Shown: positions 1 through 64,000 of the stretch, piece after piece
Layout: the number at the start of each line of letters is the position of its first letter
Position numbering within the stretch: position 1 is the first letter of the stretch
Source of the DNA: a virus
Lineage: Duplodnaviria > Heunggongvirae > Uroviricota > Caudoviricetes
Virus record (IMG/VR): IMGVR_UViG_3300035182_000695
Location: 26,755-90,754 of that record
Direction: 5' to 3' (one strand)
Length of the DNA: 64,000 nt
Translations under genes and position numbers: made by a program
Notes under the pieces: generated by a model
Seen by the model: only the letters and a program-made list of their open reading frames with translations
The model's database searches: none
What the model was told of the DNA's origin: nothing

Positions 1-119
1 ATAGAGTGTGGATTTGCGACTACTGTATGATGCCGCACGAAAGAGATGTCAACGCTGCAAAAAATATTAAACACTTCTGGCTTCGGAACAAGCCTGTAAA
101 CGCTAAAGTAATCCAGTAG
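1..119 (+). CDS. tnpB: C-terminal fragment of an IS200/IS605-family TnpB (OrfB); 5' part lies left of the window
   Basis: Frame 3 reads ...RVWICDYCMMPHERDVNAAKNIKHFWLRNKPVNAKVIQ*. CxxC...DRDVNAAxNI is the zinc-finger/RuvC-III tail of TnpB proteins; compare the C-terminus of the intact TnpB at 34665..35906 (CEACQLSLDRDLNAAINI). Confidence 0.55.
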   Translation, partial: RVWICDYCMMPHERDVNAAKNIKHFWLRNKPVNAKVIQ

Positions 120-180
120 GATACGCTTTGTTTATGAAATTTCATTTTGAAATAGTTCACTGGGTTAATTACGGCGATTA
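1..180 (+). mobile_element. Right part of an IS605-family (TnpB-only/IS1341-like) element, truncated by the window edge
   Basis: TnpB 3' end plus ~60 bp carrying small hairpins and the 9-mer ACGGCGATT (169-177). The same 9-mer recurs ~55 bp after the stop of the second TnpB (35958-35966), suggesting a shared right-end motif. Confidence 0.4.
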
Positions 181-196
181 ACTACAAATTTTAGCA

Positions 197-290
197 TTGT
201 TAATAACTATTTTCAAAATAAATTTGCAGGAATGAATTAATGTTGTACATTTGTGTAACATTTAAGTTAAACATCAGTAAAATCGAGACG
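197..290 (+). promoter_or_regulatory. Conserved promoter/leader element, copy 1 (Bacteroidota-type -33 TTTG, 19 bp spacer, -7 TACATTTG)
   Basis: TGTTAATAACTATTTTCAAAATAAATTTG(-33)...TACATTTG(-7) followed by conserved leader TGTAACATTTAAGTTAAACA. Near-identical copies at 8980, 14770, 21204 and 28130. Confidence 0.6.
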
Positions 291-291
291 A

Positions 292-1128
292 ATGAAATTC
301 TTAAAATTAAACAATTACAGTTTTTTATGCTTAGAATCAGAGAGTGATTTTTTAAAATTTGTTGCATTAAGTGAACAAACTAAAAGTAAACAATCTGCCT
401 ATTTTTGGTTCGGTTTCAAGAAGCATAATTTAAGAAAAACACCTATTGATTATGCGCAACATGAATTAAAAGCGGGTAATAGTATTGCTTACGCATTAAC
501 TCTTAAATTAGAGTACAAAAACTCAGAAACATCTATTGTTGACTATGCTAAAATGGCTGATACTATGATTAATGAGTTGCACGCTGCAATGAGTAGAATA
601 ATCGAAAGAGGTAAGTTTGTAAGAATAAACACTAGAGGCGGTTACTGCGATATTGATTCTTTTGAAAACTACGATGAAGTGAGGGACATTAATGAGCAAG
701 AAATGTATAGTTTTCTACTTTCAGGCGAAATTAATTCAGAGTTCAAAATAAACCGAAGCACGGTAGTTATTGAAAATGATAGCTATATACCTGCAAAGCT
801 TGTCGATTCGTTCTGTAATGCAACGAAAATGAATAAAAACGATATTCAAATAATTACATCTTTCAAATCAAAGTCTCTTTTGTTCAACGATTCTGATTTC
901 ATCAATTTTTTTGAACACGGCTTTGTTAACTGTAACCTTGCTAATATTGTTTTTGAAACAACGGCACAAGACTCAAATCAAATCCTTTCAATTAAGGCGA
1001 TACTTGAGAGCTGTATGAAGAAACGCTTAAATAAACAGCTAAATGTCTTTGTAATGACTTACGGCGAAAGTTCTAAACTACTATTCAATACTATTTTGCC
1101 AAACATTAAAATCACTTTTTTAAAATAA
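292..1128 (+). CDS. hypothetical protein, first gene after promoter copy 1
   Basis: 278-aa ORF directly downstream of the conserved leader; no motif recognised. Confidence 0.6.
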   Translation: MKFLKLNNYSFLCLESESDFLKFVALSEQTKSKQSAYFWFGFKKHNLRKTPIDYAQHELKAGNSIAYALTLKLEYKNSETSIVDYAKMADTMINELHAAMSRIIERGKFVRINTRGGYCDIDSFENYDEVRDINEQEMYSFLLSGEINSEFKINRSTVVIENDSYIPAKLVDSFCNATKMNKNDIQIITSFKSKSLLFNDSDFINFFEHGFVNCNLANIVFETTAQDSNQILSIKAILESCMKKRLNKQLNVFVMTYGESSKLLFNTILPNIKITFLK

Positions 1129-1134
1129 ACGAAA

Positions 1135-1731
1135 ATGGTAGATAATTTCGAGCAAATAAAGTCTTTATTAAAATTCGATAACGAAAACGAATTTTACTTC
1201 TTGCAAATCATTCAAAGAAAAAAAGACCATAAAGATTCTAACTTTAAATTAGGAATCTCAAACAATAACAGATTAATAAAAGCTTATTACATCTTTGAAG
1301 TTGAGCAGATAGATAAATACAAAACTGAGATAATCACACTATGCGAAACTTTTAACGCTAGAGCCGGAATCTGTTTGAACAGAAGAAACTCAAGAAAACT
1401 TTCACTTGAAATGATGAAGCTATTAGCCGACAACATTAGCAACAATCACTTTAATCAATTAGGTGGACTTTGGAATACTGTTTGCGGTCAATACAATCAC
1501 GATACCGATAAGAATTTGATAATTGATATTGATGATAAAAATTACGATGATTATGAACTGTTAAAGTTTATCAATAATCAACAGCCAGTAGGTAAGAAAT
1601 TAGTTTCAACGATTGAAAGTAAAAATGGATTTCATTTAATTGTAAAGCCGTTCGATTTAAGAACTTTTTCAGAATTGTTTCCTTTGTTTGAGATACACAA
1701 AAACAATCCTACAATTTTATACATTCCATAA
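1135..1731 (+). CDS. hypothetical protein
   Basis: 198-aa ORF in a compact same-strand array, 6 bp after the previous stop. Confidence 0.6.
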   Translation: MVDNFEQIKSLLKFDNENEFYFLQIIQRKKDHKDSNFKLGISNNNRLIKAYYIFEVEQIDKYKTEIITLCETFNARAGICLNRRNSRKLSLEMMKLLADNISNNHFNQLGGLWNTVCGQYNHDTDKNLIIDIDDKNYDDYELLKFINNQQPVGKKLVSTIESKNGFHLIVKPFDLRTFSELFPLFEIHKNNPTILYIP

Positions 1732-1896
1732 TGAAAAACTCAGATAGAATAAAACAGAATATATCAAAAGAGCCTGTAAAAGTTTTAAACTACGCTTACG
1801 GAATGTATGTTGCTCGTAGAACTTATAAGAAAAATATTTTTAAAAGCTTTGAGGATTATTTAATGAAACAGTTTAACGCATTTATGTATTAAGATT

Positions 1897-2115
1897 ATGG
1901 AAGTAAAAATTGGTTCAATATTAGTTGCAAAACAAGTTTGTAAAATGAAAGATGGTAGTGGCGACGCATTAATTATAGACAAGGAATACCCTGTCAAATT
2001 CATCACGCCTCAAAAAGAAATTTGCATTGATTCAGAAACAGATGAGAATCATCGTTTTGACACCGAAGAAGATTCGCATTACTACTACGGCTTATATTTT
2101 AATTTAAAAAAATAA
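1897..2115 (+). CDS. small hypothetical protein, tandem paralog A1
   Basis: 72 aa; C-terminus ...HYYYGLYFNLKK resembles the next ORF (...HKHYYGQYFKIK). Both begin with a Cys-containing N-terminus. Confidence 0.5.
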   Translation: MEVKIGSILVAKQVCKMKDGSGDALIIDKEYPVKFITPQKEICIDSETDENHRFDTEEDSHYYYGLYFNLKK

Positions 2116-2120
2116 AAACT

Positions 2121-2345
2121 ATGCAAAAAGGCACTACACTAATAGCAACAACGAACTGTGAAATGAAACACATTAGCAGAGCAAACGCCTTAGTTGAAGG
2201 TAAAGAGTATTTAGTTAAGGAATATAATCCAGGAAATAATATTGTTATTGAATCTGAGATTGCGATGGAACATTATTTCTTTTTAAAACCCGAACACAAA
2301 CACTATTACGGTCAATACTTTAAAATAAAATCAAATGAAGCCTAA
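2121..2345 (+). CDS. small hypothetical protein, tandem paralog A2
   Basis: 74 aa; paralogous to 1897..2115. Confidence 0.5.
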   Translation: MQKGTTLIATTNCEMKHISRANALVEGKEYLVKEYNPGNNIVIESEIAMEHYFFLKPEHKHYYGQYFKIKSNEA

Positions 2346-2730
2346 TTTTGAAGACATAAACTACAACAGCGATGTCATTTGTTGGGGACATGGAAACAAT
2401 TTAGTTGGACCAAATTTAATTGCATCTATTAGATTAAAGCCAGAATCAAAAAAAGAGATTGATGCACGAAAAAAAGACATTGAAGCTGCGAAGAAAATTT
2501 ATACAGAAAATATAAATCGTGGCGTAAAATTCATACCAAAAGGAGATAATGCGATTAAAGGAATTTCAGCTAAAATAATTTTCATTAACAGTAGAACTAA
2601 TACAGTTACTTGGATTCAAGAGCTAACTGAAAAACAAACTCAATTAGGTTACAAGCCTGCAAGCGGAAGATGGAATATTTCTGCTGTTATCAAAATGGTA
2701 AAAGAAAATAGAATAGAATTTTTAAAATAA
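2335..2730 (+). CDS. hypothetical protein
   Basis: 131-aa ORF whose start overlaps the previous stop. Confidence 0.55.
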   Translation: MKPNFEDINYNSDVICWGHGNNLVGPNLIASIRLKPESKKEIDARKKDIEAAKKIYTENINRGVKFIPKGDNAIKGISAKIIFINSRTNTVTWIQELTEKQTQLGYKPASGRWNISAVIKMVKENRIEFLK

Positions 2731-2736
2731 ATAATT

Positions 2737-3036
2737 ATGCACAAAGTACAAGAAAAATTAAGAGTATCGCATTTCGCACAATTACCTTGCAAGCCTTTCA
2801 CGGTTGAAGTTGCAGATGAAATTGAAGCTAATAAAATTATGAACATTTTAGCTAACCAGCATTTGTTCTTATTTGAACAAAAAATAATTCCCGACTATGC
2901 TAACGCAATTACTATTGAGATGTACGCAGAAGATTCTGACGGAGACGGAAATCCAGGCTGGTGCGATTACTTCAATGATGTAGAGGGAATGGATTGGGAT
3001 GAATTTAAAGATGAATATTTAACCGAAGATAAATAA
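2737..3036 (+). CDS. hypothetical acidic protein
   Basis: 99-aa ORF with a D/E-rich C-terminus. Confidence 0.5.
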   Translation: MHKVQEKLRVSHFAQLPCKPFTVEVADEIEANKIMNILANQHLFLFEQKIIPDYANAITIEMYAEDSDGDGNPGWCDYFNDVEGMDWDEFKDEYLTEDK

Positions 3037-3491
3037 TGAATACTAAAGAGAAAAAATTAGCTTCCGTCTTATTAGATATGGCAAGCTCAGAATTCGGGCA
3101 TCACGGCTGCAATGATGTAGATGAGAAAATATACGAAGGCTGGTCAATTGAAGAGCGTAGGGCGTTAGTTAAAGCGTTTCACGAATATAATGGCGACCCT
3201 CAAGAGTATGACGAAAATCATTTGCATATACCTGATTTTGCGTTAATGGGATTCTTCTCTGATAAACTTGAAAAAGAAAATCAAATCGATGTTGATTTAC
3301 CGACTGATTATATTACTGTTGATAGAATGTCTTCTTATAGCTTACTGAGAGATTACTTATTGCCTGACGACAAGAATATTGTTTTAAAAAACAGTAACGG
3401 TTCTGTAAACGGAGAGATGACAGAAGCATTAAGAGAGTTAGGAATATTGAATAAAAGAAAGTACGAGCTATTAGCTAAATTCAGAAAATAA
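3036..3491 (+). CDS. hypothetical protein
   Basis: 151-aa ORF; stop/start overlap ATGA with the neighbours. Confidence 0.55.
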   Translation: MNTKEKKLASVLLDMASSEFGHHGCNDVDEKIYEGWSIEERRALVKAFHEYNGDPQEYDENHLHIPDFALMGFFSDKLEKENQIDVDLPTDYITVDRMSSYSLLRDYLLPDDKNIVLKNSNGSVNGEMTEALRELGILNKRKYELLAKFRK

Positions 3492-3847
3492 TGGAACATT
3501 TATTCATACCATACGCATTATCAGTTACCGCAAAAGAAAAAGGATTTAACGCTGAGTGTTTTGGAATTCATACCGAAAATGGAATTTGGACTGTTCCAAC
3601 TACATCACAAACGCACTTCGATAATCAATTGTGTTCTGCGCCTATTTACCAACAGATAGTTGATTGGTTAGATGATAAGCATAAATTAAGAATTATTTTT
3701 TCGAGCTGTAAAACAAGTGGCAAATACAGGTACGATATAATTCAATTTGTAGGTGACAAATGGATTGGAGATTATAATTTAATTTCTTTTTATGACAGAA
3801 CGGAAATGAAAATCAAAGCTATACAAGAAGCACTAAAACTAATATAA
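3491..3847 (+). CDS. hypothetical protein, YQQIVDWL-family paralog 1
   Basis: 118 aa; MEHLFIPYALSVTAKEKGFN...APIYQQIVDWLDDKHKL. Member of a four-copy family with 3852, 10257 and 22442. Confidence 0.6.
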   Translation: MEHLFIPYALSVTAKEKGFNAECFGIHTENGIWTVPTTSQTHFDNQLCSAPIYQQIVDWLDDKHKLRIIFSSCKTSGKYRYDIIQFVGDKWIGDYNLISFYDRTEMKIKAIQEALKLI

Positions 3848-3851
3848 TACT

Positions 3852-4184
3852 ATGATAGAATTATTTGTACCGTATGATTTAGCATTATTAGCTAAAGAAA
3901 AAGGATTTAACTATAAAGTTATTGCAACATTCAACGCAGACAAAACAATACGTTTGTTTGACTACCAAATAGAGCGAAGTTCCGCATTAATCGCTCCTAT
4001 GTTTCAACAAATCGTTGATTGGTTAAGAACCAAGCACGAACTATACATAACTCAAGAGCCACACAAAGACGGTCAGTATTCGTTCTATTGTCAAACAGAA
4101 AACGGAATGATTGAAACTTATGGAGAGTATTACGAAGCGTTAAATGAAATGTTAACTGATATTTTAAAAATAACAATTAAATAG
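3852..4184 (+). CDS. hypothetical protein, YQQIVDWL-family paralog 2
   Basis: 110 aa; MIELFVPYDLALLAKEKGFN...APMFQQIVDWLRTKHEL. Tandem to paralog 1. Confidence 0.6.
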   Translation: MIELFVPYDLALLAKEKGFNYKVIATFNADKTIRLFDYQIERSSALIAPMFQQIVDWLRTKHELYITQEPHKDGQYSFYCQTENGMIETYGEYYEALNEMLTDILKITIK

Positions 4185-4185
4185 A

Positions 4186-4380
4186 ATGGCTAAGTTTAAA
4201 AATAATAAAACGGCAGATGAATACGCAATGCAATTTCATAATTGGTGCAACAAACTAACATCTGATAAAAACCCCAACTGCTTTGTTAAACTAACAAGCT
4301 TTGCCACTATACATCAAATTAAACCAACTGGAGCATTATTAGAAATTTTTAAAAAAGAAGTTTATGAAAGACAAAACTAG
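4186..4380 (+). CDS. small hypothetical protein
   Basis: 64-aa ORF in the array. Confidence 0.4.
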   Translation: MAKFKNNKTADEYAMQFHNWCNKLTSDKNPNCFVKLTSFATIHQIKPTGALLEIFKKEVYERQN

Positions 4381-4696
4381 AATACAAGTATTTTGCGGTC
4401 AAACTATTGAAACTTTCTGCAATAGAGAGCTTCATCCTGTGAATGAAGTGAAGAGAGCTATTAATCTTACAAGTTCTTTAATGGGAGGTGGACAACTTAA
4501 AGTTTACACGAATAGTCCTAATTTCGTTATGGCTATTAAAGCTTTGGCCGATAAACACGAAATTAATATTGAATTTTTCTTAAACAATGTAAGTCAAGGA
4601 AGAGACATTGAAGCCATATTTGGAGACTTTAATTCTTCTTTTACATTATTAGAAGAAATATGCGGTTACATAACAGAAAAACCTGATAAAAATTAA
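4364..4696 (+). CDS. hypothetical protein
   Basis: 110-aa ORF. Confidence 0.5.
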   Translation: MKDKTRIQVFCGQTIETFCNRELHPVNEVKRAINLTSSLMGGGQLKVYTNSPNFVMAIKALADKHEINIEFFLNNVSQGRDIEAIFGDFNSSFTLLEEICGYITEKPDKN

Positions 4697-4706
4697 AATA
4701 AAAACT

Positions 4707-5051
4707 ATGCAAGATAATTTTTTCACAAGATTATTTTCTTCTAAAAAGAAAGTAACTGCAACAGAGCCTAAAGAAGGCGAAACTGAATTCACATTTATTT
4801 GGTTTAAAAAAATGATTAACGGCTCAACAACTCACTACACACAGCCGTTCAGAACAAAAGTGTTTGCGAAGACAAGAGACGAAGCAAAGAAAAAAGTTTC
4901 AGACTTCGCACTTCAAAGAATGACTCTGGTTGTTGTCGATGAAGACTCTTATAAAGCGCAAGAGATTTATAAAATGCGTGATGAGTTTGACAAAATGAAT
5001 AAAGAGTTTGATAGGGTTTTTAAAGAAATGGATAACGAATTTAAAAAATAA
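4707..5051 (+). CDS. hypothetical protein
   Basis: 114-aa ORF. Confidence 0.5.
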   Translation: MQDNFFTRLFSSKKKVTATEPKEGETEFTFIWFKKMINGSTTHYTQPFRTKVFAKTRDEAKKKVSDFALQRMTLVVVDEDSYKAQEIYKMRDEFDKMNKEFDRVFKEMDNEFKK

Positions 5052-5057
5052 ATAATT

Positions 5058-6086
5058 ATGCAACAAGAAAGAAAACTAGCATCGATTCAAAAAATCACAG
5101 CACTCAGAGAAATTCCAAACGCCGATAACATTGAGTGCGCAACAATACTTGGCTGGCAAGTAGTAGTACAAAAAGGAGAATTTAAAGTAGGTGATTTTGC
5201 TATCTATTGCGAGATTGATTCTTTAATTCCGGACATTGAAATATTTTCATTCTTGAAAAAGATGACGAATGATACAATGAGAATTCGCACCGTTCGTATG
5301 CGTGGACAAGTTTCACAAGGTATTTGCTTTCCATTAAGCTTTCTTAAAAACTTCACATTAACTACTGATGTTTATGAGGGTGTAGATGTAACGTCTATAC
5401 TTGGAATTATAAAATACGAAGATGAAATTCCTGCCGAGTTATTAGGTAGCGCAAAAGGATATATGCCCGCAGATATTCCTAAGTCAAGCATACTAAGAGT
5501 TCAAACAATGCAAGAGGTTCTTAATAAATATCAAGGTACTCTTTGTTATGAATCTGAAAAGCTTGACGGAGAATCAATAACTATGTATTTGAAAAATTCA
5601 GAGTTTGGCGTTTGTTCAAAAGTTGTTGACTTCTTTGAATCTGAAAAATCAATTCATTGGCAGATTGCTAGAGCTATAAACGCAGAAGAGAAACTAAAAA
5701 AATTATGCGATAGTAAATTTCGCAACTTCTCTATGCAAGGCGAAATGATTGGAGAAGGCATCAAAGGAAATAAATACAAAATAAAAGGCAGAAAAGTAAT
5801 GTTCTACAACATATTCAATATTGATGAGCATCGCTATCTTAATTTTGAAGAGTTTGAAAACACATTAAAAGCTTTAGGATTAGAAAGTGTTCCTATCATA
5901 AACAGAAACTTGCCTTTACCGACAGATATTGAAGAGCTTGTAAAGCTTTCTAACGGACGCTCGTTGATTTATGACACTAAGCGAGAGGGAGTTGTTATAA
6001 CGCCGCTAGAAGAGATAAATGATATGGTTGGTCGTGTTATTTTCAAAGTAATCAGTCCTGAATTTTTATTAAAGCACGGAGAATAA
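5058..6086 (+). CDS. ATP-dependent polynucleotide ligase, RNA-ligase-like (Rnl5/DRB0094- or NgrRnl-like architecture)
   Basis: 342 aa; nucleotidyltransferase motif I KLDGES (lysine-adenylate), downstream EGIKG (motif IV-like) and K-rich motif V region. An ~165-aa N-terminal domain precedes KxDG (ATILGWQVVVQKGEFKVGDFAIYCEIDS), as in N-terminal-domain RNA ligases. Confidence 0.5.
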   Translation: MQQERKLASIQKITALREIPNADNIECATILGWQVVVQKGEFKVGDFAIYCEIDSLIPDIEIFSFLKKMTNDTMRIRTVRMRGQVSQGICFPLSFLKNFTLTTDVYEGVDVTSILGIIKYEDEIPAELLGSAKGYMPADIPKSSILRVQTMQEVLNKYQGTLCYESEKLDGESITMYLKNSEFGVCSKVVDFFESEKSIHWQIARAINAEEKLKKLCDSKFRNFSMQGEMIGEGIKGNKYKIKGRKVMFYNIFNIDEHRYLNFEEFENTLKALGLESVPIINRNLPLPTDIEELVKLSNGRSLIYDTKREGVVITPLEEINDMVGRVIFKVISPEFLLKHGE

Positions 6087-6589
6087 TGATACAAAGAGTA
6101 GAAGATGTAAAGCGTCCTTTAAAGATTGGCGAGAGATATATAGTTCCTTGCATAATAAAAGAGTCATTCAATGGAATTACAAAAGACTTGCTAATAATAC
6201 CCGTAATAAACAAGCCGCATAGCGATAAGGAGAATGGACAAAGCGAAATTCATTACCATATTGATACTAGATTTATCGACACTACTAATAGCTACTTCAA
6301 AGATAGAGAAGATGTTTCTATGTCTTTGGATAGTTTTAATTCAAGGCCTCAAAATAAAATAGATGGCATTTTTGATAGATTTGTTTTACCTGTTTTCAAC
6401 GAGACTTTTGGCAACGCTACTCCGAGTTCATTAGTGAGAAACTCAAAACTAAAACATAAATGTATTCACAAAGGAAAGTGTCCACACAGAGGAATGGATT
6501 TGTCTCAAGTTGAGCCTGTTGATGGAGTAATTACTTGCCCTCTTCACTCACTTCAATTTGACGCAAAAACTAAACAATTAAAAAAATAA
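6086..6589 (+). CDS. Rieske-type [2Fe-2S] motif protein, paralog 1
   Basis: 167 aa; C-terminal CPHRGMDLSQVEPVDGVITCPLH = CxH-x16-CxxH Rieske signature. Translationally coupled to the ligase (TAATG). Paralog of 20676..21191. Confidence 0.5.
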   Translation: MIQRVEDVKRPLKIGERYIVPCIIKESFNGITKDLLIIPVINKPHSDKENGQSEIHYHIDTRFIDTTNSYFKDREDVSMSLDSFNSRPQNKIDGIFDRFVLPVFNETFGNATPSSLVRNSKLKHKCIHKGKCPHRGMDLSQVEPVDGVITCPLHSLQFDAKTKQLKK

Positions 6590-6591
6590 GT

Positions 6592-7857
6592 ATGTTCGAG
6601 TCAATCAAAAACAAAACAATCTTTGCGAATAAGTATAAAGCGCATCCCGAAGCGATAATCATTTCTTGCTTTTTCAATCCAACAAAATCACCATACAGAA
6701 CAAAGGCGTTCAATATTTTCAGACGAAGTATAAAGCACTTGAATCATAAAATAATTGAATGCGTTATCGGTGATGCTACTCCTGAGTTAGAAGAGAGCGC
6801 AAATGTAAAAAGAGTTTACACACAAAACTTATTGTGGCATAAAGAATCTCTTCTTAATAATGTAATTGCAGAGTTGCCTAAAAAATACAAGTATGTTTTT
6901 TGGGTTGATGCTGATGTTATTTTCACTAACTTGAATTGGATTGTTGATGGTGTGGAAGAATTAAAACATAACAATATCATACAGCCGTTCGAGCATTGTG
7001 TTCACTTAGACAGAGATGAAATAGAGCCTTCTTTTGATATGAGTAGAGTAATTTATCATAAATTTCCAAATAGATTAAATGATAAAGTTTGGAGGAGCTT
7101 CTGCGCTAACTTTGCAACTGGCTTATCTTACAAGTCTGAAAATTATAATGAACATGGACACGTTGGCTTTGCTTGGGGAGCAAGAAGAGGTGTTTTAGAT
7201 AGAGTTCCTTTATATGATAGGGCATTGATTGGCGGCGCTGACCACATTATGGCTCACGCAGCAGCAGGGCAAATTGGTTGTAGTTGTATTGCTAAATCAT
7301 TTACTGATGACATAGATGAAGTAAAAAAATGGTCTTATGATTTTTATACGGTAGTTAACAAAGAGATTAGCTATGTTAAAGGTTCGCTATATCATATTTG
7401 GCATGGCGATATTGAAAAGCGTGAATACTTAAAGCGTGTGCAAGACTTTACAGCTAAAACAAAAAACATTACTGAGAAAGATGCTAACGGCTTGTATGTT
7501 ACCGCTGACAAAGATAACGAAACATATATGAAAAATTATTTCAATCATAGAGAAGTTACGCCGAGAGAGTATGCAAGAGAAAAACGCAAAGAACAAACTG
7601 ATTCAATGAAAAAAAATATTGAGCCTCAGAAAGATGATAATTTTATGCAATCAGTAGCAATGGGATATGTTACAGACTCAACTATTCTAGGAACTGTATT
7701 AGGTGGAAATCCTTTAGGTGCGGCATTAGGAGATATGCTTAACGATTCTGACAACTCAAAACATTCTAACGATGAGCAACCTACAATCGAACACAATCAT
7801 TCTAATCACAATGATACTTTGAGTACTGGCGAAACTTATCAAAATAATTTTTCATAA
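6592..7857 (+). CDS. putative GT-A fold glycosyltransferase with a low-complexity C-terminal tail
   Basis: 421 aa; N-terminal IIISCFFNP (GT2-like Rossmann start) and DxD motif in FWVDADVIF. C-terminal ~90 aa rich in N/D/S/H. Confidence 0.4.
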   Translation: MFESIKNKTIFANKYKAHPEAIIISCFFNPTKSPYRTKAFNIFRRSIKHLNHKIIECVIGDATPELEESANVKRVYTQNLLWHKESLLNNVIAELPKKYKYVFWVDADVIFTNLNWIVDGVEELKHNNIIQPFEHCVHLDRDEIEPSFDMSRVIYHKFPNRLNDKVWRSFCANFATGLSYKSENYNEHGHVGFAWGARRGVLDRVPLYDRALIGGADHIMAHAAAGQIGCSCIAKSFTDDIDEVKKWSYDFYTVVNKEISYVKGSLYHIWHGDIEKREYLKRVQDFTAKTKNITEKDANGLYVTADKDNETYMKNYFNHREVTPREYAREKRKEQTDSMKKNIEPQKDDNFMQSVAMGYVTDSTILGTVLGGNPLGAALGDMLNDSDNSKHSNDEQPTIEHNHSNHNDTLSTGETYQNNFS

Positions 7858-7858
7858 A

Positions 7859-8482
7859 ATGGAAACTAGAAAACTAAACTTTGGTTGCGAGCCATTGAAC
7901 TTGGGTTCGTTTGATTTAAAATTTGATGAGTATTGTTTTTATATGTACTTCCCTGTCAAGTTTCCTAACTCTATGTTAAAAATTGAAAAGCGTTTAATGC
8001 CTATATTGCCTTTGATTCAAACTGTAATGCAAAATGAACCAGAAATTAAAAATAAATACATCTACATTACATTAAAAAATCAATTTCTACCTAAAGGGCT
8101 TGCGCATAACAGACCTAATTGGCACTCTGACGGATTTGGCTCTAATGATACAAACTATATTTTTTATTCAAACACTCCAACAGAGTTTTGCATCCAACAA
8201 TACAAAAATATTAGCGAAGATGATTCTGTTTCCCTGAAACAATTTGAAGGGCAAAGTAGTGAACACAGCATAGTTACTTATCCTAACAATACACTTCTTA
8301 AATTAACGCCTGAAAATATTCATCGCATCGGATTTAAAAAAGAAGATGGAGTTAGATTATTTGTAAAGATTTCAGTTTCAGATAAAGAGTATGCGCTTGT
8401 TGGCAATACACATAACTACGATTTTGATTACAACTGGTCAGATAAAATTAAAAAAAGAGAACTACATAGAAACACACCTTAA
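7859..8482 (+). CDS. hypothetical protein with a possible 2OG-Fe(II) oxygenase-like HxD...H...R triad
   Basis: 207 aa; WHSDG (HxD), then 67 aa to NIHRIG (distal His), then RLFVKIS (candidate 2OG-binding Arg). Weak, motif-level only. Confidence 0.25.
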   Translation: METRKLNFGCEPLNLGSFDLKFDEYCFYMYFPVKFPNSMLKIEKRLMPILPLIQTVMQNEPEIKNKYIYITLKNQFLPKGLAHNRPNWHSDGFGSNDTNYIFYSNTPTEFCIQQYKNISEDDSVSLKQFEGQSSEHSIVTYPNNTLLKLTPENIHRIGFKKEDGVRLFVKISVSDKEYALVGNTHNYDFDYNWSDKIKKRELHRNTP

Positions 8483-8491
8483 ACTATTATT

Positions 8492-8965
8492 ATGAGTTAT
8501 TTAACAGAAGCAGAAAGAAAAGAAAAAATAATACACAACTGCGAATATTATCAATTTGAATCTTGCGTTGATTTATCGCAAGGTGTTAAAATTAAACAAA
8601 TCTATTATAGAGATGAAGATTTAACGAAAACGCATCCTGAGAAACTAGCAGTTGATGTAGCTCAGTTTACTATTTGGTGGACTTATAGCTTTCACAAAAA
8701 ACTTAACGGATTTAGCGGCATTGATACAATTAAATTTGAAGTGATTCCTAACAAAGATTGTGTAAAGCGAGCCAAACTATCAATTGATGAAATAAAATCG
8801 CTCATATTCTACGGAGATGAGCAGAATGAGCAAGGTATTAGCGTACCGAGAAAGAAACGATTGGATTTAGCACTTTCATTCGCTTTTGATAGTTTAGATG
8901 AAAGCAGATTTGACAAAGAAGCTATTGAAGAGCTGTTTTGGCAGCGAATACACGCACTACAATAG
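8492..8965 (+). CDS. hypothetical protein
   Basis: 157-aa ORF, last gene of transcription unit 1. Confidence 0.55.
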   Translation: MSYLTEAERKEKIIHNCEYYQFESCVDLSQGVKIKQIYYRDEDLTKTHPEKLAVDVAQFTIWWTYSFHKKLNGFSGIDTIKFEVIPNKDCVKRAKLSIDEIKSLIFYGDEQNEQGISVPRKKRLDLALSFAFDSLDESRFDKEAIEELFWQRIHALQ

Positions 8966-8979
8966 AAATTAACATTCAA

Positions 8980-9072
8980 TTGTTAATAACTATTTTCAAA
9001 ATAAACTTGTCAGTTCAAAAAATAGTTATACATTTGTGTAACGAATAAGTTAAACACTAGCAAAATCAGACA
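8980..9072 (+). promoter_or_regulatory. Conserved promoter/leader element, copy 2
   Basis: TTGTTAATAACTATTTTCAAAATAAACTTG ... TACATTTG(9028-9035) ... TGTAACGAATAAGTTAAACA; ATG at 9075. Confidence 0.55.
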
Positions 9073-9074
9073 TT

Positions 9075-9503
9075 ATGAAAAATCAAGACAAGTCAATTTA
9101 CAATTTAGATACAGTAGTATCTGTTAAAATAGTTGATAAGAAAAAATCACCTTATTTCGAGTTTAAACCATTCAAAAAGAGTTTCTTCGGGAACACAAAA
9201 GAAGGCTTCTATGATACTTTAGGATTCAGCGATGAGCCAATGACTAGAGAAAGTATTGAAACTGGCGTTTATAATAAAGGCGCTAACTACATACATAACG
9301 GAGCTGCTTATATTATTGAAAACAATGTGGTTTACTACAAACCGTATGTAAAAGTTACTCTTCAATCAGAAGAGGGTTTTGTTAGACAATTCGACACTTT
9401 CGATTCTGCTTTAGCTTACGGAAACAAAATTTCTGAAACCATCAAAAACAGAGTTGTTAAAAACGGCGATAAGTTCCAATTAAGCACTTCAAACGAAGAT
9501 TAA
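9075..9503 (+). CDS. hypothetical protein
   Basis: 142-aa ORF directly after the leader. Confidence 0.6.
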   Translation: MKNQDKSIYNLDTVVSVKIVDKKKSPYFEFKPFKKSFFGNTKEGFYDTLGFSDEPMTRESIETGVYNKGANYIHNGAAYIIENNVVYYKPYVKVTLQSEEGFVRQFDTFDSALAYGNKISETIKNRVVKNGDKFQLSTSNED

Positions 9504-9581
9504 CATATATTTCAGTACAAAAACGCTAAAAGCGTCTTAAAATCAAAATAAATCAAGTTAAATACTATAAAAACAAACAAA

Positions 9582-10136
9582 ATGACAAAGCAAATCTTAA
9601 ACATCTCAGAAAAACAAGAAGTGAATAATTATCCTTACGGAAGATTAAAAGCAACAGCATTCTTTTCAATTGAATTTGATTACAAAAAAGGGTTTCGTTC
9701 GGTATTTCAAACTATCAATCCGAAAACAAATAGATTAAACGCTGAAAAAAAATCAACATACTCTGCGTTTATGTGTCAGTTCAAAGAGGACGAAACTGGA
9801 CATATCAAAACAGCAACATCAAACCTAAGTAGCTATGAAGATGTTAATAAATTATTTGACTTCATTACAAAAAACCAAGACAAATTGCAACTTACAGAAA
9901 AAATGATTGAATCACTTTGCTTAGCTGCTATTGCTTGTACTAAAATAAACGCAAGATACACACCTTGTAATACAGAAAGTTTACTTAAAGTTTTAGATAC
10001 GCCTGTTAAAACTCTTGTTTCTATTGTTAAGAAAGAGGAAGGATTTTCTACTGCTGATGTTGTTATCGATATTTTTAAAATCGAAGAGTTAAAAGAACAA
10101 TTTAAAAACAGTAAAAATGCCGTTGCAAGTAATTAG
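9582..10136 (+). CDS. hypothetical protein
   Basis: 184-aa ORF. Confidence 0.55.
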   Translation: MTKQILNISEKQEVNNYPYGRLKATAFFSIEFDYKKGFRSVFQTINPKTNRLNAEKKSTYSAFMCQFKEDETGHIKTATSNLSSYEDVNKLFDFITKNQDKLQLTEKMIESLCLAAIACTKINARYTPCNTESLLKVLDTPVKTLVSIVKKEEGFSTADVVIDIFKIEELKEQFKNSKNAVASN

Positions 10137-10256
10137 AAACTACACATCTTCTGACGGCACTCGATTAGTTGAGTACAAAGATGAGACAGGCTACCAAAAC
10201 ACAGTACCGTTGAATGTGTTCAATAAAAAGTTTAATTCTAAAAAGAAAAAGAAATA

Positions 10257-10661
10257 ATGAGTAAGTTATATGTAACATTCGAGATTGCTAAAATTTTAAA
10301 ATCAATGCCGCAATTTGACGAGTCTTGTATTGTCTGCTACGAAGAGAGTGAGGATAATAAATTTGAATTAAGTAACTATGTTAATCAAACTGGTATTGTT
10401 ACTGGCGTTGAATGCGAGTTAGCCGCAGAAAATTGTTTTCCTGCTCCGACATACCAACAAGTTGTTGATTGGTTAATTGAAAAGCACGAAATTGAAGTTA
10501 ATGTTAAAAGCTGGAAAGGAGAAGGCGACGGAATTATAGTTTGGATTTTCTCAGTAAAGAAATTGGGAATGCCTTCAACTTATAGATTCGACACTAAATC
10601 TTTTAACAGAACCGAAGCTTGGATTAAAGCATTAACTCACGCATTAGAAAAAATAAAATAG
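10257..10661 (+). CDS. hypothetical protein, YQQIVDWL-family paralog 3
   Basis: 134 aa; ...PAPTYQQVVDWLIEKHEIEV. Confidence 0.55.
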   Translation: MSKLYVTFEIAKILKSMPQFDESCIVCYEESEDNKFELSNYVNQTGIVTGVECELAAENCFPAPTYQQVVDWLIEKHEIEVNVKSWKGEGDGIIVWIFSVKKLGMPSTYRFDTKSFNRTEAWIKALTHALEKIK

Positions 10662-10662
10662 T

Positions 10663-10923
10663 ATGGGCTACATTAAAAACTTAGAATTCATTTACAAAGA
10701 AACGATTGACCATTACGAATACAACAATGATGGATTTTCGGGTAAAATTAGAGTTAATCGCTCTCAAATGACTTACCAATACGATGTGTTTGATGTCATT
10801 CATAACAAACAAATTGTTTTCAATGTAGAAGAAGCGCACTTCATGGATTTAAAATCTATTTGCAATCAGATTGAAACAACAATAGCAGATTATAAACAAT
10901 TCCCCGAAGAATATATTGACTAA
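10663..10923 (+). CDS. hypothetical protein
   Basis: 86-aa ORF. Confidence 0.45.
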   Translation: MGYIKNLEFIYKETIDHYEYNNDGFSGKIRVNRSQMTYQYDVFDVIHNKQIVFNVEEAHFMDLKSICNQIETTIADYKQFPEEYID

Positions 10924-11246
10924 TGGAAAACGAAGGAATAAATCAAACCGAACTTAATAAAGAGTTCTTACAGCTATCTCCAACAAATAAAGCAGTTTTA
11001 ATTGGATTGTCAGTTATTGCTTGCGGAATAGGCGCTTATTTTTTGTACACTAAAAGTCCGAGCGTTCAAATTAGAAAATACAAGCGAAGGCCTAGAATTA
11101 AAAAGCCTAGAAGAGCGTATAGAAAACTCAAAAAGCAAAAGCGAAAAGAAAAGCGAGAACAACAATTAATTAATGGAATACATATTCATCGAGGTAATAA
11201 ATCAGACATAACTAACAAGTGGTCTTCGGGCTGCATAATTCTTTAA
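10923..11246 (+). CDS. membrane-anchored basic protein
   Basis: 107 aa; one predicted TM (LIGLSVIACGIGAYFLYT), then a strongly K/R-rich segment. Confidence 0.45.
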   Translation: MENEGINQTELNKEFLQLSPTNKAVLIGLSVIACGIGAYFLYTKSPSVQIRKYKRRPRIKKPRRAYRKLKKQKRKEKREQQLINGIHIHRGNKSDITNKWSSGCIIL

Positions 11247-11250
11247 AAAA

Positions 11251-11556
11251 ATGGAACAAACAACTTTACTATACTGCATAATTGCACTAATGTATGTATC
11301 AGGAATAATAATGATGTATCACGTTCTTAGTGATAGCAGCTCGACAACAATCGGCGAATGGTGCTTAGTTCCAGTTTGGTTTTTAGCAATCCCTTGTATA
11401 TCTATCTTCATTATGTTTGATAAAATTCTTCGCTCTAAATTTGTCAAAAACTTAAAAAAGAAATATTTCAACAAAGACAAAAAGTCCGATTTAGATGTAT
11501 TAATTTTTTCATTGATAGCAGCTATTGTTTTACTTTTCATAATACTTACAAAATGA
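11251..11556 (+). CDS. small integral membrane protein (3 predicted TM)
   Basis: 101 aa, highly hydrophobic. Confidence 0.5.
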   Translation: MEQTTLLYCIIALMYVSGIIMMYHVLSDSSSTTIGEWCLVPVWFLAIPCISIFIMFDKILRSKFVKNLKKKYFNKDKKSDLDVLIFSLIAAIVLLFIILTK

Positions 11557-11789
11557 GCAAAGGTTTAGCAGTCATTATCAGAAACGAAGAAGAGTTCAAT
11601 CGTTTAAAAGAATTTTTAGGAGAAGAGATTTTATACTTAGATTTTGTGCCTCAAATGGCAGAAGTAGAAACAAGCGTTATCATTCATTACATTGACAATA
11701 ATATATTTTCAATTGGTAGTGTTGGCAGCACTAAGTATCAAGAAGAGTATGAAATACGACACATCGAGTTCAGCGAATTTTTTAAATAA
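11553..11789 (+). CDS. hypothetical protein
   Basis: 78-aa ORF with ATGA overlap. Confidence 0.45.
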   Translation: MSKGLAVIIRNEEEFNRLKEFLGEEILYLDFVPQMAEVETSVIIHYIDNNIFSIGSVGSTKYQEEYEIRHIEFSEFFK

Positions 11790-11803
11790 ACAATAAACTA
11801 AAA

Positions 11804-12388
11804 ATGGGAGTTAAAGCTATTAAAGACAAGTACAAAATAGAGCATATTGTACAACAGAAAGGTGATATTATCTGGATTGGCGCACCGCTAAACTCTGAAA
11901 TTATTGGAATCAATATGGATGGTAAAATAATCAAGCATTATAAAAACCTAAAATACAATGATGGTTGGAGTACTAACGAAGATTTAAAACGCTATCAAGA
12001 AGAGATGTTGCTTGATGAAGGCGACGGAATATTAAAACAGCTAGTCCAACAAAAAGATGATTTTAAAGAACTTAAACCTGTATTTCAAATTGAAGACGGA
12101 AGAGTTAATGAATTATTTTGTGAAGAGTATGGGTGGCCGAATACTTGTACGAATGGAGAGATTCAGTATGAAGGGACTTTTTTTGAAGACTATCAAACTG
12201 CTTACAAAGAATTAATAATAGGCTCTAAATCAAACATAAAATCTTCTTGGAAAAACTTTAAAAGAAACTTCTCAGAACATTTTAATAGAATTTTAAAATG
12301 CTTCGGTATGTTGTTTGATGAAATTAAATTTTTTACATACGCACATACAATACAAAGAGTTAAAGGTTTCAAGCATAGAAAAAAATAA
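11804..12388 (+). CDS. hypothetical protein
   Basis: 194-aa ORF. Confidence 0.55.
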   Translation: MGVKAIKDKYKIEHIVQQKGDIIWIGAPLNSEIIGINMDGKIIKHYKNLKYNDGWSTNEDLKRYQEEMLLDEGDGILKQLVQQKDDFKELKPVFQIEDGRVNELFCEEYGWPNTCTNGEIQYEGTFFEDYQTAYKELIIGSKSNIKSSWKNFKRNFSEHFNRILKCFGMLFDEIKFFTYAHTIQRVKGFKHRKK

Positions 12389-12776
12389 AATGGAAGCAAA
12401 AGAATTTAGATTAGGTAATGTAATCAAAAATAAATTTAATGGCATAGCAGAAATAGTTTCGATTTCAAAAAATACAATCGACACGAAAGCGTTATACAAA
12501 AGTTCTAAGTTCGATAAAATATTATCTATTAAAGATGTTGAGGGATTAAAGATAAATAAACTAGCGTTAAAAAAGTTAGGTTTCACTTATCAAAAACAAA
12601 CTGGATTTTATGCTGACGAACACCATCTAGTTTTTGAAAACATAAACAAGACATTTATTTTCAGCCCTCATTGCACAATGGACATTGATTGCAGAATACA
12701 AGTAGAATTTGTTCACGAGCTACAAAATGCTTACTACACAAACACAAAAAAGAAAGAATTAAAATTTAAAAAATGA
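12389..12776 (+). CDS. hypothetical protein (start chosen at the internal Met MEAKEF to avoid a 70-nt overlap)
   Basis: Track ORF 12315..12776; the ATG at 12389 immediately follows the upstream stop. Confidence 0.5.
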
Positions 12777-13156
12777 AGTTCAATATCGCAGAAGACAACG
12801 AAGAAATAAATCTATACCAGCGAATGGTTTCAGATTGCGGTAAAGTAGAAATCGGAATATATCCAGTTATGTTCGGCTACCGTGTAAGAGCTGGATTTGT
12901 AAACGATGTTGCTTTCTTTGTAGATTGGTGCGCAGGCGACGACCAAACTCAAATAGAGCTATTGTATGCGATTTTAAAAAACATACTTGAGTCTGGCTAT
13001 GATTTGAGAAATCTACCGCCTGTGAGTAAAATAAAGCCGTTTTACAACGATGCTGAATTTTTAAAACTAATAGAGTCTTTAGTTGTAAATCCTCTATCTG
13101 TTGAATCACTAAAGCCGGTTCACTTAGATAGAATTAAATTAATGAATAGTTTGTAA
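12773..13156 (+). CDS. hypothetical protein
   Basis: 127-aa ORF. Confidence 0.5.
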   Translation: MKFNIAEDNEEINLYQRMVSDCGKVEIGIYPVMFGYRVRAGFVNDVAFFVDWCAGDDQTQIELLYAILKNILESGYDLRNLPPVSKIKPFYNDAEFLKLIESLVVNPLSVESLKPVHLDRIKLMNSL

Positions 13157-13167
13157 CAGTTATTTAT

Positions 13168-13473
13168 ATGGAAATTAAAAGAATAAAATGGTACGGTAAC
13201 GGTGTCGCTGTAAGAGTACATAACAAGGAAATTGTAGTGTCTAGTTCAGAGCAAGACCCGAATGCAATTATATTAAACTTTAAATCGTTCGATGCCAAAG
13301 ACGCAAATAGACCTGCCGTACTTCATCAATGTCATAGAGGAAAAGTTAAAGAGACTTCATTGAAGTTATCTGATGAAACTATGGCAATTGTTGTACAAAT
13401 GTATTTACAAAAAAAGCGAAGAGATTTAAAAATTGAACTAGAAAAAGAAAAGAAAAGCGATGAGAAAGATTAG
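13168..13473 (+). CDS. hypothetical protein
   Basis: 101-aa ORF with a KE-rich C-terminus. Confidence 0.45.
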   Translation: MEIKRIKWYGNGVAVRVHNKEIVVSSSEQDPNAIILNFKSFDAKDANRPAVLHQCHRGKVKETSLKLSDETMAIVVQMYLQKKRRDLKIELEKEKKSDEKD

Positions 13474-13684
13474 TTGGAAAAGAGTTCTAGCAATGTTTTT
13501 AGCTTTGCAGTTCGGCACGCCTATCATGCTTGCTTTATTTGAGTCAAAAACTCTTGATAAAGATTTCTTACCTATATTAAAAGAAGGCCTAACGATTAGC
13601 TTCTTTTTCTTACTCGTAATTTTTTATATACCATTATTATTTACATTCTTAAAACAAAAATATTATGCAAAAAATAAGAATTGA
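13460..13684 (+). CDS. small membrane protein (2 predicted TM)
   Basis: 74 aa, hydrophobic. Confidence 0.45.
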   Translation: MRKISWKRVLAMFLALQFGTPIMLALFESKTLDKDFLPILKEGLTISFFFLLVIFYIPLLFTFLKQKYYAKNKN

Positions 13685-14243
13685 TGAAGTAGATGTTATT
13701 CTTGATGAACTAGGAGAGAATCAAGGTAAAATAATAATATCAGGCTACGATACACATAACTACTCTTATTTTTGGGGAGCTATGGGCGGCGATTTAAAAT
13801 CTTTTTTAGTTCGTATAAACTCGCCTTATTTTGCCGATAAATTATTAGGCTCAAGAAGTTGCCACACATTTGATGCAAAGAAAACATTTGCTAATTTAAG
13901 AAAACATATTAGGGAAGAAATGGGGTTGCCGTTCTATGAACACGTTGAATTTCAAAAATCAATGAGAGAAACACTTAATGATTTTCAAAGGCAATGTGAA
14001 GAGTATGGACAAGAGTTTTTTGTACATAGTTTCGATAGTAACTTTGTAAACCGACTTAACTTCTATGATATAAAAGATAATTGGGAAAGAAAGCGAATCG
14101 AAAGTGATTTCAAAGAGATTAGTGAAGTGTGGCACTTTACAGGTACTAAGCCTTCAAATCAATATCAGTTCTTAGTTAAACTTCATTCAAAAATAAAAAG
14201 AGTTCTTAAAAAACAAATTAAAAAAGATGAAAAAGGAAATTAA
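13665..14243 (+). CDS. hypothetical protein
   Basis: 192-aa ORF. Confidence 0.55.
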   Translation: MQKIRIDEVDVILDELGENQGKIIISGYDTHNYSYFWGAMGGDLKSFLVRINSPYFADKLLGSRSCHTFDAKKTFANLRKHIREEMGLPFYEHVEFQKSMRETLNDFQRQCEEYGQEFFVHSFDSNFVNRLNFYDIKDNWERKRIESDFKEISEVWHFTGTKPSNQYQFLVKLHSKIKRVLKKQIKKDEKGN

Positions 14244-14391
14244 AAAGGAAGACTACTATGAGTGTAAAAGATGCGATATTAATTCTCTTGGACTCAGAAT
14301 GTGTCCTTGCCCTAGAGGTGGATGTGAAGCCGAAGTTGTAGGCGAGAAAATTACAACAGTTCAAGTAGTGATAACTAAAGCGAAAAAATAA
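14227..14391 (+). CDS. small zinc-ribbon protein, 54 aa (not in the ORF track)
   Basis: MKKEIKKEDYYECKRCDINSLGLRMCPCPRGGCEAEVVGEKITTVQVVITKAKK; CxxC...CxC...C pattern. Overlaps the previous gene's end in another frame. Confidence 0.3.
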   Translation: MKKEIKKEDYYECKRCDINSLGLRMCPCPRGGCEAEVVGEKITTVQVVITKAKK

Positions 14392-14445
14392 AATGAGTTC
14401 AGTAAAAGAATTTTTAGACAGCAAGCCTTTGACGTTAGAAAGGAT

Positions 14446-14733
14446 ATGTATGGCGGTTATAAAATAACTTACGCTTATCTATGTACATTATTAGAAGAAT
14501 ATTATTCGCAATCAAGCAGCTCTAAATCTGACATACAAATTAATAAATGGATTAAGCTCAGCGAAAAATCGCCAGAAATACATTCAGAAAACTACTTAGT
14601 TTATAAAGACGGTCAAATTTTAATTTCATTGTTTAGAGGAGATTGGAATATGTTTCATTGCGATATAAACAGAAATCTCAACGAGCCATTTGTTACGCAT
14701 TGGATGGAATTACCAAAGACTCCTTCTATATAA
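14446..14733 (+). CDS. hypothetical protein
   Basis: 95-aa ORF. Confidence 0.45.
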   Translation: MYGGYKITYAYLCTLLEEYYSQSSSSKSDIQINKWIKLSEKSPEIHSENYLVYKDGQILISLFRGDWNMFHCDINRNLNEPFVTHWMELPKTPSI

Positions 14734-14744
14734 ATTTCTAACAT

Positions 14745-14835
14745 AAAATTGTTGATAAGTTCAATTAAAAATAATTTTGTTGATTCAAAAAGATGTTATA
14801 TATTTGTGTAACACTTTTAAGTTAAACATTACAGT
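14745..14835 (+). promoter_or_regulatory. Conserved promoter/leader element, copy 3 (upstream box diverged)
   Basis: TTTG(14776-14779), 19 bp, TATATTTG(14799-14806), leader TGTAACACTTTTAAGTTAAACA; ATG at 14836. Confidence 0.5.
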
Positions 14836-15168
14836 ATGACAATGACAGATAAAGACAGTTTTGATGCTGTTACTAAACGAAACAATTTTAATGTAGCCGC
14901 TCAAGAAGCAATATTTGAAGAGGTTTGCGACATTCTAAAATTAGATAAAGAAGATTTAATTAATTCGAGTAAACTGCTAATTATTTCATCTTTTGGAATT
15001 ATCGGAAAAACATTATGGGAAGTTGTCAATAATAGAATAAAGCACATAGGCAGAACCGAGACAGATGAAGTTTTTGAATTCATAAAGCTAACTGCTCTTA
15101 TGCTAGCTTGGCGAAAAGTAGAGCAAGAAGGATTTGAGAAAATTGATTTAAGATTAATACTAAACTAA
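14836..15168 (+). CDS. hypothetical protein
   Basis: 110-aa ORF after the leader. Confidence 0.55.
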   Translation: MTMTDKDSFDAVTKRNNFNVAAQEAIFEEVCDILKLDKEDLINSSKLLIISSFGIIGKTLWEVVNNRIKHIGRTETDEVFEFIKLTALMLAWRKVEQEGFEKIDLRLILN

Positions 15169-15169
15169 T

Positions 15170-15463
15170 ATGAAAACAAAATTACTTACACTACTCGCAA
15201 TTGCTACTATTTTAGTTAGCTGCCGTAACGCCAAAGAAGATGCTGAAAACTACAAGGTTGGTAATCGTTATTTGAAATGGGCGCACTATGCTGTTTTAAA
15301 ATCAGATAAAGATAATCCTTTTGAAGCTGACACAGTTACTATTTTAGGAATTGAGAACGGTTATATAAGATATGTTAAATCGAGAGATATTCAATTTTCG
15401 GATATACTTAGCCATAGCTGCTCTATTAGTGATTTTGAAGACTCGACAAGAAAATTAAACTAA
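15170..15463 (+). CDS. predicted lipoprotein
   Basis: 97 aa; MKTKLLTLLAIATILVSC = signal peptide plus LVSC lipobox. Confidence 0.5.
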   Translation: MKTKLLTLLAIATILVSCRNAKEDAENYKVGNRYLKWAHYAVLKSDKDNPFEADTVTILGIENGYIRYVKSRDIQFSDILSHSCSISDFEDSTRKLN

Positions 15464-15477
15464 AAACATAAATAAAA

Positions 15478-16377
15478 ATGGTAGAATTAAATTTAGTTCA
15501 CAAAAACAAGTCAGAGGTAGAATATACTGTAAGTAATTTTCCTGACACGCAAAAGCAAATTAAAATCGAAATATTTTGCAGTCTTAATTTACACAATTCA
15601 GCATACGATAAAATCGTTAATGAAGGCGTTGTAATTAAATCACGAATGTCTTGGGATGATGTGCAATTAATTATCGCAACAGTAAAAGCTTTAAGACAAC
15701 TAAAAGCTAAAGAAATACATTTATGCGTTCCTTACTTTCTAGGCGCAAGAAGTGATAGAAAATTCGAGCAAGGTTCAAATAATTATTTAAAAGATGTTAT
15801 TTGTCCAATTATAAACTCTTTGGAGTTGGATAGTGTTTCTGTACTAGACGCTCACAGCTTTGTGTTAGAAGCTTGTTTAAAGAACTTCCAGAGTGTTGAC
15901 AATTATCAATTAGTTAGGTACGCTCAAAACGATTTACTGAAAAAGAATGTTGATGCAGGTAAATCTACTCATCTAAACGATTTTATCTTAGTTGCTCCTG
16001 ATGCAGGTGCGTCTCACAAAATATATAAGCTAGCTGAAAATATTGGATATAAAGGCGAAATTATTATATGCAGTAAAGAAAGAGGTACTGACGGCAAGTT
16101 AAGTAAAACAGTTGTTCCTGATTTTGATTACTCGAAAGACATTGTAATTGTAGATGATATTTTTGATTATGGAAATACATTTATGAATATAGTTAAAGCT
16201 GTTAGTCATAAGACAAATGAATCAGTTAGTCCAATAGGTAAAAAATATTTAATAGTAACGCACGCTATTCAAGAAAAAGGATTGGAAGCTGCTTCTGAAT
16301 ACTTTAACACTATTTACACTACTAATTCGGTAAGAGAATTTGATTTACCGAAAGTTAAAATCTTAGATATATTTTAA
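15478..16377 (+). CDS. Prs-family phosphoribosyl-pyrophosphokinase homolog (PRPP synthetase-like; candidate ADPR-PP synthetase Adps of a NARP1 pathway)
   Basis: 299 aa; IHLCVPYFLGARSDRK (Prs: ITAVIPYFGYARQDRR), LVAPDAGASHKIYKLA (Prs: VVSPDIGGVVRAR), IVDDIFDYGNTF (Prs PRPP loop VLVDDMIDTGGT). Confidence 0.6.
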   Translation: MVELNLVHKNKSEVEYTVSNFPDTQKQIKIEIFCSLNLHNSAYDKIVNEGVVIKSRMSWDDVQLIIATVKALRQLKAKEIHLCVPYFLGARSDRKFEQGSNNYLKDVICPIINSLELDSVSVLDAHSFVLEACLKNFQSVDNYQLVRYAQNDLLKKNVDAGKSTHLNDFILVAPDAGASHKIYKLAENIGYKGEIIICSKERGTDGKLSKTVVPDFDYSKDIVIVDDIFDYGNTFMNIVKAVSHKTNESVSPIGKKYLIVTHAIQEKGLEAASEYFNTIYTTNSVREFDLPKVKILDIF

Positions 16378-16401
16378 ACATAAACCATAAAAATAAACAG
16401 T

Positions 16402-16800
16402 ATGAACATATACACAAAAAGGTTGATTGACGAATGGAGAAAGCACGGAAAGCTCGTTGTGGCGATTGACTTTGATTCAACAATTTTCCCATATCACAAT
16501 TTAGAAAATCAAAAAGACATTGATAGAGCAATAGAATTAGTTCAAGTTGCTTACGCTATCGGTGCCTATATAGTAATTTTCACAGCGTCAGTACCAGAGC
16601 GTTTTGAATTCATTCAAAAATATTGCGATGAAAAGAAAATACCTATCAGTTCAATAAACAAAAATCCAATTGAGATGCCGTTCGGAAATAGTGGTAAGGT
16701 CTACGCAAATTTGTTTTTAGATGACAGAGCCGGATTTTGTCAAGCGATGGATATTTTAGAAGAAGCGATTAACGAAATGCAAAAAGAAACAAATAAATAA
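16402..16800 (+). CDS. small HAD-superfamily-like phosphatase (DxDxT motif)
   Basis: 132 aa; VVAIDFDSTIFPYHN carries HAD motif I (DxDxT). Small single-domain size as in NT5C-like/IIIB HAD enzymes. Confidence 0.35.
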   Translation: MNIYTKRLIDEWRKHGKLVVAIDFDSTIFPYHNLENQKDIDRAIELVQVAYAIGAYIVIFTASVPERFEFIQKYCDEKKIPISSINKNPIEMPFGNSGKVYANLFLDDRAGFCQAMDILEEAINEMQKETNK

Positions 16801-16826
16801 GTATAAACTAAAAACAAAAAAACAAA

Positions 16827-18434
16827 ATGGAATTTTTAGAAATCTATTGGACCGACGTGTACAAAACAGGTCACAAACCAATGCTTCCAGTTGGAAGTAC
16901 ATTGATGGCTTCAAACAACACGCCTAGAAGCGACAAGAACACAAACTGCCCGAACAACGGAGAGCTAGTTGTTTTTGGAGGTCAAATGTTAGTTCGCAAA
17001 ATGAAAAGAGATTGGGACGTTAACTTCTTTCAACGACCTATTGAAGAGATTGATAAGTTTGGAGAAGACTTAACTAAAATGTTAATGCTATCTGAGCCTT
17101 ATGACACTACTCACTTTAAAGAGTTGCATCAATTAGGCTACTTGCCAGTAAGAATTAAATCAATGCCTGAGGGTAGTGTAGTGCCTTACAAAATACCTTC
17201 GTTCACTATTGTAAACACTCAGCCTTTAAATGGCGTTATTGTTGATTGGTTAGTGAATTATTTAGAAACAATTTTATCTGCTGAATCTTGGCAAGCGCCA
17301 ACATCTGCAACATTCTCTCGCTCTCTTAGAAAATTAGGAAAAGAGTGGATTATGAAAACTGATGAGAAAAATCTTTGGTTTTTAGATTATCAGTTTCACG
17401 ATTTCTCTATGCGTGGAATGGGCGGTAAATCCGCAATTGTGAATTCGGGTTTAGGGTTCGCAACTAGCTCAAGAGGTTCTGACACGCTTCCTGTTATTCC
17501 TGCCGCTCGAATGTACTATGATGAAGTTGAGCCTTGTATTAATTCAGTTATTGCGTCAGAACACGCTATTATGTGTTCCTTGACAGGCTTCTTTATGCAG
17601 AACTCGGACGGAAATTGGGATAAAGTTGCTGATTTTGAATATGAGATGTTTGTTTACTTGTTGAAGAAATTCCCTAACGGTATTTTATCTTTAGTAATGG
17701 ACACTTGGGATTTATGGAGAGCTATTACTCAGTATTGTGTTAGAGCAAAAGATATTATTATGGCTCGAAACGGTAAATTAGTAATTAGACCTGACTCAGG
17801 AAATCCTGCCGATATTATTTGCGGAATAAACAGTAAAGATAGTTTGAGTAGTGATGTTAAGTGCTTCGCTGATTTACATCACAAAGCGTATGGAGAAGGT
17901 GTTCATAAATTCGGCGGAGATATTATCAACGAGAATCAATTTAAAGGCGTTATAGAGCTTTTGTATGAAATATTTGGAGGAACTATAAATGAACAAGGGT
18001 ATAAAGTTTTAGATTCTCATATCGGCGCTATTTATGGAGACAGTATCAATTATAAAGCTGCTGTTGAAATATTCACTAGACTTGCTAAAAAAGGATTCGC
18101 TTCAACAAATATTGTTCTTGGCATCGGCTCTTACAGTTTGCAATTCGTAACGAGAGACACACACTCGATGGCTCAGAAAGCAACTTACATTGAAGTTTGC
18201 GGAAAAGGAATAGAAATCTTTAAAGACCCTATTACTGATGGCGGAATGAAAAAATCAGCTAAAGGATTATTAATGGTTTACAAAGATGATGCAGATGGAA
18301 AAATTAAGTTGAAGGACCAATGTACTTGGGAACAAGAGCGTCAAGGATTGCTTCAAGTTATATTTGAAGACGGTAAATTTTACAACGAAACAACTCTTAC
18401 TCAAATCAGAGAGAGATTAAATTCAACACTATAA
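16827..18434 (+). CDS. Nampt-family nicotinamide phosphoribosyltransferase homolog (NadV-like; candidate Namat of a NARP1 pathway)
   Basis: 535 aa; multiple blocks alignable to NAMPT: IKSMPEGSVVPYKIPSFTIVNTQP, FHDFSMRGMGG, VIRPDSGNPADII, GIGSYSLQFVTRDT, IEIFKDPITDGGMKKSAKGLL. Confidence 0.7.
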   Translation: MEFLEIYWTDVYKTGHKPMLPVGSTLMASNNTPRSDKNTNCPNNGELVVFGGQMLVRKMKRDWDVNFFQRPIEEIDKFGEDLTKMLMLSEPYDTTHFKELHQLGYLPVRIKSMPEGSVVPYKIPSFTIVNTQPLNGVIVDWLVNYLETILSAESWQAPTSATFSRSLRKLGKEWIMKTDEKNLWFLDYQFHDFSMRGMGGKSAIVNSGLGFATSSRGSDTLPVIPAARMYYDEVEPCINSVIASEHAIMCSLTGFFMQNSDGNWDKVADFEYEMFVYLLKKFPNGILSLVMDTWDLWRAITQYCVRAKDIIMARNGKLVIRPDSGNPADIICGINSKDSLSSDVKCFADLHHKAYGEGVHKFGGDIINENQFKGVIELLYEIFGGTINEQGYKVLDSHIGAIYGDSINYKAAVEIFTRLAKKGFASTNIVLGIGSYSLQFVTRDTHSMAQKATYIEVCGKGIEIFKDPITDGGMKKSAKGLLMVYKDDADGKIKLKDQCTWEQERQGLLQVIFEDGKFYNETTLTQIRERLNSTL

Positions 18435-18443
18435 AAACAATAC

Positions 18444-18477
18444 GGTCCTTGTGTAAAAGCAAGGACTGTTTTTAAAA
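18444..18477 (+). terminator. Rho-independent terminator after the Nampt-like gene
   Basis: GGTCCTTG-TGTAAAAG-CAAGGACT stem-loop followed by GTTTTT. Confidence 0.5.
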
Positions 18478-18485
18478 AAAATAAA

Positions 18486-18962
18486 ATGAAAGTATTCGTA
18501 GTAGGCAAAACAACATTTGACAAAGTGATGCTTGAAAAAGGAATCACAAATGAAAACGTAGAGAGTAGAGAAAAAACTTTCTTCATCTCTATAAACGATA
18601 CTTGTGGCACAGATGAAGTTCCTTACTTTGAAAATAAATCGAATGTAAAAGTTTTATTTTTTGATGACATTGAAGAAGACTTAGAAGTTCCAATTCGTGG
18701 AACAGATAAATTTCGCACCGTTAAAGCGTTTAATAAAAATCAAGCCGAAGAGTTATTTGAATTTATTATATCTCATAAGAATAAAGAAACTTGCATTGTG
18801 CATTGCGCTGCCGGAATAAGTAGAAGTGGAGCGGTTGGAACTTTTATAAATGATTTTTTTAAAGGCGATTTCTTTGAGTTTAAAAAAACAAACCCTTATA
18901 TCCACCCTAACCCTACTGTTACTCGATTATTAAAAGAAGTTGCTAATGAGAAACAACCATAG
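18486..18962 (+). CDS. CX5R protein-tyrosine/dual-specificity phosphatase-fold protein
   Basis: 158 aa; IVHCAAGISRSGAVG = HCxxGxxRS(G) P-loop of the PTP/DUSP superfamily. Confidence 0.55.
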   Translation: MKVFVVGKTTFDKVMLEKGITNENVESREKTFFISINDTCGTDEVPYFENKSNVKVLFFDDIEEDLEVPIRGTDKFRTVKAFNKNQAEELFEFIISHKNKETCIVHCAAGISRSGAVGTFINDFFKGDFFEFKKTNPYIHPNPTVTRLLKEVANEKQP

Positions 18963-19050
18963 CGAACGCTCTACTCACGCTTTAATCATTGCTTACATAG
19001 CATTAGCATTATCTTTAATCAGTATAGCAATAACACTAATAAAAAACTAA

Positions 19051-19371
19051 ATGAAAACATACATAATTTGTGCGGCAAATCATTATGACGATGGAGCGGA
19101 ACACGTTCATCAACCTAAAAATATTAAAACAGGTTTTGTTGTTTGCGGACATAGACATCACAACTGCATTATGATATTTTCAATAATGGTTGGATTTCCT
19201 TATGATGAAAAAGGACGAGCATTACAAGATACTGAAATTCAAGGATTCTTGACTAACACAAATGAATTTGTAGATAGAGTGGAAGCGAGAGAAATTGCTT
19301 TAAAAGCAGGACAGTTAGAGGGAAGAAAAGTACATCACGAAACAAAATTATTTTCAGAAGATTTATACTAA
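19051..19371 (+). CDS. hypothetical His/Cys-rich protein
   Basis: 106-aa ORF. Confidence 0.45.
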   Translation: MKTYIICAANHYDDGAEHVHQPKNIKTGFVVCGHRHHNCIMIFSIMVGFPYDEKGRALQDTEIQGFLTNTNEFVDRVEAREIALKAGQLEGRKVHHETKLFSEDLY

Positions 19372-19372
19372 A

Positions 19373-19582
19373 ATGAGACTAGATAATTTACAGTTCGCAA
19401 AAGACATAATGACTAAGCGATTAATAGAAGATAAGCAGTCAATGAAAGAGTGCTGCGAATTAATCGGCACGAGTCCTGCAACACTATCAAGAATTGAACG
19501 TGGCGCTATGCCTGAGCTAATAACTTACGCTAACATTTGCAAATGGCTCAATAAAGATTTAACTACTTATATAAAAGAATAA
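19373..19582 (+). CDS. XRE-family helix-turn-helix DNA-binding protein
   Basis: 69 aa; CCELIGTSPATLSRIERGAMPELITYANICKWL matches the HTH_3 pattern (xxxLAxxxGxSxxxxSxxERG). Confidence 0.5.
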   Translation: MRLDNLQFAKDIMTKRLIEDKQSMKECCELIGTSPATLSRIERGAMPELITYANICKWLNKDLTTYIKE

Positions 19583-19587
19583 AAAAA

Positions 19588-19983
19588 ATGGTTGATTTAG
19601 ATTTACGAAAATTACTTACTTCTAAAACTGAAAGGTGCGCCGAAGTTTTAGAATTGCAACATATTTTAAAAGAGTCCAAAGATGGATATTTTGGAATTAA
19701 AACATTGACTTCGTTACAAAAAAAGTTTAACAGAAGTGATGTAGCTTTGTGCCAATTAAAACAATTAGGTGTTGAAGTGAGAAGCCAAATACCTAATTCT
19801 GAAATATGGTGGATGCCGAATTTAGAAAAAGAATATTTGAAAAAGAATATTTCTTATCATACATTGCTTGGCGAGTTTATTGGAACGCTTGAGGGAATAG
19901 TCCATTGGGAAATTCCAAAAGAATTGGAAGATAAATTAAATGCTCAAATTTTAGATTTAAGAAAGCGAACACTTAACGGTTAA
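19588..19983 (+). CDS. hypothetical protein (possible peptidoglycan-binding-like motif DGYFGIKTLTSLQKKF)
   Basis: 131-aa ORF. Confidence 0.4.
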   Translation: MVDLDLRKLLTSKTERCAEVLELQHILKESKDGYFGIKTLTSLQKKFNRSDVALCQLKQLGVEVRSQIPNSEIWWMPNLEKEYLKKNISYHTLLGEFIGTLEGIVHWEIPKELEDKLNAQILDLRKRTLNG

Positions 19984-19987
19984 TAGT

Positions 19988-20683
19988 ATGAGTGAATCAA
20001 GCATTGAACTTAAAGTAAAAAACTTTGCTAGAAAACTAGCTAAGAATAAACACTATCCTGTTACTCACACAGTAGGTGAGTTTGGAAATAAAGTCATAGG
20101 CGCTAAATTACTTCTTCGTAAAGATTTAAAATACTCTCAATTACTAGAACTATATAACGCTTCGTTTACTAAACCTAAAACAAAATCCAAATTCGCTTAC
20201 ATTGCAGTTAAAGAATGGATGGATAGCCTTTATGTAGTTGCTCACACTTTACCTAAGCCAGAAATATCAGACTCAGATGAGATTTTAAATAACGCATTAA
20301 CTAAATGGTTTGAAGGAGCTACATTGATTGAGTTCGCTAACCATTACGAAATGTCAGAAGCATATATTCGAGAGATTAAAAAAGCAAGAAATAACGGTAC
20401 TGACTTCAAACACAATATAATGTTAGGCTCTGATGCCGATTATATTAAATTCAAAAAGAATCCAAATAAAAAAGACTCTCTGATTGCTTATTGCGACAAA
20501 GAAGAAATAACTACAAAGCACGGCAAGTATAAATTAATTAGAAAACAAAGCAACATTCAAGGTGTTAAACACAGGCTTGTAATAGTTGATTGCGAAACAG
20601 ATGAAGATTATCTAGTGTTTAATAGATACGAAAACAAAGATGCGATTTATTCATTCTTAAATTTCTTAAACTCAAATGGCTAG
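19988..20683 (+). CDS. hypothetical protein
   Basis: 231-aa ORF; overlaps the next gene by 8 nt. Confidence 0.55.
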   Translation: MSESSIELKVKNFARKLAKNKHYPVTHTVGEFGNKVIGAKLLLRKDLKYSQLLELYNASFTKPKTKSKFAYIAVKEWMDSLYVVAHTLPKPEISDSDEILNNALTKWFEGATLIEFANHYEMSEAYIREIKKARNNGTDFKHNIMLGSDADYIKFKKNPNKKDSLIAYCDKEEITTKHGKYKLIRKQSNIQGVKHRLVIVDCETDEDYLVFNRYENKDAIYSFLNFLNSNG

Positions 20684-21191
20684 AGCGAAACTGATAGAAA
20701 GTGATTTATCAAATTTGACAGTAGGCGAGTTTTATAATATTCGATGCGCTAAACTAATTAATCATCTTGGAACTTTCATCAAATATGTTCCAGTTATAGG
20801 AGACGCACATAGAGACAAGCAATTTGGATTTGATTACACTCACTTGCATATTGACGGCAGATTCGCTTCATCTAATCCGGCATCTGATTATTCTGTTAGA
20901 GAAGATGGCACAACAAATGGGGTTGTTCTTTTCGGAGAAGTTGCCGACTGTAATCATTTTGCAAAAGAAATCGTTGTTAGAAAAATGAAGTGTAGAAGAC
21001 TAGGCACAGGAATAAACCCTCCAGTAGAAGCTAAAAAATATTTTGATTGGAAAAAATCAATGATTGGAAAGAGTTGCAAGGGTAAGAAGTGTCCTCATTT
21101 AGGATTCGAGATGATTGAAAGCAATGGGCTTTTAGTTTGTCAATTACACAATCTTATTGGTAGCATTGATACAGAGACAATTATTTGCTAG
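20676..21191 (+). CDS. Rieske-type [2Fe-2S] motif protein, paralog 2
   Basis: 171 aa; CKGKKCPHLGFEMIESNGLLVCQLH, and an N-terminal block HLHIDGRFASS aligning to HYHIDTRFIDT of 6086..6589. Confidence 0.45.
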   Translation: MARAKLIESDLSNLTVGEFYNIRCAKLINHLGTFIKYVPVIGDAHRDKQFGFDYTHLHIDGRFASSNPASDYSVREDGTTNGVVLFGEVADCNHFAKEIVVRKMKCRRLGTGINPPVEAKKYFDWKKSMIGKSCKGKKCPHLGFEMIESNGLLVCQLHNLIGSIDTETIIC

Positions 21192-21203
21192 TTAACAATC
21201 GAG

Positions 21204-21296
21204 TGTTAATAATTATTTTCAAAATAAATTTGCGCATCTGAATTAATGTTGTACATTTGTGTAACATTTAAGTTAAACACTATTAAAATCAAGGCA
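21204..21296 (+). promoter_or_regulatory. Conserved promoter/leader element, copy 4
   Basis: TGTTAATAATTATTTTCAAAATAAATTTG(21229-32)...TACATTTG(21252-59)...TGTAACATTTAAGTTAAACA. Confidence 0.6.
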
Positions 21297-21752
21297 ATGA
21301 GCAATCAACAAAAACCATTAAGCTCTGTAAGAGTAAACGAAAAAATCAAGATAATTGATGAAGATATTATCGCAAAGTTACCTAAATTAAAAGACAAAAC
21401 TCTAATCTGCTCAGTTATCAAAAAAAGCGGCAATAGATTGTTTTTTCAATATGTTTCTCCCGAAACTGGCTCAGGAACATTAAAAGTAACTTCAAATCCA
21501 ATGTGCGAAGTGCTTGGAGTTGAAAACATTTTAACTCTTTCTAAATTCATTATTGATTATAGAGATAAAAACGAGCGTCCTACCGTGCTTGTTTTGAATA
21601 TTAACGGCTCTTTATCAACTTTTGATGTAGATACTCGATTTTGGGAACAAAACCCCTCTAACATCAAATTAAAGTTCTTAAAAAAGAATATGAGCTTATA
21701 CTCTGTTCCAGGTTCTGCAATCGTTAATCAAATGTTAAACTCTAAACAATAA
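21297..21752 (+). CDS. hypothetical protein (start moved to MSNQQ; the track ORF begins inside the promoter element)
   Basis: Track ORF 21246..21752; the first 17 codons lie within the conserved leader, so the ATG at 21297 is preferred. Confidence 0.55.
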   Translation: MSNQQKPLSSVRVNEKIKIIDEDIIAKLPKLKDKTLICSVIKKSGNRLFFQYVSPETGSGTLKVTSNPMCEVLGVENILTLSKFIIDYRDKNERPTVLVLNINGSLSTFDVDTRFWEQNPSNIKLKFLKKNMSLYSVPGSAIVNQMLNSKQ

Positions 21753-21757
21753 AAAAA

Positions 21758-22276
21758 ATGACACCTACATTTTTAGATAAAATCAAAACTGCTGTTAGAA
21801 CAGCTAATCACCATCACGATTTATTAACAAGTGAAATGGTTGAAGAGGTTATGCCTAGCGTTGTCGAAGCTATTAATGCTCAAGCTAAGCGTATGAATTA
21901 TGACGGATTTACATACAATTCGGCAGCGTCAGATTATCCCGCAATGATTTATAGTTTACTTTATGAATCTTGCATTAGAGAAGTTGTTTTAAAGTACTTA
22001 GAAGATAATCATCAGTTCGCTTGGTTTAAACCAATGTACTTTGATGCGAGAGCGCAAGAAAAATTATTTGCGAATAAAACTCAAGCAGAAGGTAGAATGA
22101 ATAGAGACGGAAATACTGTTACGGAAGTTGTTATGCCGCTAGATTTCGGAAACAGATATGTAAACGACACTAAAAGAAAGAGACGCCAAAAACATAAGCC
22201 TGCTGAGTTAAAATACTTCAAAGGTTACTATACTGTTAATGGCGTTAAAAAACAAACAGACGCACAATTAAAATAA
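21758..22276 (+). CDS. hypothetical protein
   Basis: 172-aa ORF. Confidence 0.55.
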   Translation: MTPTFLDKIKTAVRTANHHHDLLTSEMVEEVMPSVVEAINAQAKRMNYDGFTYNSAASDYPAMIYSLLYESCIREVVLKYLEDNHQFAWFKPMYFDARAQEKLFANKTQAEGRMNRDGNTVTEVVMPLDFGNRYVNDTKRKRRQKHKPAELKYFKGYYTVNGVKKQTDAQLK

Positions 22277-22441
22277 AAAATATGTTCACTAAAAAAGAAA
22301 TATTAACCCGACTCATAATAATTCTACTTTCAATGTGTGTTGTTGAATTGGTTAGATTTTTATATGCACACGATTACTGCTTCACGGCCGGCTTTATTGT
22401 TTACTGTTGCGCATCTTCTGTAATATCTAAATATATTAAAA

Positions 22442-22849
22442 ATGATTAACGAAGAAATGGAATTTAAAGATGTTCTTAAAAAAGAACTAGCGGTTAAGTT
22501 GAAACACTTTGGCTACGACGAGCCTTGTAATTATGTTTGGCGTGGAGAAGATTTAGAGTACTGCTATCAATCAGGCAATCATTCATCTCTAGCTAAAAAT
22601 AGTGAGATGTCTGGCGTTGGAAACGAAGATTATTGGGTGTCAGCTCCTACATACGAGCAAGTTAAAGTTTGGTTTATGGAAAAGCATTTAATGTTTATAA
22701 ATGTAACCTGCGAAAAGTGGCTTAGTAATTTTATGGGCGAAGTAGAAACAGAATCAGAGTACAGTAAATTACCAATTGTGTATGATTATTTTGAAGCGTT
22801 CGCACTAGCGATTGAAGAAGCAATTAAATTAAAAAAAGCATCTGCATAA
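22442..22849 (+). CDS. hypothetical protein, YQQIVDWL-family paralog 4 (diverged)
   Basis: 135 aa; ...APTYEQVKVWFMEKHLMFINV. Confidence 0.5.
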   Translation: MINEEMEFKDVLKKELAVKLKHFGYDEPCNYVWRGEDLEYCYQSGNHSSLAKNSEMSGVGNEDYWVSAPTYEQVKVWFMEKHLMFINVTCEKWLSNFMGEVETESEYSKLPIVYDYFEAFALAIEEAIKLKKASA

Positions 22850-22852
22850 ACT

Positions 22853-23209
22853 ATGTGTAAGTTCAAACTACCTAGACTCAAACAATGTGAAAAGTGTCCT
22901 TGGAAAAAGACTACTAATCCGTATGATATACCTGACGGCTATGATGTTGAAAAACATAAAACTCTTACTTCTACAATTAGAACAGGAGATGATTTATTTC
23001 AACAAACATCGAACATGGCGTGCCACCATTCGGACGGAGAAGATTCTATGTATTGCGTTGGCTGGCTACACAATCAGTTAGGTGTTGGCAACAACATTAT
23101 GCTTAGACTGCAAATGATGAATTGTGAAAACATCGGGAAAATAAAATTAGTTGGCGCTCAGCACGAAAGATTTGAAGATACTTTACCGAAAGAAATTAAA
23201 AATAAATAA
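22853..23209 (+). CDS. Cys/His-rich hypothetical protein
   Basis: 118 aa; CxxC at the N-terminus, further Cys/His downstream. Confidence 0.5.
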   Translation: MCKFKLPRLKQCEKCPWKKTTNPYDIPDGYDVEKHKTLTSTIRTGDDLFQQTSNMACHHSDGEDSMYCVGWLHNQLGVGNNIMLRLQMMNCENIGKIKLVGAQHERFEDTLPKEIKNK

Positions 23210-23210
23210 A

Positions 23211-23426
23211 ATGGCTACTAAAAAGAAAAAGAAATTAAAGTCTGTTAAATCTCAATACTCAGGCAATTCATCTCAAGGATTTTGGGACATAGTTAACTCA
23301 ATAGAAAACGAATCCGATAAACAGGAATTATATTCTCTTGGAGTTGCTTTACAGAATATGGAAAGCTATGTTCTGAGACAGTTGAAAAATGTAAAAAAGT
23401 CTTACGTTTCTGATAAAAAAATTTAA
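23211..23426 (+). CDS. small basic hypothetical protein (start at MATKKKK)
   Basis: Track ORF 23151..23426; the internal ATG at 23211 follows the upstream stop. Confidence 0.4.
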   Translation: MATKKKKKLKSVKSQYSGNSSQGFWDIVNSIENESDKQELYSLGVALQNMESYVLRQLKNVKKSYVSDKKI

Positions 23427-23662
23427 TGAAGTGTATAGTAAAAGCGATGAACGAAACAGAATACAAGCCTAGAGCCAAATGGTGGGGTTTTGTTATAGGT
23501 GATTTTCGTTATCTATGCCGTTACAATCATATATTTTGCGTATTCTCTAAAACAAAAGTTATTTACTCGCATCACGAAACAGTAACGGATAAAGCAGGTG
23601 TTAACTTTGCAATAAAATATTTTAATGAAAATCTAAAAAAAGAAGAAAATGGCAACAACTAA
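23426..23662 (+). CDS. hypothetical protein
   Basis: 78-aa ORF. Confidence 0.45.
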   Translation: MKCIVKAMNETEYKPRAKWWGFVIGDFRYLCRYNHIFCVFSKTKVIYSHHETVTDKAGVNFAIKYFNENLKKEENGNN

Positions 23663-24005
23663 AACAAAACAACGCTCACAAATCCACATTAACGATAAAG
23701 CTTGTAGGACATTTATTTCAAAACTAACAGAAGCGGAATTGCTTTATGTTCGCAGTAACATAGACATAGTTCAATCGTTACGAGATTTAGTAAATGAGAA
23801 TAGACAATGTAGATTTTCAAAGCAAGAATTTATTGAACATTTTCAAATCAAGCCTTCTCAATATAATAATTTCATTAGCGGAAATTGGGATTACGATTTG
23901 AGAACTTTCGCTAAAATAGAAACGGCTCAAGAATCAATAAATGGCAGAAAGGCAAGAAAGTTGCGCAAAGAAGCAATGATGAAAAATGCAACAGAAGCAG
24001 CTTAA
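23649..24005 (+). CDS. hypothetical protein
   Basis: 118-aa ORF. Confidence 0.5.
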   Translation: MATTKTKQRSQIHINDKACRTFISKLTEAELLYVRSNIDIVQSLRDLVNENRQCRFSKQEFIEHFQIKPSQYNNFISGNWDYDLRTFAKIETAQESINGRKARKLRKEAMMKNATEAA

Positions 24006-24010
24006 ACAAA

Positions 24011-24214
24011 ATGGAAATATACAGAGACGAAAAAGCTGATACTGTTAGCTTCATTGATTTTAAAGGTAAAGATGAGAGTCTTTTATATCTATTGATTTTA
24101 AAATACTTAAATGACAATAAAATAAGCTATGTGCAACCGTCAAATAAAATAGTGATAACAAGATTTCACTTTGAGCAAATAAATGAAGTTTTACTAAAAG
24201 AAATAGATAGATAA
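24011..24214 (+). CDS. small hypothetical protein
   Basis: 67-aa ORF. Confidence 0.4.
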   Translation: MEIYRDEKADTVSFIDFKGKDESLLYLLILKYLNDNKISYVQPSNKIVITRFHFEQINEVLLKEIDR

Positions 24215-24377
24215 AAAATGGCTAGAGCAAATAGAAAAAAAACAAAACCAACAGTAAAGTCAAATAAGCAAGGCTCTTCAAAAGGCGGCGCTAAATTAGG
24301 ATATGTTCAGTTTTCAAAAAACAATAATACTCTTCGTAAGATAGACGCATCTAACTTTTATTTAAAAAATAAAGAAA

Positions 24378-24731
24378 ATGAAAATTAAATTTACATTAAA
24401 GAAATTAGGAGATACAGATTACTACTTACTTAGCGATGAAAAAATATTCGGCGAAGGATTTAGATTTGATTTACAACGTAACTCTGTCGGGTTTATTGAT
24501 GATGATAACTACTATAATAATTATCCAAATGATTTCAAAAAAATAATCGCATCTACAAATCATTTACAAAATACATCAATGATAGATTTTTTAAACCTAT
24601 TCGATGTTTTTGATAATAAGCCGCTAGAAGCAAAGAAGTGTTCTTGGACTGTTATTGCAGAAACAGATGTTAACAACAAAATAAAAATAACTGACGGTTA
24701 CGTTAAAATATTATCCATCGAAAATGACTAA
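24378..24731 (+). CDS. hypothetical protein
   Basis: 117-aa ORF. Confidence 0.5.
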   Translation: MKIKFTLKKLGDTDYYLLSDEKIFGEGFRFDLQRNSVGFIDDDNYYNNYPNDFKKIIASTNHLQNTSMIDFLNLFDVFDNKPLEAKKCSWTVIAETDVNNKIKITDGYVKILSIEND

Positions 24732-25464
24732 AGAAGAAGTATTACAGAAATGTACAATTGAAGGATTTAATGTCAAATTACCTGATGTTAACTTAGACAG
24801 AAAAGTATATTTAGAAGTAAGTAAATCACTTGAGCTGATTGGCGGAAAGTGGACTAGCGGAAAAATAAAGGCATTTGTTTTTAAAGAAGACCCAACCGAG
24901 TTGTTATCCCAAATAGCAAATGGAGATAAAAGGAACTTAAAAAAAGAATTTCAATATTTTGAAACGCCTCCCGAAATAGCAGACTTTATAGTTAAAGAAT
25001 CGGAGCTTAAAGAAAATCAATCTGTGCTTGAGCCTAGCGCAGGTCAAGGCGCTATTGTAAAAGCAATCAATAGATTATATCCTAATAAAAAAGTTAGCTG
25101 CTATGAGCTAATGCCAGTAAATCAAACTATCTTAAAAAAGATTGATACTGTTGATTTTTTAGGAGAAGATTTTTTAAATACAGATAATAAACAAAAGTTT
25201 GAGGTTATAATTTCAAATCCGCCTTTCTCAAAAAACCAAGATATAACTCACGTTAGAGAAATGTATGAGCGTTTAGAATTCGGAGGTAAGTTAGTTGCGA
25301 TAACATCGAAGCATTGGGAATTATCTACTAATAAAAAAGAAACTGAGTTTAGGGAATGGCTTAAAGACGTTTACGCAGAAGAGCTTGATATACCTGCCGG
25401 CTCATTTAAAGAAAGTGGAACGCAAATAGCAACTAAAATTTTAATAATCAATAAATACTATTAA
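24724..25464 (+). CDS. N6-adenine DNA methyltransferase (gamma-class motif order), orphan
   Basis: 246 aa; motif X FETPPEIADFIV, motif I EPSAGQGAIV, motif IV NPPF (VIISNPPFSK). No adjacent restriction endonuclease recognised. Confidence 0.55.
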   Translation: MTKEEVLQKCTIEGFNVKLPDVNLDRKVYLEVSKSLELIGGKWTSGKIKAFVFKEDPTELLSQIANGDKRNLKKEFQYFETPPEIADFIVKESELKENQSVLEPSAGQGAIVKAINRLYPNKKVSCYELMPVNQTILKKIDTVDFLGEDFLNTDNKQKFEVIISNPPFSKNQDITHVREMYERLEFGGKLVAITSKHWELSTNKKETEFREWLKDVYAEELDIPAGSFKESGTQIATKILIINKYY

Positions 25465-25465
25465 A

Positions 25466-26038
25466 ATGAGATTAATTAAACTATACAACCATTATTATTT
25501 ATTAAGTGATTTTGAGCCTAAACTTTTTGATGTAGTTTACAGTCCATTAATAGTTGAATCAATTTGGGACGGAATTAGCTTTGAAATAACAATGCTTAAC
25601 TCGGATTTAATGGCTCTGTACCCTAATGAGTTTGCGAAAGTAAATTCTGTAATTGCTTCTACTGATGTTGAACTAAATATACACATACTTAATTTACAAC
25701 AATGCGAGCAAGTTAGTAAATTAAAAAGTAAAGACAATTCGACTCAGAATTTGTTTACTCATACTGATATGAAAAAATGTTTTTCAAGAGGTATTTCTTT
25801 TGGCATAGCATCTGTTAAAGACAAAGATACGGAAGCCTTTAAATTTAGTACATTAATAAAATCTCTTAAAGACGGATTTCCTAAAGAATGGGATATTGAG
25901 ATAGAAAAAATAAAATGCTCTGATGAAGATGGTTGTTATCTTTCAGAACAATTCGGAAACAAAGAAGAGTGTTACCGTGGCTGCAAAATATTAAAACCAA
26001 AATTATTTAACGGACATATTAATATAATACTAAAATAA
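25466..26038 (+). CDS. hypothetical protein
   Basis: 190-aa ORF. Confidence 0.55.
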   Translation: MRLIKLYNHYYLLSDFEPKLFDVVYSPLIVESIWDGISFEITMLNSDLMALYPNEFAKVNSVIASTDVELNIHILNLQQCEQVSKLKSKDNSTQNLFTHTDMKKCFSRGISFGIASVKDKDTEAFKFSTLIKSLKDGFPKEWDIEIEKIKCSDEDGCYLSEQFGNKEECYRGCKILKPKLFNGHINIILK

Positions 26039-26046
26039 AAAATAAA

Positions 26047-26241
26047 ATGAGCGATAAAAAACAATATGTTGTGATGGTTGAAGGACGAAATGCGCCTTCT
26101 CGAATTTGGAACAACTACCAACAAGCGGAAGACGAAGCGAAGCGCCTGTGTATAAAAGAAAAGCTAACGGCTTATGTATGTGAAGCAATCACTAAGATTG
26201 AATTGAATGATGTTATTGTAACTAAACTTAATGAGCAATAA
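26047..26241 (+). CDS. small hypothetical protein
   Basis: 64-aa ORF. Confidence 0.4.
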   Translation: MSDKKQYVVMVEGRNAPSRIWNNYQQAEDEAKRLCIKEKLTAYVCEAITKIELNDVIVTKLNEQ

Positions 26242-26560
26242 CCCAATGAGCAACATTAAAAATAAAATCAGAAAACTATACGCAAGCAGCTTGTTAGAAT
26301 CTGGCTTAGAATGGCACCAAAAAGAATTAGTGCGTGATTTTCTACCTACTTTTTTGTTTTTTCAGAAAGTGAATTTGCTAGGTAAAATATTTGTTTATCC
26401 TTTTGCTTTTATTGCGTCTATTTTATACTTTCTAGTGCATTGTTTCGCTTTTTCTTTATGTTTTATAGTTTGGTCTATTGGTTGGACTGGCTATGGAATC
26501 GGATTGTTATTTCAATATTTATTTCTAAAAAAACAAAAGCATGAAACGGAAAAAAATTAA
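26231..26560 (+). CDS. small membrane protein (2 predicted TM)
   Basis: 109 aa, hydrophobic core. Confidence 0.45.
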   Translation: MSNNPMSNIKNKIRKLYASSLLESGLEWHQKELVRDFLPTFLFFQKVNLLGKIFVYPFAFIASILYFLVHCFAFSLCFIVWSIGWTGYGIGLLFQYLFLKKQKHETEKN

Positions 26561-26744
26561 AACTGAAACTAAAATTCAAGCCGCTAAGATTCATTCTATT
26601 CACGGACAAGATTGGAAATTAAAGCGTAGAAAAGGAACATCGATTTGGCTCGACAAATTAAAAGACAATCAAGCTGTTGTTGCAGGCGGTAAAACTTGGC
26701 ACTTTTTAATGACTGAAAAAAAACCTAAAAATGGAGTTAAATAA
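26541..26744 (+). CDS. small basic hypothetical protein
   Basis: 67-aa ORF. Confidence 0.4.
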   Translation: MKRKKIKTETKIQAAKIHSIHGQDWKLKRRKGTSIWLDKLKDNQAVVAGGKTWHFLMTEKKPKNGVK

Positions 26745-27036
26745 AAAAGTAATTGATAACATTGAGCATAGTTGCGAATTCGTAAACGATTTAGATTCGT
26801 ATGTAGAAGCTCTTATGCACTCTGTATCTTTACTTGATGTTCCGAGTGAGCTAGCTGCTAGCTTTCAACAGAAGTGTGATTTAATAAACTCTAACGCAAG
26901 TAAAATCAGATACATCAATATTCAATTGAGAAAAGAAAATAAAGAATTAAAGCAAAGAGAAATTGATAATGAAAAGACTTTAAAAGAAGCCAAACGAATT
27001 ATTGATAACCATAATCTAATTGCTTACTTAGCTTAA
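26731..27036 (+). CDS. hypothetical protein with coiled-coil
   Basis: 101-aa ORF. Confidence 0.45.
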   Translation: MELNKKVIDNIEHSCEFVNDLDSYVEALMHSVSLLDVPSELAASFQQKCDLINSNASKIRYINIQLRKENKELKQREIDNEKTLKEAKRIIDNHNLIAYLA

Positions 27037-27042
27037 AAAAAT

Positions 27043-27339
27043 ATGAACTTAAAGATTAAAGAACCGCCTCTCGTTAATGCTAAAGATATGAACGAGCAAT
27101 ACATTGAAACATTTAGCGTTCCAACTGATGAAGAGCTTGATAAATTACAAAAGTGTGATGTTGTTAAAGTATGTGTAAGTAAAGAAATTTTCAAAGCTGA
27201 AATAATTGAGGTTTTAGAAAAAAATTATTTTATTTGCCGAATAGACAACCAGCTAGTAATGACTTTTGTTCACGGATTACGAATGAATGATTTTATCAAA
27301 ATTAGGAAAGGTAATATATATTCAATAGTCAAAATTTAG
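27043..27339 (+). CDS. hypothetical protein
   Basis: 98-aa ORF. Confidence 0.45.
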   Translation: MNLKIKEPPLVNAKDMNEQYIETFSVPTDEELDKLQKCDVVKVCVSKEIFKAEIIEVLEKNYFICRIDNQLVMTFVHGLRMNDFIKIRKGNIYSIVKI

Positions 27340-27344
27340 GAAAT

Positions 27345-27602
27345 ATGCAAATGACAGAAACGGAACGCAATGAAATGTATATTGCGGAGCTAGAAGAGCA
27401 AGTGAAAACTCTACAAAACACCTGCATTGAACTCAGTAAAAGAGCAACTTATACAGAAGAAGAAAAAATAAAATATTGGGAGTTTGAATGCGAATGCGGA
27501 TTCAAAGGGCTTTCACTTTTTGTATTAGGCGGAGGTCAAATAGCTGATACTGGAGATTACGGCGATTGTTACTGCCCTTGTTGCAATAAAATAACTGATT
27601 AA
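27345..27602 (+). CDS. hypothetical Cys-rich protein
   Basis: 85 aa; CECGF...CYCPCC cluster. Confidence 0.45.
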   Translation: MQMTETERNEMYIAELEEQVKTLQNTCIELSKRATYTEEEKIKYWEFECECGFKGLSLFVLGGGQIADTGDYGDCYCPCCNKITD

Positions 27603-27613
27603 TAAAAGCATCT

Positions 27614-27871
27614 ATGAAAAAGCACTACACAACACACCCTAAAAATGAATTCATTCAATTAAGCGAATGCTGCAATGCCGTTATGTCTCAGCCTAATCAA
27701 ATTCCATTACTTGATTTTCTTAATAATAAAGAACGAGACTATACTTGTACAGAATGCTTAAATAAGTGCAAGAGAGTTGTTTTGCCGGCATTTCAGTATA
27801 TCGGAGAGGGTTCTTATCGAAGAAAGTCTTATGTGTCTAAAAAAGGAACTATAATAAATTCAAATAATTAA
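27614..27871 (+). CDS. hypothetical Cys-rich protein
   Basis: 85 aa; CC...CTEC...C. Confidence 0.45.
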   Translation: MKKHYTTHPKNEFIQLSECCNAVMSQPNQIPLLDFLNNKERDYTCTECLNKCKRVVLPAFQYIGEGSYRRKSYVSKKGTIINSNN

Positions 27872-27873
27872 AT

Positions 27874-28113
27874 ATGGCGATTTTAATTAAACCGGACGGA
27901 AACGAAGAGAAGCTTCAATTTACAACTTTGCCGTATTTACAAAAAGCTGTTTGCGGATATATTGAATGCGTTAAGATTGAAGACGGAAGATTTGTCGTTT
28001 TTAATGAGGATTATTTAGTGAAAAATCTTCCAATAAATCAAAAAGCGACTGATATTTGCTCATTTGAAGTGTTCGGAAACGCTGTAATTTGCACCAAAGA
28101 AGAGTTGAATTAA
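27874..28113 (+). CDS. hypothetical protein
   Basis: 79-aa ORF. Confidence 0.45.
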   Translation: MAILIKPDGNEEKLQFTTLPYLQKAVCGYIECVKIEDGRFVVFNEDYLVKNLPINQKATDICSFEVFGNAVICTKEELN

Positions 28114-28129
28114 ACAGATTAACAAATGG

Positions 28130-28224
28130 CTGTTAATAACTATTTTCAAAATAAATTTGCACATCTAAATTAATGTTGTATATTTGTGTAACATTTAAGT
28201 TAAACACTATTAAAATCAGACATT
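28130..28224 (+). promoter_or_regulatory. Conserved promoter/leader element, copy 5
   Basis: TGTTAATAACTATTTTCAAAATAAATTTG(28155-58)...TATATTTG(28179-86)...TGTAACATTTAAGTTAAACA; ATG at 28225. Confidence 0.6.
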
Positions 28225-28497
28225 ATGGCATTCGGCATTCAAGTAGATTTCGACAAAAATCAGATTACAATTCCAAGAGAATACTCAAGAATTGAGCCTG
28301 TGGATATTACTTCTTTTAAATTCGACAATGTTGTTGTTTTTACTAAAATAACAAATTACGAAATTGGTAAAATGACAATTGCAAGTATAATTGACATTAT
28401 TCAATTTTTAGGTGTTGAAAACAACTTAAAGATTTGTAAAAAAAGCGATTGGGATAAAGCTCAAGATAAATTAATTCAAGCAGTAAACAACAACTAA
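28225..28497 (+). CDS. hypothetical protein
   Basis: 90-aa ORF after the leader. Confidence 0.55.
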   Translation: MAFGIQVDFDKNQITIPREYSRIEPVDITSFKFDNVVVFTKITNYEIGKMTIASIIDIIQFLGVENNLKICKKSDWDKAQDKLIQAVNNN

Positions 28498-28498
28498 T

Positions 28499-28975
28499 AT
28501 GATTGATATTGAAATAGCTAAACAGCCAGACGCAATAGAAAAATATTTCTGCGAACCTTTCGCTAAATTAGAGTGCGAACCAATGGATGAAGAAGTTACA
28601 GAACTTTTCGCTATGCTTATGTTTGCGACTAATGAATCTGTTGATATTGAAGCGGCAAGAAAAGAATGGCAGTTTCAGGTTCTCGAAAAAAGATTATCTA
28701 TTCTGCAATACGAAATGGATGAGCGAATGAAAATATTTATTTTCTTCTTAACAACTGGAACTCCTGGTAAATTCATTATGTATCTGTACTATCTACAATA
28801 TATGTGTAAACAAAGAGGGCAAACATTTATAAAATTTGAAGATGTGATGCACTTTTTACCAAACGGATTTCCTAGTGATTCTCAAATGAATGAATTATGG
28901 GTAAACTGCAAATTATCTGACGGCTCTAATTTAATAGACAAAGGATTAGCTTCTAAATCAATTTTATTTAACTAA
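28499..28975 (+). CDS. hypothetical protein
   Basis: 158-aa ORF. Confidence 0.5.
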   Translation: MIDIEIAKQPDAIEKYFCEPFAKLECEPMDEEVTELFAMLMFATNESVDIEAARKEWQFQVLEKRLSILQYEMDERMKIFIFFLTTGTPGKFIMYLYYLQYMCKQRGQTFIKFEDVMHFLPNGFPSDSQMNELWVNCKLSDGSNLIDKGLASKSILFN

Positions 28976-28976
28976 G

Positions 28977-29261
28977 ATGAAAAAAGCGCATAAAGATTTG
29001 TACATAAAAATAAGAAGCGAATGTATTAAGCAAAACGAAGAGCTTATTAACGGCGATAAATTGATAAATGGGTTCTCAATCGAGCAAGCAAAGAAAAACG
29101 CTCTATATGACTTAGAAATCGATTTAAAGCATAAAGAACTTAGAATCACTTTACCTGAATTATTGCTTAATAGTGTGGAAGATTGCATTTTGATTGCCAA
29201 AAACAGAATGAAAGCGAGAAGAGAAAAAATGGTTAACGAATACTTAAAATCAGCAGCATGA
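28977..29261 (+). CDS. hypothetical protein
   Basis: 94-aa ORF. Confidence 0.45.
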   Translation: MKKAHKDLYIKIRSECIKQNEELINGDKLINGFSIEQAKKNALYDLEIDLKHKELRITLPELLLNSVEDCILIAKNRMKARREKMVNEYLKSAA

Positions 29262-29512
29262 AAAATATTATAGCAACGCAAACTTGGGGCGCAGATGAAT
29301 GTCATCACGGAGGATTAATTATATCATTCGGAGACCCAAAAGATTTTAAAGTGCAACGATTACAGATTGTTGATTTAGGTGTTGCTAAAGCAGTAGCTAA
29401 AGTTCCTGAGATGATTGCGCAATTAGAAGACTGCGCTAGAATATTTGAAGAAGAAATGGCTTATGAGAAAGCAATTGAAATAAAACAACTATTAAAATCA
29501 ATGCAAGTATGA
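29258..29512 (+). CDS. hypothetical protein
   Basis: 84-aa ORF. Confidence 0.45.
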   Translation: MKNIIATQTWGADECHHGGLIISFGDPKDFKVQRLQIVDLGVAKAVAKVPEMIAQLEDCARIFEEEMAYEKAIEIKQLLKSMQV

Positions 29513-29877
29513 TAATCGGATTCAATAAACGCTTTGTTCCTTTAATCGAGGATGGCTCTAAAATACATACTGTTCGCAAAGATGCTGCTAAAAGATGGAA
29601 AGCTGGCAGAACGATGCACTTTGCAACAGATGTTCGTAAAAAGAATATGAAAGTATTTAGAACTGGCGATTGTAAAAATACTGAGCGAATTGATATTGTT
29701 TGGAACGAAAAAAAGACTGATGTATCAATTAAAATAGGCTCTAAAAAACTTAATAAAGAAAAAAGACTAGAGTTTGCAAAAGCTGACGGATTCGCAACAA
29801 TGGAAGATTTTAAATCTTGGTTTAGCGAAGACTTTATTGATTACAAATTAATTCATTGGACAGAAAAAAAATACTAA
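29509..29877 (+). CDS. possible ASCH-domain protein
   Basis: 122 aa; N-terminal IEDGSKIHTVRK resembles the ASCH GxKxxExR motif. Weak. Confidence 0.3.
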   Translation: MIIGFNKRFVPLIEDGSKIHTVRKDAAKRWKAGRTMHFATDVRKKNMKVFRTGDCKNTERIDIVWNEKKTDVSIKIGSKKLNKEKRLEFAKADGFATMEDFKSWFSEDFIDYKLIHWTEKKY

Positions 29878-29881
29878 TACT

Positions 29882-30142
29882 ATGAGAACGGAAGATTTTA
29901 ACCTTGATGAATTAATTGAAGCATTGACAGGAACAACTGAGTCAATTGCGCATTTTCTTCCTGACGGAATGGTTGAAGAAGACTTAACAGAAGAAGAAGT
30001 TCAACGCATAGACGAAGAAATATTTTTGTGCGCAACTTGCGGCTGGTGGTGTGAGATTTCTGAAAATGTAGAAAGCGACGATTCAGAACTTCATTGCAGA
30101 GATTGCAAAGATGAAGACTCTGATGACGAGGACGAAGATTAA
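29882..30142 (+). CDS. zinc-ribbon protein with an acidic tail
   Basis: 86 aa; CATCGWWC...CRDCKDEDSDDEDED. Confidence 0.45.
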   Translation: MRTEDFNLDELIEALTGTTESIAHFLPDGMVEEDLTEEEVQRIDEEIFLCATCGWWCEISENVESDDSELHCRDCKDEDSDDEDED

Positions 30143-30159
30143 TAATAAAAGAAAAACAA

Positions 30160-30588
30160 ATGGAAAAGAAAAATGCAATAATTAAAGAATTCAATCTTAG
30201 CGAAGATGCTAAAGAATCTACTTTTACTATATTCAAAATGAGAGATATGGAGAAGATGATAGATGTATTTACATCTGCTTTAATAACTCAATTAGTAAAA
30301 AGATTTCGTGATGCAAAAGAATGGCAAATACTTGGACTTGTTGAGTGCGAAATAAAGCGCAATGATTCAAACTCTGACAATGAAATTTACGCTGTTGAGA
30401 AAAAAGCAAACAAGCTTCAAAAAGATAGAAAATATTTTAAGCAAGATTTTGATATGTCGGCCGAAGATTCAATATTTCCTTCCGAATATATTTGGCAGAT
30501 TAATGGCGCAACTGAAACATCTTACTACGGCACTATTTTACTACCGATGCACTCAAACTTATTTTTAAAAATCTCTTACTCGTTCTAA
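30160..30588 (+). CDS. hypothetical protein
   Basis: 142-aa ORF. Confidence 0.5.
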   Translation: MEKKNAIIKEFNLSEDAKESTFTIFKMRDMEKMIDVFTSALITQLVKRFRDAKEWQILGLVECEIKRNDSNSDNEIYAVEKKANKLQKDRKYFKQDFDMSAEDSIFPSEYIWQINGATETSYYGTILLPMHSNLFLKISYSF

Positions 30589-30639
30589 ACAAAAACAAAC
30601 AGATTTGCAATTTGCGAATCGAGAATTAAACAAACAATT

Positions 30640-31143
30640 ATGCTGTCAGACAAAGAAATATCAGAAAGAAACGGTTACTTAATCACATTAGTTACCGAAG
30701 TGAGCGAGAGAATGGACTCAGTAATTCACGTTACGGAATTACCGCACAAACCAAAATTAATAAACGCAGATTATACAAGACAATTAAATTGTTATGTAAA
30801 TAATTTTCACTTGATTTTAAAAGGCGGTAACGATGAAGTGTTCTACGAAATAAAATTGAAAGCAATTAGTGAGATGAAAAACTTCGATGAGATTGTTCAA
30901 AAAATAATTGAGTGGATTGCAATATTTGAACACACTAGAGTTTATACTGTGTCTTTAATGAATACTGATTTATTCGTTACAGGTTTTAACCATCATAATA
31001 AAATATTAAAGACTAACGCATATCCTGTTTTTGCTAGATACTCTCCTATTTGTTACTACGACTTACAAAGAGCAGAGGATATTGTATATAAATTTGATAC
31101 GTATAATTTAGTAATAAATAATAATGAATCGTATGGATTCTAA
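30640..31143 (+). CDS. hypothetical protein
   Basis: 167-aa ORF. Confidence 0.5.
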   Translation: MLSDKEISERNGYLITLVTEVSERMDSVIHVTELPHKPKLINADYTRQLNCYVNNFHLILKGGNDEVFYEIKLKAISEMKNFDEIVQKIIEWIAIFEHTRVYTVSLMNTDLFVTGFNHHNKILKTNAYPVFARYSPICYYDLQRAEDIVYKFDTYNLVINNNESYGF

Positions 31144-31519
31144 AAATGAAAAACAATTTCCGTCTTGGAATCTAGTTCAATATTCATTCGCTGTTGAATG
31201 GTGGAGAGAAACATATAACGGTATCGGTCACTTCGATAAGGACTTGTATGAAAAGTTTCTAAGACGGCAACATAACATAAATATAAATCAAATAGAGTAT
31301 AAACAAATAAATCAAAACGAAAAACAAATGAAAACATCAATCCAATTAATCATCGCCGCTGTTATAATTATAGCAATTAACGGCGTCTTCTTTGAGTACG
31401 CAATAAGCAGAGATTTGCCGTTACTCTTAACTATTATCTCTGCAATAGCTATCTTGGTTATAGATGGCTGGTTTTTCATTCAATTAGTAAAAAAAATAAA
31501 ACAAATTTTAAACTTTTAA
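31124..31519 (+). CDS. membrane protein (2 C-terminal TM helices)
   Basis: 131 aa. Confidence 0.45.
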   Translation: MNRMDSKNEKQFPSWNLVQYSFAVEWWRETYNGIGHFDKDLYEKFLRRQHNININQIEYKQINQNEKQMKTSIQLIIAAVIIIAINGVFFEYAISRDLPLLLTIISAIAILVIDGWFFIQLVKKIKQILNF

Positions 31520-31532
31520 AAAACAAATAAGT

Positions 31533-32492
31533 ATGATTAGTATTTTAATTTCAGTAGCGGTATTAGTAATTGCACTAGGCTACGCAATAGCAAACAGAAA
31601 AAACATTTACGATAGCGATGGAGACTTCGTTTTATCAGGATTAAAAACGCCAATCGCTATTTTAGTAGTTGGATTATTAATCGCATTCATTCAACCGTAT
31701 TGTCTTAAAAGAATTGACTCAGGAAATATTGGAATTAAAGTAAATTTAATTGGAGATAAGCGAGGTGTTTCTGATTACACTTACAAAAACGGATGGACTG
31801 CTTACAATGAATGGTCCGAAAGCTTATATGAATTTCCAACTTTTCAACAACATACAGAATATCAAAATCAAAGTGTTATTACAAAAGGAGGGTTTCAAGC
31901 TGATATAAAACCAACATTCAACTATTCAATTAAGCCGGAAGCTGTTGGCGATATGTTTATGAACCTTCGTGTGCCGATTAAACAAGTTGAGCAAGGATGG
32001 ATGATGAATGCCATTTGTGGCTCTATTAATGATGTAGCAAATAAATGGACTGTTGATGATATTTTTAACGAGCGAGAAAAATTTGAAGCCGCTATTACTG
32101 CTGAGTGCAATAAGCGTGTAGCCAAATGGTTTTTAGTTAGTCAGTTGAGAACAAATATAATGCCGCCAGAAGCCTTGAAAAATGCGATTATAGAAAAAAC
32201 AAAAGCCATTCAAGAAGCTCAAGGTCAAGTTCAAAAAGCAATAGTTGCAGACGCAAAAGCAAAAGTTAAAATGGCGACCGCTAGAGGTGATTCTGCTCAA
32301 GCTGTTATTGGAGCATCTGGTAAAGCATTAGCTGCTGAAATTACTGCGAAAGGCGAAGCTGCTGCAATGAAACTTAAACAAATGCAATTAACACCAATGT
32401 ACATCGATTATATTAGAGCGAACAATTGGGATGGAAAATATCCTGCTACTATGTTAGGCGGTAATTCACAGACGCTTTTAAATCTTAAATAA
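31533..32492 (+). CDS. SPFH/band-7 (stomatin/HflK-like) membrane protein
   Basis: 319 aa; N-terminal TM helices, then a C-terminal Ala/Glu/Lys-rich coiled segment ...AEITAKGEAAAMKLKQ reminiscent of the AEGEAEA tail of SPFH proteins. Confidence 0.4.
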   Translation: MISILISVAVLVIALGYAIANRKNIYDSDGDFVLSGLKTPIAILVVGLLIAFIQPYCLKRIDSGNIGIKVNLIGDKRGVSDYTYKNGWTAYNEWSESLYEFPTFQQHTEYQNQSVITKGGFQADIKPTFNYSIKPEAVGDMFMNLRVPIKQVEQGWMMNAICGSINDVANKWTVDDIFNEREKFEAAITAECNKRVAKWFLVSQLRTNIMPPEALKNAIIEKTKAIQEAQGQVQKAIVADAKAKVKMATARGDSAQAVIGASGKALAAEITAKGEAAAMKLKQMQLTPMYIDYIRANNWDGKYPATMLGGNSQTLLNLK

Positions 32493-32559
32493 AATATTCT
32501 TATCTAGCTATTCTAAAGATAGCAACTTTATATTAATTAAGTGAGAGAACCCATAGAGC

Positions 32560-32700
32560 AGCTTAGATAATCAAAGGATTTGGGGAAGCCTTTTATAAAG
32601 TAGATTTGATAGGATTGGCAACACGCACTCGAAGGCATAGTGCGTTTAAATGTCTAGTAGGCCTGTTCATCCACTAGCGGTTGCCAATTTAAAAACCATA
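32560..32700 (+). ncRNA. candidate structured non-coding element (nested hairpins, locally GC-richer)
   Basis: 323-bp ORF-free gap. TTGGCAAC[ACGCACT-CGAAGGCAT-AGTGCGT]TTAAATGT[CTAGT-AGGCCTGTTCATCC-ACTAG]CGGTTGCCAA forms two hairpins enclosed by an 8-bp closing stem. Confidence 0.2.
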
Positions 32701-32815
32701 GAGAAGTTTAACAAAGATGAATACAATAAACAACATAATTCTAATTGTGATAATTTGGGAAGTAGTTAAGTACTTTTTAAAGAAAGCGTTTTACAAAATA
32801 ATAAAGTAAATAAGT

Positions 32816-33247
32816 GTGGGCTTAGTAAATAAATATTCTTTTATATCAATGCGAAATAATCAAGTTACAGATGAGCAAATTTGTATTGGATTATTTTATA
32901 TGAATGAAACAGGCGTTGAGTTTAGATTCTCTGAAAAGAAAATTGAATTTACTAAAACATTAAATCCTGATGCTCATAGATTATTAGTTTTTTATGTTGA
33001 CCAAATGAAGCGTGCTGTTTTGTTAAAATCACTTACAATGCAGGAAGTAATTAATGAAGCTCACAGACAAAACGGAATCATTTATATTTCTGAGCCAAAA
33101 ATTATAAACATACAAGAGCCTTTAAATCTAATAAATGACAATAGCTCTTTTATAGGACGCTTTTTTGAAAAGAACGTAGATACACTACCGATTTTTAATA
33201 AAAATGAATCTGTTGGAATAAACATACATACAAAAAAAATAGGATAA
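32816..33247 (+). CDS. hypothetical protein
   Basis: 143-aa ORF; the true start may be the internal Met at ~32849. Confidence 0.45.
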   Translation: MGLVNKYSFISMRNNQVTDEQICIGLFYMNETGVEFRFSEKKIEFTKTLNPDAHRLLVFYVDQMKRAVLLKSLTMQEVINEAHRQNGIIYISEPKIINIQEPLNLINDNSSFIGRFFEKNVDTLPIFNKNESVGINIHTKKIG

Positions 33248-33249
33248 TT

Positions 33250-34491
33250 ATGGAAGAGAACACTAAAGAAAACGAACACATCGAAGAAGTTGCGACCGAA
33301 GAAGCTACCGGCTCTCTTGTATCAAAAAACAAAGAGCGTGGTTTAATTATTGAAAAACTAAAAGCCGAAAAAATAACAGACGGTAAGATTCAAATGATTA
33401 CTGTCGCATTTGAGCCTATGCTTAATAAGCTAAGAGAATTAGATGAAGAGTACGCAGATATTTTAACGCAGTTAGAAACAGAAGGTCCTACAAAAGAACT
33501 TTGCGAAAAAGCTCGTTCACTTAGATTAAAAATGGTTCATTGCAGAGGTGATGTTAAAGGCGTTCATAAACTTCAAAAAGAAGAAACAATCAGATACAAT
33601 AGAGCTGTTGATGGAGTTAAAAATATTTTTGATTTCGCTGTTACTAGCAAAGAAGAAAAACTTTCATCTATTGAAAATCATTTTGAAGAGCTTGAAAAAG
33701 AAAGACTAGCTTCAATTAAAGCGGTTCGTGAAGAGAAGCTAAAGGCTTTTAATTACGATGCTAGCAGCATTGATTTATCAAAGGTTGAAGATAGTATGTT
33801 CAACTTAATTTTAAATGGCGCAGAGAAAGCATTCAACGATAAAATAGCCGCAGATAAAAAAGCAGAAGAGGAGAAAAAATTACAAGAAGAGAAAGAGAAA
33901 CAAGAACTTGCAGATAAATTAAAAAAGGAAGCCGAAGAAAAATTAGCCGCAGATAAAAATAAGAAAGAGAAAGACGAAAAGGCTGCATTGCTAAAAGTTC
34001 AACAAGAAGAAATACAAAAGCTTAATGCTGATAGATTTTTAGAATTAGTTCCTTACAATACTAATGCAGATGTTATTGATTTGGGTAATATGACAGAAGA
34101 TGCTTATTTAAAACTACTATCAGACAGTAAAATAAAGCACGATAGCGATTTAAAAGAGAAGGAGCTGGCTAAAAAAGCTCAAGATAAAAAAGACGCTGAG
34201 CTTAAAGCTCAAAAAGAAGCTAACGAAAAATTACAAAAAGAATTAAAGGAAAAGGAAGATGCAGATAAAAAGAAGAAAGAAAAGGAAGAATCGGATAAAA
34301 AAGCAAAAGCGTTAGAAGATAAAAGATTAGCAAAACAACCTGATAAAATAAAAATGATTGCTTGGATTGATTCGATACAATTACCTGATGTCATTGTTAA
34401 AGAACATGAATCTAAAGATGTTGCTACATCAGTAACTCAAAAGTTCAACGCATTCAAAAAATGGGCTAAGTTAGAAGTTGATAAAATTTAA
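33250..34491 (+). CDS. highly charged K/E-rich coiled-coil protein
   Basis: 413 aa with KEKEK/AEEKL low-complexity repeats over the central ~200 aa. Confidence 0.55.
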   Translation: MEENTKENEHIEEVATEEATGSLVSKNKERGLIIEKLKAEKITDGKIQMITVAFEPMLNKLRELDEEYADILTQLETEGPTKELCEKARSLRLKMVHCRGDVKGVHKLQKEETIRYNRAVDGVKNIFDFAVTSKEEKLSSIENHFEELEKERLASIKAVREEKLKAFNYDASSIDLSKVEDSMFNLILNGAEKAFNDKIAADKKAEEEKKLQEEKEKQELADKLKKEAEEKLAADKNKKEKDEKAALLKVQQEEIQKLNADRFLELVPYNTNADVIDLGNMTEDAYLKLLSDSKIKHDSDLKEKELAKKAQDKKDAELKAQKEANEKLQKELKEKEDADKKKKEKEESDKKAKALEDKRLAKQPDKIKMIAWIDSIQLPDVIVKEHESKDVATSVTQKFNAFKKWAKLEVDKI

Positions 34492-34559
34492 CTAAAAAAA
34501 AGATAGTATATTTGTAAATTTATTATATTTGTAGTGCGATAATAAAAAAACTAAAAATG

Positions 34560-35990
34560 ATTTTCAAAAAAAATATTTAAAAAAACGTCTTCAAGCAAGC
34601 AGGAACTCTCGTCATTTTTGGCTTTTGTTATCGCAAACCTGCTTGCGAGAAGGCTATTTATTCAATGTTAGTAAGCTCAAAGCATAGACTCGAACTCAAC
34701 AATAAGCAGAGAACACTAGCGTTTAAACACGCTGGAATAGCTAGACACGCTTGGAATTGGGGAGTTAAAATGTGTCAAGAAGCTTCTGAAAAAAGAGAGA
34801 AATTGCCGTCAGCAATGACGCTTCATAAAAAATTAGTTGCGGAAGTTAAAGTTGAAAACCCTTGGTATTATGAAGTTTCAAAGTGCGCTCCGCAAGAGTC
34901 TTTGAGAAATTTAGACGAGGCATGGCGTAATTATTTTCACAACTTAAAAAATGGAGCAATTCAGAAAAAGAAAAAATCATATATTTCAGAACGAAAACGA
35001 AAAGGATTGCCGATTAATACCAAAAAACTTTTCGACTTAGGTAAGCCAAATTTTAAGAAAAAAGGGATGCGTGATTCTTTTTGTTTAAACTCTCATGCAA
35101 TAAAAATATCAGGAAATAAAATCAAAGTTCCTATATTCGGTTGGCTTAAAATTAGTGAAAAATATAATGATAGTTTTATTATAAAAGGTGTGGTCATGTC
35201 AAGAACGGCTAACGATTGGTTTGTAAGTTTTCATAGAGAAGTTGATAATTTAAAAATTGAAGGAATTGAATCAAAGCCTAGTATCGGCGTTGATTTAGGA
35301 ATAAAAACTTTAGCGATTTTAAGTGATGGTGTTGAATTTAAAAATGTAAATGCTTTCGGGATAAATAAAAGAAAATTAAAATTAGCGCAAAGAAAACAAT
35401 CTAAAAATTTCAATAAAGACAGTAAAACACAGAGTAATAACTATAAAAAAGCAATTAAAAAAGTAGCGAAAATTTATCAAAGAATAGCAAATATTCGCAA
35501 AGATGCAACTCATAAATTAACAACATATCTTGCTAAGAACCACAGCCTGATAGGGATTGAAGATTTAAACGTGAGTGGAATGATGAAAAACAGAAAGCTA
35601 TCAAGCGCAATCGCTGATGGCGGATTTTACGAATTTCGCAGACAATTAGAGTATAAAACTCTTTGGTACGGCTCGAAATTAGTAGTAATCGACAGATTTT
35701 TTCCATCATCAAAAACTTGTTGTTGCTGCGGAAACATCAAAGAAAAATTAAAATTGTCAGAGCGAATATACGACTGCGAAGCTTGCCAATTGAGCTTAGA
35801 CAGAGATTTAAACGCTGCGATAAACATACAAAATTATGCGGTGAGTTACACCGTGAATGTCTGTGGAGAGTTACAAAAACAGTCGATTTCGACTGAAACT
35901 CAATGAAGCAGAAAGTAAACAGCAAAAATAAAACTTGCAAAAGTTTAGTATTGTATAAGTTTTGCGTAACGGCGATTTAAAAGAAAAGAA
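34560..35990 (+). mobile_element. IS200/IS605-family TnpB-only insertion element (IS1341-like)
   Basis: Intact tnpB flanked by a left hairpin GCAAGCAGG...CCTGCTTGC (34597-34652) and right-end hairpins plus the ACGGCGATT motif (35958-35966) shared with the truncated copy at 169-177. Boundaries approximate. Confidence 0.5.
34665..35906 (+). CDS. tnpB: TnpB (IS605 OrfB; RuvC-like nuclease with C-terminal zinc finger)
   Basis: 413 aa; N-terminal MLVSSKHRLELNNKQRTLAFKHAGIARHAWNWG (TnpB N-terminal consensus), GIEDLNVSGM (RuvC-II region), CCCCGNIKEKLKLSERIYDCEACQLSLDRDLNAAINI (zinc finger plus RuvC-III). Confidence 0.75.
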   Translation: MLVSSKHRLELNNKQRTLAFKHAGIARHAWNWGVKMCQEASEKREKLPSAMTLHKKLVAEVKVENPWYYEVSKCAPQESLRNLDEAWRNYFHNLKNGAIQKKKKSYISERKRKGLPINTKKLFDLGKPNFKKKGMRDSFCLNSHAIKISGNKIKVPIFGWLKISEKYNDSFIIKGVVMSRTANDWFVSFHREVDNLKIEGIESKPSIGVDLGIKTLAILSDGVEFKNVNAFGINKRKLKLAQRKQSKNFNKDSKTQSNNYKKAIKKVAKIYQRIANIRKDATHKLTTYLAKNHSLIGIEDLNVSGMMKNRKLSSAIADGGFYEFRRQLEYKTLWYGSKLVVIDRFFPSSKTCCCCGNIKEKLKLSERIYDCEACQLSLDRDLNAAINIQNYAVSYTVNVCGELQKQSISTETQ

Positions 35991-36016
35991 AATTACAATA
36001 ATAAAAATAAATAAAT

Positions 36017-36475
36017 ATGGCAAAACAAATGAATATGCTTGCGTTAGCTATTTCAATAGCGTCAAAAGCGTTTGAAGGAAAATTAGATAAAGGCGGTAAG
36101 CCTTACATCTTACATTGTTTACGAGTAATGAATGGAGTTGACCAAAGGGATGAAGACAAAATGATTTCAGCTATTTTGCACGACCTTATAGAGGATACTG
36201 ATGAGAAGTCGGAAATTAATTACACATTCGCTTTGCTTTCAGAAATGGGATTCTCTGAGCGTGTAATTAGAATTTTACATTTACTTACTCATTCGCCTGA
36301 AACACCTTATCAAGATTATATAAAAGCTATTTCTGTTGATAAAGATGCTACTGAAATTAAGCTTAGAGACTTAGAAGATAATTCTAATATCGCTAGACTG
36401 AAATCAGTTCGCAAAAAGGATTTCGATAGATTAGAAAAATATCATCACGCTTATTTATACTTAAACGACAATTAA
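36017..36475 (+). CDS. HD-domain small alarmone hydrolase (RelA/SpoT-type (p)ppGpp/(p)ppApp hydrolase domain only)
   Basis: 152 aa; GKPYILHCLRVM and ISAILHDLIEDTD match SpoT hydrolase motifs GEPYIxHPLxVA and AALLHDVVEDT. Confidence 0.6.
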   Translation: MAKQMNMLALAISIASKAFEGKLDKGGKPYILHCLRVMNGVDQRDEDKMISAILHDLIEDTDEKSEINYTFALLSEMGFSERVIRILHLLTHSPETPYQDYIKAISVDKDATEIKLRDLEDNSNIARLKSVRKKDFDRLEKYHHAYLYLNDN

Positions 36476-36561
36476 GATGAGAGATTTTTATATCTTAGCA
36501 AATGAATATCCGTTAACTACATTAGCAATAGCGATATTCATAATTTCAATTGTCTCAATAA

Positions 36562-36930
36562 TTGAAGACGGATTTAAACGTAAAAAATAAACATAAAATG
36601 AAAACACACATCTTTAAACCAAAATTCAAATGTATTGTTCAAGGAGAGCAACAATCGGCAGAAGCATACGCTGAAAAATTAGAAGCGTTCGCTAAAGAAG
36701 TTCACGCAAGAACCGGATTATCTTACATAGCACCAATTATGACATCTTCATCAGACGGAAGAATGACAACTATGTTTCATTGGTCTGAAAACGAAGAAAC
36801 AAACGAAGTTGTTTGGGAAAAAGTTGTTAGAGAAATGGCTCGTTTTTTACCTACAATATTAGAAACTTCAATGATTTCAGAAATTGCTCAAGACCTTACT
36901 GATAGATACAACCGACCATCTGAAAAATAA
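36562..36930 (+). CDS. hypothetical protein
   Basis: 122-aa ORF. Confidence 0.45.
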   Translation: MKTDLNVKNKHKMKTHIFKPKFKCIVQGEQQSAEAYAEKLEAFAKEVHARTGLSYIAPIMTSSSDGRMTTMFHWSENEETNEVVWEKVVREMARFLPTILETSMISEIAQDLTDRYNRPSEK

Positions 36931-36934
36931 TAAT

Positions 36935-37336
36935 ATGGCAACAAAAATACATACAAAAAGAGTTAAAGAGCGTGTTCAGGAAAAGCGAAACAGGTTTATT
37001 GAGAAATATCAAAAATTTGATAAATGGCTTTACTCTATCGGATTTAGAAGCGCAACATTTAAAGAAAATTCTACTTATTTAGATTACAACTATCACACAG
37101 ACATTGATACTATGTACGCAGTTGAATGTTATATACACGACACTCTTAAACTTTCAATTAGATTTATTCGAGAAAATAAAAGACATATTTTTTATGTTAC
37201 AGGTGGCGCACCATACGAGCGTTCTGTTGGAATAAAGCTTGTTGATTTTCAGAAAGATATTTTTAGACAAGTAACTGAATTGAAGCGCAAAAAAATTCAA
37301 GAATTAAATAAAATACCAACACTATTACTGATTTGA
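36935..37336 (+). CDS. hypothetical protein (start at MATKIHTK)
   Basis: Track ORF 36884..37336; the internal ATG at 36935 follows the upstream stop. Confidence 0.45.
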   Translation: MATKIHTKRVKERVQEKRNRFIEKYQKFDKWLYSIGFRSATFKENSTYLDYNYHTDIDTMYAVECYIHDTLKLSIRFIRENKRHIFYVTGGAPYERSVGIKLVDFQKDIFRQVTELKRKKIQELNKIPTLLLI

Positions 37337-37337
37337 T

Positions 37338-37526
37338 ATGTATAAAATTTCATATAGAGGGATATTAAAATACGGTTATGTGACCGTACGGTTTTTTGGC
37401 AAAAAAGGTGGTGTAACAAATAAACCGCCAACAAAATTTAGATTTAAAATGATAGCTAATATTTGTTGTTGGTTACTAAACAAATCAGATGAAGAATTTA
37501 ATACATTTAAAGTAGTAAAAGAATGA
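37338..37526 (+). CDS. small hypothetical protein
   Basis: 62-aa ORF. Confidence 0.35.
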   Translation: MYKISYRGILKYGYVTVRFFGKKGGVTNKPPTKFRFKMIANICCWLLNKSDEEFNTFKVVKE

Positions 37527-37918
37527 AAGCAATCATAACAAGTTTTGAAAAAGACAAAGAAAACAAACTACACAAACACGTTTGCGTAAAAATCCCATTT
37601 AAAAATGTAGAAGTCAGTATAGCGTTTGATAACAGCTTAGGCGCTATGGAAGATTTGCGTAGATACAACTTGTGCGTGTATGATAAAAATGGCGCAAACA
37701 TAACTGAGCGTATCTTAGGAGCATCTGAAAACACACATTCATTTTCTGCTGAATCATTTGTAGAGTTTATCAACAAAGTAAATGATTTTGATAAGCGAGC
37801 AGACTTAGGTAACGCTCTTCAAGCTGCTAAAAAATTAATTGACAAAGCTTATGCGTCTCCAAACAACGAAGAGGGTTATAAAGATATTATTCAAGCAATT
37901 TCTAACACTAGAATATAA
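37523..37918 (+). CDS. hypothetical protein
   Basis: 131-aa ORF. Confidence 0.5.
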   Translation: MKAIITSFEKDKENKLHKHVCVKIPFKNVEVSIAFDNSLGAMEDLRRYNLCVYDKNGANITERILGASENTHSFSAESFVEFINKVNDFDKRADLGNALQAAKKLIDKAYASPNNEEGYKDIIQAISNTRI

Positions 37919-38205
37919 TGAGAAAAGACACGCACTCTGCTTTACTTCAAATAAAAGACGATAAAGGTAATGTATCAACAGCGTTCGTTAGTGGAATACC
38001 TGATAAGTGCGAACACGATGATAATGGCGAGACCATGCAATTCAACGACGCAGGCGAATATTTTAAAGAAAGTGAAATTCCTGACCACAAAACTAATTAT
38101 GATGAATGGTTGGCATTCACAACGAAGCATAGATTGACAGGCGGCTGCGTTTCTTGCTCTAAATGTGGAAAGCCATTTGAATTAGATTTATTCGCAATGC
38201 CTTAA
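37918..38205 (+). CDS. hypothetical protein with a C-terminal zinc ribbon
   Basis: 95 aa; CVSCSKCG. Confidence 0.45.
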   Translation: MRKDTHSALLQIKDDKGNVSTAFVSGIPDKCEHDDNGETMQFNDAGEYFKESEIPDHKTNYDEWLAFTTKHRLTGGCVSCSKCGKPFELDLFAMP

Positions 38206-38209
38206 TATT

Positions 38210-38398
38210 ATGAGTAAACAATCATCTCCATACTGGACAGATAATCAAGTAAAGAAGCTTAAAAAATACTTGAAATCTAAAAAAGGAATTGCTCATATAA
38301 AAAAGATGAGCGACAACGATAAAAGCATTGTTGATGATTGGACTTTTACGCATGAAGAATGGAATAAAATTAAAGATGTACCATTTATACTAAACTAA
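38210..38398 (+). CDS. small hypothetical protein
   Basis: 62-aa ORF. Confidence 0.35.
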   Translation: MSKQSSPYWTDNQVKKLKKYLKSKKGIAHIKKMSDNDKSIVDDWTFTHEEWNKIKDVPFILN

Positions 38399-38400
38399 AT

Positions 38401-38613
38401 ATGAAAACATACATAACATTACTTAATTTTTACGGAGACGGTAAAAGCGAATCTTGGCGATTACCTAATATCCCTAATAAAGGAGATTTAATTGTAATAA
38501 ACAGCACTAAAGCAATTGTTACTTTTAATGAGTATCGCTTTTCGGAAGACGGACAAATTTGTAATGTTTTTATTCATACAACCGAAATTCCTCAACAGTC
38601 TAATCAGCATTAA
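38401..38613 (+). CDS. small hypothetical protein
   Basis: 70-aa ORF. Confidence 0.4.
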   Translation: MKTYITLLNFYGDGKSESWRLPNIPNKGDLIVINSTKAIVTFNEYRFSEDGQICNVFIHTTEIPQQSNQH

Positions 38614-38994
38614 ATGAAGCCAATTAAAAAAAGTGTTTTGATTTGTAGAAAAGTTCGCTTCACTAGCGAAGCACTTGCGAAAACACAATTGTCTGCGATA
38701 AGAGAAAAATCAACAAGAAAAAAAGTACCTATTAGAGTGTATCTTTGTAAGTGTGGTTTTTGGCACTTAACATCTCGACCAGACTCTTTTGAACTTGAAA
38801 GTGAAGTATCTACACTCAAATTAGAAAATGCGTCGCTCAGCGAGTCTCTAAAGAAGGCAAAAGAGCAGATAAAAGAACAAAGCTATGTACTACAAAGCTT
38901 GAGAGATAAATTGCGTAATTGTAGAGCTGATAAAATTAAAGCGTTAAAAGAAATAATAGAATTAAGAAGATGTCAACCGTCAACGAAGAAATAG
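38614..38994 (+). CDS. zinc-finger plus coiled-coil protein (possible regulator)
   Basis: 126 aa; C...C...CKCGFWH, then a leucine-rich coiled coil. Confidence 0.45.
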   Translation: MKPIKKSVLICRKVRFTSEALAKTQLSAIREKSTRKKVPIRVYLCKCGFWHLTSRPDSFELESEVSTLKLENASLSESLKKAKEQIKEQSYVLQSLRDKLRNCRADKIKALKEIIELRRCQPSTKK

Positions 38995-39317
38995 AATTTA
39001 AAAGCACTAACAATCTACTTTTTGAAGTAGCTCCAGGTCCTTATCATACCGATTTCCCTGCTTATAGAGTAGGCACTTGTACGGGCATTTACACTTACAA
39101 CGAAAATGAATATGTTATTGTAGGCGTTGCAAATAATAAAAAAGGAAACGGCCATTTAAACGATGTGTTTGAATGGTTTGAAAATAGCTGCAAGCGAGAT
39201 AATAAGGATTTAGTTGTTGCTGAAATAATGAATAAATCATTTATGAAGCATCTTATTGAAAAAAGAGGTTTTGAGTTTCTTAAAAATAATTATGTGATTA
39301 AATCTTTCAGAAAATGA
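38970..39317 (+). CDS. hypothetical protein
   Basis: 115-aa ORF. Confidence 0.45.
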   Translation: MSTVNEEIEFKSTNNLLFEVAPGPYHTDFPAYRVGTCTGIYTYNENEYVIVGVANNKKGNGHLNDVFEWFENSCKRDNKDLVVAEIMNKSFMKHLIEKRGFEFLKNNYVIKSFRK

Positions 39318-39532
39318 CAGAAGAGAAAATAGGTAATGTAACAACGATTACATTATCTCACGAAGAATTTATTAAATCTATCAAATCGGGAAAATTCCCT
39401 ATGCAGTCAGGTCCATTTCTTGTAGATGGAGTTACTAATATAAACATAACGAATGTACCTGTTGGATTTAAAGAATATTACGCAGATTTAGGTTTTAAAA
39501 TCACGCATACTAATACTGAAAATAATGACTGA
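39314..39532 (+). CDS. small hypothetical protein
   Basis: 72 aa; weakly similar to the next ORF (tandem pair). Confidence 0.4.
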   Translation: MTEEKIGNVTTITLSHEEFIKSIKSGKFPMQSGPFLVDGVTNINITNVPVGFKEYYADLGFKITHTNTENND

Positions 39533-39734
39533 TAAAAGCACAGGTAGAACAAGTGTAATAACGCTAGACTACTCAGAATATACAGCAAATGATTTTAAAC
39601 TACCGGCATCAAAAGACGCTTGGAGAACAAACTGGATAACTAAATATGTTTTAAAGAGTGTTCCAGAAGATGTTGTTGATATAGTTCAAAGTTCTCATTC
39701 GGGAATGAATCTAACAATTAAAAAAATTAAATAA
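39525..39734 (+). CDS. small hypothetical protein
   Basis: 69-aa ORF. Confidence 0.4.
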   Translation: MTDKSTGRTSVITLDYSEYTANDFKLPASKDAWRTNWITKYVLKSVPEDVVDIVQSSHSGMNLTIKKIK

Positions 39735-39737
39735 AAA

Positions 39738-40007
39738 ATGTTTTTAAACGAGCAACTAGAATTCTTTAAAGAGAATATTAAAACGAAACTGATTATGGAG
39801 TGTTGTTCTTGCAACAATACTTATGTAGAACATTTTGATATTAAAGAAATTGAAGACTACGAAAAAACAAAACAAGAGTTTGCTAAAAAAGCATACGAGA
39901 AAGGCTGGCGATATTCTGTATCAACTATTTTTGCCGGAAGAAGGAATAAAGCCATAAGATGTAAATCGTGTCATACTAACAGAAATAATAAAAATTATTT
40001 TGACTAA
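39738..40007 (+). CDS. Cys-rich small protein
   Basis: 89 aa; CCSCNN...CKSCH. Confidence 0.4.
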   Translation: MFLNEQLEFFKENIKTKLIMECCSCNNTYVEHFDIKEIEDYEKTKQEFAKKAYEKGWRYSVSTIFAGRRNKAIRCKSCHTNRNNKNYFD

Positions 40008-40479
40008 AAAGATTCAACTTTCGCAAGGCTTTGAAGCGATTGTGGACGAAGAGGACTTCAATCGTATTAGTGATTTCAAATGGCATATAAACAGAACGAA
40101 AAGCGGATTAATTTACGCTAGGCGAACTATTGTATATCCAAGAGTTAACGGCGTTCAGTCTAAAACAAAACAATACTTACACAGATTTATTTTAGATAAT
40201 TTTGATAAAGATGTGAAAATTATTTTCAGAGATAAAAACCCTCTTAATTGCAGTAAATCTAATTTAATAATCGGGAACGAATCTTGTAAATCTTATAACA
40301 TAACTAAAAGAAAAAAAGGAAAAGTTAAAGGCGTAAGAAAAAAACACAATAAATTTCACGCTAGAATTTTTGACAAAGACAAGTGTATTTTTATAGGCTC
40401 ATTCGACACCGAGTCTCAAGCCAAAGAAGCTTATGATAAATTAAATTCTGAAATGATTAAAAAAAATACTATTTCTTAA
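40000..40479 (+). CDS. HNH_3-like / AP2-domain homing-endonuclease-like protein (HNH core possibly degenerate)
   Basis: 159 aa; YLHRFIL and IIFRDKNPLNCSKSNL resemble the HNH_3 core (vHRlv...vdHiDgnklNN..NL) but with H->R. C-terminal KFHARIFDKDKCIFIGSFDTESQAKEAYDKLN is an AP2 DNA-binding domain signature. Confidence 0.45.
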   Translation: MTKKIQLSQGFEAIVDEEDFNRISDFKWHINRTKSGLIYARRTIVYPRVNGVQSKTKQYLHRFILDNFDKDVKIIFRDKNPLNCSKSNLIIGNESCKSYNITKRKKGKVKGVRKKHNKFHARIFDKDKCIFIGSFDTESQAKEAYDKLNSEMIKKNTIS

Positions 40480-40912
40480 TCCAAAGATAAGTCATTGCTC
40501 CAGTAGCAGCTCCTCCAACAGCAATCGCAACCCATTTATAAACTATCTGCTTTCGTGTTTGTCTGCGGGCATCTTTTAATTTATTATTATACCCAACGAT
40601 TGCATAATCATAAATTTTGAAAGCATCTTTATTGTTTTTAATAACCATCGAAAAATTAGCACTTACTTTTTTCTCAGCTTGCAAAGCAGAGTCGCAATAA
40701 TCTAACTGTACTTCACAAATATTTCGCAAAGTATCACACGTTTGTAATTTGTAATATGTCTTCAATAAAAATTTACTCTGATTTACACTAAAGCAAATCA
40801 TTGTGTCTTTTTTATCATTTAATGTTACTGTTTGTGAAAACGCTGTTAAAGTCAGAAACGACACCGCTAACATTAGAAGCGTCAATTTGTTTTTGTTTTT
40901 TCTCGGATACAT
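40469..40912 (-). CDS. secreted/membrane protein (N-terminal signal peptide, C-terminal TM)
   Basis: 147 aa; last gene of the minus-strand module; overlaps 40815..41153 in another frame. Confidence 0.45.
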   Translation of the reverse strand: MYPRKNKNKLTLLMLAVSFLTLTAFSQTVTLNDKKDTMICFSVNQSKFLLKTYYKLQTCDTLRNICEVQLDYCDSALQAEKKVSANFSMVIKNNKDAFKIYDYAIVGYNNKLKDARRQTRKQIVYKWVAIAVGGAATGAMTYLWIKK

Positions 40913-41153
40913 ACTCTATTTTTGGTTTTAAATGTTCAAGTGAGTCTATTTTTGCTTCAAATTTAATTTCTCTTGCTCTATGATGCTCAGAATCGCTAAT
41001 TAAGCTATCATTTTCTTGTTTTAAAGCATCTAATTGACTTTTTATTGATGTAGTGTCAATCTCAGGTGAATTACCTTTAAATGCAATATATGAAACTATT
41101 GCTAGTGCAATGCTCAAAATGATAATTACGATTGTTTTAGTGTCTAGTTTCAT
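40815..41153 (-). CDS. type-II membrane protein with a periplasmic coiled coil (i-spanin-like topology)
   Basis: 112 aa; N-terminal TM IVIIILSIALAIVSYIAF followed by a coiled coil. Confidence 0.4.
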   Translation of the reverse strand: MKLDTKTIVIIILSIALAIVSYIAFKGNSPEIDTTSIKSQLDALKQENDSLISDSEHHRAREIKFEAKIDSLEHLKPKIEYVSEKKQKQIDASNVSGVVSDFNSVFTNSNIK

Positions 41154-41272
41154 GGCTTATTCTTGATTATATTTTTTCTTTAAAGCTTTGTATGTTGTGA
41201 ATTGAAAAATAATTCCAAAAACCAACACTAATGCAATGCAAGTTACTAATTGTTTTTCGCTTTTATCTAGTA

Positions 41273-41650
41273 TCATTTTGTTTCTGTTTTAGTTGTTGTT
41301 TCTGTTGTGCTTTCTGTTGCGTCTTCACTTGTACTCTCAATTGTTTTTTCTTCTATTGAGCCAGTTGTTTTCTTTTTACCGTATTCGTTTATTCCAAATA
41401 ACGCTAAGATAGCGCCGAAGTCAGCGCCAAGTATTACTGGAAACAAACTAAAATCTCTATTCAAGAACGCATAACTACACCAGTACTCGTGCATCTTTAT
41501 AACACAATACATTAAAGAAATGATTGTTAGTTTTTTACCACTAAGTCCCTTGTTAGAATTATCTAACGAGTACAAACTTTTTTCAATCATCTTAGAAACC
41601 CAAGTGTCTCCAAATGTTGTTTTAAACCAAATTAATAACTTCTTTAACAT
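41273..41650 (-). CDS. membrane protein with a T/E-rich C-terminal tail
   Basis: 125 aa; hydrophobic segments. Confidence 0.45.
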   Translation of the reverse strand: MLKKLLIWFKTTFGDTWVSKMIEKSLYSLDNSNKGLSGKKLTIISLMYCVIKMHEYWCSYAFLNRDFSLFPVILGADFGAILALFGINEYGKKKTTGSIEEKTIESTSEDATESTTETTTKTETK

Positions 41651-41659
41651 AACATTTTT

Positions 41660-42391
41660 TTAATTAGTGAAACCGTTGAACTTAACTACTACACTACCGC
41701 CTTTACAGCCTGCGCTTCTTGTCGGATTACATACTTTACTTGAATCTACTTGTTCTGGTTTTAAAACGCAAGATTGCATACCGTTAGTGTTCGTGCAATT
41801 TGTACAACCGTATGGGAAAACGCCAATTAAGTTAGTGTTCTTGTACATCGAATCGTTATAAAAATATCTTACATCAGGAAATGAATTTGTTGCAACCCAA
41901 TTGCAGCCGCCTATTAAAGATACTGACATTAAACAATTAACGCCGCCAATTGCGCTTATATCAATTGATTCTTGAGTTGTATTTAGATTAAATTCAAATG
42001 CGTTTATGCCAGTTATCCAAGTTTCACTAAAACAATTTATAGGTTGTGCACCAAAACTTACATTTGCTGAAAATCTTTTTATTGAAGTGTAGCTTACTGA
42101 ATCGCTAGCGTGTAAATAAAAACTTCCTACTAATCCTGTTTGAGTTATGCCGAAAATACTATCTACATTTTGCACATAATAAGTTGCTAGGCTATCTTCG
42201 TAGCCTGATAAAGTCAAAAAGACTAAAACACTATCGCTTGTAGTATTAACTATTTTCAACTCAGTATTTGAGCTTTCGCTTTTAACACTTTGTTTTTGTT
42301 TTACTTTACTGATATTAGTTACTATGATTGCTGCAACAGAAGTCATTGCTATCAATGAAATTATTGCTAATGATATTCTTAATTTTTTCAT
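41660..42391 (-). CDS. secreted Cys-rich protein
   Basis: 243 aa; signal-peptide-like N-terminus, S/T-rich linker, ~12 Cys in the C-terminal half. Confidence 0.5.
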   Translation of the reverse strand: MKKLRISLAIISLIAMTSVAAIIVTNISKVKQKQSVKSESSNTELKIVNTTSDSVLVFLTLSGYEDSLATYYVQNVDSIFGITQTGLVGSFYLHASDSVSYTSIKRFSANVSFGAQPINCFSETWITGINAFEFNLNTTQESIDISAIGGVNCLMSVSLIGGCNWVATNSFPDVRYFYNDSMYKNTNLIGVFPYGCTNCTNTNGMQSCVLKPEQVDSSKVCNPTRSAGCKGGSVVVKFNGFTN

Positions 42392-42400
42392 AAATTTATT

Positions 42401-42637
42401 TTAAGTTGTTGGGTACTTGTTTGCTACAAATGCTCTTGCGTAGTTTCCTATTTTAACTTCTATGTCGTCAACTGTATCTGTTTTTTCAAGACGACAGAAG
42501 CCAACATCTAAATTCTCAAAGCCATTGTATGTTTGATTTACAATGCCTGTTCTTATTACAACAGTTATTCCGTAAACACCTTCTTTATTTAAGAAAGGCA
42601 CTTGTTTTGATGTTGAAGATTTTAAAACGTATTCCAT
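42401..42637 (-). CDS. hypothetical protein
   Basis: 78-aa ORF. Confidence 0.45.
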   Translation of the reverse strand: MEYVLKSSTSKQVPFLNKEGVYGITVVIRTGIVNQTYNGFENLDVGFCRLEKTDTVDDIEVKIGNYARAFVANKYPTT

Positions 42638-42662
42638 TTTTTTATTTTTAAATTATTATTAG

Positions 42663-43937
42663 TTAAACTATTTTAACATCATTTCCGCTTCTCCATAATG
42701 AATTGGCAGGTAGTCCAGCTGGCGTTCCTGGCAAGTCCATAACGATAGCGTTATTACTCAAATCAACTCTCAATAATGGCGTGTTTCCGAAAAATAAAAA
42801 ATCAACACCTGTTGCACTTACTTTTATTCCAGTACTATTAATTCCAATTAATACAGATTGATTAAATGATGCTCCCGACGCTGTATTATAAGTTCCTAAA
42901 ACAATCAAATCGCTTGTTGAAGATATATTATTTCCATTTCCGTAAATTCCACAATTACCCAATTGGTCTATTACGTTATTAACCCCCGCTAAAAGTAATC
43001 CGCTTGAGTTAGTTATTGTATTTCCTACGCCTAAAAGATTTACAAAAGATGAGTCTGATGAAAAATTACTTTCTCCTGTAATGTAACTTGATTGAACATT
43101 TGAAAATGTATTATAGTTTCCTAAGAAAGAAGTACTTGTAACATTCAATAATTCATTTGAATAACCGAAGTTAAAAAGACTACTTGAATTAGTAAAATGA
43201 TTGAATCTACCGAAATTAAATATAGACGAAGAATTATCTACTTGAGAATAATCACCAAAATTCCAAAAATCAGTTGCGTTCGTGAAATTATTCGCACCTC
43301 CAAAATTTATAACTATTAATGAATCCTCGAAAACATTTCCGCCATCTCCTAAGTAAGAAAATATATATTGATTAGAGCCGACTAATGTTCCAGTACCTCC
43401 AATATTATTCATAAAGAAATTTCCTAACGCATCTCTTGTTTTAAGAAACAATCCTGATACATCATTAATAGCGAATGTATTTGAGCCTAACGCATCTATT
43501 ACAGTAGGTTGTAATAATAAACCACCTAACTGAATTATACCGCCTGGCGCAACTAGCAAGCCGTTATTAGCTCCTGCTATTGCGCTAGCTCCGCCAATTC
43601 CTAATCCTGATGCTGCCCATTCATTTTGATTCGCTACATTGCATTTTATATTTGCCCCGTCTGTATTTACAACAATACTAGCTTGATTGTTTACAATATT
43701 TCCTAACGAAGCTGAGAGCGTTAAATTATTTAAGCTAAATCCTGCACCAACATCATTTATATAAACGCATCTCGAAGCATATAGCAATCCATTACTTTGA
43801 ATGTTTTGCAAAAATAAAGTAACTTCGCCTAAAGTAGTATCTACATTTATAACATCGTATGTATCCATAATTGCACCTGAGAAAGGTCCAGTTATTTGAA
43901 TTACATTTTTTGGCGATATATCATTCCCGTTTTTCAT
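42663..43937 (-). CDS. tail fibre / receptor-binding protein with shared N-terminal module
   Basis: 424 aa; the N-terminal ~120 aa are nearly identical to 53013..53564. Remainder G/N/S/T-rich with NN(I/V)xxxS repeats, beta-helix-like. Confidence 0.55.
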   Translation of the reverse strand: MKNGNDISPKNVIQITGPFSGAIMDTYDVINVDTTLGEVTLFLQNIQSNGLLYASRCVYINDVGAGFSLNNLTLSASLGNIVNNQASIVVNTDGANIKCNVANQNEWAASGLGIGGASAIAGANNGLLVAPGGIIQLGGLLLQPTVIDALGSNTFAINDVSGLFLKTRDALGNFFMNNIGGTGTLVGSNQYIFSYLGDGGNVFEDSLIVINFGGANNFTNATDFWNFGDYSQVDNSSSIFNFGRFNHFTNSSSLFNFGYSNELLNVTSTSFLGNYNTFSNVQSSYITGESNFSSDSSFVNLLGVGNTITNSSGLLLAGVNNVIDQLGNCGIYGNGNNISSTSDLIVLGTYNTASGASFNQSVLIGINSTGIKVSATGVDFLFFGNTPLLRVDLSNNAIVMDLPGTPAGLPANSLWRSGNDVKIV

Positions 43938-44329
43938 TTAAGTATGAAATTTAAAATTAAAAACGCTACTGCAAACAATAACAAAACAACTCTAATTGGA
44001 AAATTCAATTCAAAAATTGCTGTTGAAGTGGTAGACTCATCCGTAAATCTCTTAGTGTATATATTTTTGTTTAATTTATTTCTAGTGTAATAATAAAATC
44101 CGTCGTGAAAAAAACTAAATGAGCAAATAAAAAATAACAATATAAAATAATTTGTTACCGCAAATAAAACGCCTGCAAATAAAGCTCTCTGTACAACATA
44201 AATCCAATGAATGTTAATTGACTTAACGCCATTCAATGCGTGATAGTAAAACGCTTCTCTAGCACCCTCAAATGAAGCGTACATAACAGATAATATTGCG
44301 AATAAGTAAATCATCATTTCTTTCCCCAA
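43934..44329 (-). CDS. integral membrane protein (about 4 TM)
   Basis: 131 aa. Confidence 0.45.
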   Translation of the reverse strand: MGKEMMIYLFAILSVMYASFEGAREAFYYHALNGVKSINIHWIYVVQRALFAGVLFAVTNYFILLFFICSFSFFHDGFYYYTRNKLNKNIYTKRFTDESTTSTAIFELNFPIRVVLLLFAVAFLILNFILK

Positions 44330-44544
44330 AAGCCCTCATATCCTTTATATTCTCGCCAAGCTTGCCAAAAGCAAATTAAGTTTAATATAACAGTTGCAGC
44401 TAATATAATTATTTCTACTACTTTTGACATATCTCCAGCATCTTTGATTAAATTATACCAAATTAAGAAGATAACTAAATTTACAAATAACAAAATTCCT
44501 ATTTTACCTTTGTTGTCTAATAAATATTTTACAAAACCTTTCAT
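44314..44544 (-). CDS. small membrane protein (2 TM)
   Basis: 76 aa. Confidence 0.4.
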   Translation of the reverse strand: MKGFVKYLLDNKGKIGILLFVNLVIFLIWYNLIKDAGDMSKVVEIIILAATVILNLICFWQAWREYKGYEGFWGKK

Positions 44545-44546
44545 TA

Positions 44547-45092
44547 TTAAAATTCTTTTAAAATTGTGTAAGTGAAAAACGCTAGTTTAGTCGCTTTTCC
44601 GTCATCGTGAACAACCTTAAAGTCAGCAGGATTGTTTAATACAGTACAGCCCGCACTCCACTTGTCTATTATTTGAGAAATAGCTTTTTCATTTGCTCTA
44701 TGAATATTAATTCCAAACATTCCTGTTTCTGTAATAGCGCCTTCTTCTGCAATATCGTTTAAGTTCTTATCTCTGTAAACCGTGATTGGCTTTGCTTGAA
44801 CAAACGCTTCATATTTACCTTGATGTAAACCTAATTTCCAAGAATCGATATATTGATTAGGAACTACAAGAGCAGCGCCTTTAGGATTTAATAAATTTTT
44901 CAACCAATGAGTTCCTGGATTCGTCGTACAAGAAAACCATTTTATTTTATCTCCACTAATAACGCCAAATAAATCATCAAATTTATCTTTCTCGTTTGCT
45001 TTTGAACGAACTGCTACAAAATGAAAATCAAACCATTTATAGTTTAATCTTTTATATTCAGCTTTTAATTCTTCGATTGTATATTTTTTCAT
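44547..45092 (-). CDS. putative cell-wall-active enzyme, H...SxGC motif (YkuD/L,D-transpeptidase-like), paralog 2
   Basis: 181 aa; GMFGINIHRANEKAISQIIDKWSAGCTVL, His-x18-Cys. Paralog of 45097..45807. Confidence 0.3.
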   Translation of the reverse strand: MKKYTIEELKAEYKRLNYKWFDFHFVAVRSKANEKDKFDDLFGVISGDKIKWFSCTTNPGTHWLKNLLNPKGAALVVPNQYIDSWKLGLHQGKYEAFVQAKPITVYRDKNLNDIAEEGAITETGMFGINIHRANEKAISQIIDKWSAGCTVLNNPADFKVVHDDGKATKLAFFTYTILKEF

Positions 45093-45096
45093 AATC

Positions 45097-45807
45097 TTAA
45101 AAATTTGGTATGATTGGCTTTCCTTTATAAAATCTGTAACCTACATAAATACTAGCTACTGCAATTATCGCTATTAGTGCGTAACTTGTTTTTCTTTTAA
45201 AAGCTCTTAAATAAGCTCTCTCATCAACTAATGTATATGTGAATGAATTTCCGTATAACGCTTCCTGCTTATCGCATAGAGCTAAGAATTTAGCGAAGTC
45301 TTCTGCATTTTCAAACACATTGCAACCAGCCGAGTATTTGTCAATTACCTTTGTTGTACCAACTGCATTCGCTCTATGAATATTAATTCCAAACATTCCA
45401 GTTTCTTCTTTTCCGTTATTGAAGTCAAGAACAGCATTTCTATCATAGTCTCTGTAAACAGTAATTGGCTTCGCTTGAGTTAAAGCTTTATACTTTCCTT
45501 GGTGCATTCCTATTTTCCAAGCTCCAACATACTGACCTTCTTTTAAGATTGCAGTACCTTGAGGACTCATTGGATTATTGAGCCAAAAAGTGCCTGGGTC
45601 AGTAGTTATATTAAACACTTTTCCTTCACACTTACCAGTATCATTTTTCCAAAAGACATACATCTTGTCGTCAAACTTATTTGGAACAGTTCCATTGTGT
45701 CTAACGCCAACAATGTTCAATTGATACGGCTTCGAGTAAAGAATATATTTCTTTGACTCAAGAAGCCGTATTAATGAACGTATGCTTTTATTATCTTGTA
45801 CTTGCAT
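45097..45807 (-). CDS. putative cell-wall-active enzyme, H...SxGC motif, paralog 1 with a C-terminal TM
   Basis: 236 aa; GMFGINIHRANAVGTTKVIDKYSAGCNVF; C-terminal hydrophobic helix. Confidence 0.3.
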   Translation of the reverse strand: MQVQDNKSIRSLIRLLESKKYILYSKPYQLNIVGVRHNGTVPNKFDDKMYVFWKNDTGKCEGKVFNITTDPGTFWLNNPMSPQGTAILKEGQYVGAWKIGMHQGKYKALTQAKPITVYRDYDRNAVLDFNNGKEETGMFGINIHRANAVGTTKVIDKYSAGCNVFENAEDFAKFLALCDKQEALYGNSFTYTLVDERAYLRAFKRKTSYALIAIIAVASIYVGYRFYKGKPIIPNF

Positions 45808-45810
45808 TTT

Positions 45811-46410
45811 TTATTTGCTTAATGCTTCAACTTTAGCTTTAGATTCAGCTAATTTTTTAGTCCAGATAGGAATTCTTGTTCTGTCTTGTTTAACTTCTAA
45901 TGAGCGTTTTTTAATTAACTCGTGCGCTTGTTTAATTTTAGAAGTTAAGATGTTAACTCGACGTGTCCAATGAGCTAATTGTTTAGCTTTTTCTTTTGCA
46001 GCTTTTTGTTCTTTTGACTCTTTCACAACAGCAGCAACGGCAGCAGGTTTTCCAACAGCGGCAGCTTTCGCAACAGCAGGAGTTTCAGTCGCATCAGCAT
46101 AAGACATAATTTCATCTTTACCTGTTACATCAGCTTCTAATAAATCTTCATCGGCAGGTCCGTAAGAATAATCTCCATCGAAATCATACATCGGGTCCAT
46201 TCCTAAAACGTCATCGCCAGACTCTTCTTCATCGCCTTCTGCGTTTGCGTATTCTTCTGCATCTAAATCATCGTCGCCATCAGCACTAGATTTTAATTCA
46301 GCAGGTCCAACTTTACTTTTATTTTTGAAATCAGTTGTTAATAAAGCATAAACTCCTACACCTAGTATAAGAGCAATCGCTACTTGTTTTGCATTTACTT
46401 TTGTTGTCAT
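45811..46410 (-). CDS. membrane-anchored acidic/Lys-rich protein
   Basis: 199 aa; N-terminal TM, D/E-rich middle, K/A-rich C-terminus. Confidence 0.45.
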   Translation of the reverse strand: MTTKVNAKQVAIALILGVGVYALLTTDFKNKSKVGPAELKSSADGDDDLDAEEYANAEGDEEESGDDVLGMDPMYDFDGDYSYGPADEDLLEADVTGKDEIMSYADATETPAVAKAAAVGKPAAVAAVVKESKEQKAAKEKAKQLAHWTRRVNILTSKIKQAHELIKKRSLEVKQDRTRIPIWTKKLAESKAKVEALSK

Positions 46411-46425
46411 TTTTTTAGTTATTTG

Positions 46426-46764
46426 TTATTTGTTTGTATTCATTTTAATTGTGTTCAGTAAGTCCAATATTTTATCTTGCTTATCTTCGATTCTTGAAAC
46501 TCTGTCTTGTAAGTTAACTCTTTCAACTTCACTCATACCTTTGAATATAGCAATGTTTGCCATATCATTTTTAATTGAAACTACATCCGCTTTTATTTCT
46601 TTAATGTCAGAAGAGTGAATGTCTAGTGTTGATGACGTTTTATAATAAAATCCGTACCCAACTCCTAACGCAACTATTAATGCTGCTGTTAAACTCACTA
46701 CATTTGAAATTAGAGAGCTTTTTTTGATGTGGTTTTCTAGTGTTTGTGATGCTGTTGCGTCCAT
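46426..46764 (-). CDS. single-pass membrane protein
   Basis: 112 aa. Confidence 0.45.
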   Translation of the reverse strand: MDATASQTLENHIKKSSLISNVVSLTAALIVALGVGYGFYYKTSSTLDIHSSDIKEIKADVVSIKNDMANIAIFKGMSEVERVNLQDRVSRIEDKQDKILDLLNTIKMNTNK

Positions 46765-46809
46765 AGTGCTGTGTTTTTTTATTCTTTACTTTTTTTACTT
46801 TTAATGAGT

Positions 46810-46911
46810 GTTGGAAAGGGCTAGCCCTTGAGAGAATCAACCCCGAAGGGCTAGTTCTTGAAAGGGTCAACCCCGAAAGGCTAGCCCTTGAAAGGGTCAA
46901 CCCTTTCCAAC
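46810..46911. repeat. GC-rich 3 x 30-bp tandem repeat, each unit carrying the palindrome AAGGGCTAGCCCTT, bracketed by inverted repeat GTTGGAAAGGG / CCCTTTCCAAC
   Basis: Units at 46816-45, 46846-75 and 46876-905. The only strongly GC-rich stretch in the window; intergenic between two minus-strand genes. Confidence 0.7.
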
Positions 46912-46927
46912 TAAATATTTCAATGTA

Positions 46928-47956
46928 CTAATTTTTTATTCTAACTCCTGAATCTTGTATTGCAATGTTTATTCCTTTAAATCCAACAACCGTCGGAGAT
47001 TGTCTTTCTACTCTCATTGATATTCTAAATATTTCAGAAAGTTCTCCGAATATTATCGGAGGTTGTCCTACTGCCGTATTTGGATTTTTTATTCCAATTG
47101 CTAATTTAAAATTCACAACTCTTTTTCCAAAATTACCGTGCTTTCCTTGAAATTTAAAAAAAGATATACTCTCATTTAATCTTGACGCATCAGGAACAAC
47201 CCATATTGGGCTAGGTCCACTTTGGTCTGAATATCTCATAAACTGCAAAGGATTAAAAGCTAGTAATGTTTTGTTGTATGCTCCTGCGCCGAACGTGTAT
47301 TCTGTATCTAACGGTATCGCTGTTGAGCCTGAATAAAAAGCGCCATTAGGAAAATTAATTCCGTCTTGATGCGTAGGATGATAGTATGAGCCTTTTTTAA
47401 ATTTTTTAGTTGGCACGCCTAGAATCTTCTTTCTGTAAGGTCTAGCAGTTCTTGCCATAAATAAATAATACTTAGGTTGATGTGATAAAAATGATTCCGA
47501 CTCTCCTGTGAAAGGCAAATAGAAAGAATATAAATCGTTATACAGATTAGAAGAATTGAATACTCCTATTTGAATTAAAGGCTTTGGTATAAATATTGAA
47601 CTAGATGAAGGTGTAGATGAGCCTTGAGCTAAAATACCGTATTCTGTTTGACTTGAAATAAATATTTCTATTTTACTTCCATTCTGATTCATTACATAAC
47701 TCGTCGTATTTTCAATTGTATTCGCAACAGTTGAAACAACAGTTATATTATTTGCAGAGGCATTATCGTCAGCATCATCTACAAATATTTTTGTAGATAC
47801 TGCGCAGCCAAAATTTATAATCTCAGGTAAATAAATAGTTATCGGACCAGTCGATGTTTTACATATAAAACGAATCTCGTTGTTTTGCAAGTTAAATTGA
47901 GCTGGACTAACTCTTAGTATATAATTTGTACCGCCTGGTATTGTAATGTAACTCAT
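46928..47956 (-). CDS. structural protein with the shared N-terminal module (tail-associated)
   Basis: 342 aa; N-terminus ...ILRVSPAQFNLQNNEIRFICKTSTGPITIYLPEI...NNITVVS follows the same pattern as 42663, 53013, 57608 and 59842. Confidence 0.5.
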   Translation of the reverse strand: MSYITIPGGTNYILRVSPAQFNLQNNEIRFICKTSTGPITIYLPEIINFGCAVSTKIFVDDADDNASANNITVVSTVANTIENTTSYVMNQNGSKIEIFISSQTEYGILAQGSSTPSSSSIFIPKPLIQIGVFNSSNLYNDLYSFYLPFTGESESFLSHQPKYYLFMARTARPYRKKILGVPTKKFKKGSYYHPTHQDGINFPNGAFYSGSTAIPLDTEYTFGAGAYNKTLLAFNPLQFMRYSDQSGPSPIWVVPDASRLNESISFFKFQGKHGNFGKRVVNFKLAIGIKNPNTAVGQPPIIFGELSEIFRISMRVERQSPTVVGFKGINIAIQDSGVRIKN

Positions 47957-47977
47957 TTTTCGTTTTTGCTCGTATCT

Positions 47978-48646
47978 TTAAACCATTGTGTCTAGCACTC
48001 CTTTTGAGCCTAGTAATTTTAATATGTATGATGCTGTTTCTTTTGGCAATTGCGGCATCATTTCTTCTATTGTTCCTGTGAATGAAATTATTTTTTTCGC
48101 AACAGCTCCGTATCTTCCCCCGTTGTAAATAGTAACAACTTTATCCATTCTTATTCTTCCGTCAGGCTGAGTAAATTCATCAATCAACTGCTTTAAAAGA
48201 ATTGAGCCAATAAGTAAATTAAGCTCAGGTTTAAATAAATCTTCTTTTGTGATAAATGTTTTACCTAAAGAAGTTTGTCCTTTCTTAACTGATTCAATTA
48301 AAGAATATCGAGAGCCTAAATATTTTTTAAGTATTGCAGCTTCTGGCTCAGATAATCTTCCTGCGCCTTTTTCTTTAACTAAGGCGTCTGATGCTGCGGC
48401 AGGAGAAACTTGCATTAATCCTATTGCATAAGGAGACTTAGCGTTAGGGTCTCCAGCACTTTCAATAAAAGTAAACGCTTCTAGTAACTCACTAGGAACA
48501 TTTGTTATTTCAGCTATATTATTTATGAATTTTCCAAACTTAGGCCTTATCACGCTAACTATTTTAGCTTGATTAGCTTTAGCTGAAACATCGTCGTAAT
48601 ACGCTTTGTTTATTGCTGGTATTTTTATATTTAATTCTGCTGACAT
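47978..48646 (-). CDS. lytic transglycosylase (SLT domain)
   Basis: 222 aa; IESAGDPNAKSPYAIGLMQV = catalytic ES...GLMQ signature of family-1 lytic transglycosylases. Confidence 0.55.
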   Translation of the reverse strand: MSAELNIKIPAINKAYYDDVSAKANQAKIVSVIRPKFGKFINNIAEITNVPSELLEAFTFIESAGDPNAKSPYAIGLMQVSPAAASDALVKEKGAGRLSEPEAAILKKYLGSRYSLIESVKKGQTSLGKTFITKEDLFKPELNLLIGSILLKQLIDEFTQPDGRIRMDKVVTIYNGGRYGAVAKKIISFTGTIEEMMPQLPKETASYILKLLGSKGVLDTMV

Positions 48647-48815
48647 TATTATCTAACGAATTTTATTTTACTTTTTTTAGCATCAGCCGTAACACCGCCT
48701 TTAGCTTTATTTTTCTTCTCAGTTTTGTTCTTGTCATAGAAATAAAAAGCTGTTGAAGCTGCCGCAACAACAAGTATAACTAACAATAAATTTCTAGTTT
48801 GCTTTTCCACGTTTT

Positions 48816-49127
48816 TTACTTCTTAGCGTTACCGTACATATTAGCTTGAGACTTACTACAAGGTGCATTGTATGTGCGTGTATTTCTACCATACTTATCG
48901 TACCATCTGCAATAGTCTTTATTATTCTCTACTGTATAAACCCATTTCTGAGTATCTTTAACATCAGGCGGTGGAGTTGAATCTGATTTAGATTGTCCGT
49001 TTGCACTTGAAAAATCTGAACTTTTAGCGACTTCTTTTTTAGTGAAAATTTTATCAGCAAACACTAATCCTGCAACTACGCCTAAGCAAGTAACAATAAT
49101 TATTTTATCTTTTGTTGTTGTACTCAT
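48816..49127 (-). CDS. membrane-anchored protein
   Basis: 103 aa; N-terminal TM. Confidence 0.45.
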   Translation of the reverse strand: MSTTTKDKIIIVTCLGVVAGLVFADKIFTKKEVAKSSDFSSANGQSKSDSTPPPDVKDTQKWVYTVENNKDYCRWYDKYGRNTRTYNAPCSKSQANMYGNAKK

Positions 49128-49138
49128 TTTAATAAATA

Positions 49139-49642
49139 TTAAATAAAACTTGTCATCATTTTTTTAGTTAGCTCGCTAGCTACTGAAATATCTTTAGCTA
49201 AGTTAGAGCCATTGTAATCTTTTACCATTTTAGAGTTGAAGTCAAATATTTTACCTGATTTATTAACTCCGTTTTCTTTTAGTACTAAAACTAAACCGTT
49301 AGGTAAATTCGCTCCTGTTATCTCAACATTTGCATTTGATGAATTAACAAATCCAAACTCTGCACCTAAGTCTTTCTTTTCCCATTGAATTTTGTCAGAC
49401 ATAATTATTTTACCGCCTGAAACGACGTTGAAGTAAACTATTTTTTTATCCCAATCAACTTTAGTAACTTCTAGCTTAGAAGCAGAAGCCGATTGTTGTT
49501 TACTTGATGAGTCTTTAGACTGATTATCAGACATTGAACCAGTTTTTTTCTTATCATTCATAACTTTATAAATGATGAAACCTGCTACACCAGCTACTAA
49601 TACTGAGCATACAGCTATTACTATTTTAGTATCTCTTTCCAT
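49139..49642 (-). CDS. membrane-anchored protein
   Basis: 167 aa; N-terminal TM, then S/Q/K-rich linker. Confidence 0.45.
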   Translation of the reverse strand: MERDTKIVIAVCSVLVAGVAGFIIYKVMNDKKKTGSMSDNQSKDSSSKQQSASASKLEVTKVDWDKKIVYFNVVSGGKIIMSDKIQWEKKDLGAEFGFVNSSNANVEITGANLPNGLVLVLKENGVNKSGKIFDFNSKMVKDYNGSNLAKDISVASELTKKMMTSFI

Positions 49643-49730
49643 TTTTAATTTTAAAGCGATGACGTTAAACTATTCAACGATAAATGTAAGCATTTTAACC
49701 ATACAATTTAACGCCATTGCCATTTTTTTG

Positions 49731-50009
49731 TTATTTAATTCCTTCTAAGTACTTAATTATTGGCGATTTCGCCATTACAACAATGTTCTCAGAGTCTTTT
49801 ATTAAATTTTTAAATTTAACGAAATCTGAATCATCCATTTCAACAATTTTATTTTTACTAAACGTAATCGCCCAATCAAAATATTTAACCGAGTCAGTTT
49901 TTGACATCGAACTCATTAAAAAATTAGCGACTAAATTCCCTGCCGTGTCTAGTTTTTTACCTTGTAAGTTAACTAACTCAAATCTTAAATCTACTTTTTT
50001 CATACTCAT
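49731..50009 (-). CDS. hypothetical protein
   Basis: 92-aa ORF. Confidence 0.45.
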   Translation of the reverse strand: MSMKKVDLRFELVNLQGKKLDTAGNLVANFLMSSMSKTDSVKYFDWAITFSKNKIVEMDDSDFVKFKNLIKDSENIVVMAKSPIIKYLEGIK

Positions 50010-50036
50010 TTATTTTTATTTATTTGTTTATAATTA

Positions 50037-50774
50037 TTATCCTTGCACTTCAACAGTTACATTAAAATTCGCTCCGTTCTTAGTTACATCAACTGTATTT
50101 AAAGTGAAGTTATCTACTGCTAAAACAATTATAGCATTTGTAGAATCTCTCTTAACACTAACAATCGGATTTAATGTATTTAAGTTGTGCGTTATTGTTA
50201 CAGGCGTTCCGCCGCCAACAGTAGTTGAAGGGGAAGTGTATTTATGCGGCAAGAAATCTGCGTTTTTTAACTTCAACGGAGTTATTGCTTTCGTGTCGTT
50301 AGTGCCAGTATTCGTCTCTGCTTGAGTAGCAATAGCTATAACGCCAGCGACAGTTTCACTAGCAGGAATAGTATTCCCTTGAACAACAGTCCAGTCAGCT
50401 AATGTTACAGGAGTATCAATATTTGCGAACAAACTATCACCAACTTCCAATGTAGTTCCGAAGAAAGGACCTGCAACAGTAACAACATAATACCAACCTT
50501 TTAATATGCCAGCACCACTTGTTAAGTTCGGCACATTTGTAGTTGCGTTATAACCTCCTTTGAAATTTAAGTTGCCAGTAATATCATTCATGTTCGCAAC
50601 GACTTGTATGTTCAATCCGTCGTCATACAACAATCTACCTGATGTTGTATCGAACATAAATCTTCCTTTGGACGGCGCACCACCTGTTACAAAGCCAGTT
50701 CCGTTTTGCGCTCTTGCATTTATTAATTCGTTTAGCGTTAAGTCTAAATCTACTGCTATTAATTGATTTGCCAT
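50037..50774 (-). CDS. tail fibre-like protein
   Basis: 245 aa; N-terminus ...GRFMFDTTSGRLLYDDG parallels 51822..53009 (...GRLMYDTVSKRVFIDTG). T/N/G-rich. Confidence 0.5.
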   Translation of the reverse strand: MANQLIAVDLDLTLNELINARAQNGTGFVTGGAPSKGRFMFDTTSGRLLYDDGLNIQVVANMNDITGNLNFKGGYNATTNVPNLTSGAGILKGWYYVVTVAGPFFGTTLEVGDSLFANIDTPVTLADWTVVQGNTIPASETVAGVIAIATQAETNTGTNDTKAITPLKLKNADFLPHKYTSPSTTVGGGTPVTITHNLNTLNPIVSVKRDSTNAIIVLAVDNFTLNTVDVTKNGANFNVTVEVQG

Positions 50775-50790
50775 TTTGTTTTTATTTTTC

Positions 50791-51339
50791 TTAATTTATT
50801 ATAATTACATTGTCAGTCATGTATCTAATTGAGTCTTGAGGAAATGCGATTCTTAGTTTTAAGAATTCATCGCTAACCATTTTTAATTCTACTTGATATG
50901 TACTTACATAATCAGAGCAGATGTCATGGCTTTCATCTAAATCAACTTTTAAATTCCAACCAAATCTTCTATTCATTAATTCTTTAAACCCATTCCAAAA
51001 ATCATATTTGATTGTTTTTTCGTCGCTTCTTTTTAATATTTTAGTTAACGATTTTTGAATCTCTTCGTTTGTTGCTGTTGGTTTAAGTATTGTGAAATCT
51101 CCGTTCGGAGAATATTTCTTTATTCTAAACGAAAGTCTGTCAGCTTGCACTCCATTTTCGTTAGCATCAACAATATACAAAGCTCCTAATTTCTCGAAAA
51201 CTATTCCAACGTGATTAAAATAAGAGCTATCGCAATTTTGTATAATGCTTGCGACTAGCCCTCTTCCATGAAATAAAACAATATCACCATCTTTGATGTA
51301 TTGTCTTACTCTACTGTATTTTTCAGTTATAGTTTCCAT
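50791..51339 (-). CDS. permuted papain-fold (C92/YiiX-like, NlpC/P60 superfamily) putative peptidoglycan amidase/peptidase
   Basis: 182 aa; DGDIVLFHG...NHVGIVFEKLGALYIVDANENGV, then downstream Cys (HDICSDYV), matching the YaeF/YiiX order. Confidence 0.35.
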   Translation of the reverse strand: METITEKYSRVRQYIKDGDIVLFHGRGLVASIIQNCDSSYFNHVGIVFEKLGALYIVDANENGVQADRLSFRIKKYSPNGDFTILKPTATNEEIQKSLTKILKRSDEKTIKYDFWNGFKELMNRRFGWNLKVDLDESHDICSDYVSTYQVELKMVSDEFLKLRIAFPQDSIRYMTDNVIIIN

Positions 51340-51347
51340 TTTAAAAA

Positions 51348-51809
51348 TTATAAAATATTTATAGCTCTCGTATCTCTGTGTAACGGATATAATTCTTCAT
51401 GTTCTAAAGGCAAAATACCAATATTTTCTAAAGTTTCTCTTGTTGGAGCGACAATGTAATTATTGCCTAGTGCTTGAATAAATCCACTTAAAACGAGTTT
51501 TTGATTCATAAATTTAGTGACTTTTATATCTTGCATAACTGGCTCTTCTTCTGTGCCGACATTTTCTTGGCCAGTAATCTCTTCCCATTCTTGCCTTTCC
51601 AAATCTATTAAAGTGTAGGTTCTTAAAAATTCTTTACTAATTTCCCCATTTGGATATAATTCAACTTCCCAATATTTAACTCTACAATACATAACAACAT
51701 CGTTTATGTCGCATAAAGTTTCTAATCCTGCATACTTACGTTTAACCGTAGCTCCTTTTCTTGTTTCATTTACGGTAATCCAACCGTTATTTTGCAATGT
51801 AGTTTTCAT
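51348..51809 (-). CDS. hypothetical protein
   Basis: 153-aa ORF. Confidence 0.5.
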   Translation of the reverse strand: MKTTLQNNGWITVNETRKGATVKRKYAGLETLCDINDVVMYCRVKYWEVELYPNGEISKEFLRTYTLIDLERQEWEEITGQENVGTEEEPVMQDIKVTKFMNQKLVLSGFIQALGNNYIVAPTRETLENIGILPLEHEELYPLHRDTRAINIL

Positions 51810-51821
51810 AATTTTTTTATT

Positions 51822-53009
51822 CTAGTTTAATATCTCGAAATAAACATCTTCAAAAGTAACTGATACTGACGCTGATGGATTTACCCAAGCCCAATTAAAA
51901 TTTATTGATTGAGCAATAGTAGTATTATAATTAAAATTACTAATATTTGGATTTATAGCATTTTTTACAACCCTAGTACTACTTTCACACTCTATATATA
52001 AACTAGCGTTTAAAGTAGATGATATTCCTAAAGATGTCCATACCATATCCGCTTGACCTCTGAATCCTCTGCTTGTTTGATTATTTTCAAACTGCATATT
52101 CGCTAATCTAACTGTATTTGAACCCGCTTGTAACCTTAAATTTACTTCACTACTACCAGCACCAGTACTGTAACGACCTCTAAAAGTAACCCTTAAACGC
52201 TTACCTACAACTAAACTATTTGCGGGAATAGTATAAGTATATCCAGTTCCAGTTATATTTGTTGGTACACCAGTATTACCAACTGTATTTGAAACACCGT
52301 TTGAGCCTCCTAAAAAACCCGATAATACTTTGTTCCCAATTAATTGTTGTTCAATTAATGATTTTCTGACGCTGTCATTCCACGCCATTCCTTCTGTTAA
52401 AGTTCCGATATAAGGCGTTTGAGGTTGAAGAAATAATGTTGGTCGTGAAGCGTCACCACCCATTAAATCTAACTTAGCTACTGGAATAGATGTTCCGCCT
52501 ATAATTGCATTCAAAACATCAATTTGAAGTGCTGCGCCAACGCCGCTAGATTGAGACAGGCGCAGTTTTCCGTTTACATTAATTTTATCTGTTAATCCTG
52601 GCGTAACGCCAAACCCCATAGCTCCATTACCCATAACGTATATAGTGTTACCTACAGGCGCCAATGAGTTCGTTAGTGTTATGTTTATATCTGTTGGATT
52701 TGTGCCGCCGCCTTTTACAACTAACTGTCCGTTTACTGTGTCCCAACTGAAATTAGCGTCAGTAGAAACGAATCCATTTACATCAGTAACTAAAACTTTA
52801 TTCGCTAATAGAGTTCCGAACTGTGCTGATAAACTATAAACTTGAGTTCCGGTATCAATAAATACACGCTTAGATACCGTATCGTACATAAGCCTTCCAA
52901 TAGTAGCAGGATTAGCAGCAGGAATAACTGCAAGATTTTCAATTCTTGTATTCTTCGCTTCGTTTCCTGACAAATCAACATTTACGCCTATTTCTTTATT
53001 ACCTGCCAT
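51822..53009 (-). CDS. tail fibre-like protein
   Basis: 395 aa; G/T/N/S-rich. Confidence 0.5.
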   Translation of the reverse strand: MAGNKEIGVNVDLSGNEAKNTRIENLAVIPAANPATIGRLMYDTVSKRVFIDTGTQVYSLSAQFGTLLANKVLVTDVNGFVSTDANFSWDTVNGQLVVKGGGTNPTDINITLTNSLAPVGNTIYVMGNGAMGFGVTPGLTDKINVNGKLRLSQSSGVGAALQIDVLNAIIGGTSIPVAKLDLMGGDASRPTLFLQPQTPYIGTLTEGMAWNDSVRKSLIEQQLIGNKVLSGFLGGSNGVSNTVGNTGVPTNITGTGYTYTIPANSLVVGKRLRVTFRGRYSTGAGSSEVNLRLQAGSNTVRLANMQFENNQTSRGFRGQADMVWTSLGISSTLNASLYIECESSTRVVKNAINPNISNFNYNTTIAQSINFNWAWVNPSASVSVTFEDVYFEILN

Positions 53010-53012
53010 ACT

Positions 53013-53564
53013 CTAGTTACAATATACCCAACCTGTTGTTGGTTTATTAAGTGTTATTATTACTTCATTGTTATCACTCCAAAAAACTTTAGCTAGTATC
53101 TCATTGAACAAATCATCAACGACTTGAACAGAACAACGCTTATTTAAGTTATGAGAAACATTCCAAGTTGTTGAAGGTGCGACTTGATGAAACACGAAAT
53201 TTTTATCGCCTGTTACCGGCGGCGTAACTAATAAACCAGATACAGTCCATTCGTTTTGACTAGCTACATTGCATTTTAAATTAGCTCCATCGCTAGTTAT
53301 TACAATACTAGGGTTATTGTTTACTAAATTGCCTAAAGAGCCTACTATTGTAAGATTATTTGTGCCGAATGTATTTGTAACATCGTTTATGTAAACGCAA
53401 CGAGAAGCGTAAAGTAAATTTCCGCTTTGAATGTTTTGTAAAAATAAAGTTACTGGACCAAGAGTTGTATCAACATTAATGACATCATAAGTATCCATTA
53501 TAGCACCCGAAAATGGTCCTTTTATTTGGATTACATTTTTGGGTGATATATTGTTTTGATTCAT
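53013..53564 (-). CDS. short tail fibre / receptor-binding protein with shared N-terminal module
   Basis: 183 aa; the N-terminal 120 aa are ~85% identical to 42663..43937 (MxxxNISPKNVIQIxGPFSGAIMDTYDVINVDTTLG...). Confidence 0.55.
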   Translation of the reverse strand: MNQNNISPKNVIQIKGPFSGAIMDTYDVINVDTTLGPVTLFLQNIQSGNLLYASRCVYINDVTNTFGTNNLTIVGSLGNLVNNNPSIVITSDGANLKCNVASQNEWTVSGLLVTPPVTGDKNFVFHQVAPSTTWNVSHNLNKRCSVQVVDDLFNEILAKVFWSDNNEVIITLNKPTTGWVYCN

Positions 53565-53565
53565 A

Positions 53566-53799
53566 TTAGTCAGTTAATATTTCTTTTATAGTTATCTCTC
53601 GAACGAACTTGTTGCCCTGTGTTAAATATATGTAGAATTTAGGGCTAAACTCTTCATCTACTGGTTTCATTATAACAAAGAAATCTTTATGACTACAATT
53701 TAATTCGATTGAGATATTCTCTAACGCATTTTGAATTGTATCGAATGTAGCTTTTTCTTTGTTAATTAAGCCACCCATCATTTCATCTAAAAGTCCCAT
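53566..53799 (-). CDS. hypothetical protein
   Basis: 77-aa ORF. Confidence 0.45.
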   Translation of the reverse strand: MGLLDEMMGGLINKEKATFDTIQNALENISIELNCSHKDFFVIMKPVDEEFSPKFYIYLTQGNKFVREITIKEILTD

Positions 53800-53883
53800 A
53801 CTGATTTATTTTTTATTGGTTTATATTAATTACAAACATAATAAAAAAGAACGTCTTTTTTCTCAAAACAATTCAACAAGTTA

Positions 53884-54393
53884 TTAAACTTTTTCTTTCT
53901 TAGCGGCTAGTATTTGCTTTAACGTCGTTTCATATATGTATGGAATTCCAACAGAGAATCCCCAAATAGAAACTTTAAGCTTAATGTCTAGTTTTATTTT
54001 TAAATCTTTTGAGCTTATCGCAACATCTAATAAACTTCTCCCTATCGTATCTAAAAGCTTCTTAGGGTCAAAATTTACATTAACAGCAATATCACTCGTC
54101 TGCTTAGCTTCGATAGTGTTAGAAGAGTAATTTACAATTTTTGTTACAAAAACATTGTTGATGTAAACTTTGTAGTCCTGTTCTTTTATCTCAAATTTTA
54201 TATCACTCTTATTTGTGAACAATAAAAATAAATCTAAGTTTACATTATTAAGAGAAGCATTGTTTACTTTCATTCGCTTGAACTTAATAACATAATTCAT
54301 AATCTTTTTATATTGTGAATACAATATTGCTCCAGTAATACTAACCAATCCTATGGCGCACATTATAATATGTTTTTTTTCTATCTTCATCAT
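53884..54393 (-). CDS. membrane-anchored protein
   Basis: 169 aa; N-terminal TM. Confidence 0.45.
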   Translation of the reverse strand: MMKIEKKHIIMCAIGLVSITGAILYSQYKKIMNYVIKFKRMKVNNASLNNVNLDLFLLFTNKSDIKFEIKEQDYKVYINNVFVTKIVNYSSNTIEAKQTSDIAVNVNFDPKKLLDTIGRSLLDVAISSKDLKIKLDIKLKVSIWGFSVGIPYIYETTLKQILAAKKEKV

Positions 54394-54402
54394 AATTAAA
54401 AT

Positions 54403-55128
54403 TTAACTTTCGTTTTTTAGTTTTTCTAATTTTTTAGCATTAAACTTAGACATATTGTACTTACCTCTCTTAACTCCTAACCTTTGCGAAGTCATCAACG
54501 CTTTCGTTTCTTCGGAAAATTTCTTTCCAAGTTTTGCTTTTCTCATTAATAATATAGAAGCTTCTGAGTTTTTTCTACCTCTAATTTTAATCAATCTCTT
54601 TTCAATCCTTTCTTTCGATTGTTTTTTTCCTTTATTTGCAAGTATAATTAGCTGCTTTGTTTCCTGTGTGTGAATTCTACCTTTGCTTGATATTCCTATA
54701 TTTTTTCTATGCTCCTCTGAAAACGCAATTCCTTTACGGCCATTACTTATGTTTTTTCTATGCTTTTCTGATTTAGGAATTCCTTTTGAACGAGATGAAA
54801 GTTTATCTTTAGTTGTTTGACTTACAAAATTTGAGCCCTGTCCTCCAATCGCAGAATTAGTTAGTTTAAATCCCCATTGTTTAAATTGAGCAATCCAATA
54901 TATTTCCCAAAATTCCCAATCTTCTACCGAAACCTCATCGATTATTTCCATAACGGGAAGTAGTCCATTTACTCTTAGTGATTTTATCCACCTATCTTTA
55001 TGGCTATCTTTATTGTCTTTTCGTAAATGACCTCCTAATCTTTTTTTTAGACTGTTAGCTTTTCCAATATATCTAACTTCACCATTTCTAGGGTCGCTTA
55101 AAGAATATATGTATGAAATATCTAACAT
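54403..55128 (-). CDS. GIY-YIG homing endonuclease with NUMOD3-like repeats
   Basis: 241 aa; YIYSLSDPRNGEVRYIGKANSLKKRLGGH (GIY...YIG...R); C-terminal repeats S(E/K)(E/K)HRKNI. Confidence 0.65.
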   Translation of the reverse strand: MLDISYIYSLSDPRNGEVRYIGKANSLKKRLGGHLRKDNKDSHKDRWIKSLRVNGLLPVMEIIDEVSVEDWEFWEIYWIAQFKQWGFKLTNSAIGGQGSNFVSQTTKDKLSSRSKGIPKSEKHRKNISNGRKGIAFSEEHRKNIGISSKGRIHTQETKQLIILANKGKKQSKERIEKRLIKIRGRKNSEASILLMRKAKLGKKFSEETKALMTSQRLGVKRGKYNMSKFNAKKLEKLKNES

Positions 55129-55129
55129 T

Positions 55130-55285
55130 TTATTTAAGTTTTATTTTTTTAATCTCATTCATAAGAATAGTAGTAACGCCAATAAATCCAAGAACAACTA
55201 TACCAAACTTAATGTAGTTTATGTATTGAAGTCTTTTTACTTTTTTTTCAAGTAATGCGATTCTTTCTTCGTTAGTGCTTTCCAT
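55130..55285 (-). CDS. mini membrane protein, 51 aa (not in the ORF track)
   Basis: MESTNEERIALLEKKVKRLQYINYIKFGIVVLGFIGVTTILMNEIKKIKLK; paralog of 55289..55441. Confidence 0.3.
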   Translation of the reverse strand: MESTNEERIALLEKKVKRLQYINYIKFGIVVLGFIGVTTILMNEIKKIKLK

Positions 55286-55288
55286 AAT

Positions 55289-55441
55289 TTAAGGTTTTTT
55301 CTTAGCGAAAAATTGTGCGATTGAAACTATACCAAAAAACGCAGCTATTACAGCAGCAGTTTGAATGTAGCTTTGATACTTAATGTTTTTCACATCTTTT
55401 CGTATCTCTTCTAGTATCGGGTCTTGATTAAGAATAGGCAT
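55289..55441 (-). CDS. mini membrane protein, 50 aa (not in the ORF track)
   Basis: MPILNQDPILEEIRKDVKNIKYQSYIQTAAVIAAFFGIVSIAQFFAKKKP; ATG overlaps the upstream stop (TAATG). Confidence 0.3.
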   Translation of the reverse strand: MPILNQDPILEEIRKDVKNIKYQSYIQTAAVIAAFFGIVSIAQFFAKKKP

Positions 55442-55980
55442 TATTTTCCTTTTTTAGATTTGTTTTTATAAATAACATACGCAACAATTCCTCCAACTAC
55501 TAATAGCACGCCAACTCCAATACTGATTTTAACAGCGGTACTCATAGCCGGCTTATCTGTTGTTTCTGTTGCTGATTTAGCTAATGCGGCAGCAATTGCT
55601 TTATCGCTTTCTGTTTCGTTTCCTAACGTAGAAGCAACTTGTCTTTGCGTTTCAGCTTGACTTAATTTAGCTTCTGTTCTGCCTGCTTTTGAATAAGCAC
55701 GAGATTGAGCGCCTAGATTTCTTCTATCGTTTCTTTGTGCTTTTGAATCTTCACGCAAAGCTCTACGTCTAGCACGTTCATTTTTATCAAGAATAGTTCC
55801 TGAGCCAAAACCTCCACGGCGTTTTTTTCTTTTTTTACCTGATGCGTAAGAGAAATCTCCATCCGCACTTGAATAAAAATTATCTTCGTCGTAAGGATTA
55901 CCTTTCATTGCATTCATCGGCATAACTACATCGTAGTTAAGTACCTCGCCATCCATGTTGCTAAAATCTCTGAATTCCAT
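55441..55980 (-). CDS. C-terminally membrane-anchored basic protein
   Basis: 179 aa; ...DGDFSYASGKKRKKRRGGFGSG... ending in a TM helix. Paralog of 63598..64000. Confidence 0.5.
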   Translation of the reverse strand: MEFRDFSNMDGEVLNYDVVMPMNAMKGNPYDEDNFYSSADGDFSYASGKKRKKRRGGFGSGTILDKNERARRRALREDSKAQRNDRRNLGAQSRAYSKAGRTEAKLSQAETQRQVASTLGNETESDKAIAAALAKSATETTDKPAMSTAVKISIGVGVLLVVGGIVAYVIYKNKSKKGK

Positions 55981-55981
55981 T

Positions 55982-56677
55982 TTATTTCTTTTTTAATTGT
56001 GTGTAAAGTATATATGCGCTAACAATCAATACTGATGTTATAACTATTGTTGTTATAGGATTATTTTTCGCTAACTTAGCTCCTTTTTTAATACCGTCAA
56101 TCGGCATTTTCGCTAAGTCATTTATAAACCCATTTATTTTATTCGCCTGTTGAACTATAAGACTATTGCCTGTGTCTAATCGTGATTGTATTGCAATCTT
56201 TGTTAACTCATCAGGATTAGTTATTCCTTTAACAACAGCGTCGTTTATAGGCGCTGCGAATTTCTTAAACCAGCCTGGTCCATTCCAAGCTGCGTAACTG
56301 AAATGAAAAACTAATCTAGGGTCTGCATTAACGATTTCTTGAGCTTTAGAGTTAAGATAGTTCTGTGAATCCTTTAAATAAACAGGGTACATAACTTTCG
56401 TTGCTAAATCTTTTAACTTCGAGTTAAGTTCGCCGCCTTTATAGTTCCACTTCCATACTGATTGATTTTTATTTTTATCAATCGTGTTCCAAAAATCGAT
56501 ACCGGCTGGAGTAGTGTTTATGCTACCGCCAGCCTTTCTATCGATTCCGAACATTGTTTCTCCGCTAGACGAATATCTACTATCGCCAGTACTATGCCAA
56601 GAAGGATTGTAATATCCGCCTTCTAGTCTGTCAATGACTTCTTTTGTTACTTTAGAGAATCCGTCTTCGCTAATCAT
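55982..56677 (-). CDS. GH108-like muramidase with a C-terminal TM anchor
   Basis: 231 aa; VIDRLEGGYYNP...GETMFGID resembles the GH108 N-terminal catalytic motif (EGGY...GG.T..GI). C-terminal hydrophobic helix. Confidence 0.4.
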   Translation of the reverse strand: MISEDGFSKVTKEVIDRLEGGYYNPSWHSTGDSRYSSSGETMFGIDRKAGGSINTTPAGIDFWNTIDKNKNQSVWKWNYKGGELNSKLKDLATKVMYPVYLKDSQNYLNSKAQEIVNADPRLVFHFSYAAWNGPGWFKKFAAPINDAVVKGITNPDELTKIAIQSRLDTGNSLIVQQANKINGFINDLAKMPIDGIKKGAKLAKNNPITTIVITSVLIVSAYILYTQLKKK

Positions 56678-56695
56678 TATTTTATTTTTTAAACT

Positions 56696-57343
56696 TTAGT
56701 TTTGAATTAAAGTTCCGTTTGCTACAACTTTGTAATTTACTCCGTTCGTGCCTGTGATGAATAACCAAAACAATCTTCCGTCAGAAGTTTTTTCAACTTT
56801 CTTTACAGTACCTAAAAGCATTCCCTTTTGAGCATTTCCTGATAGCTGATTTGACATATTATAAATTTTAGTTACAGCGCCAGCATAAACTTTTTTTCCA
56901 TTCGCTGCGTTAATATCTCCTGCTAATAAATCAGTAGCAGAAACTTTGTAGCCGCTACCGCTATTATTAGAAGTAGCAGACGTGTTTGATTTTGTAAAAT
57001 CAGAGCCATAAGTTTTAAAAGCTTTCGCTGTCTTTTGACCCCACTCACCATCCTCTTTCAAGGCAGGCTTAATTCCTTTTGCATTTGCAAATTTTTGGAA
57101 TTTTAAAATGTCTTCTTTTTTAGTCAATGCTCCGCTACCAGCAGTAACAACATTACCAGAAGTGTGTACGCTAGTTATAGGCTTTGAACCGCCGGAAGAA
57201 ACATTTTTATTTTCCTCTTCTGGAGTCTGTGTTGTTGAGTCATCTTCGTCTTGCTTTCGCTTCCAAAAGATATACCCAACAACACCACCTATAACAAGAA
57301 GACTTCCTATAATCAGGACTTTCTTTCTTGTTGACTTCTCCAT
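56696..57343 (-). CDS. membrane-anchored peptidoglycan-binding-domain protein
   Basis: 215 aa; N-terminal TM; DILKFQKFANAKGIKPALKEDGEWGQKTAKAFKTYG = PG_binding_1-like. Confidence 0.4.
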   Translation of the reverse strand: MEKSTRKKVLIIGSLLVIGGVVGYIFWKRKQDEDDSTTQTPEEENKNVSSGGSKPITSVHTSGNVVTAGSGALTKKEDILKFQKFANAKGIKPALKEDGEWGQKTAKAFKTYGSDFTKSNTSATSNNSGSGYKVSATDLLAGDINAANGKKVYAGAVTKIYNMSNQLSGNAQKGMLLGTVKKVEKTSDGRLFWLFITGTNGVNYKVVANGTLIQN

Positions 57344-57347
57344 TTTT

Positions 57348-57566
57348 TTACTTTTTAGCTGTTACTGTTTGTGCTGTTGGAACGCCCGCTTTAGCTTTCA
57401 TTTTACCTTGAATCATAGCTCCTGCTACAACTCCAACAATTGCTAATGCGCCTAAAGCCCATTTGTTTTCAACTTTACCGAATTTTTTCGCTGCGAAAAA
57501 AACGGCAACTCCACCAGCGATTGCGCCAATTGGATTTCCTGTGATTTTTGATACTTGCTCTTTCAT
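57348..57566 (-). CDS. holin-like small membrane protein (2 TM, charged C-terminus)
   Basis: 72 aa, immediately upstream of the PG-binding and GH108-like genes. Confidence 0.35.
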   Translation of the reverse strand: MKEQVSKITGNPIGAIAGGVAVFFAAKKFGKVENKWALGALAIVGVVAGAMIQGKMKAKAGVPTAQTVTAKK

Positions 57567-57607
57567 TTTGTTTTTGTTTTTATGGTTTTTGTTTTGATTT
57601 ATTTAAT

Positions 57608-57997
57608 TTATATTCCAACTACCCCTGACGCTCCCCATCTTCCGTTGTAGCCAATTCTTAATAATGCTACGCCGTTATCAAATTGTAAATTTGCTTTTTC
57701 TTTACCGTTGATTAAATCAGCGACTGGGAAAGCTTCTGATTTAAACCCGTTAATTGTGATGTCTGCCGCTTTATTATTCAAATCTACAATGAATATTTTA
57801 GCGTTAAATAAGCCGTTAAAGCTTTTAATTTGAGGTAATTGAATGTCAACTTTACCTAATGAAGTATCGCACAAAATACGAACTTCGCTACTTGTTTCAA
57901 CATTTAAACTACTGTTACGAACTGATAACGCATAGTTGCCAGCTACTAATTTTACTACTCCGTTTCCGTTTAAAGGAACATTGATGATTTCTGCCAT
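57608..57997 (-). CDS. small structural protein with the shared N-terminal module
   Basis: 129 aa; ...VRILCDTSLGKVDIQLPQIKSFNG... Confidence 0.45.
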   Translation of the reverse strand: MAEIINVPLNGNGVVKLVAGNYALSVRNSSLNVETSSEVRILCDTSLGKVDIQLPQIKSFNGLFNAKIFIVDLNNKAADITINGFKSEAFPVADLINGKEKANLQFDNGVALLRIGYNGRWGASGVVGI

Positions 57998-58039
57998 GGT
58001 TTTTTGTTTTTGATTGTTTATATTTTATTTTATTTTTAT

Positions 58040-58618
58040 TTAGTATGTTGGTATTGCATTGAAATAATTTGCTAATGCTGGATGCCATTTACCTTCTGAT
58101 AAGAATGGAATCGCTAAATCATATTTTGTTTTATCTGAAAATGCTGCGTATGTAACGCTGTTCAATGCGCTCTCGCCTTTCATCGCTTCAAACAACCCTT
58201 CTTTAAACTGAGCATTATAAACTTTATCTATAAATGCAAGCGTGTTTTTATTTTTAATTCTAGCCAAAGCTTTCATAAATGCTTTAACATCAGTACCCCC
58301 GCCTTTCATTGCGGAATAAAGTTCAACTACTGTATTTGCTATTGCTTTTTTTATTAAAGCGTTTTTATATGCCCCATATAAATTATCAATTTTCATTTTA
58401 TTCAAATCTATTTTAGTGCCACGGACTAACTCCATTCCACTATCAGTAGCTTGACTTATATCAACTTGGCTAGGCATTTTTGCGACATAATCTAAAATAG
58501 CCGTTGCATCTTTTTGATTTTTGTTTCTGTAATATAATAAAATACCAATCGCAACAACTGACAAGCTAATGCCGATTGCTACTTTTTTTTGTCTTGGTGT
58601 TAATTTACTTAAATTCAT
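58040..58618 (-). CDS. membrane-anchored protein
   Basis: 192 aa; N-terminal TM. Confidence 0.45.
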   Translation of the reverse strand: MNLSKLTPRQKKVAIGISLSVVAIGILLYYRNKNQKDATAILDYVAKMPSQVDISQATDSGMELVRGTKIDLNKMKIDNLYGAYKNALIKKAIANTVVELYSAMKGGGTDVKAFMKALARIKNKNTLAFIDKVYNAQFKEGLFEAMKGESALNSVTYAAFSDKTKYDLAIPFLSEGKWHPALANYFNAIPTY

Positions 58619-58630
58619 TTTATTTTAATA

Positions 58631-59050
58631 TTATATTAATGCTGCTTTAGTAGCCGCTCCAACTGCTTTTGCAGGGTCTTTCCCAATATTGAATATAATC
58701 ATAGCTAGCCCGCCAATAACTATTACGCCAACTGCTAATGTTGCGTATTTTCCAACTTTCAAAACACTACTTACCGAATCCGCAATGCTTCCTCCTGCGT
58801 CAACAACATTATCCCAAACACTTTCGTTTATTACAATATTGTATTTATCTTTTAAATGCTGTCTAATCGCACGAGTGTTAGCATTTCTACTACCTCTTTT
58901 CTCCCAAACATTTATAAATATTTGTTTCCCTAAACCGCTTCCGTATTTGCCAATAACAAAGTCAGACCATCTAATCCAATCAGCATCCGAACTTTTTACA
59001 GTTGGCATAGTCTGAATCGCTTTTAATTTTTGTATATCTTGTTGCGCCAT
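58631..59050 (-). CDS. C-terminally membrane-anchored protein
   Basis: 139 aa. Confidence 0.45.
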   Translation of the reverse strand: MAQQDIQKLKAIQTMPTVKSSDADWIRWSDFVIGKYGSGLGKQIFINVWEKRGSRNANTRAIRQHLKDKYNIVINESVWDNVVDAGGSIADSVSSVLKVGKYATLAVGVIVIGGLAMIIFNIGKDPAKAVGAATKAALI

Positions 59051-59063
59051 TGTCTTAATAATA

Positions 59064-59840
59064 TTAATTTATGAAACCGGTCAACCCTTCTAAATTTATA
59101 AAAAATCCACCAAGTGAATTTACGTCGTGTGCGTTTACTGAAAAAGGATTAACATTTGCAGATGCGGGTATTGAGAAAGGAGCATCATCGCTAGCTGCAA
59201 TGTAATCGTTTGCTGGTTGACCGCCCGTAACTTTACTAATTAAAAATGCTAATGGGTCATTTGCAAATAATGGACTATTATTAAATCCTCCAAACTCTTC
59301 ATTGAAAGGTGAAAATAAAGCTAATGAGCCAATTCCAAATCCAAGAGAACTTTGTGCTGTTGTAACTAACGAACATATTCTCAATGTTACCAAAGACCTA
59401 TAAAGAACTACCGGATTCCCAAACCCTCCAACAAATCTTCTCGTCGCTATAACATTTGTAAAGTTTATATCTCTTGCTACTGGCGTTGCAATAGTTGGGA
59501 AATTTTTTGCAGTTGATGTGTTTCCAGTCAAGAATATGCCTTGTCGTCCGTATAATGTATTGCCATTTGCATTTATCATTACACTAGCATTTAGACCACT
59601 TGTATCTAATGTAGCATTACCAACATCTCGATAACTATTCGCATTTGTAATGTAGTTTGCGGTAGCAAATCCATCTAATGGAATGAATAATAAACCACGA
59701 AGAGATATTTTATTTCCGTCAATAGAATATTGAGGCAAAATTCCACTAGCTTTAGCTGCCGGATAGTCATAGTAATTTAAGTTAAGAACATCGTTCCATA
59801 CTGTTGCACCTTGTGCTGGTAGTTCTGTATATGTTATCAT
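59064..59840 (-). CDS. structural (tail-associated) protein
   Basis: 258 aa; G/N/S/T-rich. Confidence 0.5.
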   Translation of the reverse strand: MITYTELPAQGATVWNDVLNLNYYDYPAAKASGILPQYSIDGNKISLRGLLFIPLDGFATANYITNANSYRDVGNATLDTSGLNASVMINANGNTLYGRQGIFLTGNTSTAKNFPTIATPVARDINFTNVIATRRFVGGFGNPVVLYRSLVTLRICSLVTTAQSSLGFGIGSLALFSPFNEEFGGFNNSPLFANDPLAFLISKVTGGQPANDYIAASDDAPFSIPASANVNPFSVNAHDVNSLGGFFINLEGLTGFIN

Positions 59841-59841
59841 C

Positions 59842-61737
59842 TTATGGTGCTATTAAAACTAAATTATATCTCATTCTCATTGTTCCGCTAACTTCATATT
59901 CTATAAAATCACTTCCGCTAGACCTCCCTACAAGTGTATTCAAGCTACTCGGCGCATCACAAAGTAAATCTGCCGGCACGGCTGCTGAATATACGGTATG
60001 TTGAAATCCAACGCTAAACGTATCGTTTGGTATAAATCTAGTTATGTGATTATTTGATATGTTAATTATTTTTTTTATAACTAATCCTGTGCAATTAATC
60101 AATTTCACTAAACCAAAGAAGTTAGTTCCTAAAGGCGGAATGGTTAATGTAAGGGTTGGTAAATCATATATTGCAGGGTCTGAGCAATCTAATGTAGTCA
60201 ACCAATTACTGAATCCTTTTCTTATTTTTGAATTCACTTGACTTATTGTTAGAATTCCCAAATCAACTGTATTTTCATCAGACACTTCGCATCCAGTTAT
60301 GTCAACGCCAATAGTTGTTGAAGTAACATTTAATACGCCTTGATTTGATAGATTATTTTTCAAAACAAGTCCATCAATTGAACCGAGACTCATTTGACCT
60401 CTTGATTCTAAATTACAAGAATCTACTGTTCCTGAAAGTGTGTTTATTTTTATAATTGAGCCGTTAGTAACTCTATTATTTCTAAGCTCACCGCCTACTA
60501 CAATACTTGGCGCATTAATTTCACTAGGAAACGCATCTGATGTTTGGGCGATATAATTTTTATTAGCTTTGCCTTTCATCTCTCCTAATATTAACCTTGC
60601 GCTCGACTCAAGAATATTATTTCTTACTTCGCCGGCATCTTTTTCGCTAGTCGCATCTGTCATAACAGAGCCAGAGGTTAATGAGTTGTTTGAAAAAGTT
60701 GCATAGCTATTTGTGCAAATCATAAATGAGCCTGCTAAAACTTTGTTTCCATAACAATTTGAATCTCTACCCCATTGAAACATTAATAATGAATTATTTG
60801 GTCCGCTAACAGTTAAATCAACTTCGTTTTCAAGATTGTCAGCTCTGTAAACAACATAATTTAACTTAACATTATATTTTATAACATCTACTGCTGCTAT
60901 GTAGCCCGTTGTTGTACTTTTAGCTAACACAACCCAATTCACTAAATCTGTATCAGGCGCAGTTCCCCAAACGCCAGTTAAATTTTTATAGTTGAAATTA
61001 TTCCAAACAACACAATCTCCAATCGCAACCGGCTTAGCTAATATACTCCACAAACCTAAAGCGACCCCGAAACCAGGAACGCCTGAATAATTTCCAACTT
61101 TTAAATAATCTGCATTCAAGAAGAATCCATATCCTCCAACAGTAACAGTATTAGAACTAGCGCCTTGAACAACAACGCCAACATCTGAAAATTGAGCGTC
61201 TGTTACTAAATAATTTTGACTTACAACTACTGTATTGGCTGCAATTAAAGCAATTAGCTGAGCGTTAGTTACACTTAGTAATCCTCCAATATTAACAATC
61301 GTTTGACCTACGCCATTAGATGCAACTACTGCACCAATAAAATTAAGTATAGGTTGATTCGGTAAATTAACACCTTGATTCGCTATAATGTGTCCGCTTG
61401 TTGTTGATGCTGAGTAATTGAAAGAGCCTAAATAATTAGCGTTATCCATTACTGTAATTTCGGCGCAACCGCCGTTAACTGCAATAATAGTTGATGCCGC
61501 CCCATTTATAGTTTGACTTACTCCTGCATTTATAGTAATGTTGTTTACTGATGCGTTGTTTGATTTATCAACGATGTAAAGTTTCCAAAGTGTATTCCAG
61601 TAATTAGCAGGAATAGCAGATAAATTAATGACAACAGGACCCAACGTCGTATCGCACTCAAGAGTAACGTCGTCATTTCTTAAAATAACAACACCGCTAA
61701 CGGTTCTTATATTATTGGGGTATTTTGTTGAAAACAT
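59842..61737 (-). CDS. large tail fibre/tailspike-like protein with the shared N-terminal module
   Basis: 631 aa; N-terminus ...VTLECDTTLGPVVINLSAIP...NNITINAGV; long N/G/S/T/V-rich body suggests a beta-helix. Confidence 0.55.
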   Translation of the reverse strand: MFSTKYPNNIRTVSGVVILRNDDVTLECDTTLGPVVINLSAIPANYWNTLWKLYIVDKSNNASVNNITINAGVSQTINGAASTIIAVNGGCAEITVMDNANYLGSFNYSASTTSGHIIANQGVNLPNQPILNFIGAVVASNGVGQTIVNIGGLLSVTNAQLIALIAANTVVVSQNYLVTDAQFSDVGVVVQGASSNTVTVGGYGFFLNADYLKVGNYSGVPGFGVALGLWSILAKPVAIGDCVVWNNFNYKNLTGVWGTAPDTDLVNWVVLAKSTTTGYIAAVDVIKYNVKLNYVVYRADNLENEVDLTVSGPNNSLLMFQWGRDSNCYGNKVLAGSFMICTNSYATFSNNSLTSGSVMTDATSEKDAGEVRNNILESSARLILGEMKGKANKNYIAQTSDAFPSEINAPSIVVGGELRNNRVTNGSIIKINTLSGTVDSCNLESRGQMSLGSIDGLVLKNNLSNQGVLNVTSTTIGVDITGCEVSDENTVDLGILTISQVNSKIRKGFSNWLTTLDCSDPAIYDLPTLTLTIPPLGTNFFGLVKLINCTGLVIKKIINISNNHITRFIPNDTFSVGFQHTVYSAAVPADLLCDAPSSLNTLVGRSSGSDFIEYEVSGTMRMRYNLVLIAP

Positions 61738-61758
61738 CTTTTATATTTTTATTTATTC

Positions 61759-62775
61759 TTAAAGTAACTTTTTGCTTTTTCTAGCTTCATCATAAAACAC
61801 TCTTTTCAATGAAACTTGTTTATAGAAGAAGCACATTGTAACTGTATGATTCGCTAGAACTTTGTATTTCATAATATCCATTCCGTCAGGAATAAATGCT
61901 CGGTTCAACGTCTTCATAATATCAAAATTAACGATGTCGCCAAATACTTGCATATTATCTACTTGTAAACCTAAATTCAAAGGGTCTATTTTAACAACGC
62001 CGTCAACTCGCTTGTTTTGAACAGATAGTGGTATCGCTTGCTGTCCTATCATATTTGGTCCTGAGAAAACAAATCTTGCATTTACAATTAACATTGGATT
62101 TGCAAGTAAATTGAAAAGAACGTCTGAGTAACTGACAGCGCCACCAGCAACTTGAATTTTATCATTTAAGTTCTGACTTGTTGATTGTAAATAATCAAGC
62201 GGCATTGACGGGTTAAACAACTCAAAATTAAAATCAATTGCAGAATCGTTATTGAAAATCAAAACTAATTCTTTTAATTTTTTTCCTTTGTAGTAACCTG
62301 TATTACGAATTGATTCTTCTGAATCTCCTTTGCTTAAAATAAATTTACTAACACCTTCAACGATTACATTTTTATCTCTAGGTACAATTACTTTACTTAA
62401 TTTTTTTTCGTTGCTACCGATAACATCAGCTCTTCTCTTTACATAAAATTCTTGAGATAGAGGTTTATTTTGTCTTACATTTTTTTTGTGCGATAATTTA
62501 CTAACTAAGATTTTTTTATTATGTGATTTTTTCTTTTTATTAGCCGCAACTTTTTTGTTTAAGCTAGAAAAAGAATGTTTAAAACTTTTGCCTTTAAACT
62601 CACTAAAATCAACATCAGAGAACGTGTCATCAGATAATTCAAAATCAGCGACACCTTTATCACTAACTAATGAATCTTCACTAATATCGTTTTCATCCTC
62701 AAACTGAGCGCCATTAGAACGTCTAATGTTTTTCTCAATTTCGTCGTAGTCTATGTCGTTATTTTTATAAATCAT
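61759..62775 (-). CDS. hypothetical structural-module protein
   Basis: 338-aa ORF. Confidence 0.5.
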   Translation of the reverse strand: MIYKNNDIDYDEIEKNIRRSNGAQFEDENDISEDSLVSDKGVADFELSDDTFSDVDFSEFKGKSFKHSFSSLNKKVAANKKKKSHNKKILVSKLSHKKNVRQNKPLSQEFYVKRRADVIGSNEKKLSKVIVPRDKNVIVEGVSKFILSKGDSEESIRNTGYYKGKKLKELVLIFNNDSAIDFNFELFNPSMPLDYLQSTSQNLNDKIQVAGGAVSYSDVLFNLLANPMLIVNARFVFSGPNMIGQQAIPLSVQNKRVDGVVKIDPLNLGLQVDNMQVFGDIVNFDIMKTLNRAFIPDGMDIMKYKVLANHTVTMCFFYKQVSLKRVFYDEARKSKKLL

Positions 62776-62781
62776 TTTAAA

Positions 62782-63579
62782 TTACTTTTCGTAATGAGTT
62801 AATTTTGCGAACTCTTGATTTTCAAACTTCTTAATGTAGTCATTTATTTTTCTCATTCTAGCAATGTTTCCTGGCGTTTGCGCTTTAAGAAACACTTTTG
62901 CAAAAACACAAATAGCATCAATTTTTGAAAACCCTAATCCGAGATAAATATACAAACCATTTATGTCTGCACCAAATTCATTTGATATTTCCAACCCGAT
63001 TTTTGGGTTTTTAAATTTATGGCTAAACTCGTGTAACAAAATCATTACACGCATAGGAATTGTGTACGGGTCAAACTTCATCTTAGAAGCTTCGATAGCA
63101 CCGGTTCTATGTCCTATTCTAGCAGGCGTACTCATAGGCTTGCCTGTCATTACATCACGAATAATGTCAAAGTATTTTATACTGTACTTTTTATCGCTAG
63201 TTTCAAATAACGTGCCGCTAGCTGTTGCAGGTCTGAATCCCGCCACTTGACTAAAATAAATTGCTAAATCTAAAAAATCTCTAACACTTTGGTCTAACCA
63301 AACGTCATATTTTCTTAAATCACCTCTCGTTACAGTTACTTCAAAATCTTTACTGTTCGGTCTTGAAATATCGTTACAACCTATTAACAAAGTTTTAGGA
63401 GAAACAGGGAAACTGAAATAAATTTCTCGCTCGCCTTGAACGATAATATCTCTAACAGCATACTTACTATTTTTTTTACCGTAATCTTCTGCGTAAACAC
63501 GAAAATTTCTTGTTCCATTACATTTTATCTTAATGAACAAACACATTTTATCGTTATTGCTTTCGTATTTTATGAACAT
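62782..63579 (-). CDS. hypothetical structural-module protein
   Basis: 265-aa ORF. Confidence 0.5.
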   Translation of the reverse strand: MFIKYESNNDKMCLFIKIKCNGTRNFRVYAEDYGKKNSKYAVRDIIVQGEREIYFSFPVSPKTLLIGCNDISRPNSKDFEVTVTRGDLRKYDVWLDQSVRDFLDLAIYFSQVAGFRPATASGTLFETSDKKYSIKYFDIIRDVMTGKPMSTPARIGHRTGAIEASKMKFDPYTIPMRVMILLHEFSHKFKNPKIGLEISNEFGADINGLYIYLGLGFSKIDAICVFAKVFLKAQTPGNIARMRKINDYIKKFENQEFAKLTHYEK

Positions 63580-63597
63580 AGTATTAAGCTTAAAATA

Positions 63598-64000
63598 TTA
63601 AGATTTTGCTACTGGAGCTGCTACTTTTTTCTTTCTTGTCGCAAAGTAAATTATAATACCTGCAACTGCTGCGATGCTAACACCGATAACTATTTTTTTA
63701 GTCATTGACATTGGCGGCTTCTCTTCAACTACTGGTGAAGTAGGCGTGTAATCATTATTAACTTGTGTGTTATTTTGATTTGTACCTAATTTATCAGTAA
63801 TTTTTCCTTTAAGGAAATCAGTTATACCTGAACTTTGTCCAAAATTTTTAACTTTACCGCCAAAGCTTTTAAGCTTAGTCCCTTTTGTTTTCGATTTGCC
63901 TTTTCCACTTGCGTAACTCAACATCTCATCTCCATCAAATGGAACATATTTATCTTCATCGGATAAGTGAGTGTTATTGAATAAAACTGGATTTGATGTA
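63598..64000 (-). CDS. C-terminally membrane-anchored basic protein, paralog of 55441..55980; N-terminus beyond the window end
   Basis: The reading frame stays open upstream of the annotated Met to the window edge (...VLFNNTHLSDEDKYVPFDGDEMLSYASGKGKSK), aligning with ...DGDFSYASGKKRKK of 55441..55980. Confidence 0.45.
   Translation of the reverse strand, partial: TSNPVLFNNTHLSDEDKYVPFDGDEMLSYASGKGKSKTKGTKLKSFGGKVKNFGQSSGITDFLKGKITDKLGTNQNNTQVNNDYTPTSPVVEEKPPMSMTKKIVIGVSIAAVAGIIIYFATRKKKVAAPVAKS

Follow-up and report, generated by a model that had tools for sequence, protein, structure and literature searches.

A repeated cassette in a large uncultured phage that most likely serves as a Bacteroidota-type promoter ahead of runs of small genes

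Why would a phage keep near-identical copies of a ~95-bp sequence ahead of successive runs of small genes? We addressed this question in a 64,000-nt stretch of viral DNA (hereafter the window), which has 32% GC and comes from a contig of 146 kb. Up to ~40.5 kb, the window is densely filled with small + strand genes, and - strand genes follow. A first-pass annotation had read the repeat as a promoter of the Bacteroidota sigma-A type with a conserved transcribed leader, and had suggested that the surplus conservation might reflect a transcription factor site or an RNA motif, and that the repeats could be substrates for recombination. Judging from sequence comparisons, the cassette is most likely a Bacteroidota-type promoter that heads each run of small genes, with further conserved blocks that distant relatives have as well.

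A search of the window with a profile of the copies recovered five cassettes (E = 1e-16 to 3e-27), and no further match below E = 0.8. All lie on the + strand, at 186..291 (directly 5' of ATG 292), 8969..9074 (preceding gene 9075-9503), 14738..14835 (preceding gene 14836-15168), 21192..21296 and 28119..28224 (preceding gene 28225-28497). The gene after copy 4 was listed with a start at ATG 21246, which falls within the promoter; it most likely starts at ATG 21297. Exact motif counts gave the same picture: TANATTTGTGTAAC and TAAGTTAAACA each occur five times in the window, always inside a cassette copy, and the 25-nt A/T box, with up to 3 mismatches allowed, occurs 4 times vs 0.00 expected. The five copies initially described are thus borne out, at the positions given for them. 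Their number holds for the window but not for the genome: a sixth copy lies ~6.3 kb upstream of the window, at 3208-3300 of a contig that overlaps the window start (L092), and five is therefore a minimum count, the phage having at least six. The copies all point in the direction of the genes. Each of the five fills a gap of ~100 nt ahead of a + strand gene run, and these gaps are among the few sizeable ones of the first 32 kb.

The copies are unequally preserved. Copy 3 is the most divergent, with several mismatches and a 1-nt insertion in the A/T box and a 2-nt insertion in the leader. Copy 1 is unlike the others in its distal part because a TnpB-type element terminates just upstream. A probable decayed cassette is found at 9504..9581 (+ strand), with ATTAACA, a mutated box (TATATTTC), a small hairpin (ACGCTAAAAGCGT) and a leader-like remnant (AAGTTAAATACTAT) at 9555; it precedes gene 9582-10136, whose homologue in another phage (L103, see below) carries a full cassette. 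The phage genome harbors two IS605-family elements that carry TnpB only, one that terminates at the window start (8413-9447 of L092; window 1-180) and one at window 34515-36016. The first shows the 3' end of its gene at 1-117 (...HERDVNAAKNIK...) and adjoins cassette copy 1, and the gene of the second spans 34665-35906. Upstream, the two flanks (5') match at 84% across 146 nt and have TATATTTG boxes of their own, while ACGGCGATT is present downstream of both (at 171 and 35969).

In F. johnsoniae, the -7 element is TAHHTTTG (T-12 A-11 T-8 T-7 T-6 G-5; Baez et al., PMC6847099), transcription starts 4-5 nt past this box, the -33 element TTTG is weaker and A/T-rich tracts are present (PMC6847099). 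Leaders average 33 nt in this species, lack Shine-Dalgarno sites and favour A at position -3 (PMC6847099). The cassette agrees with this Bacteroidota type in anatomy, orientation, position and conservation pattern, which upholds its assignment as a sigma-A-type promoter with a 5' leader. The -7 element of copy 1, TACATTTG, is at 246..253 on the + strand (equivalents at 9029-9036, 14799-14806, 21252-21259 and 28179-28186). All five fit TAHHTTTG, and the element reads TACATTTG or TATATTTG (TAYATTTG) in all six copies of the phage and in seven copies of its relatives. The -33 element TTTG is at 223..226 (+ strand) in copy 1 and at 14776-14779, 21229-21232 and 28156-28159 in copies 3 to 5; TTTG had been claimed for every copy, which is true of four, copy 2 having CTTG (9006-9009). 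Between the two elements, every window copy has a spacer of exactly 19 nt (first given as 18-20 bp) and relatives have one of 18-22 nt, where about 19-21 nt is expected of this promoter type. Conservation scores are 0.96 for each of the -33 and -7 elements vs 0.72 for the spacer sequence. This block-wise conservation, with a spacer of fixed length and variable sequence, is the pattern typical of promoters and not that of a recent duplication.

The transcription start was predicted by the 4-5 nt rule of PMC6847099. An A is present 4 nt past the -7 box in every copy, and we take it as the putative start (258 on the + strand in copy 1; equivalents at 9041, 14811, 21264 and 28191). The predicted leaders of copies 1 to 5 are then 34, 34, 25, 33 and 34 nt long. 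Their conserved part ends 7-18 nt before the ATG, closer than the 12-25 bp initially proposed. On the + strand of the tightly packed 32-kb block, the cassettes are the sole intergenic matches to TTG-N17-21-TAnnTTTG; a sigma-70 consensus scan of the window returned 80 sites vs 85.5 expected and is uninformative here. A second TAnnTTTG-like box, TAAATTTG, is found at 219-226 (+ strand), at the end of the A/T box, and its TTTG doubles as the main -33 element. A tandem upstream promoter at this box is possible in this phage but was ranked secondary because copy 2 has a mismatch at a key T and the relatives are without the box.

Sequence signatures point indirectly to a probable Bacteroidota host: a Shine-Dalgarno core is found in only 7 of 129 window genes, A occupies -3 in 81%, and GC is 32%. 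A host scan via the TnpB gene yielded no host, its best matches being at most 49% identical and mostly cyanobacterial. Genes identified in the units that follow the cassettes encode an RNA ligase, a NAMPT, a PRPP-synthetase-like protein, a phosphatase, a DNA methylase, a gp17-like exclusion protein and an SPFH protein; most other unit ORFs that were scanned had no family match in Pfam or PHROG. The NAD salvage pair consists of the PRPP-synthetase-like gene at 15478-16377 (a weak Pfam match) and the NAMPT gene at 16827-18434 (phrog_448, E = 1.7e-160), the latter followed by a GC-rich hairpin with a T run at 18445-18466. A related phage, L011, has an NMNAT-like gene, and NAD salvage genes may counter NAD-depleting defences. 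Three paralogous small genes of the + strand block (3491-3847, 3852-4184 and 10257-10661) share DNA repeats (families D6, D8 and D12); this family has a homologue in L011 and has expanded within the block.

The - strand block (40500-64000) has a different aspect. No full TTG-N17-21-TAnnTTTG is present on its coding strand, and a single intergenic TAnnTTTG is found, at ~53840. The missing full -33/-7 combination weakly fits a different promoter class for late genes. Six of the largest - strand ORFs, presumed structural, had no Pfam match and a single weak PHROG match of unknown function, and tblastn of two of these proteins (631 aa and 342 aa) against GenBank phages gave no match. No RNA polymerase or sigma domain was detected among the window ORFs scanned with Pfam and PHROG, the largest included (64 of 146 kb). 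Two stretches of ~130 nt in 43602-43921 and 53232-53551 are repeated 9630 nt apart with 73-82% identity inside - strand genes (D3, D4) and probably encode a common protein domain. A tandem array of three 30-nt repeats, which include GC-rich palindromes (AAGGGCTAGCCCTT), occupies 46816-46905 of the - strand transcript, between the genes 46928-47956 and 46426-46764 of that strand; the repeats fold at -52 kcal/mol (z = -4.7) and may form a terminator or processing array behind a highly expressed structural gene.

Conservation of the cassette extends past the -33 and -7 elements on both sides, as was first noticed, and takes the form of three blocks. The upstream A/T block (-60 to -36; 198..222 on the + strand in copy 1, with + strand equivalents starting at 8981, 14750, 21204 and 28131) holds TGTTAATAAC and an UP-element-like tract, TATTTTCAAAATAAA. 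TGTTAATAAC is held at -59 to -61 in three phages, within an UP-element-like A/T tract, and together with an upstream arm forms TTAACA-N6-TGTTAA in several copies. An imperfect palindrome, ATGTTGTACA-TT-TGTGTAACAT, spans the -7 box and the predicted start (240..261 on the + strand in copy 1; + strand equivalents at 9023-9044, 14793-14814, 21246-21267 and 28173-28194). Its core, GTTRTAYA-TT-TGTRTAAC (8+2+8), is imperfect in the window phage and perfect in the relatives L109, L110 and L128; over 13 copies, GTTaTA.ATTTGT.TAAC is near-invariant from -16 to +2. Downstream, a leader block, AAGTTAAAC, occupies +7 to +15 (264..272 on the + strand in copy 1; equivalents at 9047-9055, 14819-14827, 21270-21278 and 28197-28205). 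Its consensus is AAGTYAAAC, with the form AAGTTA(GCAGTY)AAAC in relatives, and it sits 15-19 nt 5' of most ATGs.

The alignments show that the three extra blocks are under selection; by which mechanism is a separate matter. Because the blocks are palindromic, a transcription factor site is plausible; no observation ties it to the XRE or zinc-finger proteins named at first. Palindrome pairing holds in 88% of cells vs 17-60% in slid controls, and in 88% on the + strand vs 76% on the - strand, a difference made up of three one-sided transitions. In the 8-bp palindrome core, no compensatory changes were found, and shuffles equal the real pairing in 298 of 500 cases. The same 18-mer core also turns up in low-GC viral contigs that are unrelated, at sites resembling promoters, and may thus be a generally favoured promoter context rather than an operator. 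A search for a regulator among the scanned ORFs returned a single HTH candidate (19373-19582), borderline at 22.7 bits vs a cut-off of 23.

At the RNA level, structure in the leader was indistinguishable from shuffled controls (z = -0.01 to +0.77) and the whole window gave 0 Rfam matches at gathering thresholds. The idea that the leader holds a structural RNA motif is thus unsupported, and a structured cis-regulatory leader RNA (riboswitch, attenuator) was rejected, with no fold beyond shuffles and no Rfam family. All 7 copies that were folded give a predicted hairpin over the -7 box, which is weak (-4 to -8.7 kcal/mol, z +0.24 to -3.6); as a + strand feature it is possible, with one-sided transitions and no covariation. 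A sigma-dependent pause at TAAGTT was dropped because the TA is missing in L109 and L110. Elsewhere, the 356-nt gap at 32493-32848 was considered as a non-coding RNA and discarded (z = -0.06, no tRNA or Rfam match); this gap is locally GC-rich with nested inverted repeats.

Is the cassette a peculiarity of this phage? Its absence from related phages had been named beforehand as an argument against the element; in fact, four distantly related uncultured phages carry it, L103, L109 (3 copies), L110 (2) and L128. L103 came from a scan of a single metagenome, being the sole relative among 10 matches, L109 and L110 were found via the protein family of gene 9582-10136 and L128 via IMG/VR. An exact-motif scan of IMG/VR returned 0 matches, and a degenerate scan returned 116, nearly all due to chance, with L128 alone convincing. 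In L103, TTTG-N20-TATATTTGTGTAACAATTTTAAGTTAAAC lies ahead of a 40%-identical homologue of gene 9582-10136. Copy 5 has positional orthologues in L109 (~7967) and L110 (~7853): in all three phages, the site lies between a DUF3846 gene and homologues of the genes 28225, 28499 onward. Proteins around this orthologous site are 27-44% identical among the phages. Between phages, identity of the cassette DNA ranges from 66% to 74% and reaches 97% within a 32-nt core, vs 57-67% for the best-conserved genes. An 86-aa, very acidic protein encoded at 29882-30142, with two CxxC pairs (zinc-ribbon-like) and no Pfam match, is the best-conserved small protein of the cassette-bearing relatives (51-59% identity in L103, L109 and L110).

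Further away, the cassette is absent from distant carriers of the 184-aa protein family (L106, L107 and L227-L230; GC 39-45%). The single homologue found for the first gene is on L011. L011, 46% identical in one protein, has a two-copy cassette of its own at 3300-3396 and 10725-10816, AACATTTAGTTGTATATATGCGTATAAMCWTGTATATTTGTTATCGTAAATG..., which fills both gaps and combines TATATTTG with a AAGTCAAAC-like leader; the sequence differs and the plan is shared. Comparisons with GenBank phages by megablast (9.2 kb) and blastn (the element) gave no useful match, the sole matches being 60 nt at 77% identity in two records of a 735-kb uncultured phage, and none of four window proteins had a tblastn match in cultured phages.

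The copies also bear marks of exchange. Their spacers pair copy 0 (the upstream copy) with copy 1 (18/19) and copy 4 with copy 5 (17/19), while the 3' leaders pair copy 0 with copy 4 (18/19) and copy 2 with copy 5 (17/19), and the A/T box is identical between copies 1 and 2; exact runs common to copies range from 11 to 50 nt. Such mosaic segments indicate, at the level of the sequence, recombination between copies. In addition, gene order in the early region differs among the window, L109 and L110, where it appears shuffled, and an extra ORF directly follows the orthologous cassette of L110. All ten metagenomic variant contigs are 100% identical to the window. The suggestion that the repeats could act as recombination substrates gains indirect backing from the mosaic similarity, and they may shuffle modules. 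Independent assemblies break inside cassettes, at window 244 and 14811 (the ends of L093, L094 and L006), as the repeats fragment short-read assemblies.

Taken together, we consider it likely (probability of about 0.7) that each copy is a transcription-initiation cassette for the host primary RNA polymerase holoenzyme of the Bacteroidota sigma-A type. Sigma would engage TTTG at -33 and TAYATTTG at -7, 19 nt apart, and transcription would start at the A 4 nt past the box, producing an A/U-rich, unstructured leader of 25-34 nt without Shine-Dalgarno site, as used by Bacteroidota ribosomes. With this role, the copies would head successive 4-9 kb units of small, mostly unknown genes. These units most likely hold host-takeover or early genes, and an early timing is a reasonable presumption from the intact host elements and the gene content. 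As for the extra blocks, our best guess is that a dimeric DNA-binding protein would use the palindromic ones as operators and so control, for all units jointly, how strongly or when they are transcribed; in this preferred reading, the bound protein would be placed to occlude or assist the RNA polymerase. The leader block could be a further DNA site or act at the RNA level, in translation or stability. Exchange of sequence would preserve the likeness of the copies and could relocate gene modules, as happens with PeSL in T4-type phages. A fuller version of this model, in which the three blocks, all with GTTA/TAAC-type half-sites, would form one module for a dedicated phage protein or a hijacked host protein that switches all units jointly, and in which the cassettes would double as PeSL-like recombination linkers, is a tentative proposal that we think less likely than not.

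Other explanations share some of this evidence. The cassettes could be promoters that owe their length and similarity chiefly to recombination or gene conversion among the copies, as in PeSL: in evolution, they would then serve mainly as mobile, portable patches of homology that insert, delete and shuffle modules, and no regulator would be dedicated to the extra blocks. We regard this as a real possibility, if not the favoured one. It would account for the mosaic segments with exact common runs of 11-50 nt, for the shuffled early gene order of the window, L109 and L110 with the extra ORF after the L110 cassette, for a decayed cassette before gene 9582 where the L103 homologue has a full one, and for each lineage, L011 included, having its own cassette version, and there is precedent (PMC2839356, PMC4122927). 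Nevertheless, the core, the blocks and the orthologous site are kept in phages with 27-58% protein identity, a retention for which concerted evolution inside one genome is insufficient. Moreover, the metagenomic variants, all 100% identical to the window, offer no comparison for cassette-bounded indels, and the stem-loops are weak, AT-rich and unlike PeSL terminators. At the other extreme, neutral recent duplications or a miniature mobile element without regulatory role would explain why a sequence is repeated and causes assembly breaks. This is highly improbable given the single orientation, the invariable position directly 5' of a start codon, the block-wise conservation with a variable spacer of fixed length and the maintenance of the cassette in distant relatives, with orthologous copies; no inverted repeat joins the two ends of the element. 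A MITE-like repeat was rejected on the same points of orientation, position at start codons and lack of terminal inverted repeats.

It could also be asked whether the host polymerase, in its ordinary form, is the reader. Compact promoters are typical of single-subunit phage polymerases, and the cassette core resembles them. The near-invariant stretch from -16 to +2, contiguous across the start site, might thus be read by a phage RNA polymerase, or by a host polymerase redirected by a phage sigma factor or activator, in which case the units would be middle rather than immediate-early. Extended tripartite motifs do mark middle promoters in the Bacteroidota phage phi14:2, and ~82 kb of the 146-kb genome lie beyond the window that was scanned. 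Still, this seems improbable to us: the phi14:2 motifs are read by host RNA polymerase, the scanned window ORFs contain no polymerase or sigma domain, and the host -33 and -7 elements are intact, with the distance of the -33 TTG kept across divergent spacers in all phages, for which a foreign polymerase would have no need. For the leader block, the alternative is action in the mRNA rather than in DNA, AAGTYAAAC and the 15-19 nt to the ATG forming a site for a translational repressor or activator (RegA-like, as on T4 early mRNAs) or a signal for stability or processing. AAGTYAAAC is indeed within the predicted transcript of every copy, at 15-19 nt from the ATG in most copies across phages, and is conserved where the surrounding leader is not. 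This role is rather doubtful, however, as the leader has neither secondary structure nor an Rfam family, and the ATG is 8 nt away in copy 3 and overlaps the motif in L109 copy c. The distance of the block from the start site is just as constrained as that from the ATG, so that action on DNA and action on RNA look alike in these data.

For Bacteroidota phages other than the crAss-like ones, experiments have revealed next to nothing on the organisation of transcription. The cassette offers a concrete candidate promoter and operator for a clade of large uncultured phages without cultured relative, and it delimits units with likely host-takeover and counter-defence genes, among them those for NAD salvage. 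In Bacteroidota genetics, it could be put to use as a short and strong promoter. Its principle is known from T4, where extended promoters for the host polymerase are repeated and possibly serve as recombination linkers, so that known biology is extended here rather than overturned. Should a dedicated regulator and a linker function prove true, they would amount to a coordinated temporal switch combined with module shuffling in large Bacteroidota phages of a clade not characterised before. Of all parts, the conserved blocks that lack an explanation most deserve attention.

How does the cassette compare with known systems? Bacteroidota sigma-ABfr promoters (-33 TTTG / -7 TAnnTTTG, PMC6847099) match it in both elements and their spacing, in the A start 4 nt past the box (predicted here), in the A/T-rich spacer near -18, in the ~33-nt leader without Shine-Dalgarno site and in the A-rich start context. 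Ordinary Bacteroidota host promoters, however, are not reported to share ~95 bp: the cassette adds the -60 block, the palindrome and the leader block and, unlike them, repeats these within one genome and has them in common with relatives. PeSL of T4-type phages (PMC2839356, PMC4122927) are likewise intergenic repeats of ~100 bp and composite build, A/T-rich in their upstream part and equipped with a strong host-sigma promoter. In both, an inverted repeat may overlap the -10/-7 box (with G-T pairs), the element ends at a start codon, and it is set among small orphan genes, with hints that copies exchange sequence. Indels or replacements bounded by cassettes, and mini-circles, mark PeSL; the observations on this point are here the mosaic segments and the extra ORF of L110. 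The two differ in the type of host promoter, PeSL units are single ORFs vs 4-9 kb here, and PeSL have GGGG...CCCC terminators vs the weak AT-rich repeats of the cassette (-4 to -8.7 kcal/mol). Specifically, the hairpin over the -7 box shows no covariation and is not followed by a U tract, and the distal TTAACA-N6-TGTTAA arms make 6-7 AT-rich pairs. No similarity to T4-like phages was detected with Pfam and PHROG on the six large - strand ORFs or by tblastn of two of them. With the stem-loop and terminator lacking and the phage not being T4-like, the cassette is an analogue of PeSL and not a member.

Promoters of phage polymerases (T7-like, or N4-like with a hairpin) are devoid of host sigma elements, whereas the cassette keeps both at a fixed spacing. 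In cluster K mycobacteriophages, SAS/ESAS are short conserved repeats just 5' of many starts with a suspected role in expression; SAS are 13-bp motifs that adjoin the start codon and are not promoters, while the leader block is 15-19 nt upstream, inside a promoter cassette. The tripartite middle promoters of the crAss-like phage phi14:2 (10.1101/2020.03.07.982082) are also similar: in this Bacteroidota phage, a motif longer than the two sigma elements is repeated, and this extended motif is read by host RNA polymerase and conserved among related phages (10.1101/2020.03.07.982082). They differ in being middle/late promoters of a phage with a virion RNA polymerase, and the likeness is one of description, with no evident genetic relationship. 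The extended early promoters of T4 and other large lytic phages (PMC2988021 and general knowledge), which drive prereplicative genes, resemble the cassette in that a host-sigma promoter is present many times and conserved past its hexamers, with UP-like tracts rich in A/T from -40 to -60; their consensus is another one, and in the cassette conservation also takes in the start site plus ~15 nt at the beginning of the transcript. By analogy, extended T4 early promoters and PeSL cassettes are its closest counterparts, and the cassette would function as an extended phage promoter for the host polymerase, an ordinary kind of phage regulatory repeat.

Follow-up and report, generated by a model that had tools for sequence, protein, structure and literature searches.

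The features found at this locus are collected in Table 1, with positions given in the window, by which we mean the whole 64,000-nucleotide stretch of viral DNA that was analysed, part of a 146 kb contig. The three co-directional genes proposed by the initial annotation are all present as open reading frames on the + strand. They are separated by intergenic gaps of 24 nt (putative Adps to HAD) and 26 nt (HAD to putative Namat), the Namat-like gene starting 450 nt downstream of the stop codon of the Adps-like gene, on the same strand and with one gene between them. A megablast search with the operon gave zero matches in 50,697 phage records, and the phage is therefore considered uncultured.

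Table 1. Predicted genes and transcription signals of the operon and its upstream region
Feature	Position	Strand	Basis or remark
Promoter-like element, copy 3 of 5 of a conserved intergenic repeat (family D2)	14765..14816	+	Repeat and motif
Bacteroidota-type motif, -33 TTTG / -7 TAnnTTTG	14776-14806	+	Inside repeat copy 3
Small ORF, 110 aa	14836..15168	+	First after the promoter-like element; no family match
Small ORF, 97 aa, lipoprotein-like signal peptide (MKTKLLTLLAIATILVSC)	15170..15463	+	Probably same transcription unit as Adps
Putative Adps (Prs-like), 299 aa	15478..16377	+	ORF call, homology, clade, residues
Predicted HAD-superfamily phosphatase, capless (C0), BT0820-like family, 132 aa	16402..16800	+	Conserved accessory of NARP1
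Putative Namat (nicotinamide ADP-ribose transferase), 535 aa	16827..18434	+	Structure matches, SCH clamp, ligand-contact residues
Intrinsic-terminator-like hairpin and U-run	18442..18475	+	7 nt after the Namat stop codon

The transcription signals were considered next to the genes. The element described earlier as promoter copy 3 does belong to a conserved intergenic repeat with five copies, of which it is the third, and its motif is enriched: TTTG-N19-TAnnTTTG occurs 13 times in the window against 4.7 expected, and none of 100 shuffles contained 13 or more occurrences, while sigma-70-type sites (17 against 19.4 expected) show no enrichment. From the repeat and its motif we infer that the element is a promoter. 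As for the proposed three-gene operon driven from this copy, the promoter-like element and the gene order hold and the gene count does not: two small ORFs lie between the promoter and the Prs-like gene, so that the transcription unit probably comprises five genes, not three. Homologs of these small ORFs were found near none of the 80 loci surveyed below for homologs of the middle gene (0/80 each), and the downstream Cys-phosphatase, considered as a conserved partner, likewise has homologs in 0/80 of these loci. The closing terminator is well formed, with an 11-bp stem and a 6-nt loop (18442-18468) followed by UGUUUUU; its stability of -16.7 kcal/mol (z = -6.06) was equalled in 0 of 200 shuffles.

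Homology between the product of the first core gene and Prs is real, as initially reported, and the comparisons with curated families identify this protein as an Adps rather than a PRPP synthetase. It scores 75.7 bits on TIGR01251, under the cut-off of 113, compared with 96-98 bits for validated Adps and 423 for E. coli Prs. On the NCBIfam Prs equivalogs, whose cut-offs are 296-536, it reaches 31-69 bits and E. coli Prs 423-533. It is in fact sub-threshold on all curated Prs models, as are the validated FADO and ICP1-type Adps. A tree including seven genuine Prs from six phyla, Bacteroidota among them, separated Prs from the phage Adps and the window family in 200/200 bootstraps, and the window family was nested among validated-type Adps in 99/100; the phylogeny suggested at the outset thus places the protein on the Adps side of the split. 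The protein scores 149 bits on an HMM made from four validated-type Adps and 62 bits on a Prs HMM. With the references used (FADO, ICP1-type, Felix-O1-type and Klebsiella jumbo-phage Adps), identity to validated Adps is 26-32%, corresponding to a divergent Adps branch, and the lowest similarity is to Bacteroidota Prs (18%). PHROG 619 was discarded as evidence for Adps: E. coli Prs scores higher on it (193 bits) than the window protein (165 bits), so that the family does not tell Adps and Prs apart.

The residues of the pocket, which had been proposed as a test of specificity for ADPR versus ribose 5-phosphate, point in the same direction. In ICP1 Adps the catalytic Lys185 and the acceptor residues Arg87, His121, Asp161, Asp212, Asp213 and Asp216 have been defined, Phe92 stacks on the adenine of ADPR and Phe221 forms the donor lid (PMC13586617). 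The window protein has K200, R91, H126, D175, D226, D227 and D230 at the first seven positions, which are common to Prs and consequently show competence rather than specificity; F21 is also present. The structure-defined Adps features are more discriminating: the window protein and its family carry F96 at the position of F92 and F235 at that of F221, where Prs have V/D/A/H/S and L/I, respectively. The RF loop reads ARSDRKF-EQGSNNYLK in the window protein versus ARQDRRVRSARVPITAK in Prs. Loss of the C-terminal alpha11-alpha12 module has been called the "defining evolutionary signature" of Adps, and the PP loop of ICP1 Adps, which binds the ATP donor, is CDGAAS (C215-S220) (PMC13586617). The window protein is devoid of this module, ending at ...VKILDIF where the seven Prs run about 25 residues further. 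Its PP loop, FDYGNT, differs from that of ICP1 and looks partly Prs-like (Prs, IDTGGT); this loop varies among Adps, others having CDGGRT, SSYGGT and CDGGAT, and gives no clear diagnosis here.

The block-by-block alignment of the third gene product with NAMPT/NadV also reflects genuine homology. By score and clamp sequence it belongs with Namat, to which it is far closer than to Nampt or NadV. The SPbetaL1 Namat structures 9W5X/9W5W match it at 7e-100 (338 bits, the reference sequence being rebuilt from the PDB alignment), whereas human and Xcc Nampt reach 160-170 bits (about 5e-46) and KVP40 NadV 151 bits with 29% identity; identity to validated Namat is 38-43%. The SCH signature of Namat is GS-X-phi-X-phi-X-phi-TRD (PMC12774641), and the window protein contains the adenine clamp GSYSLQFVTRD at residues 434-444, with S, Q and V at the phi positions as in the consensus and with the positions that stack on the adenine taken by Tyr436 and Phe440. 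The equivalent segments are GGALLQKVDRD in Xcc Nampt and GGGLLQQLDRD in KVP40 NadV. Each of the 20 ligand-contact positions could be mapped, as could the catalytic His246, and the Nampt-like catalytic core is intact: D10, Y12, F193, R196, D219, H246 (the phospho-histidine), R321, D323 and R443. At the SCL stacking position, where Namat allow Arg, Lys or Tyr (PMC12774641), Lys37 aligns with Arg40 of SPbetaL1; since KVP40 NadV has an aligned Lys as well, this residue does not discriminate. Taken on its sequence, the protein is a Namat, not a Nampt.

The gene lying between these two had been left uninterpreted. Its product has a confident Rossmannoid HAD fold of the capless type, and all four HAD motifs, I (DxDxT), II (S/T), III (K) and IV (DD), are kept, being invariant or nearly so. 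The closest structure is that of the BT0820-family HAD (PDB 2OBB, NCBIfam NF046079; PHROG 1238), although the window protein scores 25.9 bits on NF046079, far under the cut-off of 165; no substrate for BT0820 was found in the literature. The PHROG label "phosphoheptose isomerase" is unsupported by the fold. A fold match to AfhF was set aside as an analogy for action on ADPR-1''-phosphate: AfhF is a phage pentose-1,5-bisphosphate phosphatase that removes the C5 phosphate, and the match therefore offers no specific parallel. KVP40.0262, a HAD-family gene near KVP40 nadV, has no detectable relation to the window gene. Relatives are encoded by at least 309 viral contigs and are also present in 194 records of cultured phages, including crAss-like gut phages, Bastille-like Bacillus phages and Lak megaphages, where they are mostly mis-annotated or "hypothetical".

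The genomic context of this family was surveyed in the best 80 of the 309 homolog loci, partners being sought within 7 kb. A Namat-like gene on the same strand is present in 70 loci (88%), more often than Adps (61/80); both core genes are found in 60, and the exact order Adps>HAD>Namat in 45 (56%), even though the proteins are only 40-55% identical across contigs. This linkage recurs in crAss-like, Bastille-like, Tenacibaculum and uncultured phages. A Namat-type clamp was observed in all HAD-linked Namat-like genes whose SCH region was recovered by the scan. No NARP gene lies within 7 kb in 9/80 loci, and in one contig (L098) the HAD gene is paired with a Nampt-type enzyme and a NatV-like NMNAT. 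We conclude from fold and linkage that the middle gene encodes a predicted phosphatase that is a conserved accessory of NARP1, for which no description as a NARP1 component was found in the literature searched. The operon would therefore be a three-enzyme variant rather than plain NARP1.

A phosphatase is already known in this slot. NARP1-AP, described in Vibrio phage Gary, consists of Adps, a Macro-domain Adpp and Namat (bioRxiv 10.64898/2026.01.28.702374), and Vibrio phage phi 3 has the same Adps-Macro-Namat layout. Among 67 de-duplicated NARP1 loci of the Adps clade to which the window protein belongs, 21 have the HAD gene only, 18 the Macro gene only (in the same slot), 27 neither and 1 both. 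Taking loci as phylogenetically independent, the association is negative (odds ratio 0.07, p = 0.003), with both genes in 1/67 loci where about 6 would be expected. Strict mutual exclusivity was nevertheless rejected, the two genes occurring together in 5 of the 80 HAD-selected loci, e.g. as Adps>Macro>HAD>Namat (contig L024); this co-occurrence argues against simple redundancy with Adpp. The HAD and Macro proteins could not be aligned and have neither sequence nor fold similarity, and the window itself contains no Macro domain detectable with the phi 3 Macro probe or with Pfam.

We consider it likely, with a probability of about 0.8, that the operon serves a Bacteroidota-type phage as a three-enzyme module for NAD+ reconstitution, made of NARP1 and a HAD phosphatase inserted between the core genes. 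The enzyme activities and the anti-defence role are predicted by homology. From the ADP-ribose that host NADase defences set free, Adps would make ADPR-PP by placing the beta,gamma-pyrophosphate of ATP on the 1'' hydroxyl, with release of AMP, and Namat would combine ADPR-PP with nicotinamide to give NAD+ and PPi directly, with neither an NMN intermediate nor an NMNAT. The phosphatase most likely aids this route through hydrolysis of a phosphomonoester, and the favoured proposal is that it would turn a phosphorylated ADPR derivative into ADPR usable by Adps, as Adpp does in NARP1-AP.

This module resembles several known systems. NARP1, i.e. Adps and Namat, was validated in Bas63, SPbetaL1, FADO, ICP1 and DyoEdafos (bioRxiv 10.1101/2024.02.11.579819). 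As in NARP1, the window has a Prs homolog of the Adps clade and a Nampt homolog of the Namat clade, encoded in the same direction within one operon and retaining the specificity residues; it differs by the divergence of both core proteins from their validated counterparts, by the HAD gene between them and by its setting, an uncultured phage of 146 kb whose promoter-like elements are of the Bacteroidota type. With NARP1-AP it has in common the three-gene layout and a phosphatase gene in second place, the two accessories being largely exclusive within one Adps clade. Here, however, the predicted phosphatase has a capless HAD fold (aspartyl-phosphate, Mg2+-dependent) without detectable homology to Macro, and the two types are occasionally found together. 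RyDEP, a RyR-domain glycosidase acting on cyclic ADPR signals in the NARP1 operon of DyoEdafos (bioRxiv 10.64898/2026.05.28.727677), is likewise an accessory enzyme inserted in such an operon and thought to feed ADPR into the pathway, whereas the window gene encodes a predicted phosphomonoesterase. NARP2 (the KVP40 Nampt NadV and the Nmnat NatV) also restores NAD+ with a Nampt-superfamily transferase, but it uses PRPP and NMN and needs an NMNAT. NARP3 (PnuC and a NadR-like protein) was set aside on its NadR-like component, for which the KVP40 probe has no match in the window.

Salvage of the NARP2 type appears very improbable. PRPP would here come from the Prs-like protein and NMN from the Nampt-like protein, the last step to NAD+ being left to host NadD/NadR or to a phage NMNAT encoded beyond the window. 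In favour of this reading, the proteins are members of the Prs and Nampt superfamilies, Namat can still convert PRPP to NMN in vitro (PMC12774641), and the PP loop of the window protein keeps a Prs-like G-x-T. Against this stand the failure of the Prs-like protein to reach any curated Prs model, its low identity to Bacteroidota Prs, its nesting in validated Adps, the missing alpha11-alpha12 module, the two phenylalanines F96 and F235, and a transferase that carries the Namat clamp instead of GSGGxLLQ and matches NadV poorly. The absence of an NMNAT-like gene from the window, on which the initial annotation relied, was confirmed in all six frames by a regex for the motif and by phmmer with KVP40 NatV and the NadR-like protein (all E > 1). 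Extra flank of 14 kb (9.3 kb + 4.6 kb) yielded no NMNAT either, which brings the search to about 78 of the 146 kb of the contig; a distant one may lie in the other 68 kb or so. The 80 related loci from this Adps clade likewise gave none, and Osterman et al. did not find NARP1 and NARP2 together in any phage (bioRxiv 10.1101/2024.02.11.579819). The preference first expressed for NARP1 over PRPP/NMN salvage is thereby supported, each check proposed at the outset favouring NARP1 where it could be run in silico.

Other readings concern the phosphatase. It is improbable that it is an unrelated passenger, such as a general nucleotidase or a polynucleotide 3'-phosphatase serving the nucleotide pool or RNA repair: the annotations of its homologs are inconsistent (phosphoheptose isomerase, hydrolase, polynucleotide kinase), the window also encodes an RNA ligase, and some homologs lie apart from NARP genes, but the frequent co-oriented Namat-like neighbour, the three-gene order conserved between divergent proteins and the variety of phages concerned all speak against it. 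A tentative proposal is that it is a non-homologous equivalent of Adpp, dephosphorylating the ADPR-1''-phosphate produced by aRES-type NAD+ phosphorylases, and hence a HAD version of NARP1-AP. The shared slot, the negative association with Macro, the conserved catalytic motifs, an open capless active site suited to a bulky nucleotide and the precedent of accessory "funnel" enzymes within NARP1 operons favour this proposal; it is weakened by the loci with both genes, by L098, where the HAD gene accompanies a Nampt and NatV pair, by the lack of resemblance to Macro domains and by a BT0820 family that offers no substrate information. Just as tentatively, the enzyme may act on another phosphate, either the 2'-phosphate of 2'-phospho-ADPR or NADP+, so as to salvage the NADP-derived pool, or it may draw the PPi-releasing transferase step forward as a pyrophosphatase or product-clearing enzyme. 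This alternative is purely inferential, overlapping function would explain the negative association with Macro more easily, and L098 is a single case. Our rough ranking of substrates puts a compound outside those named first, followed by ADPR-1''-phosphate, then by 2'-phospho-ADPR or NADP+, all of them tentative, with pyrophosphate last as improbable. A more doubtful extension is that the family is a distinct and widespread addition to NARP1 acting not on ADPR-1''-phosphate but on another phosphorylated product of NAD+ breakdown, for instance 2'-phospho-ADPR from NADP+ cleavage or the product of an undescribed defence chemistry. If so, the four-gene operons with Macro and HAD would equip their phages against two distinct non-canonical defences that deplete NAD(P)+, and a bacterial defence activity not yet characterised would be predicted.

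NARP1 is an established and common pathway, present in about 4% of sequenced phages. The putative core found here is a further instance of it, and what is new is the HAD-bearing operon. Macro Adpp and RyDEP, the accessories described so far, each exposed a host defence chemistry beyond plain NARP1. A third accessory, largely exclusive of Adpp yet sometimes coexisting with it, provides a direct experimental handle, and might reveal either a further chemistry of this kind or a step that limits the rate of NAD+ reconstitution. The range of NARP1 also appears to extend to Bacteroidota-infecting phages, as illustrated by the unannotated Namat-HAD-Adps cluster of phage DAC15.

The operon core of the window is a new, divergent member of the known NARP1 system, which rebuilds NAD+ with a Prs-like enzyme (Adps) and a Nampt-like transferase (Namat), in a Bacteroidota-type phage. 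Its middle gene, coding for a conserved predicted HAD phosphatase, gives a new version of the known theme of NARP1 with an associated phosphatase. The three co-directional ORFs reported by the initial annotation are present and tightly packed, with intergenic gaps of 24 and 26 nt, and the hairpin terminator it placed after the Nampt-like gene is recovered as an 11-bp stem followed by a U-run (-16.7 kcal/mol, z = -6.1). The promoter "copy 3" proposed to drive these genes is indeed the third of five conserved intergenic repeats of 50-100 nt, but the transcription unit probably contains five genes rather than three, because two further small ORFs separate the promoter-like element from the Prs-like gene. 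The repeat copies carry the Bacteroidota-type -33/-7 promoter consensus (TTTG ... TAnnTTTG, then TGTAAC). The motif TTTG-N19-TAnnTTTG is enriched in the window (13 observed vs 4.7 expected), and no enrichment was found there for sigma-70-like sites. The five promoter-like repeats point to a Bacteroidota host and probably mark early or middle transcription units. Megablast gave no match for this phage, which is uncultured; the window represents less than half of its genome, since identical proteins are present on a 146,216-bp metagenomic contig.

Coordinates of the features in the window and in compared records
Feature	Record	Position	Strand	Description
Intergenic repeat, 5 copies	window	186-285, 8969-9068, 14765-14816, 21192-21291, 28119-28218
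Small paralogous genes	window	3491-4184, 10441-10517		common 48-77 nt repeats (families D3, D4, D6)
RNA ligase	window	5058-6086	+	PHA02142 OB-fold and RNA_ligase domain
Two small ORFs before the Prs-like gene	window	14836-15168, 15170-15463
Prs-like ORF	window	15478-16377	+	299 aa
Middle ORF (HAD)	window	16402-16800	+	132 aa
Nampt-like ORF	window	16827-18434	+	535 aa
Cys-based dual-specificity/PTP-like phosphatase	window	18486-18962	+	158 aa; HCAAGISRSG; phrog_5614; Pfam DSPc 6.6e-6, sub-cut-off
ORF beside TnpB-like gene	window	33250-34491		413 aa; no Pfam match
TnpB/Cas12f-like protein	window	34665-35906	+	413 aa; Pfam Cas12f1-like_TNB 1.5e-22, OrfB_IS605 3e-20, HTH_OrfB_IS605 8e-9
Second OrfB_IS605/TNB gene	L182	8413-9447		about 1 kb upstream of the left end of the window
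HAD and Namat-type genes	Tenacibaculum phage PTm1 (L006)	5584-7479
Namat>HAD>Adps	Bacteroides phage DAC15 (L101, MT074136.1)	4464-7205		DAC15_103, DAC15_102, DAC15_101; all labelled hypothetical
HAD, NatV-like NMNAT, NadV-type Nampt	L098 (IMGVR_UViG_3300003316_000244)	3931-7895
Short PF04095-related ORF	KVP40 (L008)	4159-5052		KVP40.0259
HAD homologs (PHROG 1238)	RefSeq NC_023501.1; NC_031034.1	7310-7663; 23471-23824		labelled "phosphoheptose isomerase"

The Prs-like protein is a distant homolog of Prs: its Pfam Pribosyltran matches are sub-threshold, and its top NCBIfam match (TIGR01251) reaches 75.7 bits for a cut-off of 113. Validated Adps of FADO (96.5 bits) and of an ICP1-type phage (98 bits) also fall under this cut-off and E. 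coli Prs scores 423, so the window protein behaves as an Adps. PHROG 619 was dropped as evidence for Adps, being non-discriminating (E. coli Prs itself scores 193). With an HMM built from four validated-type Adps only, the window protein obtains 149 bits, versus 62 bits with a Prs HMM. Neighbour-joining trees were computed for the window family, the same four phage Adps of validated type, and seven genuine Prs that represent six phyla and include one from Parabacteroides. Prs form one side of the split in 200/200 bootstraps. The window family branches inside the validated-type Adps in 99 of 100 replicates, most often beside the ICP1 type, and not as a separate third lineage. The window protein is 26-32 % identical to Adps, against 18-23 % for Prs; the minimum is observed with Bacteroidota Prs, which argues against a recent capture of a host gene.

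The residues of the pocket were mapped using the key positions named from the 2026 ICP1 Adps structures (PMC13586617). Shared catalytic and acceptor residues are complete in the window protein (F21, R91, H126, D175, K200, D226, D227, D230). Phe96 corresponds to Phe92, the ICP1 residue stacking on the ADPR adenine (V, D, A, H or S in Prs), and Phe235 to the donor-lid Phe221 (L or I in Prs). The RF loop is remodelled in the Adps fashion. The C-terminal alpha11-alpha12 module is absent, a loss considered by the authors as the defining signature of the Adps family (PMC13586617). The PP loop (FDYGNT in the window vs CDGAAS in ICP1) is variable among Adps and does not clearly discriminate here. Phylogeny and pocket residues, two of the checks proposed by the initial annotation, both place the protein on the Adps side.

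The product of the third gene belongs to the Nampt family (PF04095, 4e-29; NF006629, 432 bits; phrog_448, 1.7e-160). Its top matches across all PDB sequences are 9W5X and 9W5W (7e-100, 338 bits), which are crystal structures of SPbetaL1 Namat according to the data-availability statement of the Namat structure paper, plus the phage entry 9KE8; the same search gives Xcc and human Nampt no more than 160-170 bits. KVP40 NadV, the NARP2 enzyme, shows 29 % identity (151 bits). At the clamp (SCH) described by Lan et al., the aligned sequence is GSYSLQFVTRD in the window and GSFTYQYNTRD in SPbetaL1 Namat, versus GGALLQKVDRD in Xcc Nampt and GGGLLQQLDRD in KVP40 NadV. In the Namat-NAD+ structure the ligand is contacted at 20 positions; all 20, like the catalytic histidine, are matched in the window protein by residues that are conserved or replaced conservatively. 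The clamp-loop Arg40 has Lys37 as its counterpart, and Lys is permitted there (PMC12774641); this position is non-discriminating, as KVP40 NadV has Lys there too. The 2,007 phage matches are bimodal, with 31-44 % identity for NARP1-type phages and 25-28 % for T4-like/KVP40-like phages. KVP40 also has a second, short PF04095-related ORF distinct from nadV, whose clamp-like motif (GSFAFSNISRD) is closer to the Namat than to the Nampt type.

A NARP2-type PRPP/NMN route would pair the transferase with an NMNAT. In agreement with the initial annotation, none was detected in any frame of the 64-kb window, either by motif scan or by maximum-sensitivity phmmer with KVP40 NatV and NadR-like proteins (all E > 1). 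Two stretches of extra flank (9.3 and 4.6 kb), taken from contigs that match the window at 99.97-100 % identity where they overlap it, yielded none either, for a total of about 78 of 146 kb read, and none lies within 7 kb in 80 viral loci of the same Adps clade (0/80). NARP3, a PnuC and NadR pair, does not fit the locus. The NARP1 reading first proposed therefore holds, on the clade placement of Adps, the specificity residues, the Namat clamp and the lack of NMNAT in these 78 kb.

The middle gene has a match to phrog_1238 (3.6e-23); its match to the BT0820 family of HAD phosphatases is weak. Relatives are encoded by 309 IMG/VR contigs, and features located at most 7 kb from the HAD gene were counted in the best 80 loci: a Namat-like gene is present in 70, always co-oriented, an Adps-like gene in 61, both in 60, and the exact order Adps>HAD>Namat in 45. 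Linkage in these best 80 loci is slightly tighter to the transferase than to Adps. Where the SCH region of a linked transferase could be retrieved by the motif scan, its clamp is of the Namat type, even at loci without a nearby Adps. Cultured phages show this linkage of HAD as well. In PTm1, where HAD is immediately upstream of the Namat-like gene, and in the region of Bacillus phage SalinJah (L088), HAD adjoins a Namat-type gene and no Adps-like gene lies within about 6-7 kb of the pair. The crAss-like phage DAC15 contains all three genes in another order, suggesting that an unannotated NARP1 with HAD occurs in crAss-like phages. Homologs are also found in Bastille-like Bacillus phages. The HAD-bearing operon occurs widely, has mostly escaped annotation and is amenable to experiment. 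The 194 phage records matching HAD carry varied labels ("phosphoheptose isomerase", "hydrolase", "phosphatase", "polynucleotide kinase"), the first of which is unsupported by the HAD fold and motifs.

The literature searched gives only two insertions in NARP1 operons, and neither paper mentions a HAD enzyme. Adpp, a Macro-domain phosphatase, converts the ADPR-1''-phosphate made by aRES to ADPR and defines NARP1-AP, about 15 % of NARP1 operons (bioRxiv 10.64898/2026.01.28.702374); RyDEP, a glycosidase, converts cyclic ADPR signals to ADPR (bioRxiv 10.64898/2026.05.28.727677). Using as probe the Macro protein of Vibrio phage phi 3 (layout Adps-Macro-Namat), we analyzed 67 de-duplicated NARP1 loci chosen by Adps similarity to the window family: 27 have neither HAD nor Macro, 21 HAD alone, 18 Macro alone (in the middle slot that HAD otherwise fills), and one has both. 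This negative association (odds ratio 0.07, Fisher p = 0.003, contig relatedness being uncorrected) indicates that a single operon position is mostly filled by either HAD or Macro, and so speaks for analogous supporting roles. Equating the HAD substrate with ADPR-1''-phosphate nevertheless calls for caution, because of the tighter transferase linkage, of the co-occurrence of HAD and Macro in 5 of the 80 HAD-selected loci, and of locus L098, where HAD accompanies a NadV-type Nampt (GSGGGLLEEGLTRD) and a NatV-like NMNAT. This locus resembles a module of the NARP2 type carrying the same phosphatase as the window: its Nampt is 42 % identical to KVP40 NadV, its HAD is 42 % identical to that of the window, and a second HAD paralog is present. 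Larger NARP1 operons with Macro and HAD both between Adps and Namat were seen in the IMG/VR loci L024, L048, L058 and L075, the order in L024 (IMGVR_UViG_3300020159_001827) being Adps>Macro>HAD>Namat.

From the observed homologies and clade placement, the specificity residues and the conservation of catalytic motifs and gene order, we infer the enzyme activities, the anti-defence phenotype and the type of HAD substrate as follows. Host NADases would split NAD+ into ADPR and nicotinamide, Adps would pyrophosphorylate ADPR with ATP, and Namat would join ADPR-PP and nicotinamide into NAD+. The HAD phosphatase would probably aid the pathway by phosphomonoester hydrolysis, its leading candidate substrate being a phosphorylated ADPR derivative unusable by plain NARP1; alternatively it could act on 2'-phospho-ADPR or NADP+, or clear pyrophosphate or another product.

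Other features of the window are listed in the table. The Cys-based phosphatase, directly after the NARP1 terminator, is the second phosphatase of the locus, and is a neighbour of HAD/NARP1 in 0 of the 80 loci. Transcription switches from the + to the - strand around 40000-40500, where the GC skew also changes sign; two gene modules, in divergent or convergent arrangement, probably meet here.

Follow-up and report, generated by a model that had tools for sequence, protein, structure and literature searches.

Aph1 (adenosine 3'-pyrophosphohydrolase 1), the immunity protein of a Bacteroides caccae prophage (PDB code: 7SMG), is the closest characterised relative of the phage protein described here. 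It cleaves pApp, ppApp and pppApp, its hydrolysis of ppGpp being undetectable, and it adjoins, on the downstream side, its cognate toxin MuF-Apk2 (PMC10083569). The signature of Aph1 consists of D24, R96, D116, R119, K133 and Y134, of which only R96 is situated away from the active site (Ahmad et al. 2023, PMC10083569). The (p)ppGpp hydrolases carry a guanine-stacking Arg (such as R43 of TtRel), and the D24R+R119A double mutant of Aph1 acquires ppGpp hydrolysis; among 12 Aph1 homologues assayed, two showed modest ppGpp activity (PMC10083569). The absence of two helices also distinguishes Aph1 from the (p)ppGpp hydrolases, and (p)ppApp toxins of the MuF-Apk2 type are reported in Bacteroidetes (PMC10083569). 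Representatives of CapRel are reported in Bacteroidetes as well.

Stand-alone RelA/SpoT-type HD hydrolases (SAHs) of phages are linked to toxSAS toxins. The SAH of Salmonella phage PVP-SE1, classed as PbcSpo, neutralised five of five toxSAS (CapRel, PhRel2, FaRel2, PhRel and FaRel) in co-expression in E. coli, not in infection (Jimmy et al. 2020, PMC7229694). Four of these five toxSAS pyrophosphorylate the CCA end of tRNA, and the aminoacylation of pyrophosphorylated tRNA is restored by the SAHs MESH1 and ATfaRel. PaSpo of Salmonella phage SSU5 is in routine use for the detoxification of FaRel2 and CapRel. The enzymes with demonstrated activity on tRNA are MESH1, ATfaRel and PaSpo, and not one of the Aph1 type. 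ATfaRel of C. marina (a PbcSpo enzyme and type IV antitoxin) and PaSpo neutralise both (pp)pApp-making and tRNA-pyrophosphorylating toxSAS, and ATfaRel strips the CCA end of tRNA of its pyrophosphate; these two enzymes are the model for the counter-defence role proposed below. ATfaRel, which is likened to the phage protein by description, differs in that it is encoded within a three-gene TA locus including the toxin and also degrades ppGpp.

Family, fold and active site of the phage hydrolase

The gene studied here lies in a 64,000-nucleotide stretch (hereafter the window) of a phage genome of ~146 kb; the features of the window are collected in Table 1. Its product is an ordinary, intact member of a known and widely distributed phage gene family. 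The open reading frame matches PHROG 990 'metal-dependent phosphohydrolase' over residues 2-151 (E 1.4e-43), and in a single-sequence search residues 5-151 match the '(p)ppApp hydrolase' 7SMG, that is Aph1, with an E of 3.4e-24, the next PDB match having an E of 1.7e-5. A profile built from 60 homologues gave an E of 1.3e-33 with 7SMG and 2e-9 with the next solved relative. The hydrolase domains of the long RelA/SpoT enzymes are matched at E 1e-5 to 1e-2, while the NCBIfam model spoT_relA (E 4.9e-9) covers the N-terminus only. HD_4 (PF13328), the sole Pfam domain, scores 27.1 bits against a gathering cutoff of 27.2 and covers only the 61 N-terminal residues (11-71); a precomputed PF13328 match is carried by many of the homologues. 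Residues 5-151 align to the 149-aa Aph1 as a single hydrolase domain, and this alignment to the hydrolase fold spans the whole protein, leaving no space in which a synthetase domain could lie. The original prediction of a stand-alone RelA/SpoT-type HD hydrolase (SAH) that lacks a synthetase domain is thus borne out by PHROG 990, by 7SMG and by the intact active site.

Table 1 Position of the hydrolase gene, its active-site stretches and other features within the window
Feature	Position (nt)	Strand	Description
RNA ligase	5058-6086		PHA02142 OB-fold domain + RNA_ligase
Prs-like gene	15478-16377		PHROG 'ribose-phosphate pyrophosphokinase'
NAMPT-like gene	16827-18434		PHROG 'nicotinamide phosphoribosyl transferase'
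N6-type methyltransferase	24724-25464
Upstream charged coiled-coil-like gene	33250..34491	+	413 aa; next to the hydrolase in L009 (12-nt gap)
TnpB-only IS200/IS605-type element	34492..36007	+	~1.5 kb; insertion relative to L009 (global alignment, BLAST)
tnpB gene	34665..35906	+	413 aa; Pfam HTH_OrfB_IS605, OrfB_IS605, Cas12f1-like_TNB; PHROG 506 E 4.7e-105; NCBIfam guided_TnpB 291 bits
Conserved 3' block of the TnpB element	35921..35972	+	Ends ...TATAAGTTTTGCGTAACGG; 7-locus alignment
SAH gene (Aph1/PbcSpo-like, HD-domain)	36017..36475, stop included	+	152 aa including M1, ATG..TAA
N-terminal active-site stretch	36086..36130	+	D24-K25-G26 (Aph1 D24-K25-A26, base-specificity position); metal His H33 in GKPYILHCLRVM
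HD dyad H55-D56 and ED motif E59-D60 in AILHDLIEDT	36170..36199	+	Aligned to Aph1 and to the HD..ED of long RSH
C-terminal active-site stretch DLEDNSNIAR	36368..36397	+	D118 metal, N122 ribose, N124, R127
K141-Y142	36437..36442	+	Aph1 K133-Y134 (pyrophosphate contact); alignment to 7SMG

The choice of start codon is not entirely certain: most homologues have 140-148 aa and start at the position of M5 or M7. The gene is under strong purifying selection (dN/dS 0.077 against the copy in a related phage contig, L009, whose hydrolase is 89% identical at the protein level), and an identical protein is encoded by five or six metagenome contigs, each of which carries this TnpB upstream of it. A tblastn search of 50,697 deposited phage genomes found homologues in 258, none of them reaching 60% identity; these include phages of Aeromonas, Streptococcus, Klebsiella, Escherichia, Cronobacter and Salmonella; the best match among deposited phages is Leptolyngbya phage Lbo-JY46 (57%).

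Residues were numbered through a HMMER alignment to 7SMG, which reproduces the published D24-K25-A26 and N114 of Aph1. Window protein and Aph1, both phage-encoded, share a compact HD fold of ~150 aa and 36-38% identity over a full-length alignment, and their metal and catalytic residues are identical. The core of the RSH hydrolases (H33, H55-D56, E59-D60, D118 and N122) aligns to the corresponding residues of Aph1 and Rel and is invariant in the best 120 database homologues. Both motifs on which the original prediction relied are present, GKPYILHCLRVM as residues 27-38 (nt 36095-36130) and AILHDLIEDT as residues 52-61, and the His-Asp metal dyad, the loss of which would have spoken against a hydrolase, is kept as H55-D56 in 120 of the 120 best database homologues.

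Comparison of the residues that set the specificity of Aph1 shows that four of the six signature positions are identical in the window protein. Asp24 and Arg127 (Aph1 D24 and R119, the specificity pair) are kept in all 120 best database homologues, Lys141 and Tyr142 (Aph1 K133 and Y134) in 119 of the 120 each, and Asn122, the counterpart of the ribose-binding N114, is invariant in the same set. The two remaining positions, R96 and D116 in Aph1, are Ala and Asn in the window protein: R96 is lost (A104, with Ala in 107 of the best 120 homologues) and D116 is conservatively changed (N124, with N in 88 and D in 28 of them). Since Asp24 occupies the position of the guanine-stacking Arg of (p)ppGpp hydrolases, the best-supported prediction is an adenosine 3'-pyrophosphohydrolase, not a (p)ppGpp hydrolase. 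The residues make adenosine 3'-pyrophosphates the likely substrates, and the enzyme probably does not act on (p)ppGpp. Of the '(p)ppGpp/(p)ppApp' substrates proposed originally, (p)ppApp is consistent with the Aph1-like sequence, profile and fold and with D24 and R127, whereas the inclusion of (p)ppGpp appears too broad. With Asn124 the commonest residue of the clade (88 of the 120 best homologues) and Ala104 in place of R96, the specificity could nonetheless differ from that of Aph1.

The AlphaFold2 model of the hydrolase (mean pLDDT 92.8, pTM 0.88) has the compact fold of the Aph1 family in its 152 residues. Aph1 is known as a tetramer, the window protein from its sequence and model. A Foldseek search of the PDB placed the four chains of 7SMG first (TM 0.85-0.93, rmsd 1.7-2.4 A, 36-38% identity), followed by Mesh1, RelH, PaSAH, Rel and SpoT (TM about 0.6-0.73), and the best 35 matches are all RSH hydrolases or RSH enzymes. 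Normalised to the 141-144-residue chains of 7SMG, the TM is 0.89-0.93, compared with 0.6 for the 178-aa Mesh1. Mesh1, RelH, PaSAH and the hydrolase domains of long Rel-SpoT enzymes have the HD fold and the H..HD..ED..D..N core in common with the window protein; they are remote matches (E 1e-9 to 1e-3, TM about 0.7) of ~180 aa, with two extra helices and a guanine-stacking Arg where the window protein has Asp24, and they hydrolyse (p)ppGpp.

Over 143 residues, PVP-SE1 gp220 (YP_004894027.1) shares 44% identity with the window protein. As PVP-SE1 has no other match to the window hydrolase, gp220 is presumably the PVP-SE1 SAH that was tested. gp220 and the window protein agree at the signature positions D, D, R and K-Y, and each is encoded by a stand-alone gene in the early or accessory arm of its large lytic phage. 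PVP-SE1, however, infects Enterobacteria and belongs to another lineage (Vequintavirinae), and the annotated N-terminus of gp220 is 17 aa longer. Through this identity, as indirect evidence, the window protein may be placed with PbcSpo. The proposal that a phage SAH can neutralise toxSAS agrees with the outcome for this homologue, which neutralised all five on co-expression.

The TnpB insertion upstream of the hydrolase gene

The hydrolase gene lies directly downstream of TnpB, as was originally noted: its ATG follows the stop of a full-length tnpB by 110 nt and the conserved 3' block of the element by 44 nt. This block is probably the end of the omega-RNA scaffold, or the right end, of the TnpB element. 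In an alignment of seven TnpB loci (that of the window and six related ones) the columns are invariant up to GTAACGG, ...TATAAGTTTTnnGTAACGG (35972), and none is conserved beyond. The conserved block ends at 35972 and the hydrolase ATG is, therefore, 44 nt outside the element; by its position the gene is not a passenger of an IS200/IS605 element. The edges of the element are uncertain within 34492-34497 on the left and within about 35973-36007 on the right. The fold of the tnpB 3' region is weakly better than that of shuffled sequences (z = -2), and a search of the whole window with Rfam at the gathering threshold returned no match at all, an annotated omega-RNA family included.

L009 is collinear with positions 28189-38068 of the window at 85-97% nucleotide identity, and in it only 12 nt, with no TnpB, separate the 413-aa upstream gene from the ATG of the hydrolase. 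The junction reads ...GATAAAATTTAA, AACTAAATAAAT, ATGGCAAAACAA in L009, and ...GATAAAATTTAA CTAAA, about 1.5 kb of inserted DNA, TAAATAAAT and ATGGCAAAACAA in the window. The TnpB element is thus the newcomer, inserted between the hydrolase and the upstream gene at what was once a tight two-gene junction, and comparison with the TnpB-less relative shows cleanly the entry of a TnpB-only element into a phage operon. The hydrolase gene has indel-prone junctions on either side: its left neighbour in the window is TnpB, and in L009 an additional 140-aa gene lies to its right.

No terminator-like site was found on the + strand between tnpB and the hydrolase gene, and the 44-nt spacer before the ATG contains no promoter-like motif; the transcription of the hydrolase gene, therefore, presumably passes through the TnpB element. 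A link by homing, in which the TnpB guide would overlap the start of the hydrolase gene, was considered and rejected: with the scaffold ending at 35972 the guide would occupy ~35973-35992, upstream of the ATG at 36017.

Genomic setting and proposed role

Hydrolase, RNA ligase, NAD+ genes and methyltransferase are carried by the same phage, and the latter three were expected to form an anti-defence island together with the hydrolase. These genes do exist, and the Prs-like/NAMPT-like pair is akin to the one for NAD+ reconstitution in PMC12846349, but they lie 11-31 kb from the hydrolase amid dozens of small unknown ORFs in a 40-kb same-strand arm, and the grouping is loose. The region is better described as an accessory or early arm than as a discrete island. 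Unlike Aph1, the window gene has no toxin as a neighbour. Pfam detected no RelA_SpoT synthetase and no MuF domain in the ORFs of at least 100 aa (57 on the + and 32 on the - strand) of the 64-kb window of the ~146-kb genome, the genes flanking the hydrolase, including the 413-aa upstream gene, have no Pfam, PHROG or PADLOC match, and PADLOC recognised neither the hydrolase nor any of seven neighbours. No toxin stands next to the homologues in six contigs (L009, L010 and L093-L096) either. The adjacent RSH-synthetase toxin that defines a toxSAS-SAH type IV TA or immunity pair is thus absent at the hydrolase locus.

We propose that the gene encodes a compact, metal-dependent adenosine 3'-pyrophosphohydrolase of the Aph1/PbcSpo type, a resident gene without a toxin of its own that counters RSH-type toxins, and consider this account likely. 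The metal (probably Mn2+) would be held by H33, H55, D56 and D118, the water activated by E59 and D60 and the ribose bound by N122, with D24 and R127 choosing adenine over guanine and K141 and Y142 contacting the pyrophosphate. The enzyme would remove the 3'-pyrophosphate from pApp, ppApp and pppApp and, by extension from the tested phage homologue, probably also from the terminal adenosine of tRNA modified by toxSAS/CapRel-type toxins; it is plausible, by analogy, that an Aph1-type enzyme works on the 3'-pyrophosphorylated terminal adenosine of tRNA. The gene is an accessory one, resident in a large novel phage; it is transcribed together with the long + strand arm and lacks a partner toxin. 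Its product would sustain translation and the ATP supply of the infected cell whenever an RSH-type toxin of the host or of a prophage fires, be it a (p)ppApp synthetase (FaRel, Tas1, Apk2) or a tRNA-pyrophosphorylating CapRel, PhRel or FaRel2. TnpB would have inserted later between the hydrolase and the upstream gene, with hydrolase transcription now running through the element. Homology to a tested phage enzyme makes this counter-defence role plausible.

The substrate might be different. If the enzyme hydrolysed (p)ppGpp generally, as SpoT and Mesh1 do, it would collapse the host stringent response, a state that restricts growth and limits phage replication; phages can be restricted by that response (10.64898/2026.01.27.700999). 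SpoT/Mesh1 and the window protein have the superfamily and the catalytic core in common, homologues are annotated as '(p)ppGpp synthase/HD superfamily hydrolase' or as guanosine-3',5'-bis(diphosphate) 3'-pyrophosphohydrolase, and the modest ppGpp activity of two of 12 Aph1 homologues (PMC10083569) points the same way. We regard this function as unlikely, however: Asp24 stands in place of Arg in 120 of the 120 best homologues and R127 would fill the space that the guanine carbonyl needs, Aph1 with its D24/R119 pair shows no detectable ppGpp hydrolysis (PMC10083569), and the two extra helices are absent from a fold with a TM of 0.9 to Aph1 and 0.7 to Mesh1/Rel. It is very improbable that the enzyme acts on another phosphorylated nucleotide tied to the NAD+ genes, either as a MESH1-like NADP(H) 2'-phosphatase or on a defence signal. 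NADPH phosphatase activity is reported for MESH1, SAHs can be promiscuous, complexes of Mesh1 with NADPH and PAPS are among the Foldseek matches, and SAH and NAD+ salvage genes co-occur in the window phage, in Lbo-JY46 (PncB ~6 kb from the SAH homologue) and in Pakpunavirus Adele (PMC12846349). Mesh1 is nevertheless a more distant relative (E 1e-4 to 1e-7, TM about 0.7) than Aph1, the NAD+ genes are 18 kb off and outside the gene cluster of the hydrolase, and there is no evidence for NADPH activity of Aph1-type enzymes.

The remaining alternatives concern the origin and the beneficiary of the gene. Self-immunity against a (p)ppApp-synthetase toxin of the phage itself, for instance of the MuF-Apk2 type, would reproduce the situation of Aph1 in its prophage; the closest characterised relative is, after all, a phage-encoded immunity protein (PMC10083569), the host is plausibly one of the Bacteroidota, and the search for a toxin spans 64 kb of ~146 kb. 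Set against this, RelA_SpoT and MuF domains are missing from the window ORFs of at least 100 aa in both arms, the immediate neighbours match nothing in Pfam, PHROG or PADLOC, and Aph1-type immunity genes are found directly downstream of their toxin (PMC10083569), which is not the arrangement beside the homologues in the six contigs, so that self-immunity has a slim chance of being correct. The gene had also been suspected of being mobile cargo, a passenger mobilised with the TnpB IS200-IS605 element. Its ATG is indeed close to tnpB (110 nt from the stop codon) and to the conserved end of the element (44 nt), and indel-prone junctions flank the gene, but L009 has the hydrolase and its flanking genes without TnpB, the gene is beyond the conserved right end of the element, none of the 80 viral loci with TnpB relatives has a SAH within 1.5 kb, and no TnpB is present beside homologues of 67-78% identity in five other phage contexts (L010, L093-L096). 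The element is, moreover, single-copy in the window, its GC equalling that of the phage. The cargo origin is refuted by L009, by the five TnpB-less contexts and by the 80 TnpB loci, and we accord it next to no probability.

Returning to the adenosine 3'-pyrophosphohydrolase, a narrower version would make the 3'-pyrophosphorylated CCA-adenosine of host tRNA, not free (p)ppApp, the natural substrate of the phage clade; we hold this to be possible but doubtful. If it were true, the enzyme would represent a dedicated counter-defence against CapRel/PhRel-type abortive-infection toxins in Bacteroidota phages and the 'RNA repair' arm beside the phage RNA ligase, and the clade changes Asn124 and Ala104 would adapt the pocket to the RNA 3' end.

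The gene is a further example, from an unsampled large phage (probably of Bacteroidota), of an Aph1/PbcSpo-type hydrolase without a partner toxin, and such toxin-less phage hydrolases support the view that the group serves as counter-measures to RSH-type toxins. Genes of this kind are widely labelled as (p)ppGpp hydrolase or synthetase, an annotation to be corrected in that the residues point to adenosine 3'-pyrophosphates. These results on the hydrolase and on the TnpB insertion leave current understanding unchanged.

A search of the DNA of 32.5-40 kb against deposited phages gave weak matches only, all of them within tnpB, a 631-aa protein of the late arm had no tblastn match among deposited phages, and the 413-aa protein upstream of the TnpB element had no relatives in the viral contigs searched. 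The lack of matches among deposited phages indicates that the phage lineage is unsampled. A tRNA scan of the whole window found none, and a scan for sigma-70 promoters returned 20 sites against 20 expected. The GC content is 32%, a 27-nt motif occurs four times upstream of + strand genes, and the Bacteroidota-type promoter (-33/-7) TTTG-N17-21-TAnnTTTG was found 13 times against 4.7 expected, a number that none of 100 shuffles reached. A host among the Bacteroidota is a reasonable guess from the sequence.

The TnpB element and its leader

Comparison of the window with L009, a related phage contig lacking TnpB, places the insertion point of the TnpB element in a 12-nt intergenic junction within a phage operon, and the TnpB-less gene arrangement is kept at 6194-6208 of L009. 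The conserved 3' block of the element, ending with ...GTAACGG at position 35972, is probably the end of the omega-RNA scaffold. The ~35 nt to the right of this position are likewise absent from L009 and may belong either to the element or to an ancestral spacer, so that its right boundary is approximate.

The 170-nt leader of tnpB (34490-34659) is 72% identical to the region upstream of a gene encoding a 441-aa protein with a weak GIY-YIG match in L094, an unrelated phage contig (L094 9796-9961). Within the leader lie two copies of the TATATTTG box, as well as a hairpin of 9 bp (GCAAGCAGG / CCTGCTTGC), the L094 counterpart of which shows a compensatory A-T to G-C change. The leader could be a regulatory leader common to selfish genes, or else a left-end hairpin.

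Divergence around the hydrolase

Indels of whole genes separate the window from L009. Directly 3' of the alarmone hydrolase gene, L009 alone has a gene encoding a 140-aa protein with a cREC_REC match (6787-7209), to which the 36590/36582 junction corresponds in the window, while a 122-aa ORF (29509-29877; indel stretch 29504-29868) is present in the window and absent from L009. Between the two, the dS of the hydrolase is 0.94, ~2 times the 0.41 of the upstream gene, a hint that recombination has taken place around the hydrolase.

Possible promoters, lineage and further genes

The 27-nt motif TTTGTGTAACATTTAAGTTAAACACTA occurs upstream of genes in four copies in the window (0 expected). At three of these sites (250, 21256 and 28183) it is immediately preceded by TTTG-N-TAnnTTTG, the Bacteroidota -33/-7 promoter pattern, found 13 times in the window versus 4.7 expected. 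This suggests that the host belongs to the Bacteroidota and that the sites are early or middle promoters of the phage.

No capsid, portal or terminase was recognisable on the - arm by Pfam (E<=1e-4), and the 631-aa protein encoded there (59842-61737) had no tblastn match among 50,697 phage genomes; the phage lineage looks very poorly sampled.

Features of the window
Feature	Position	Strand	Remarks
TnpB-only IS200/IS605-type element	34492-36007		insertion relative to L009
tnpB gene	34665-35906		
27-nt motif	250-276, 9033-9059, 21256-21282, 28183-28209	+	
arm	40469-64000	-	matches: SLT transglycosylase, GIY-YIG + NUMOD3 (homing endonuclease), LEA_2, C92 amidase
Prs-like gene	15478-16377	+	PHROG 'ribose-phosphate pyrophosphokinase'
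NAMPT-like gene	16827-18434	+	Pfam NAPRTase 4e-29; PHROG 448 1.7e-160
RNA ligase	5058-6086	+	PHA02142 OB-fold domain at the N-terminus; Pfam 1e-33 and 1.6e-22

The Prs-like and NAMPT-like genes adjoin each other, and the pair resembles the two-gene NAD+ reconstitution pathway known from phages. The + arm further encodes a phosphatase of the DSPc type and a protein with a Rieske domain.
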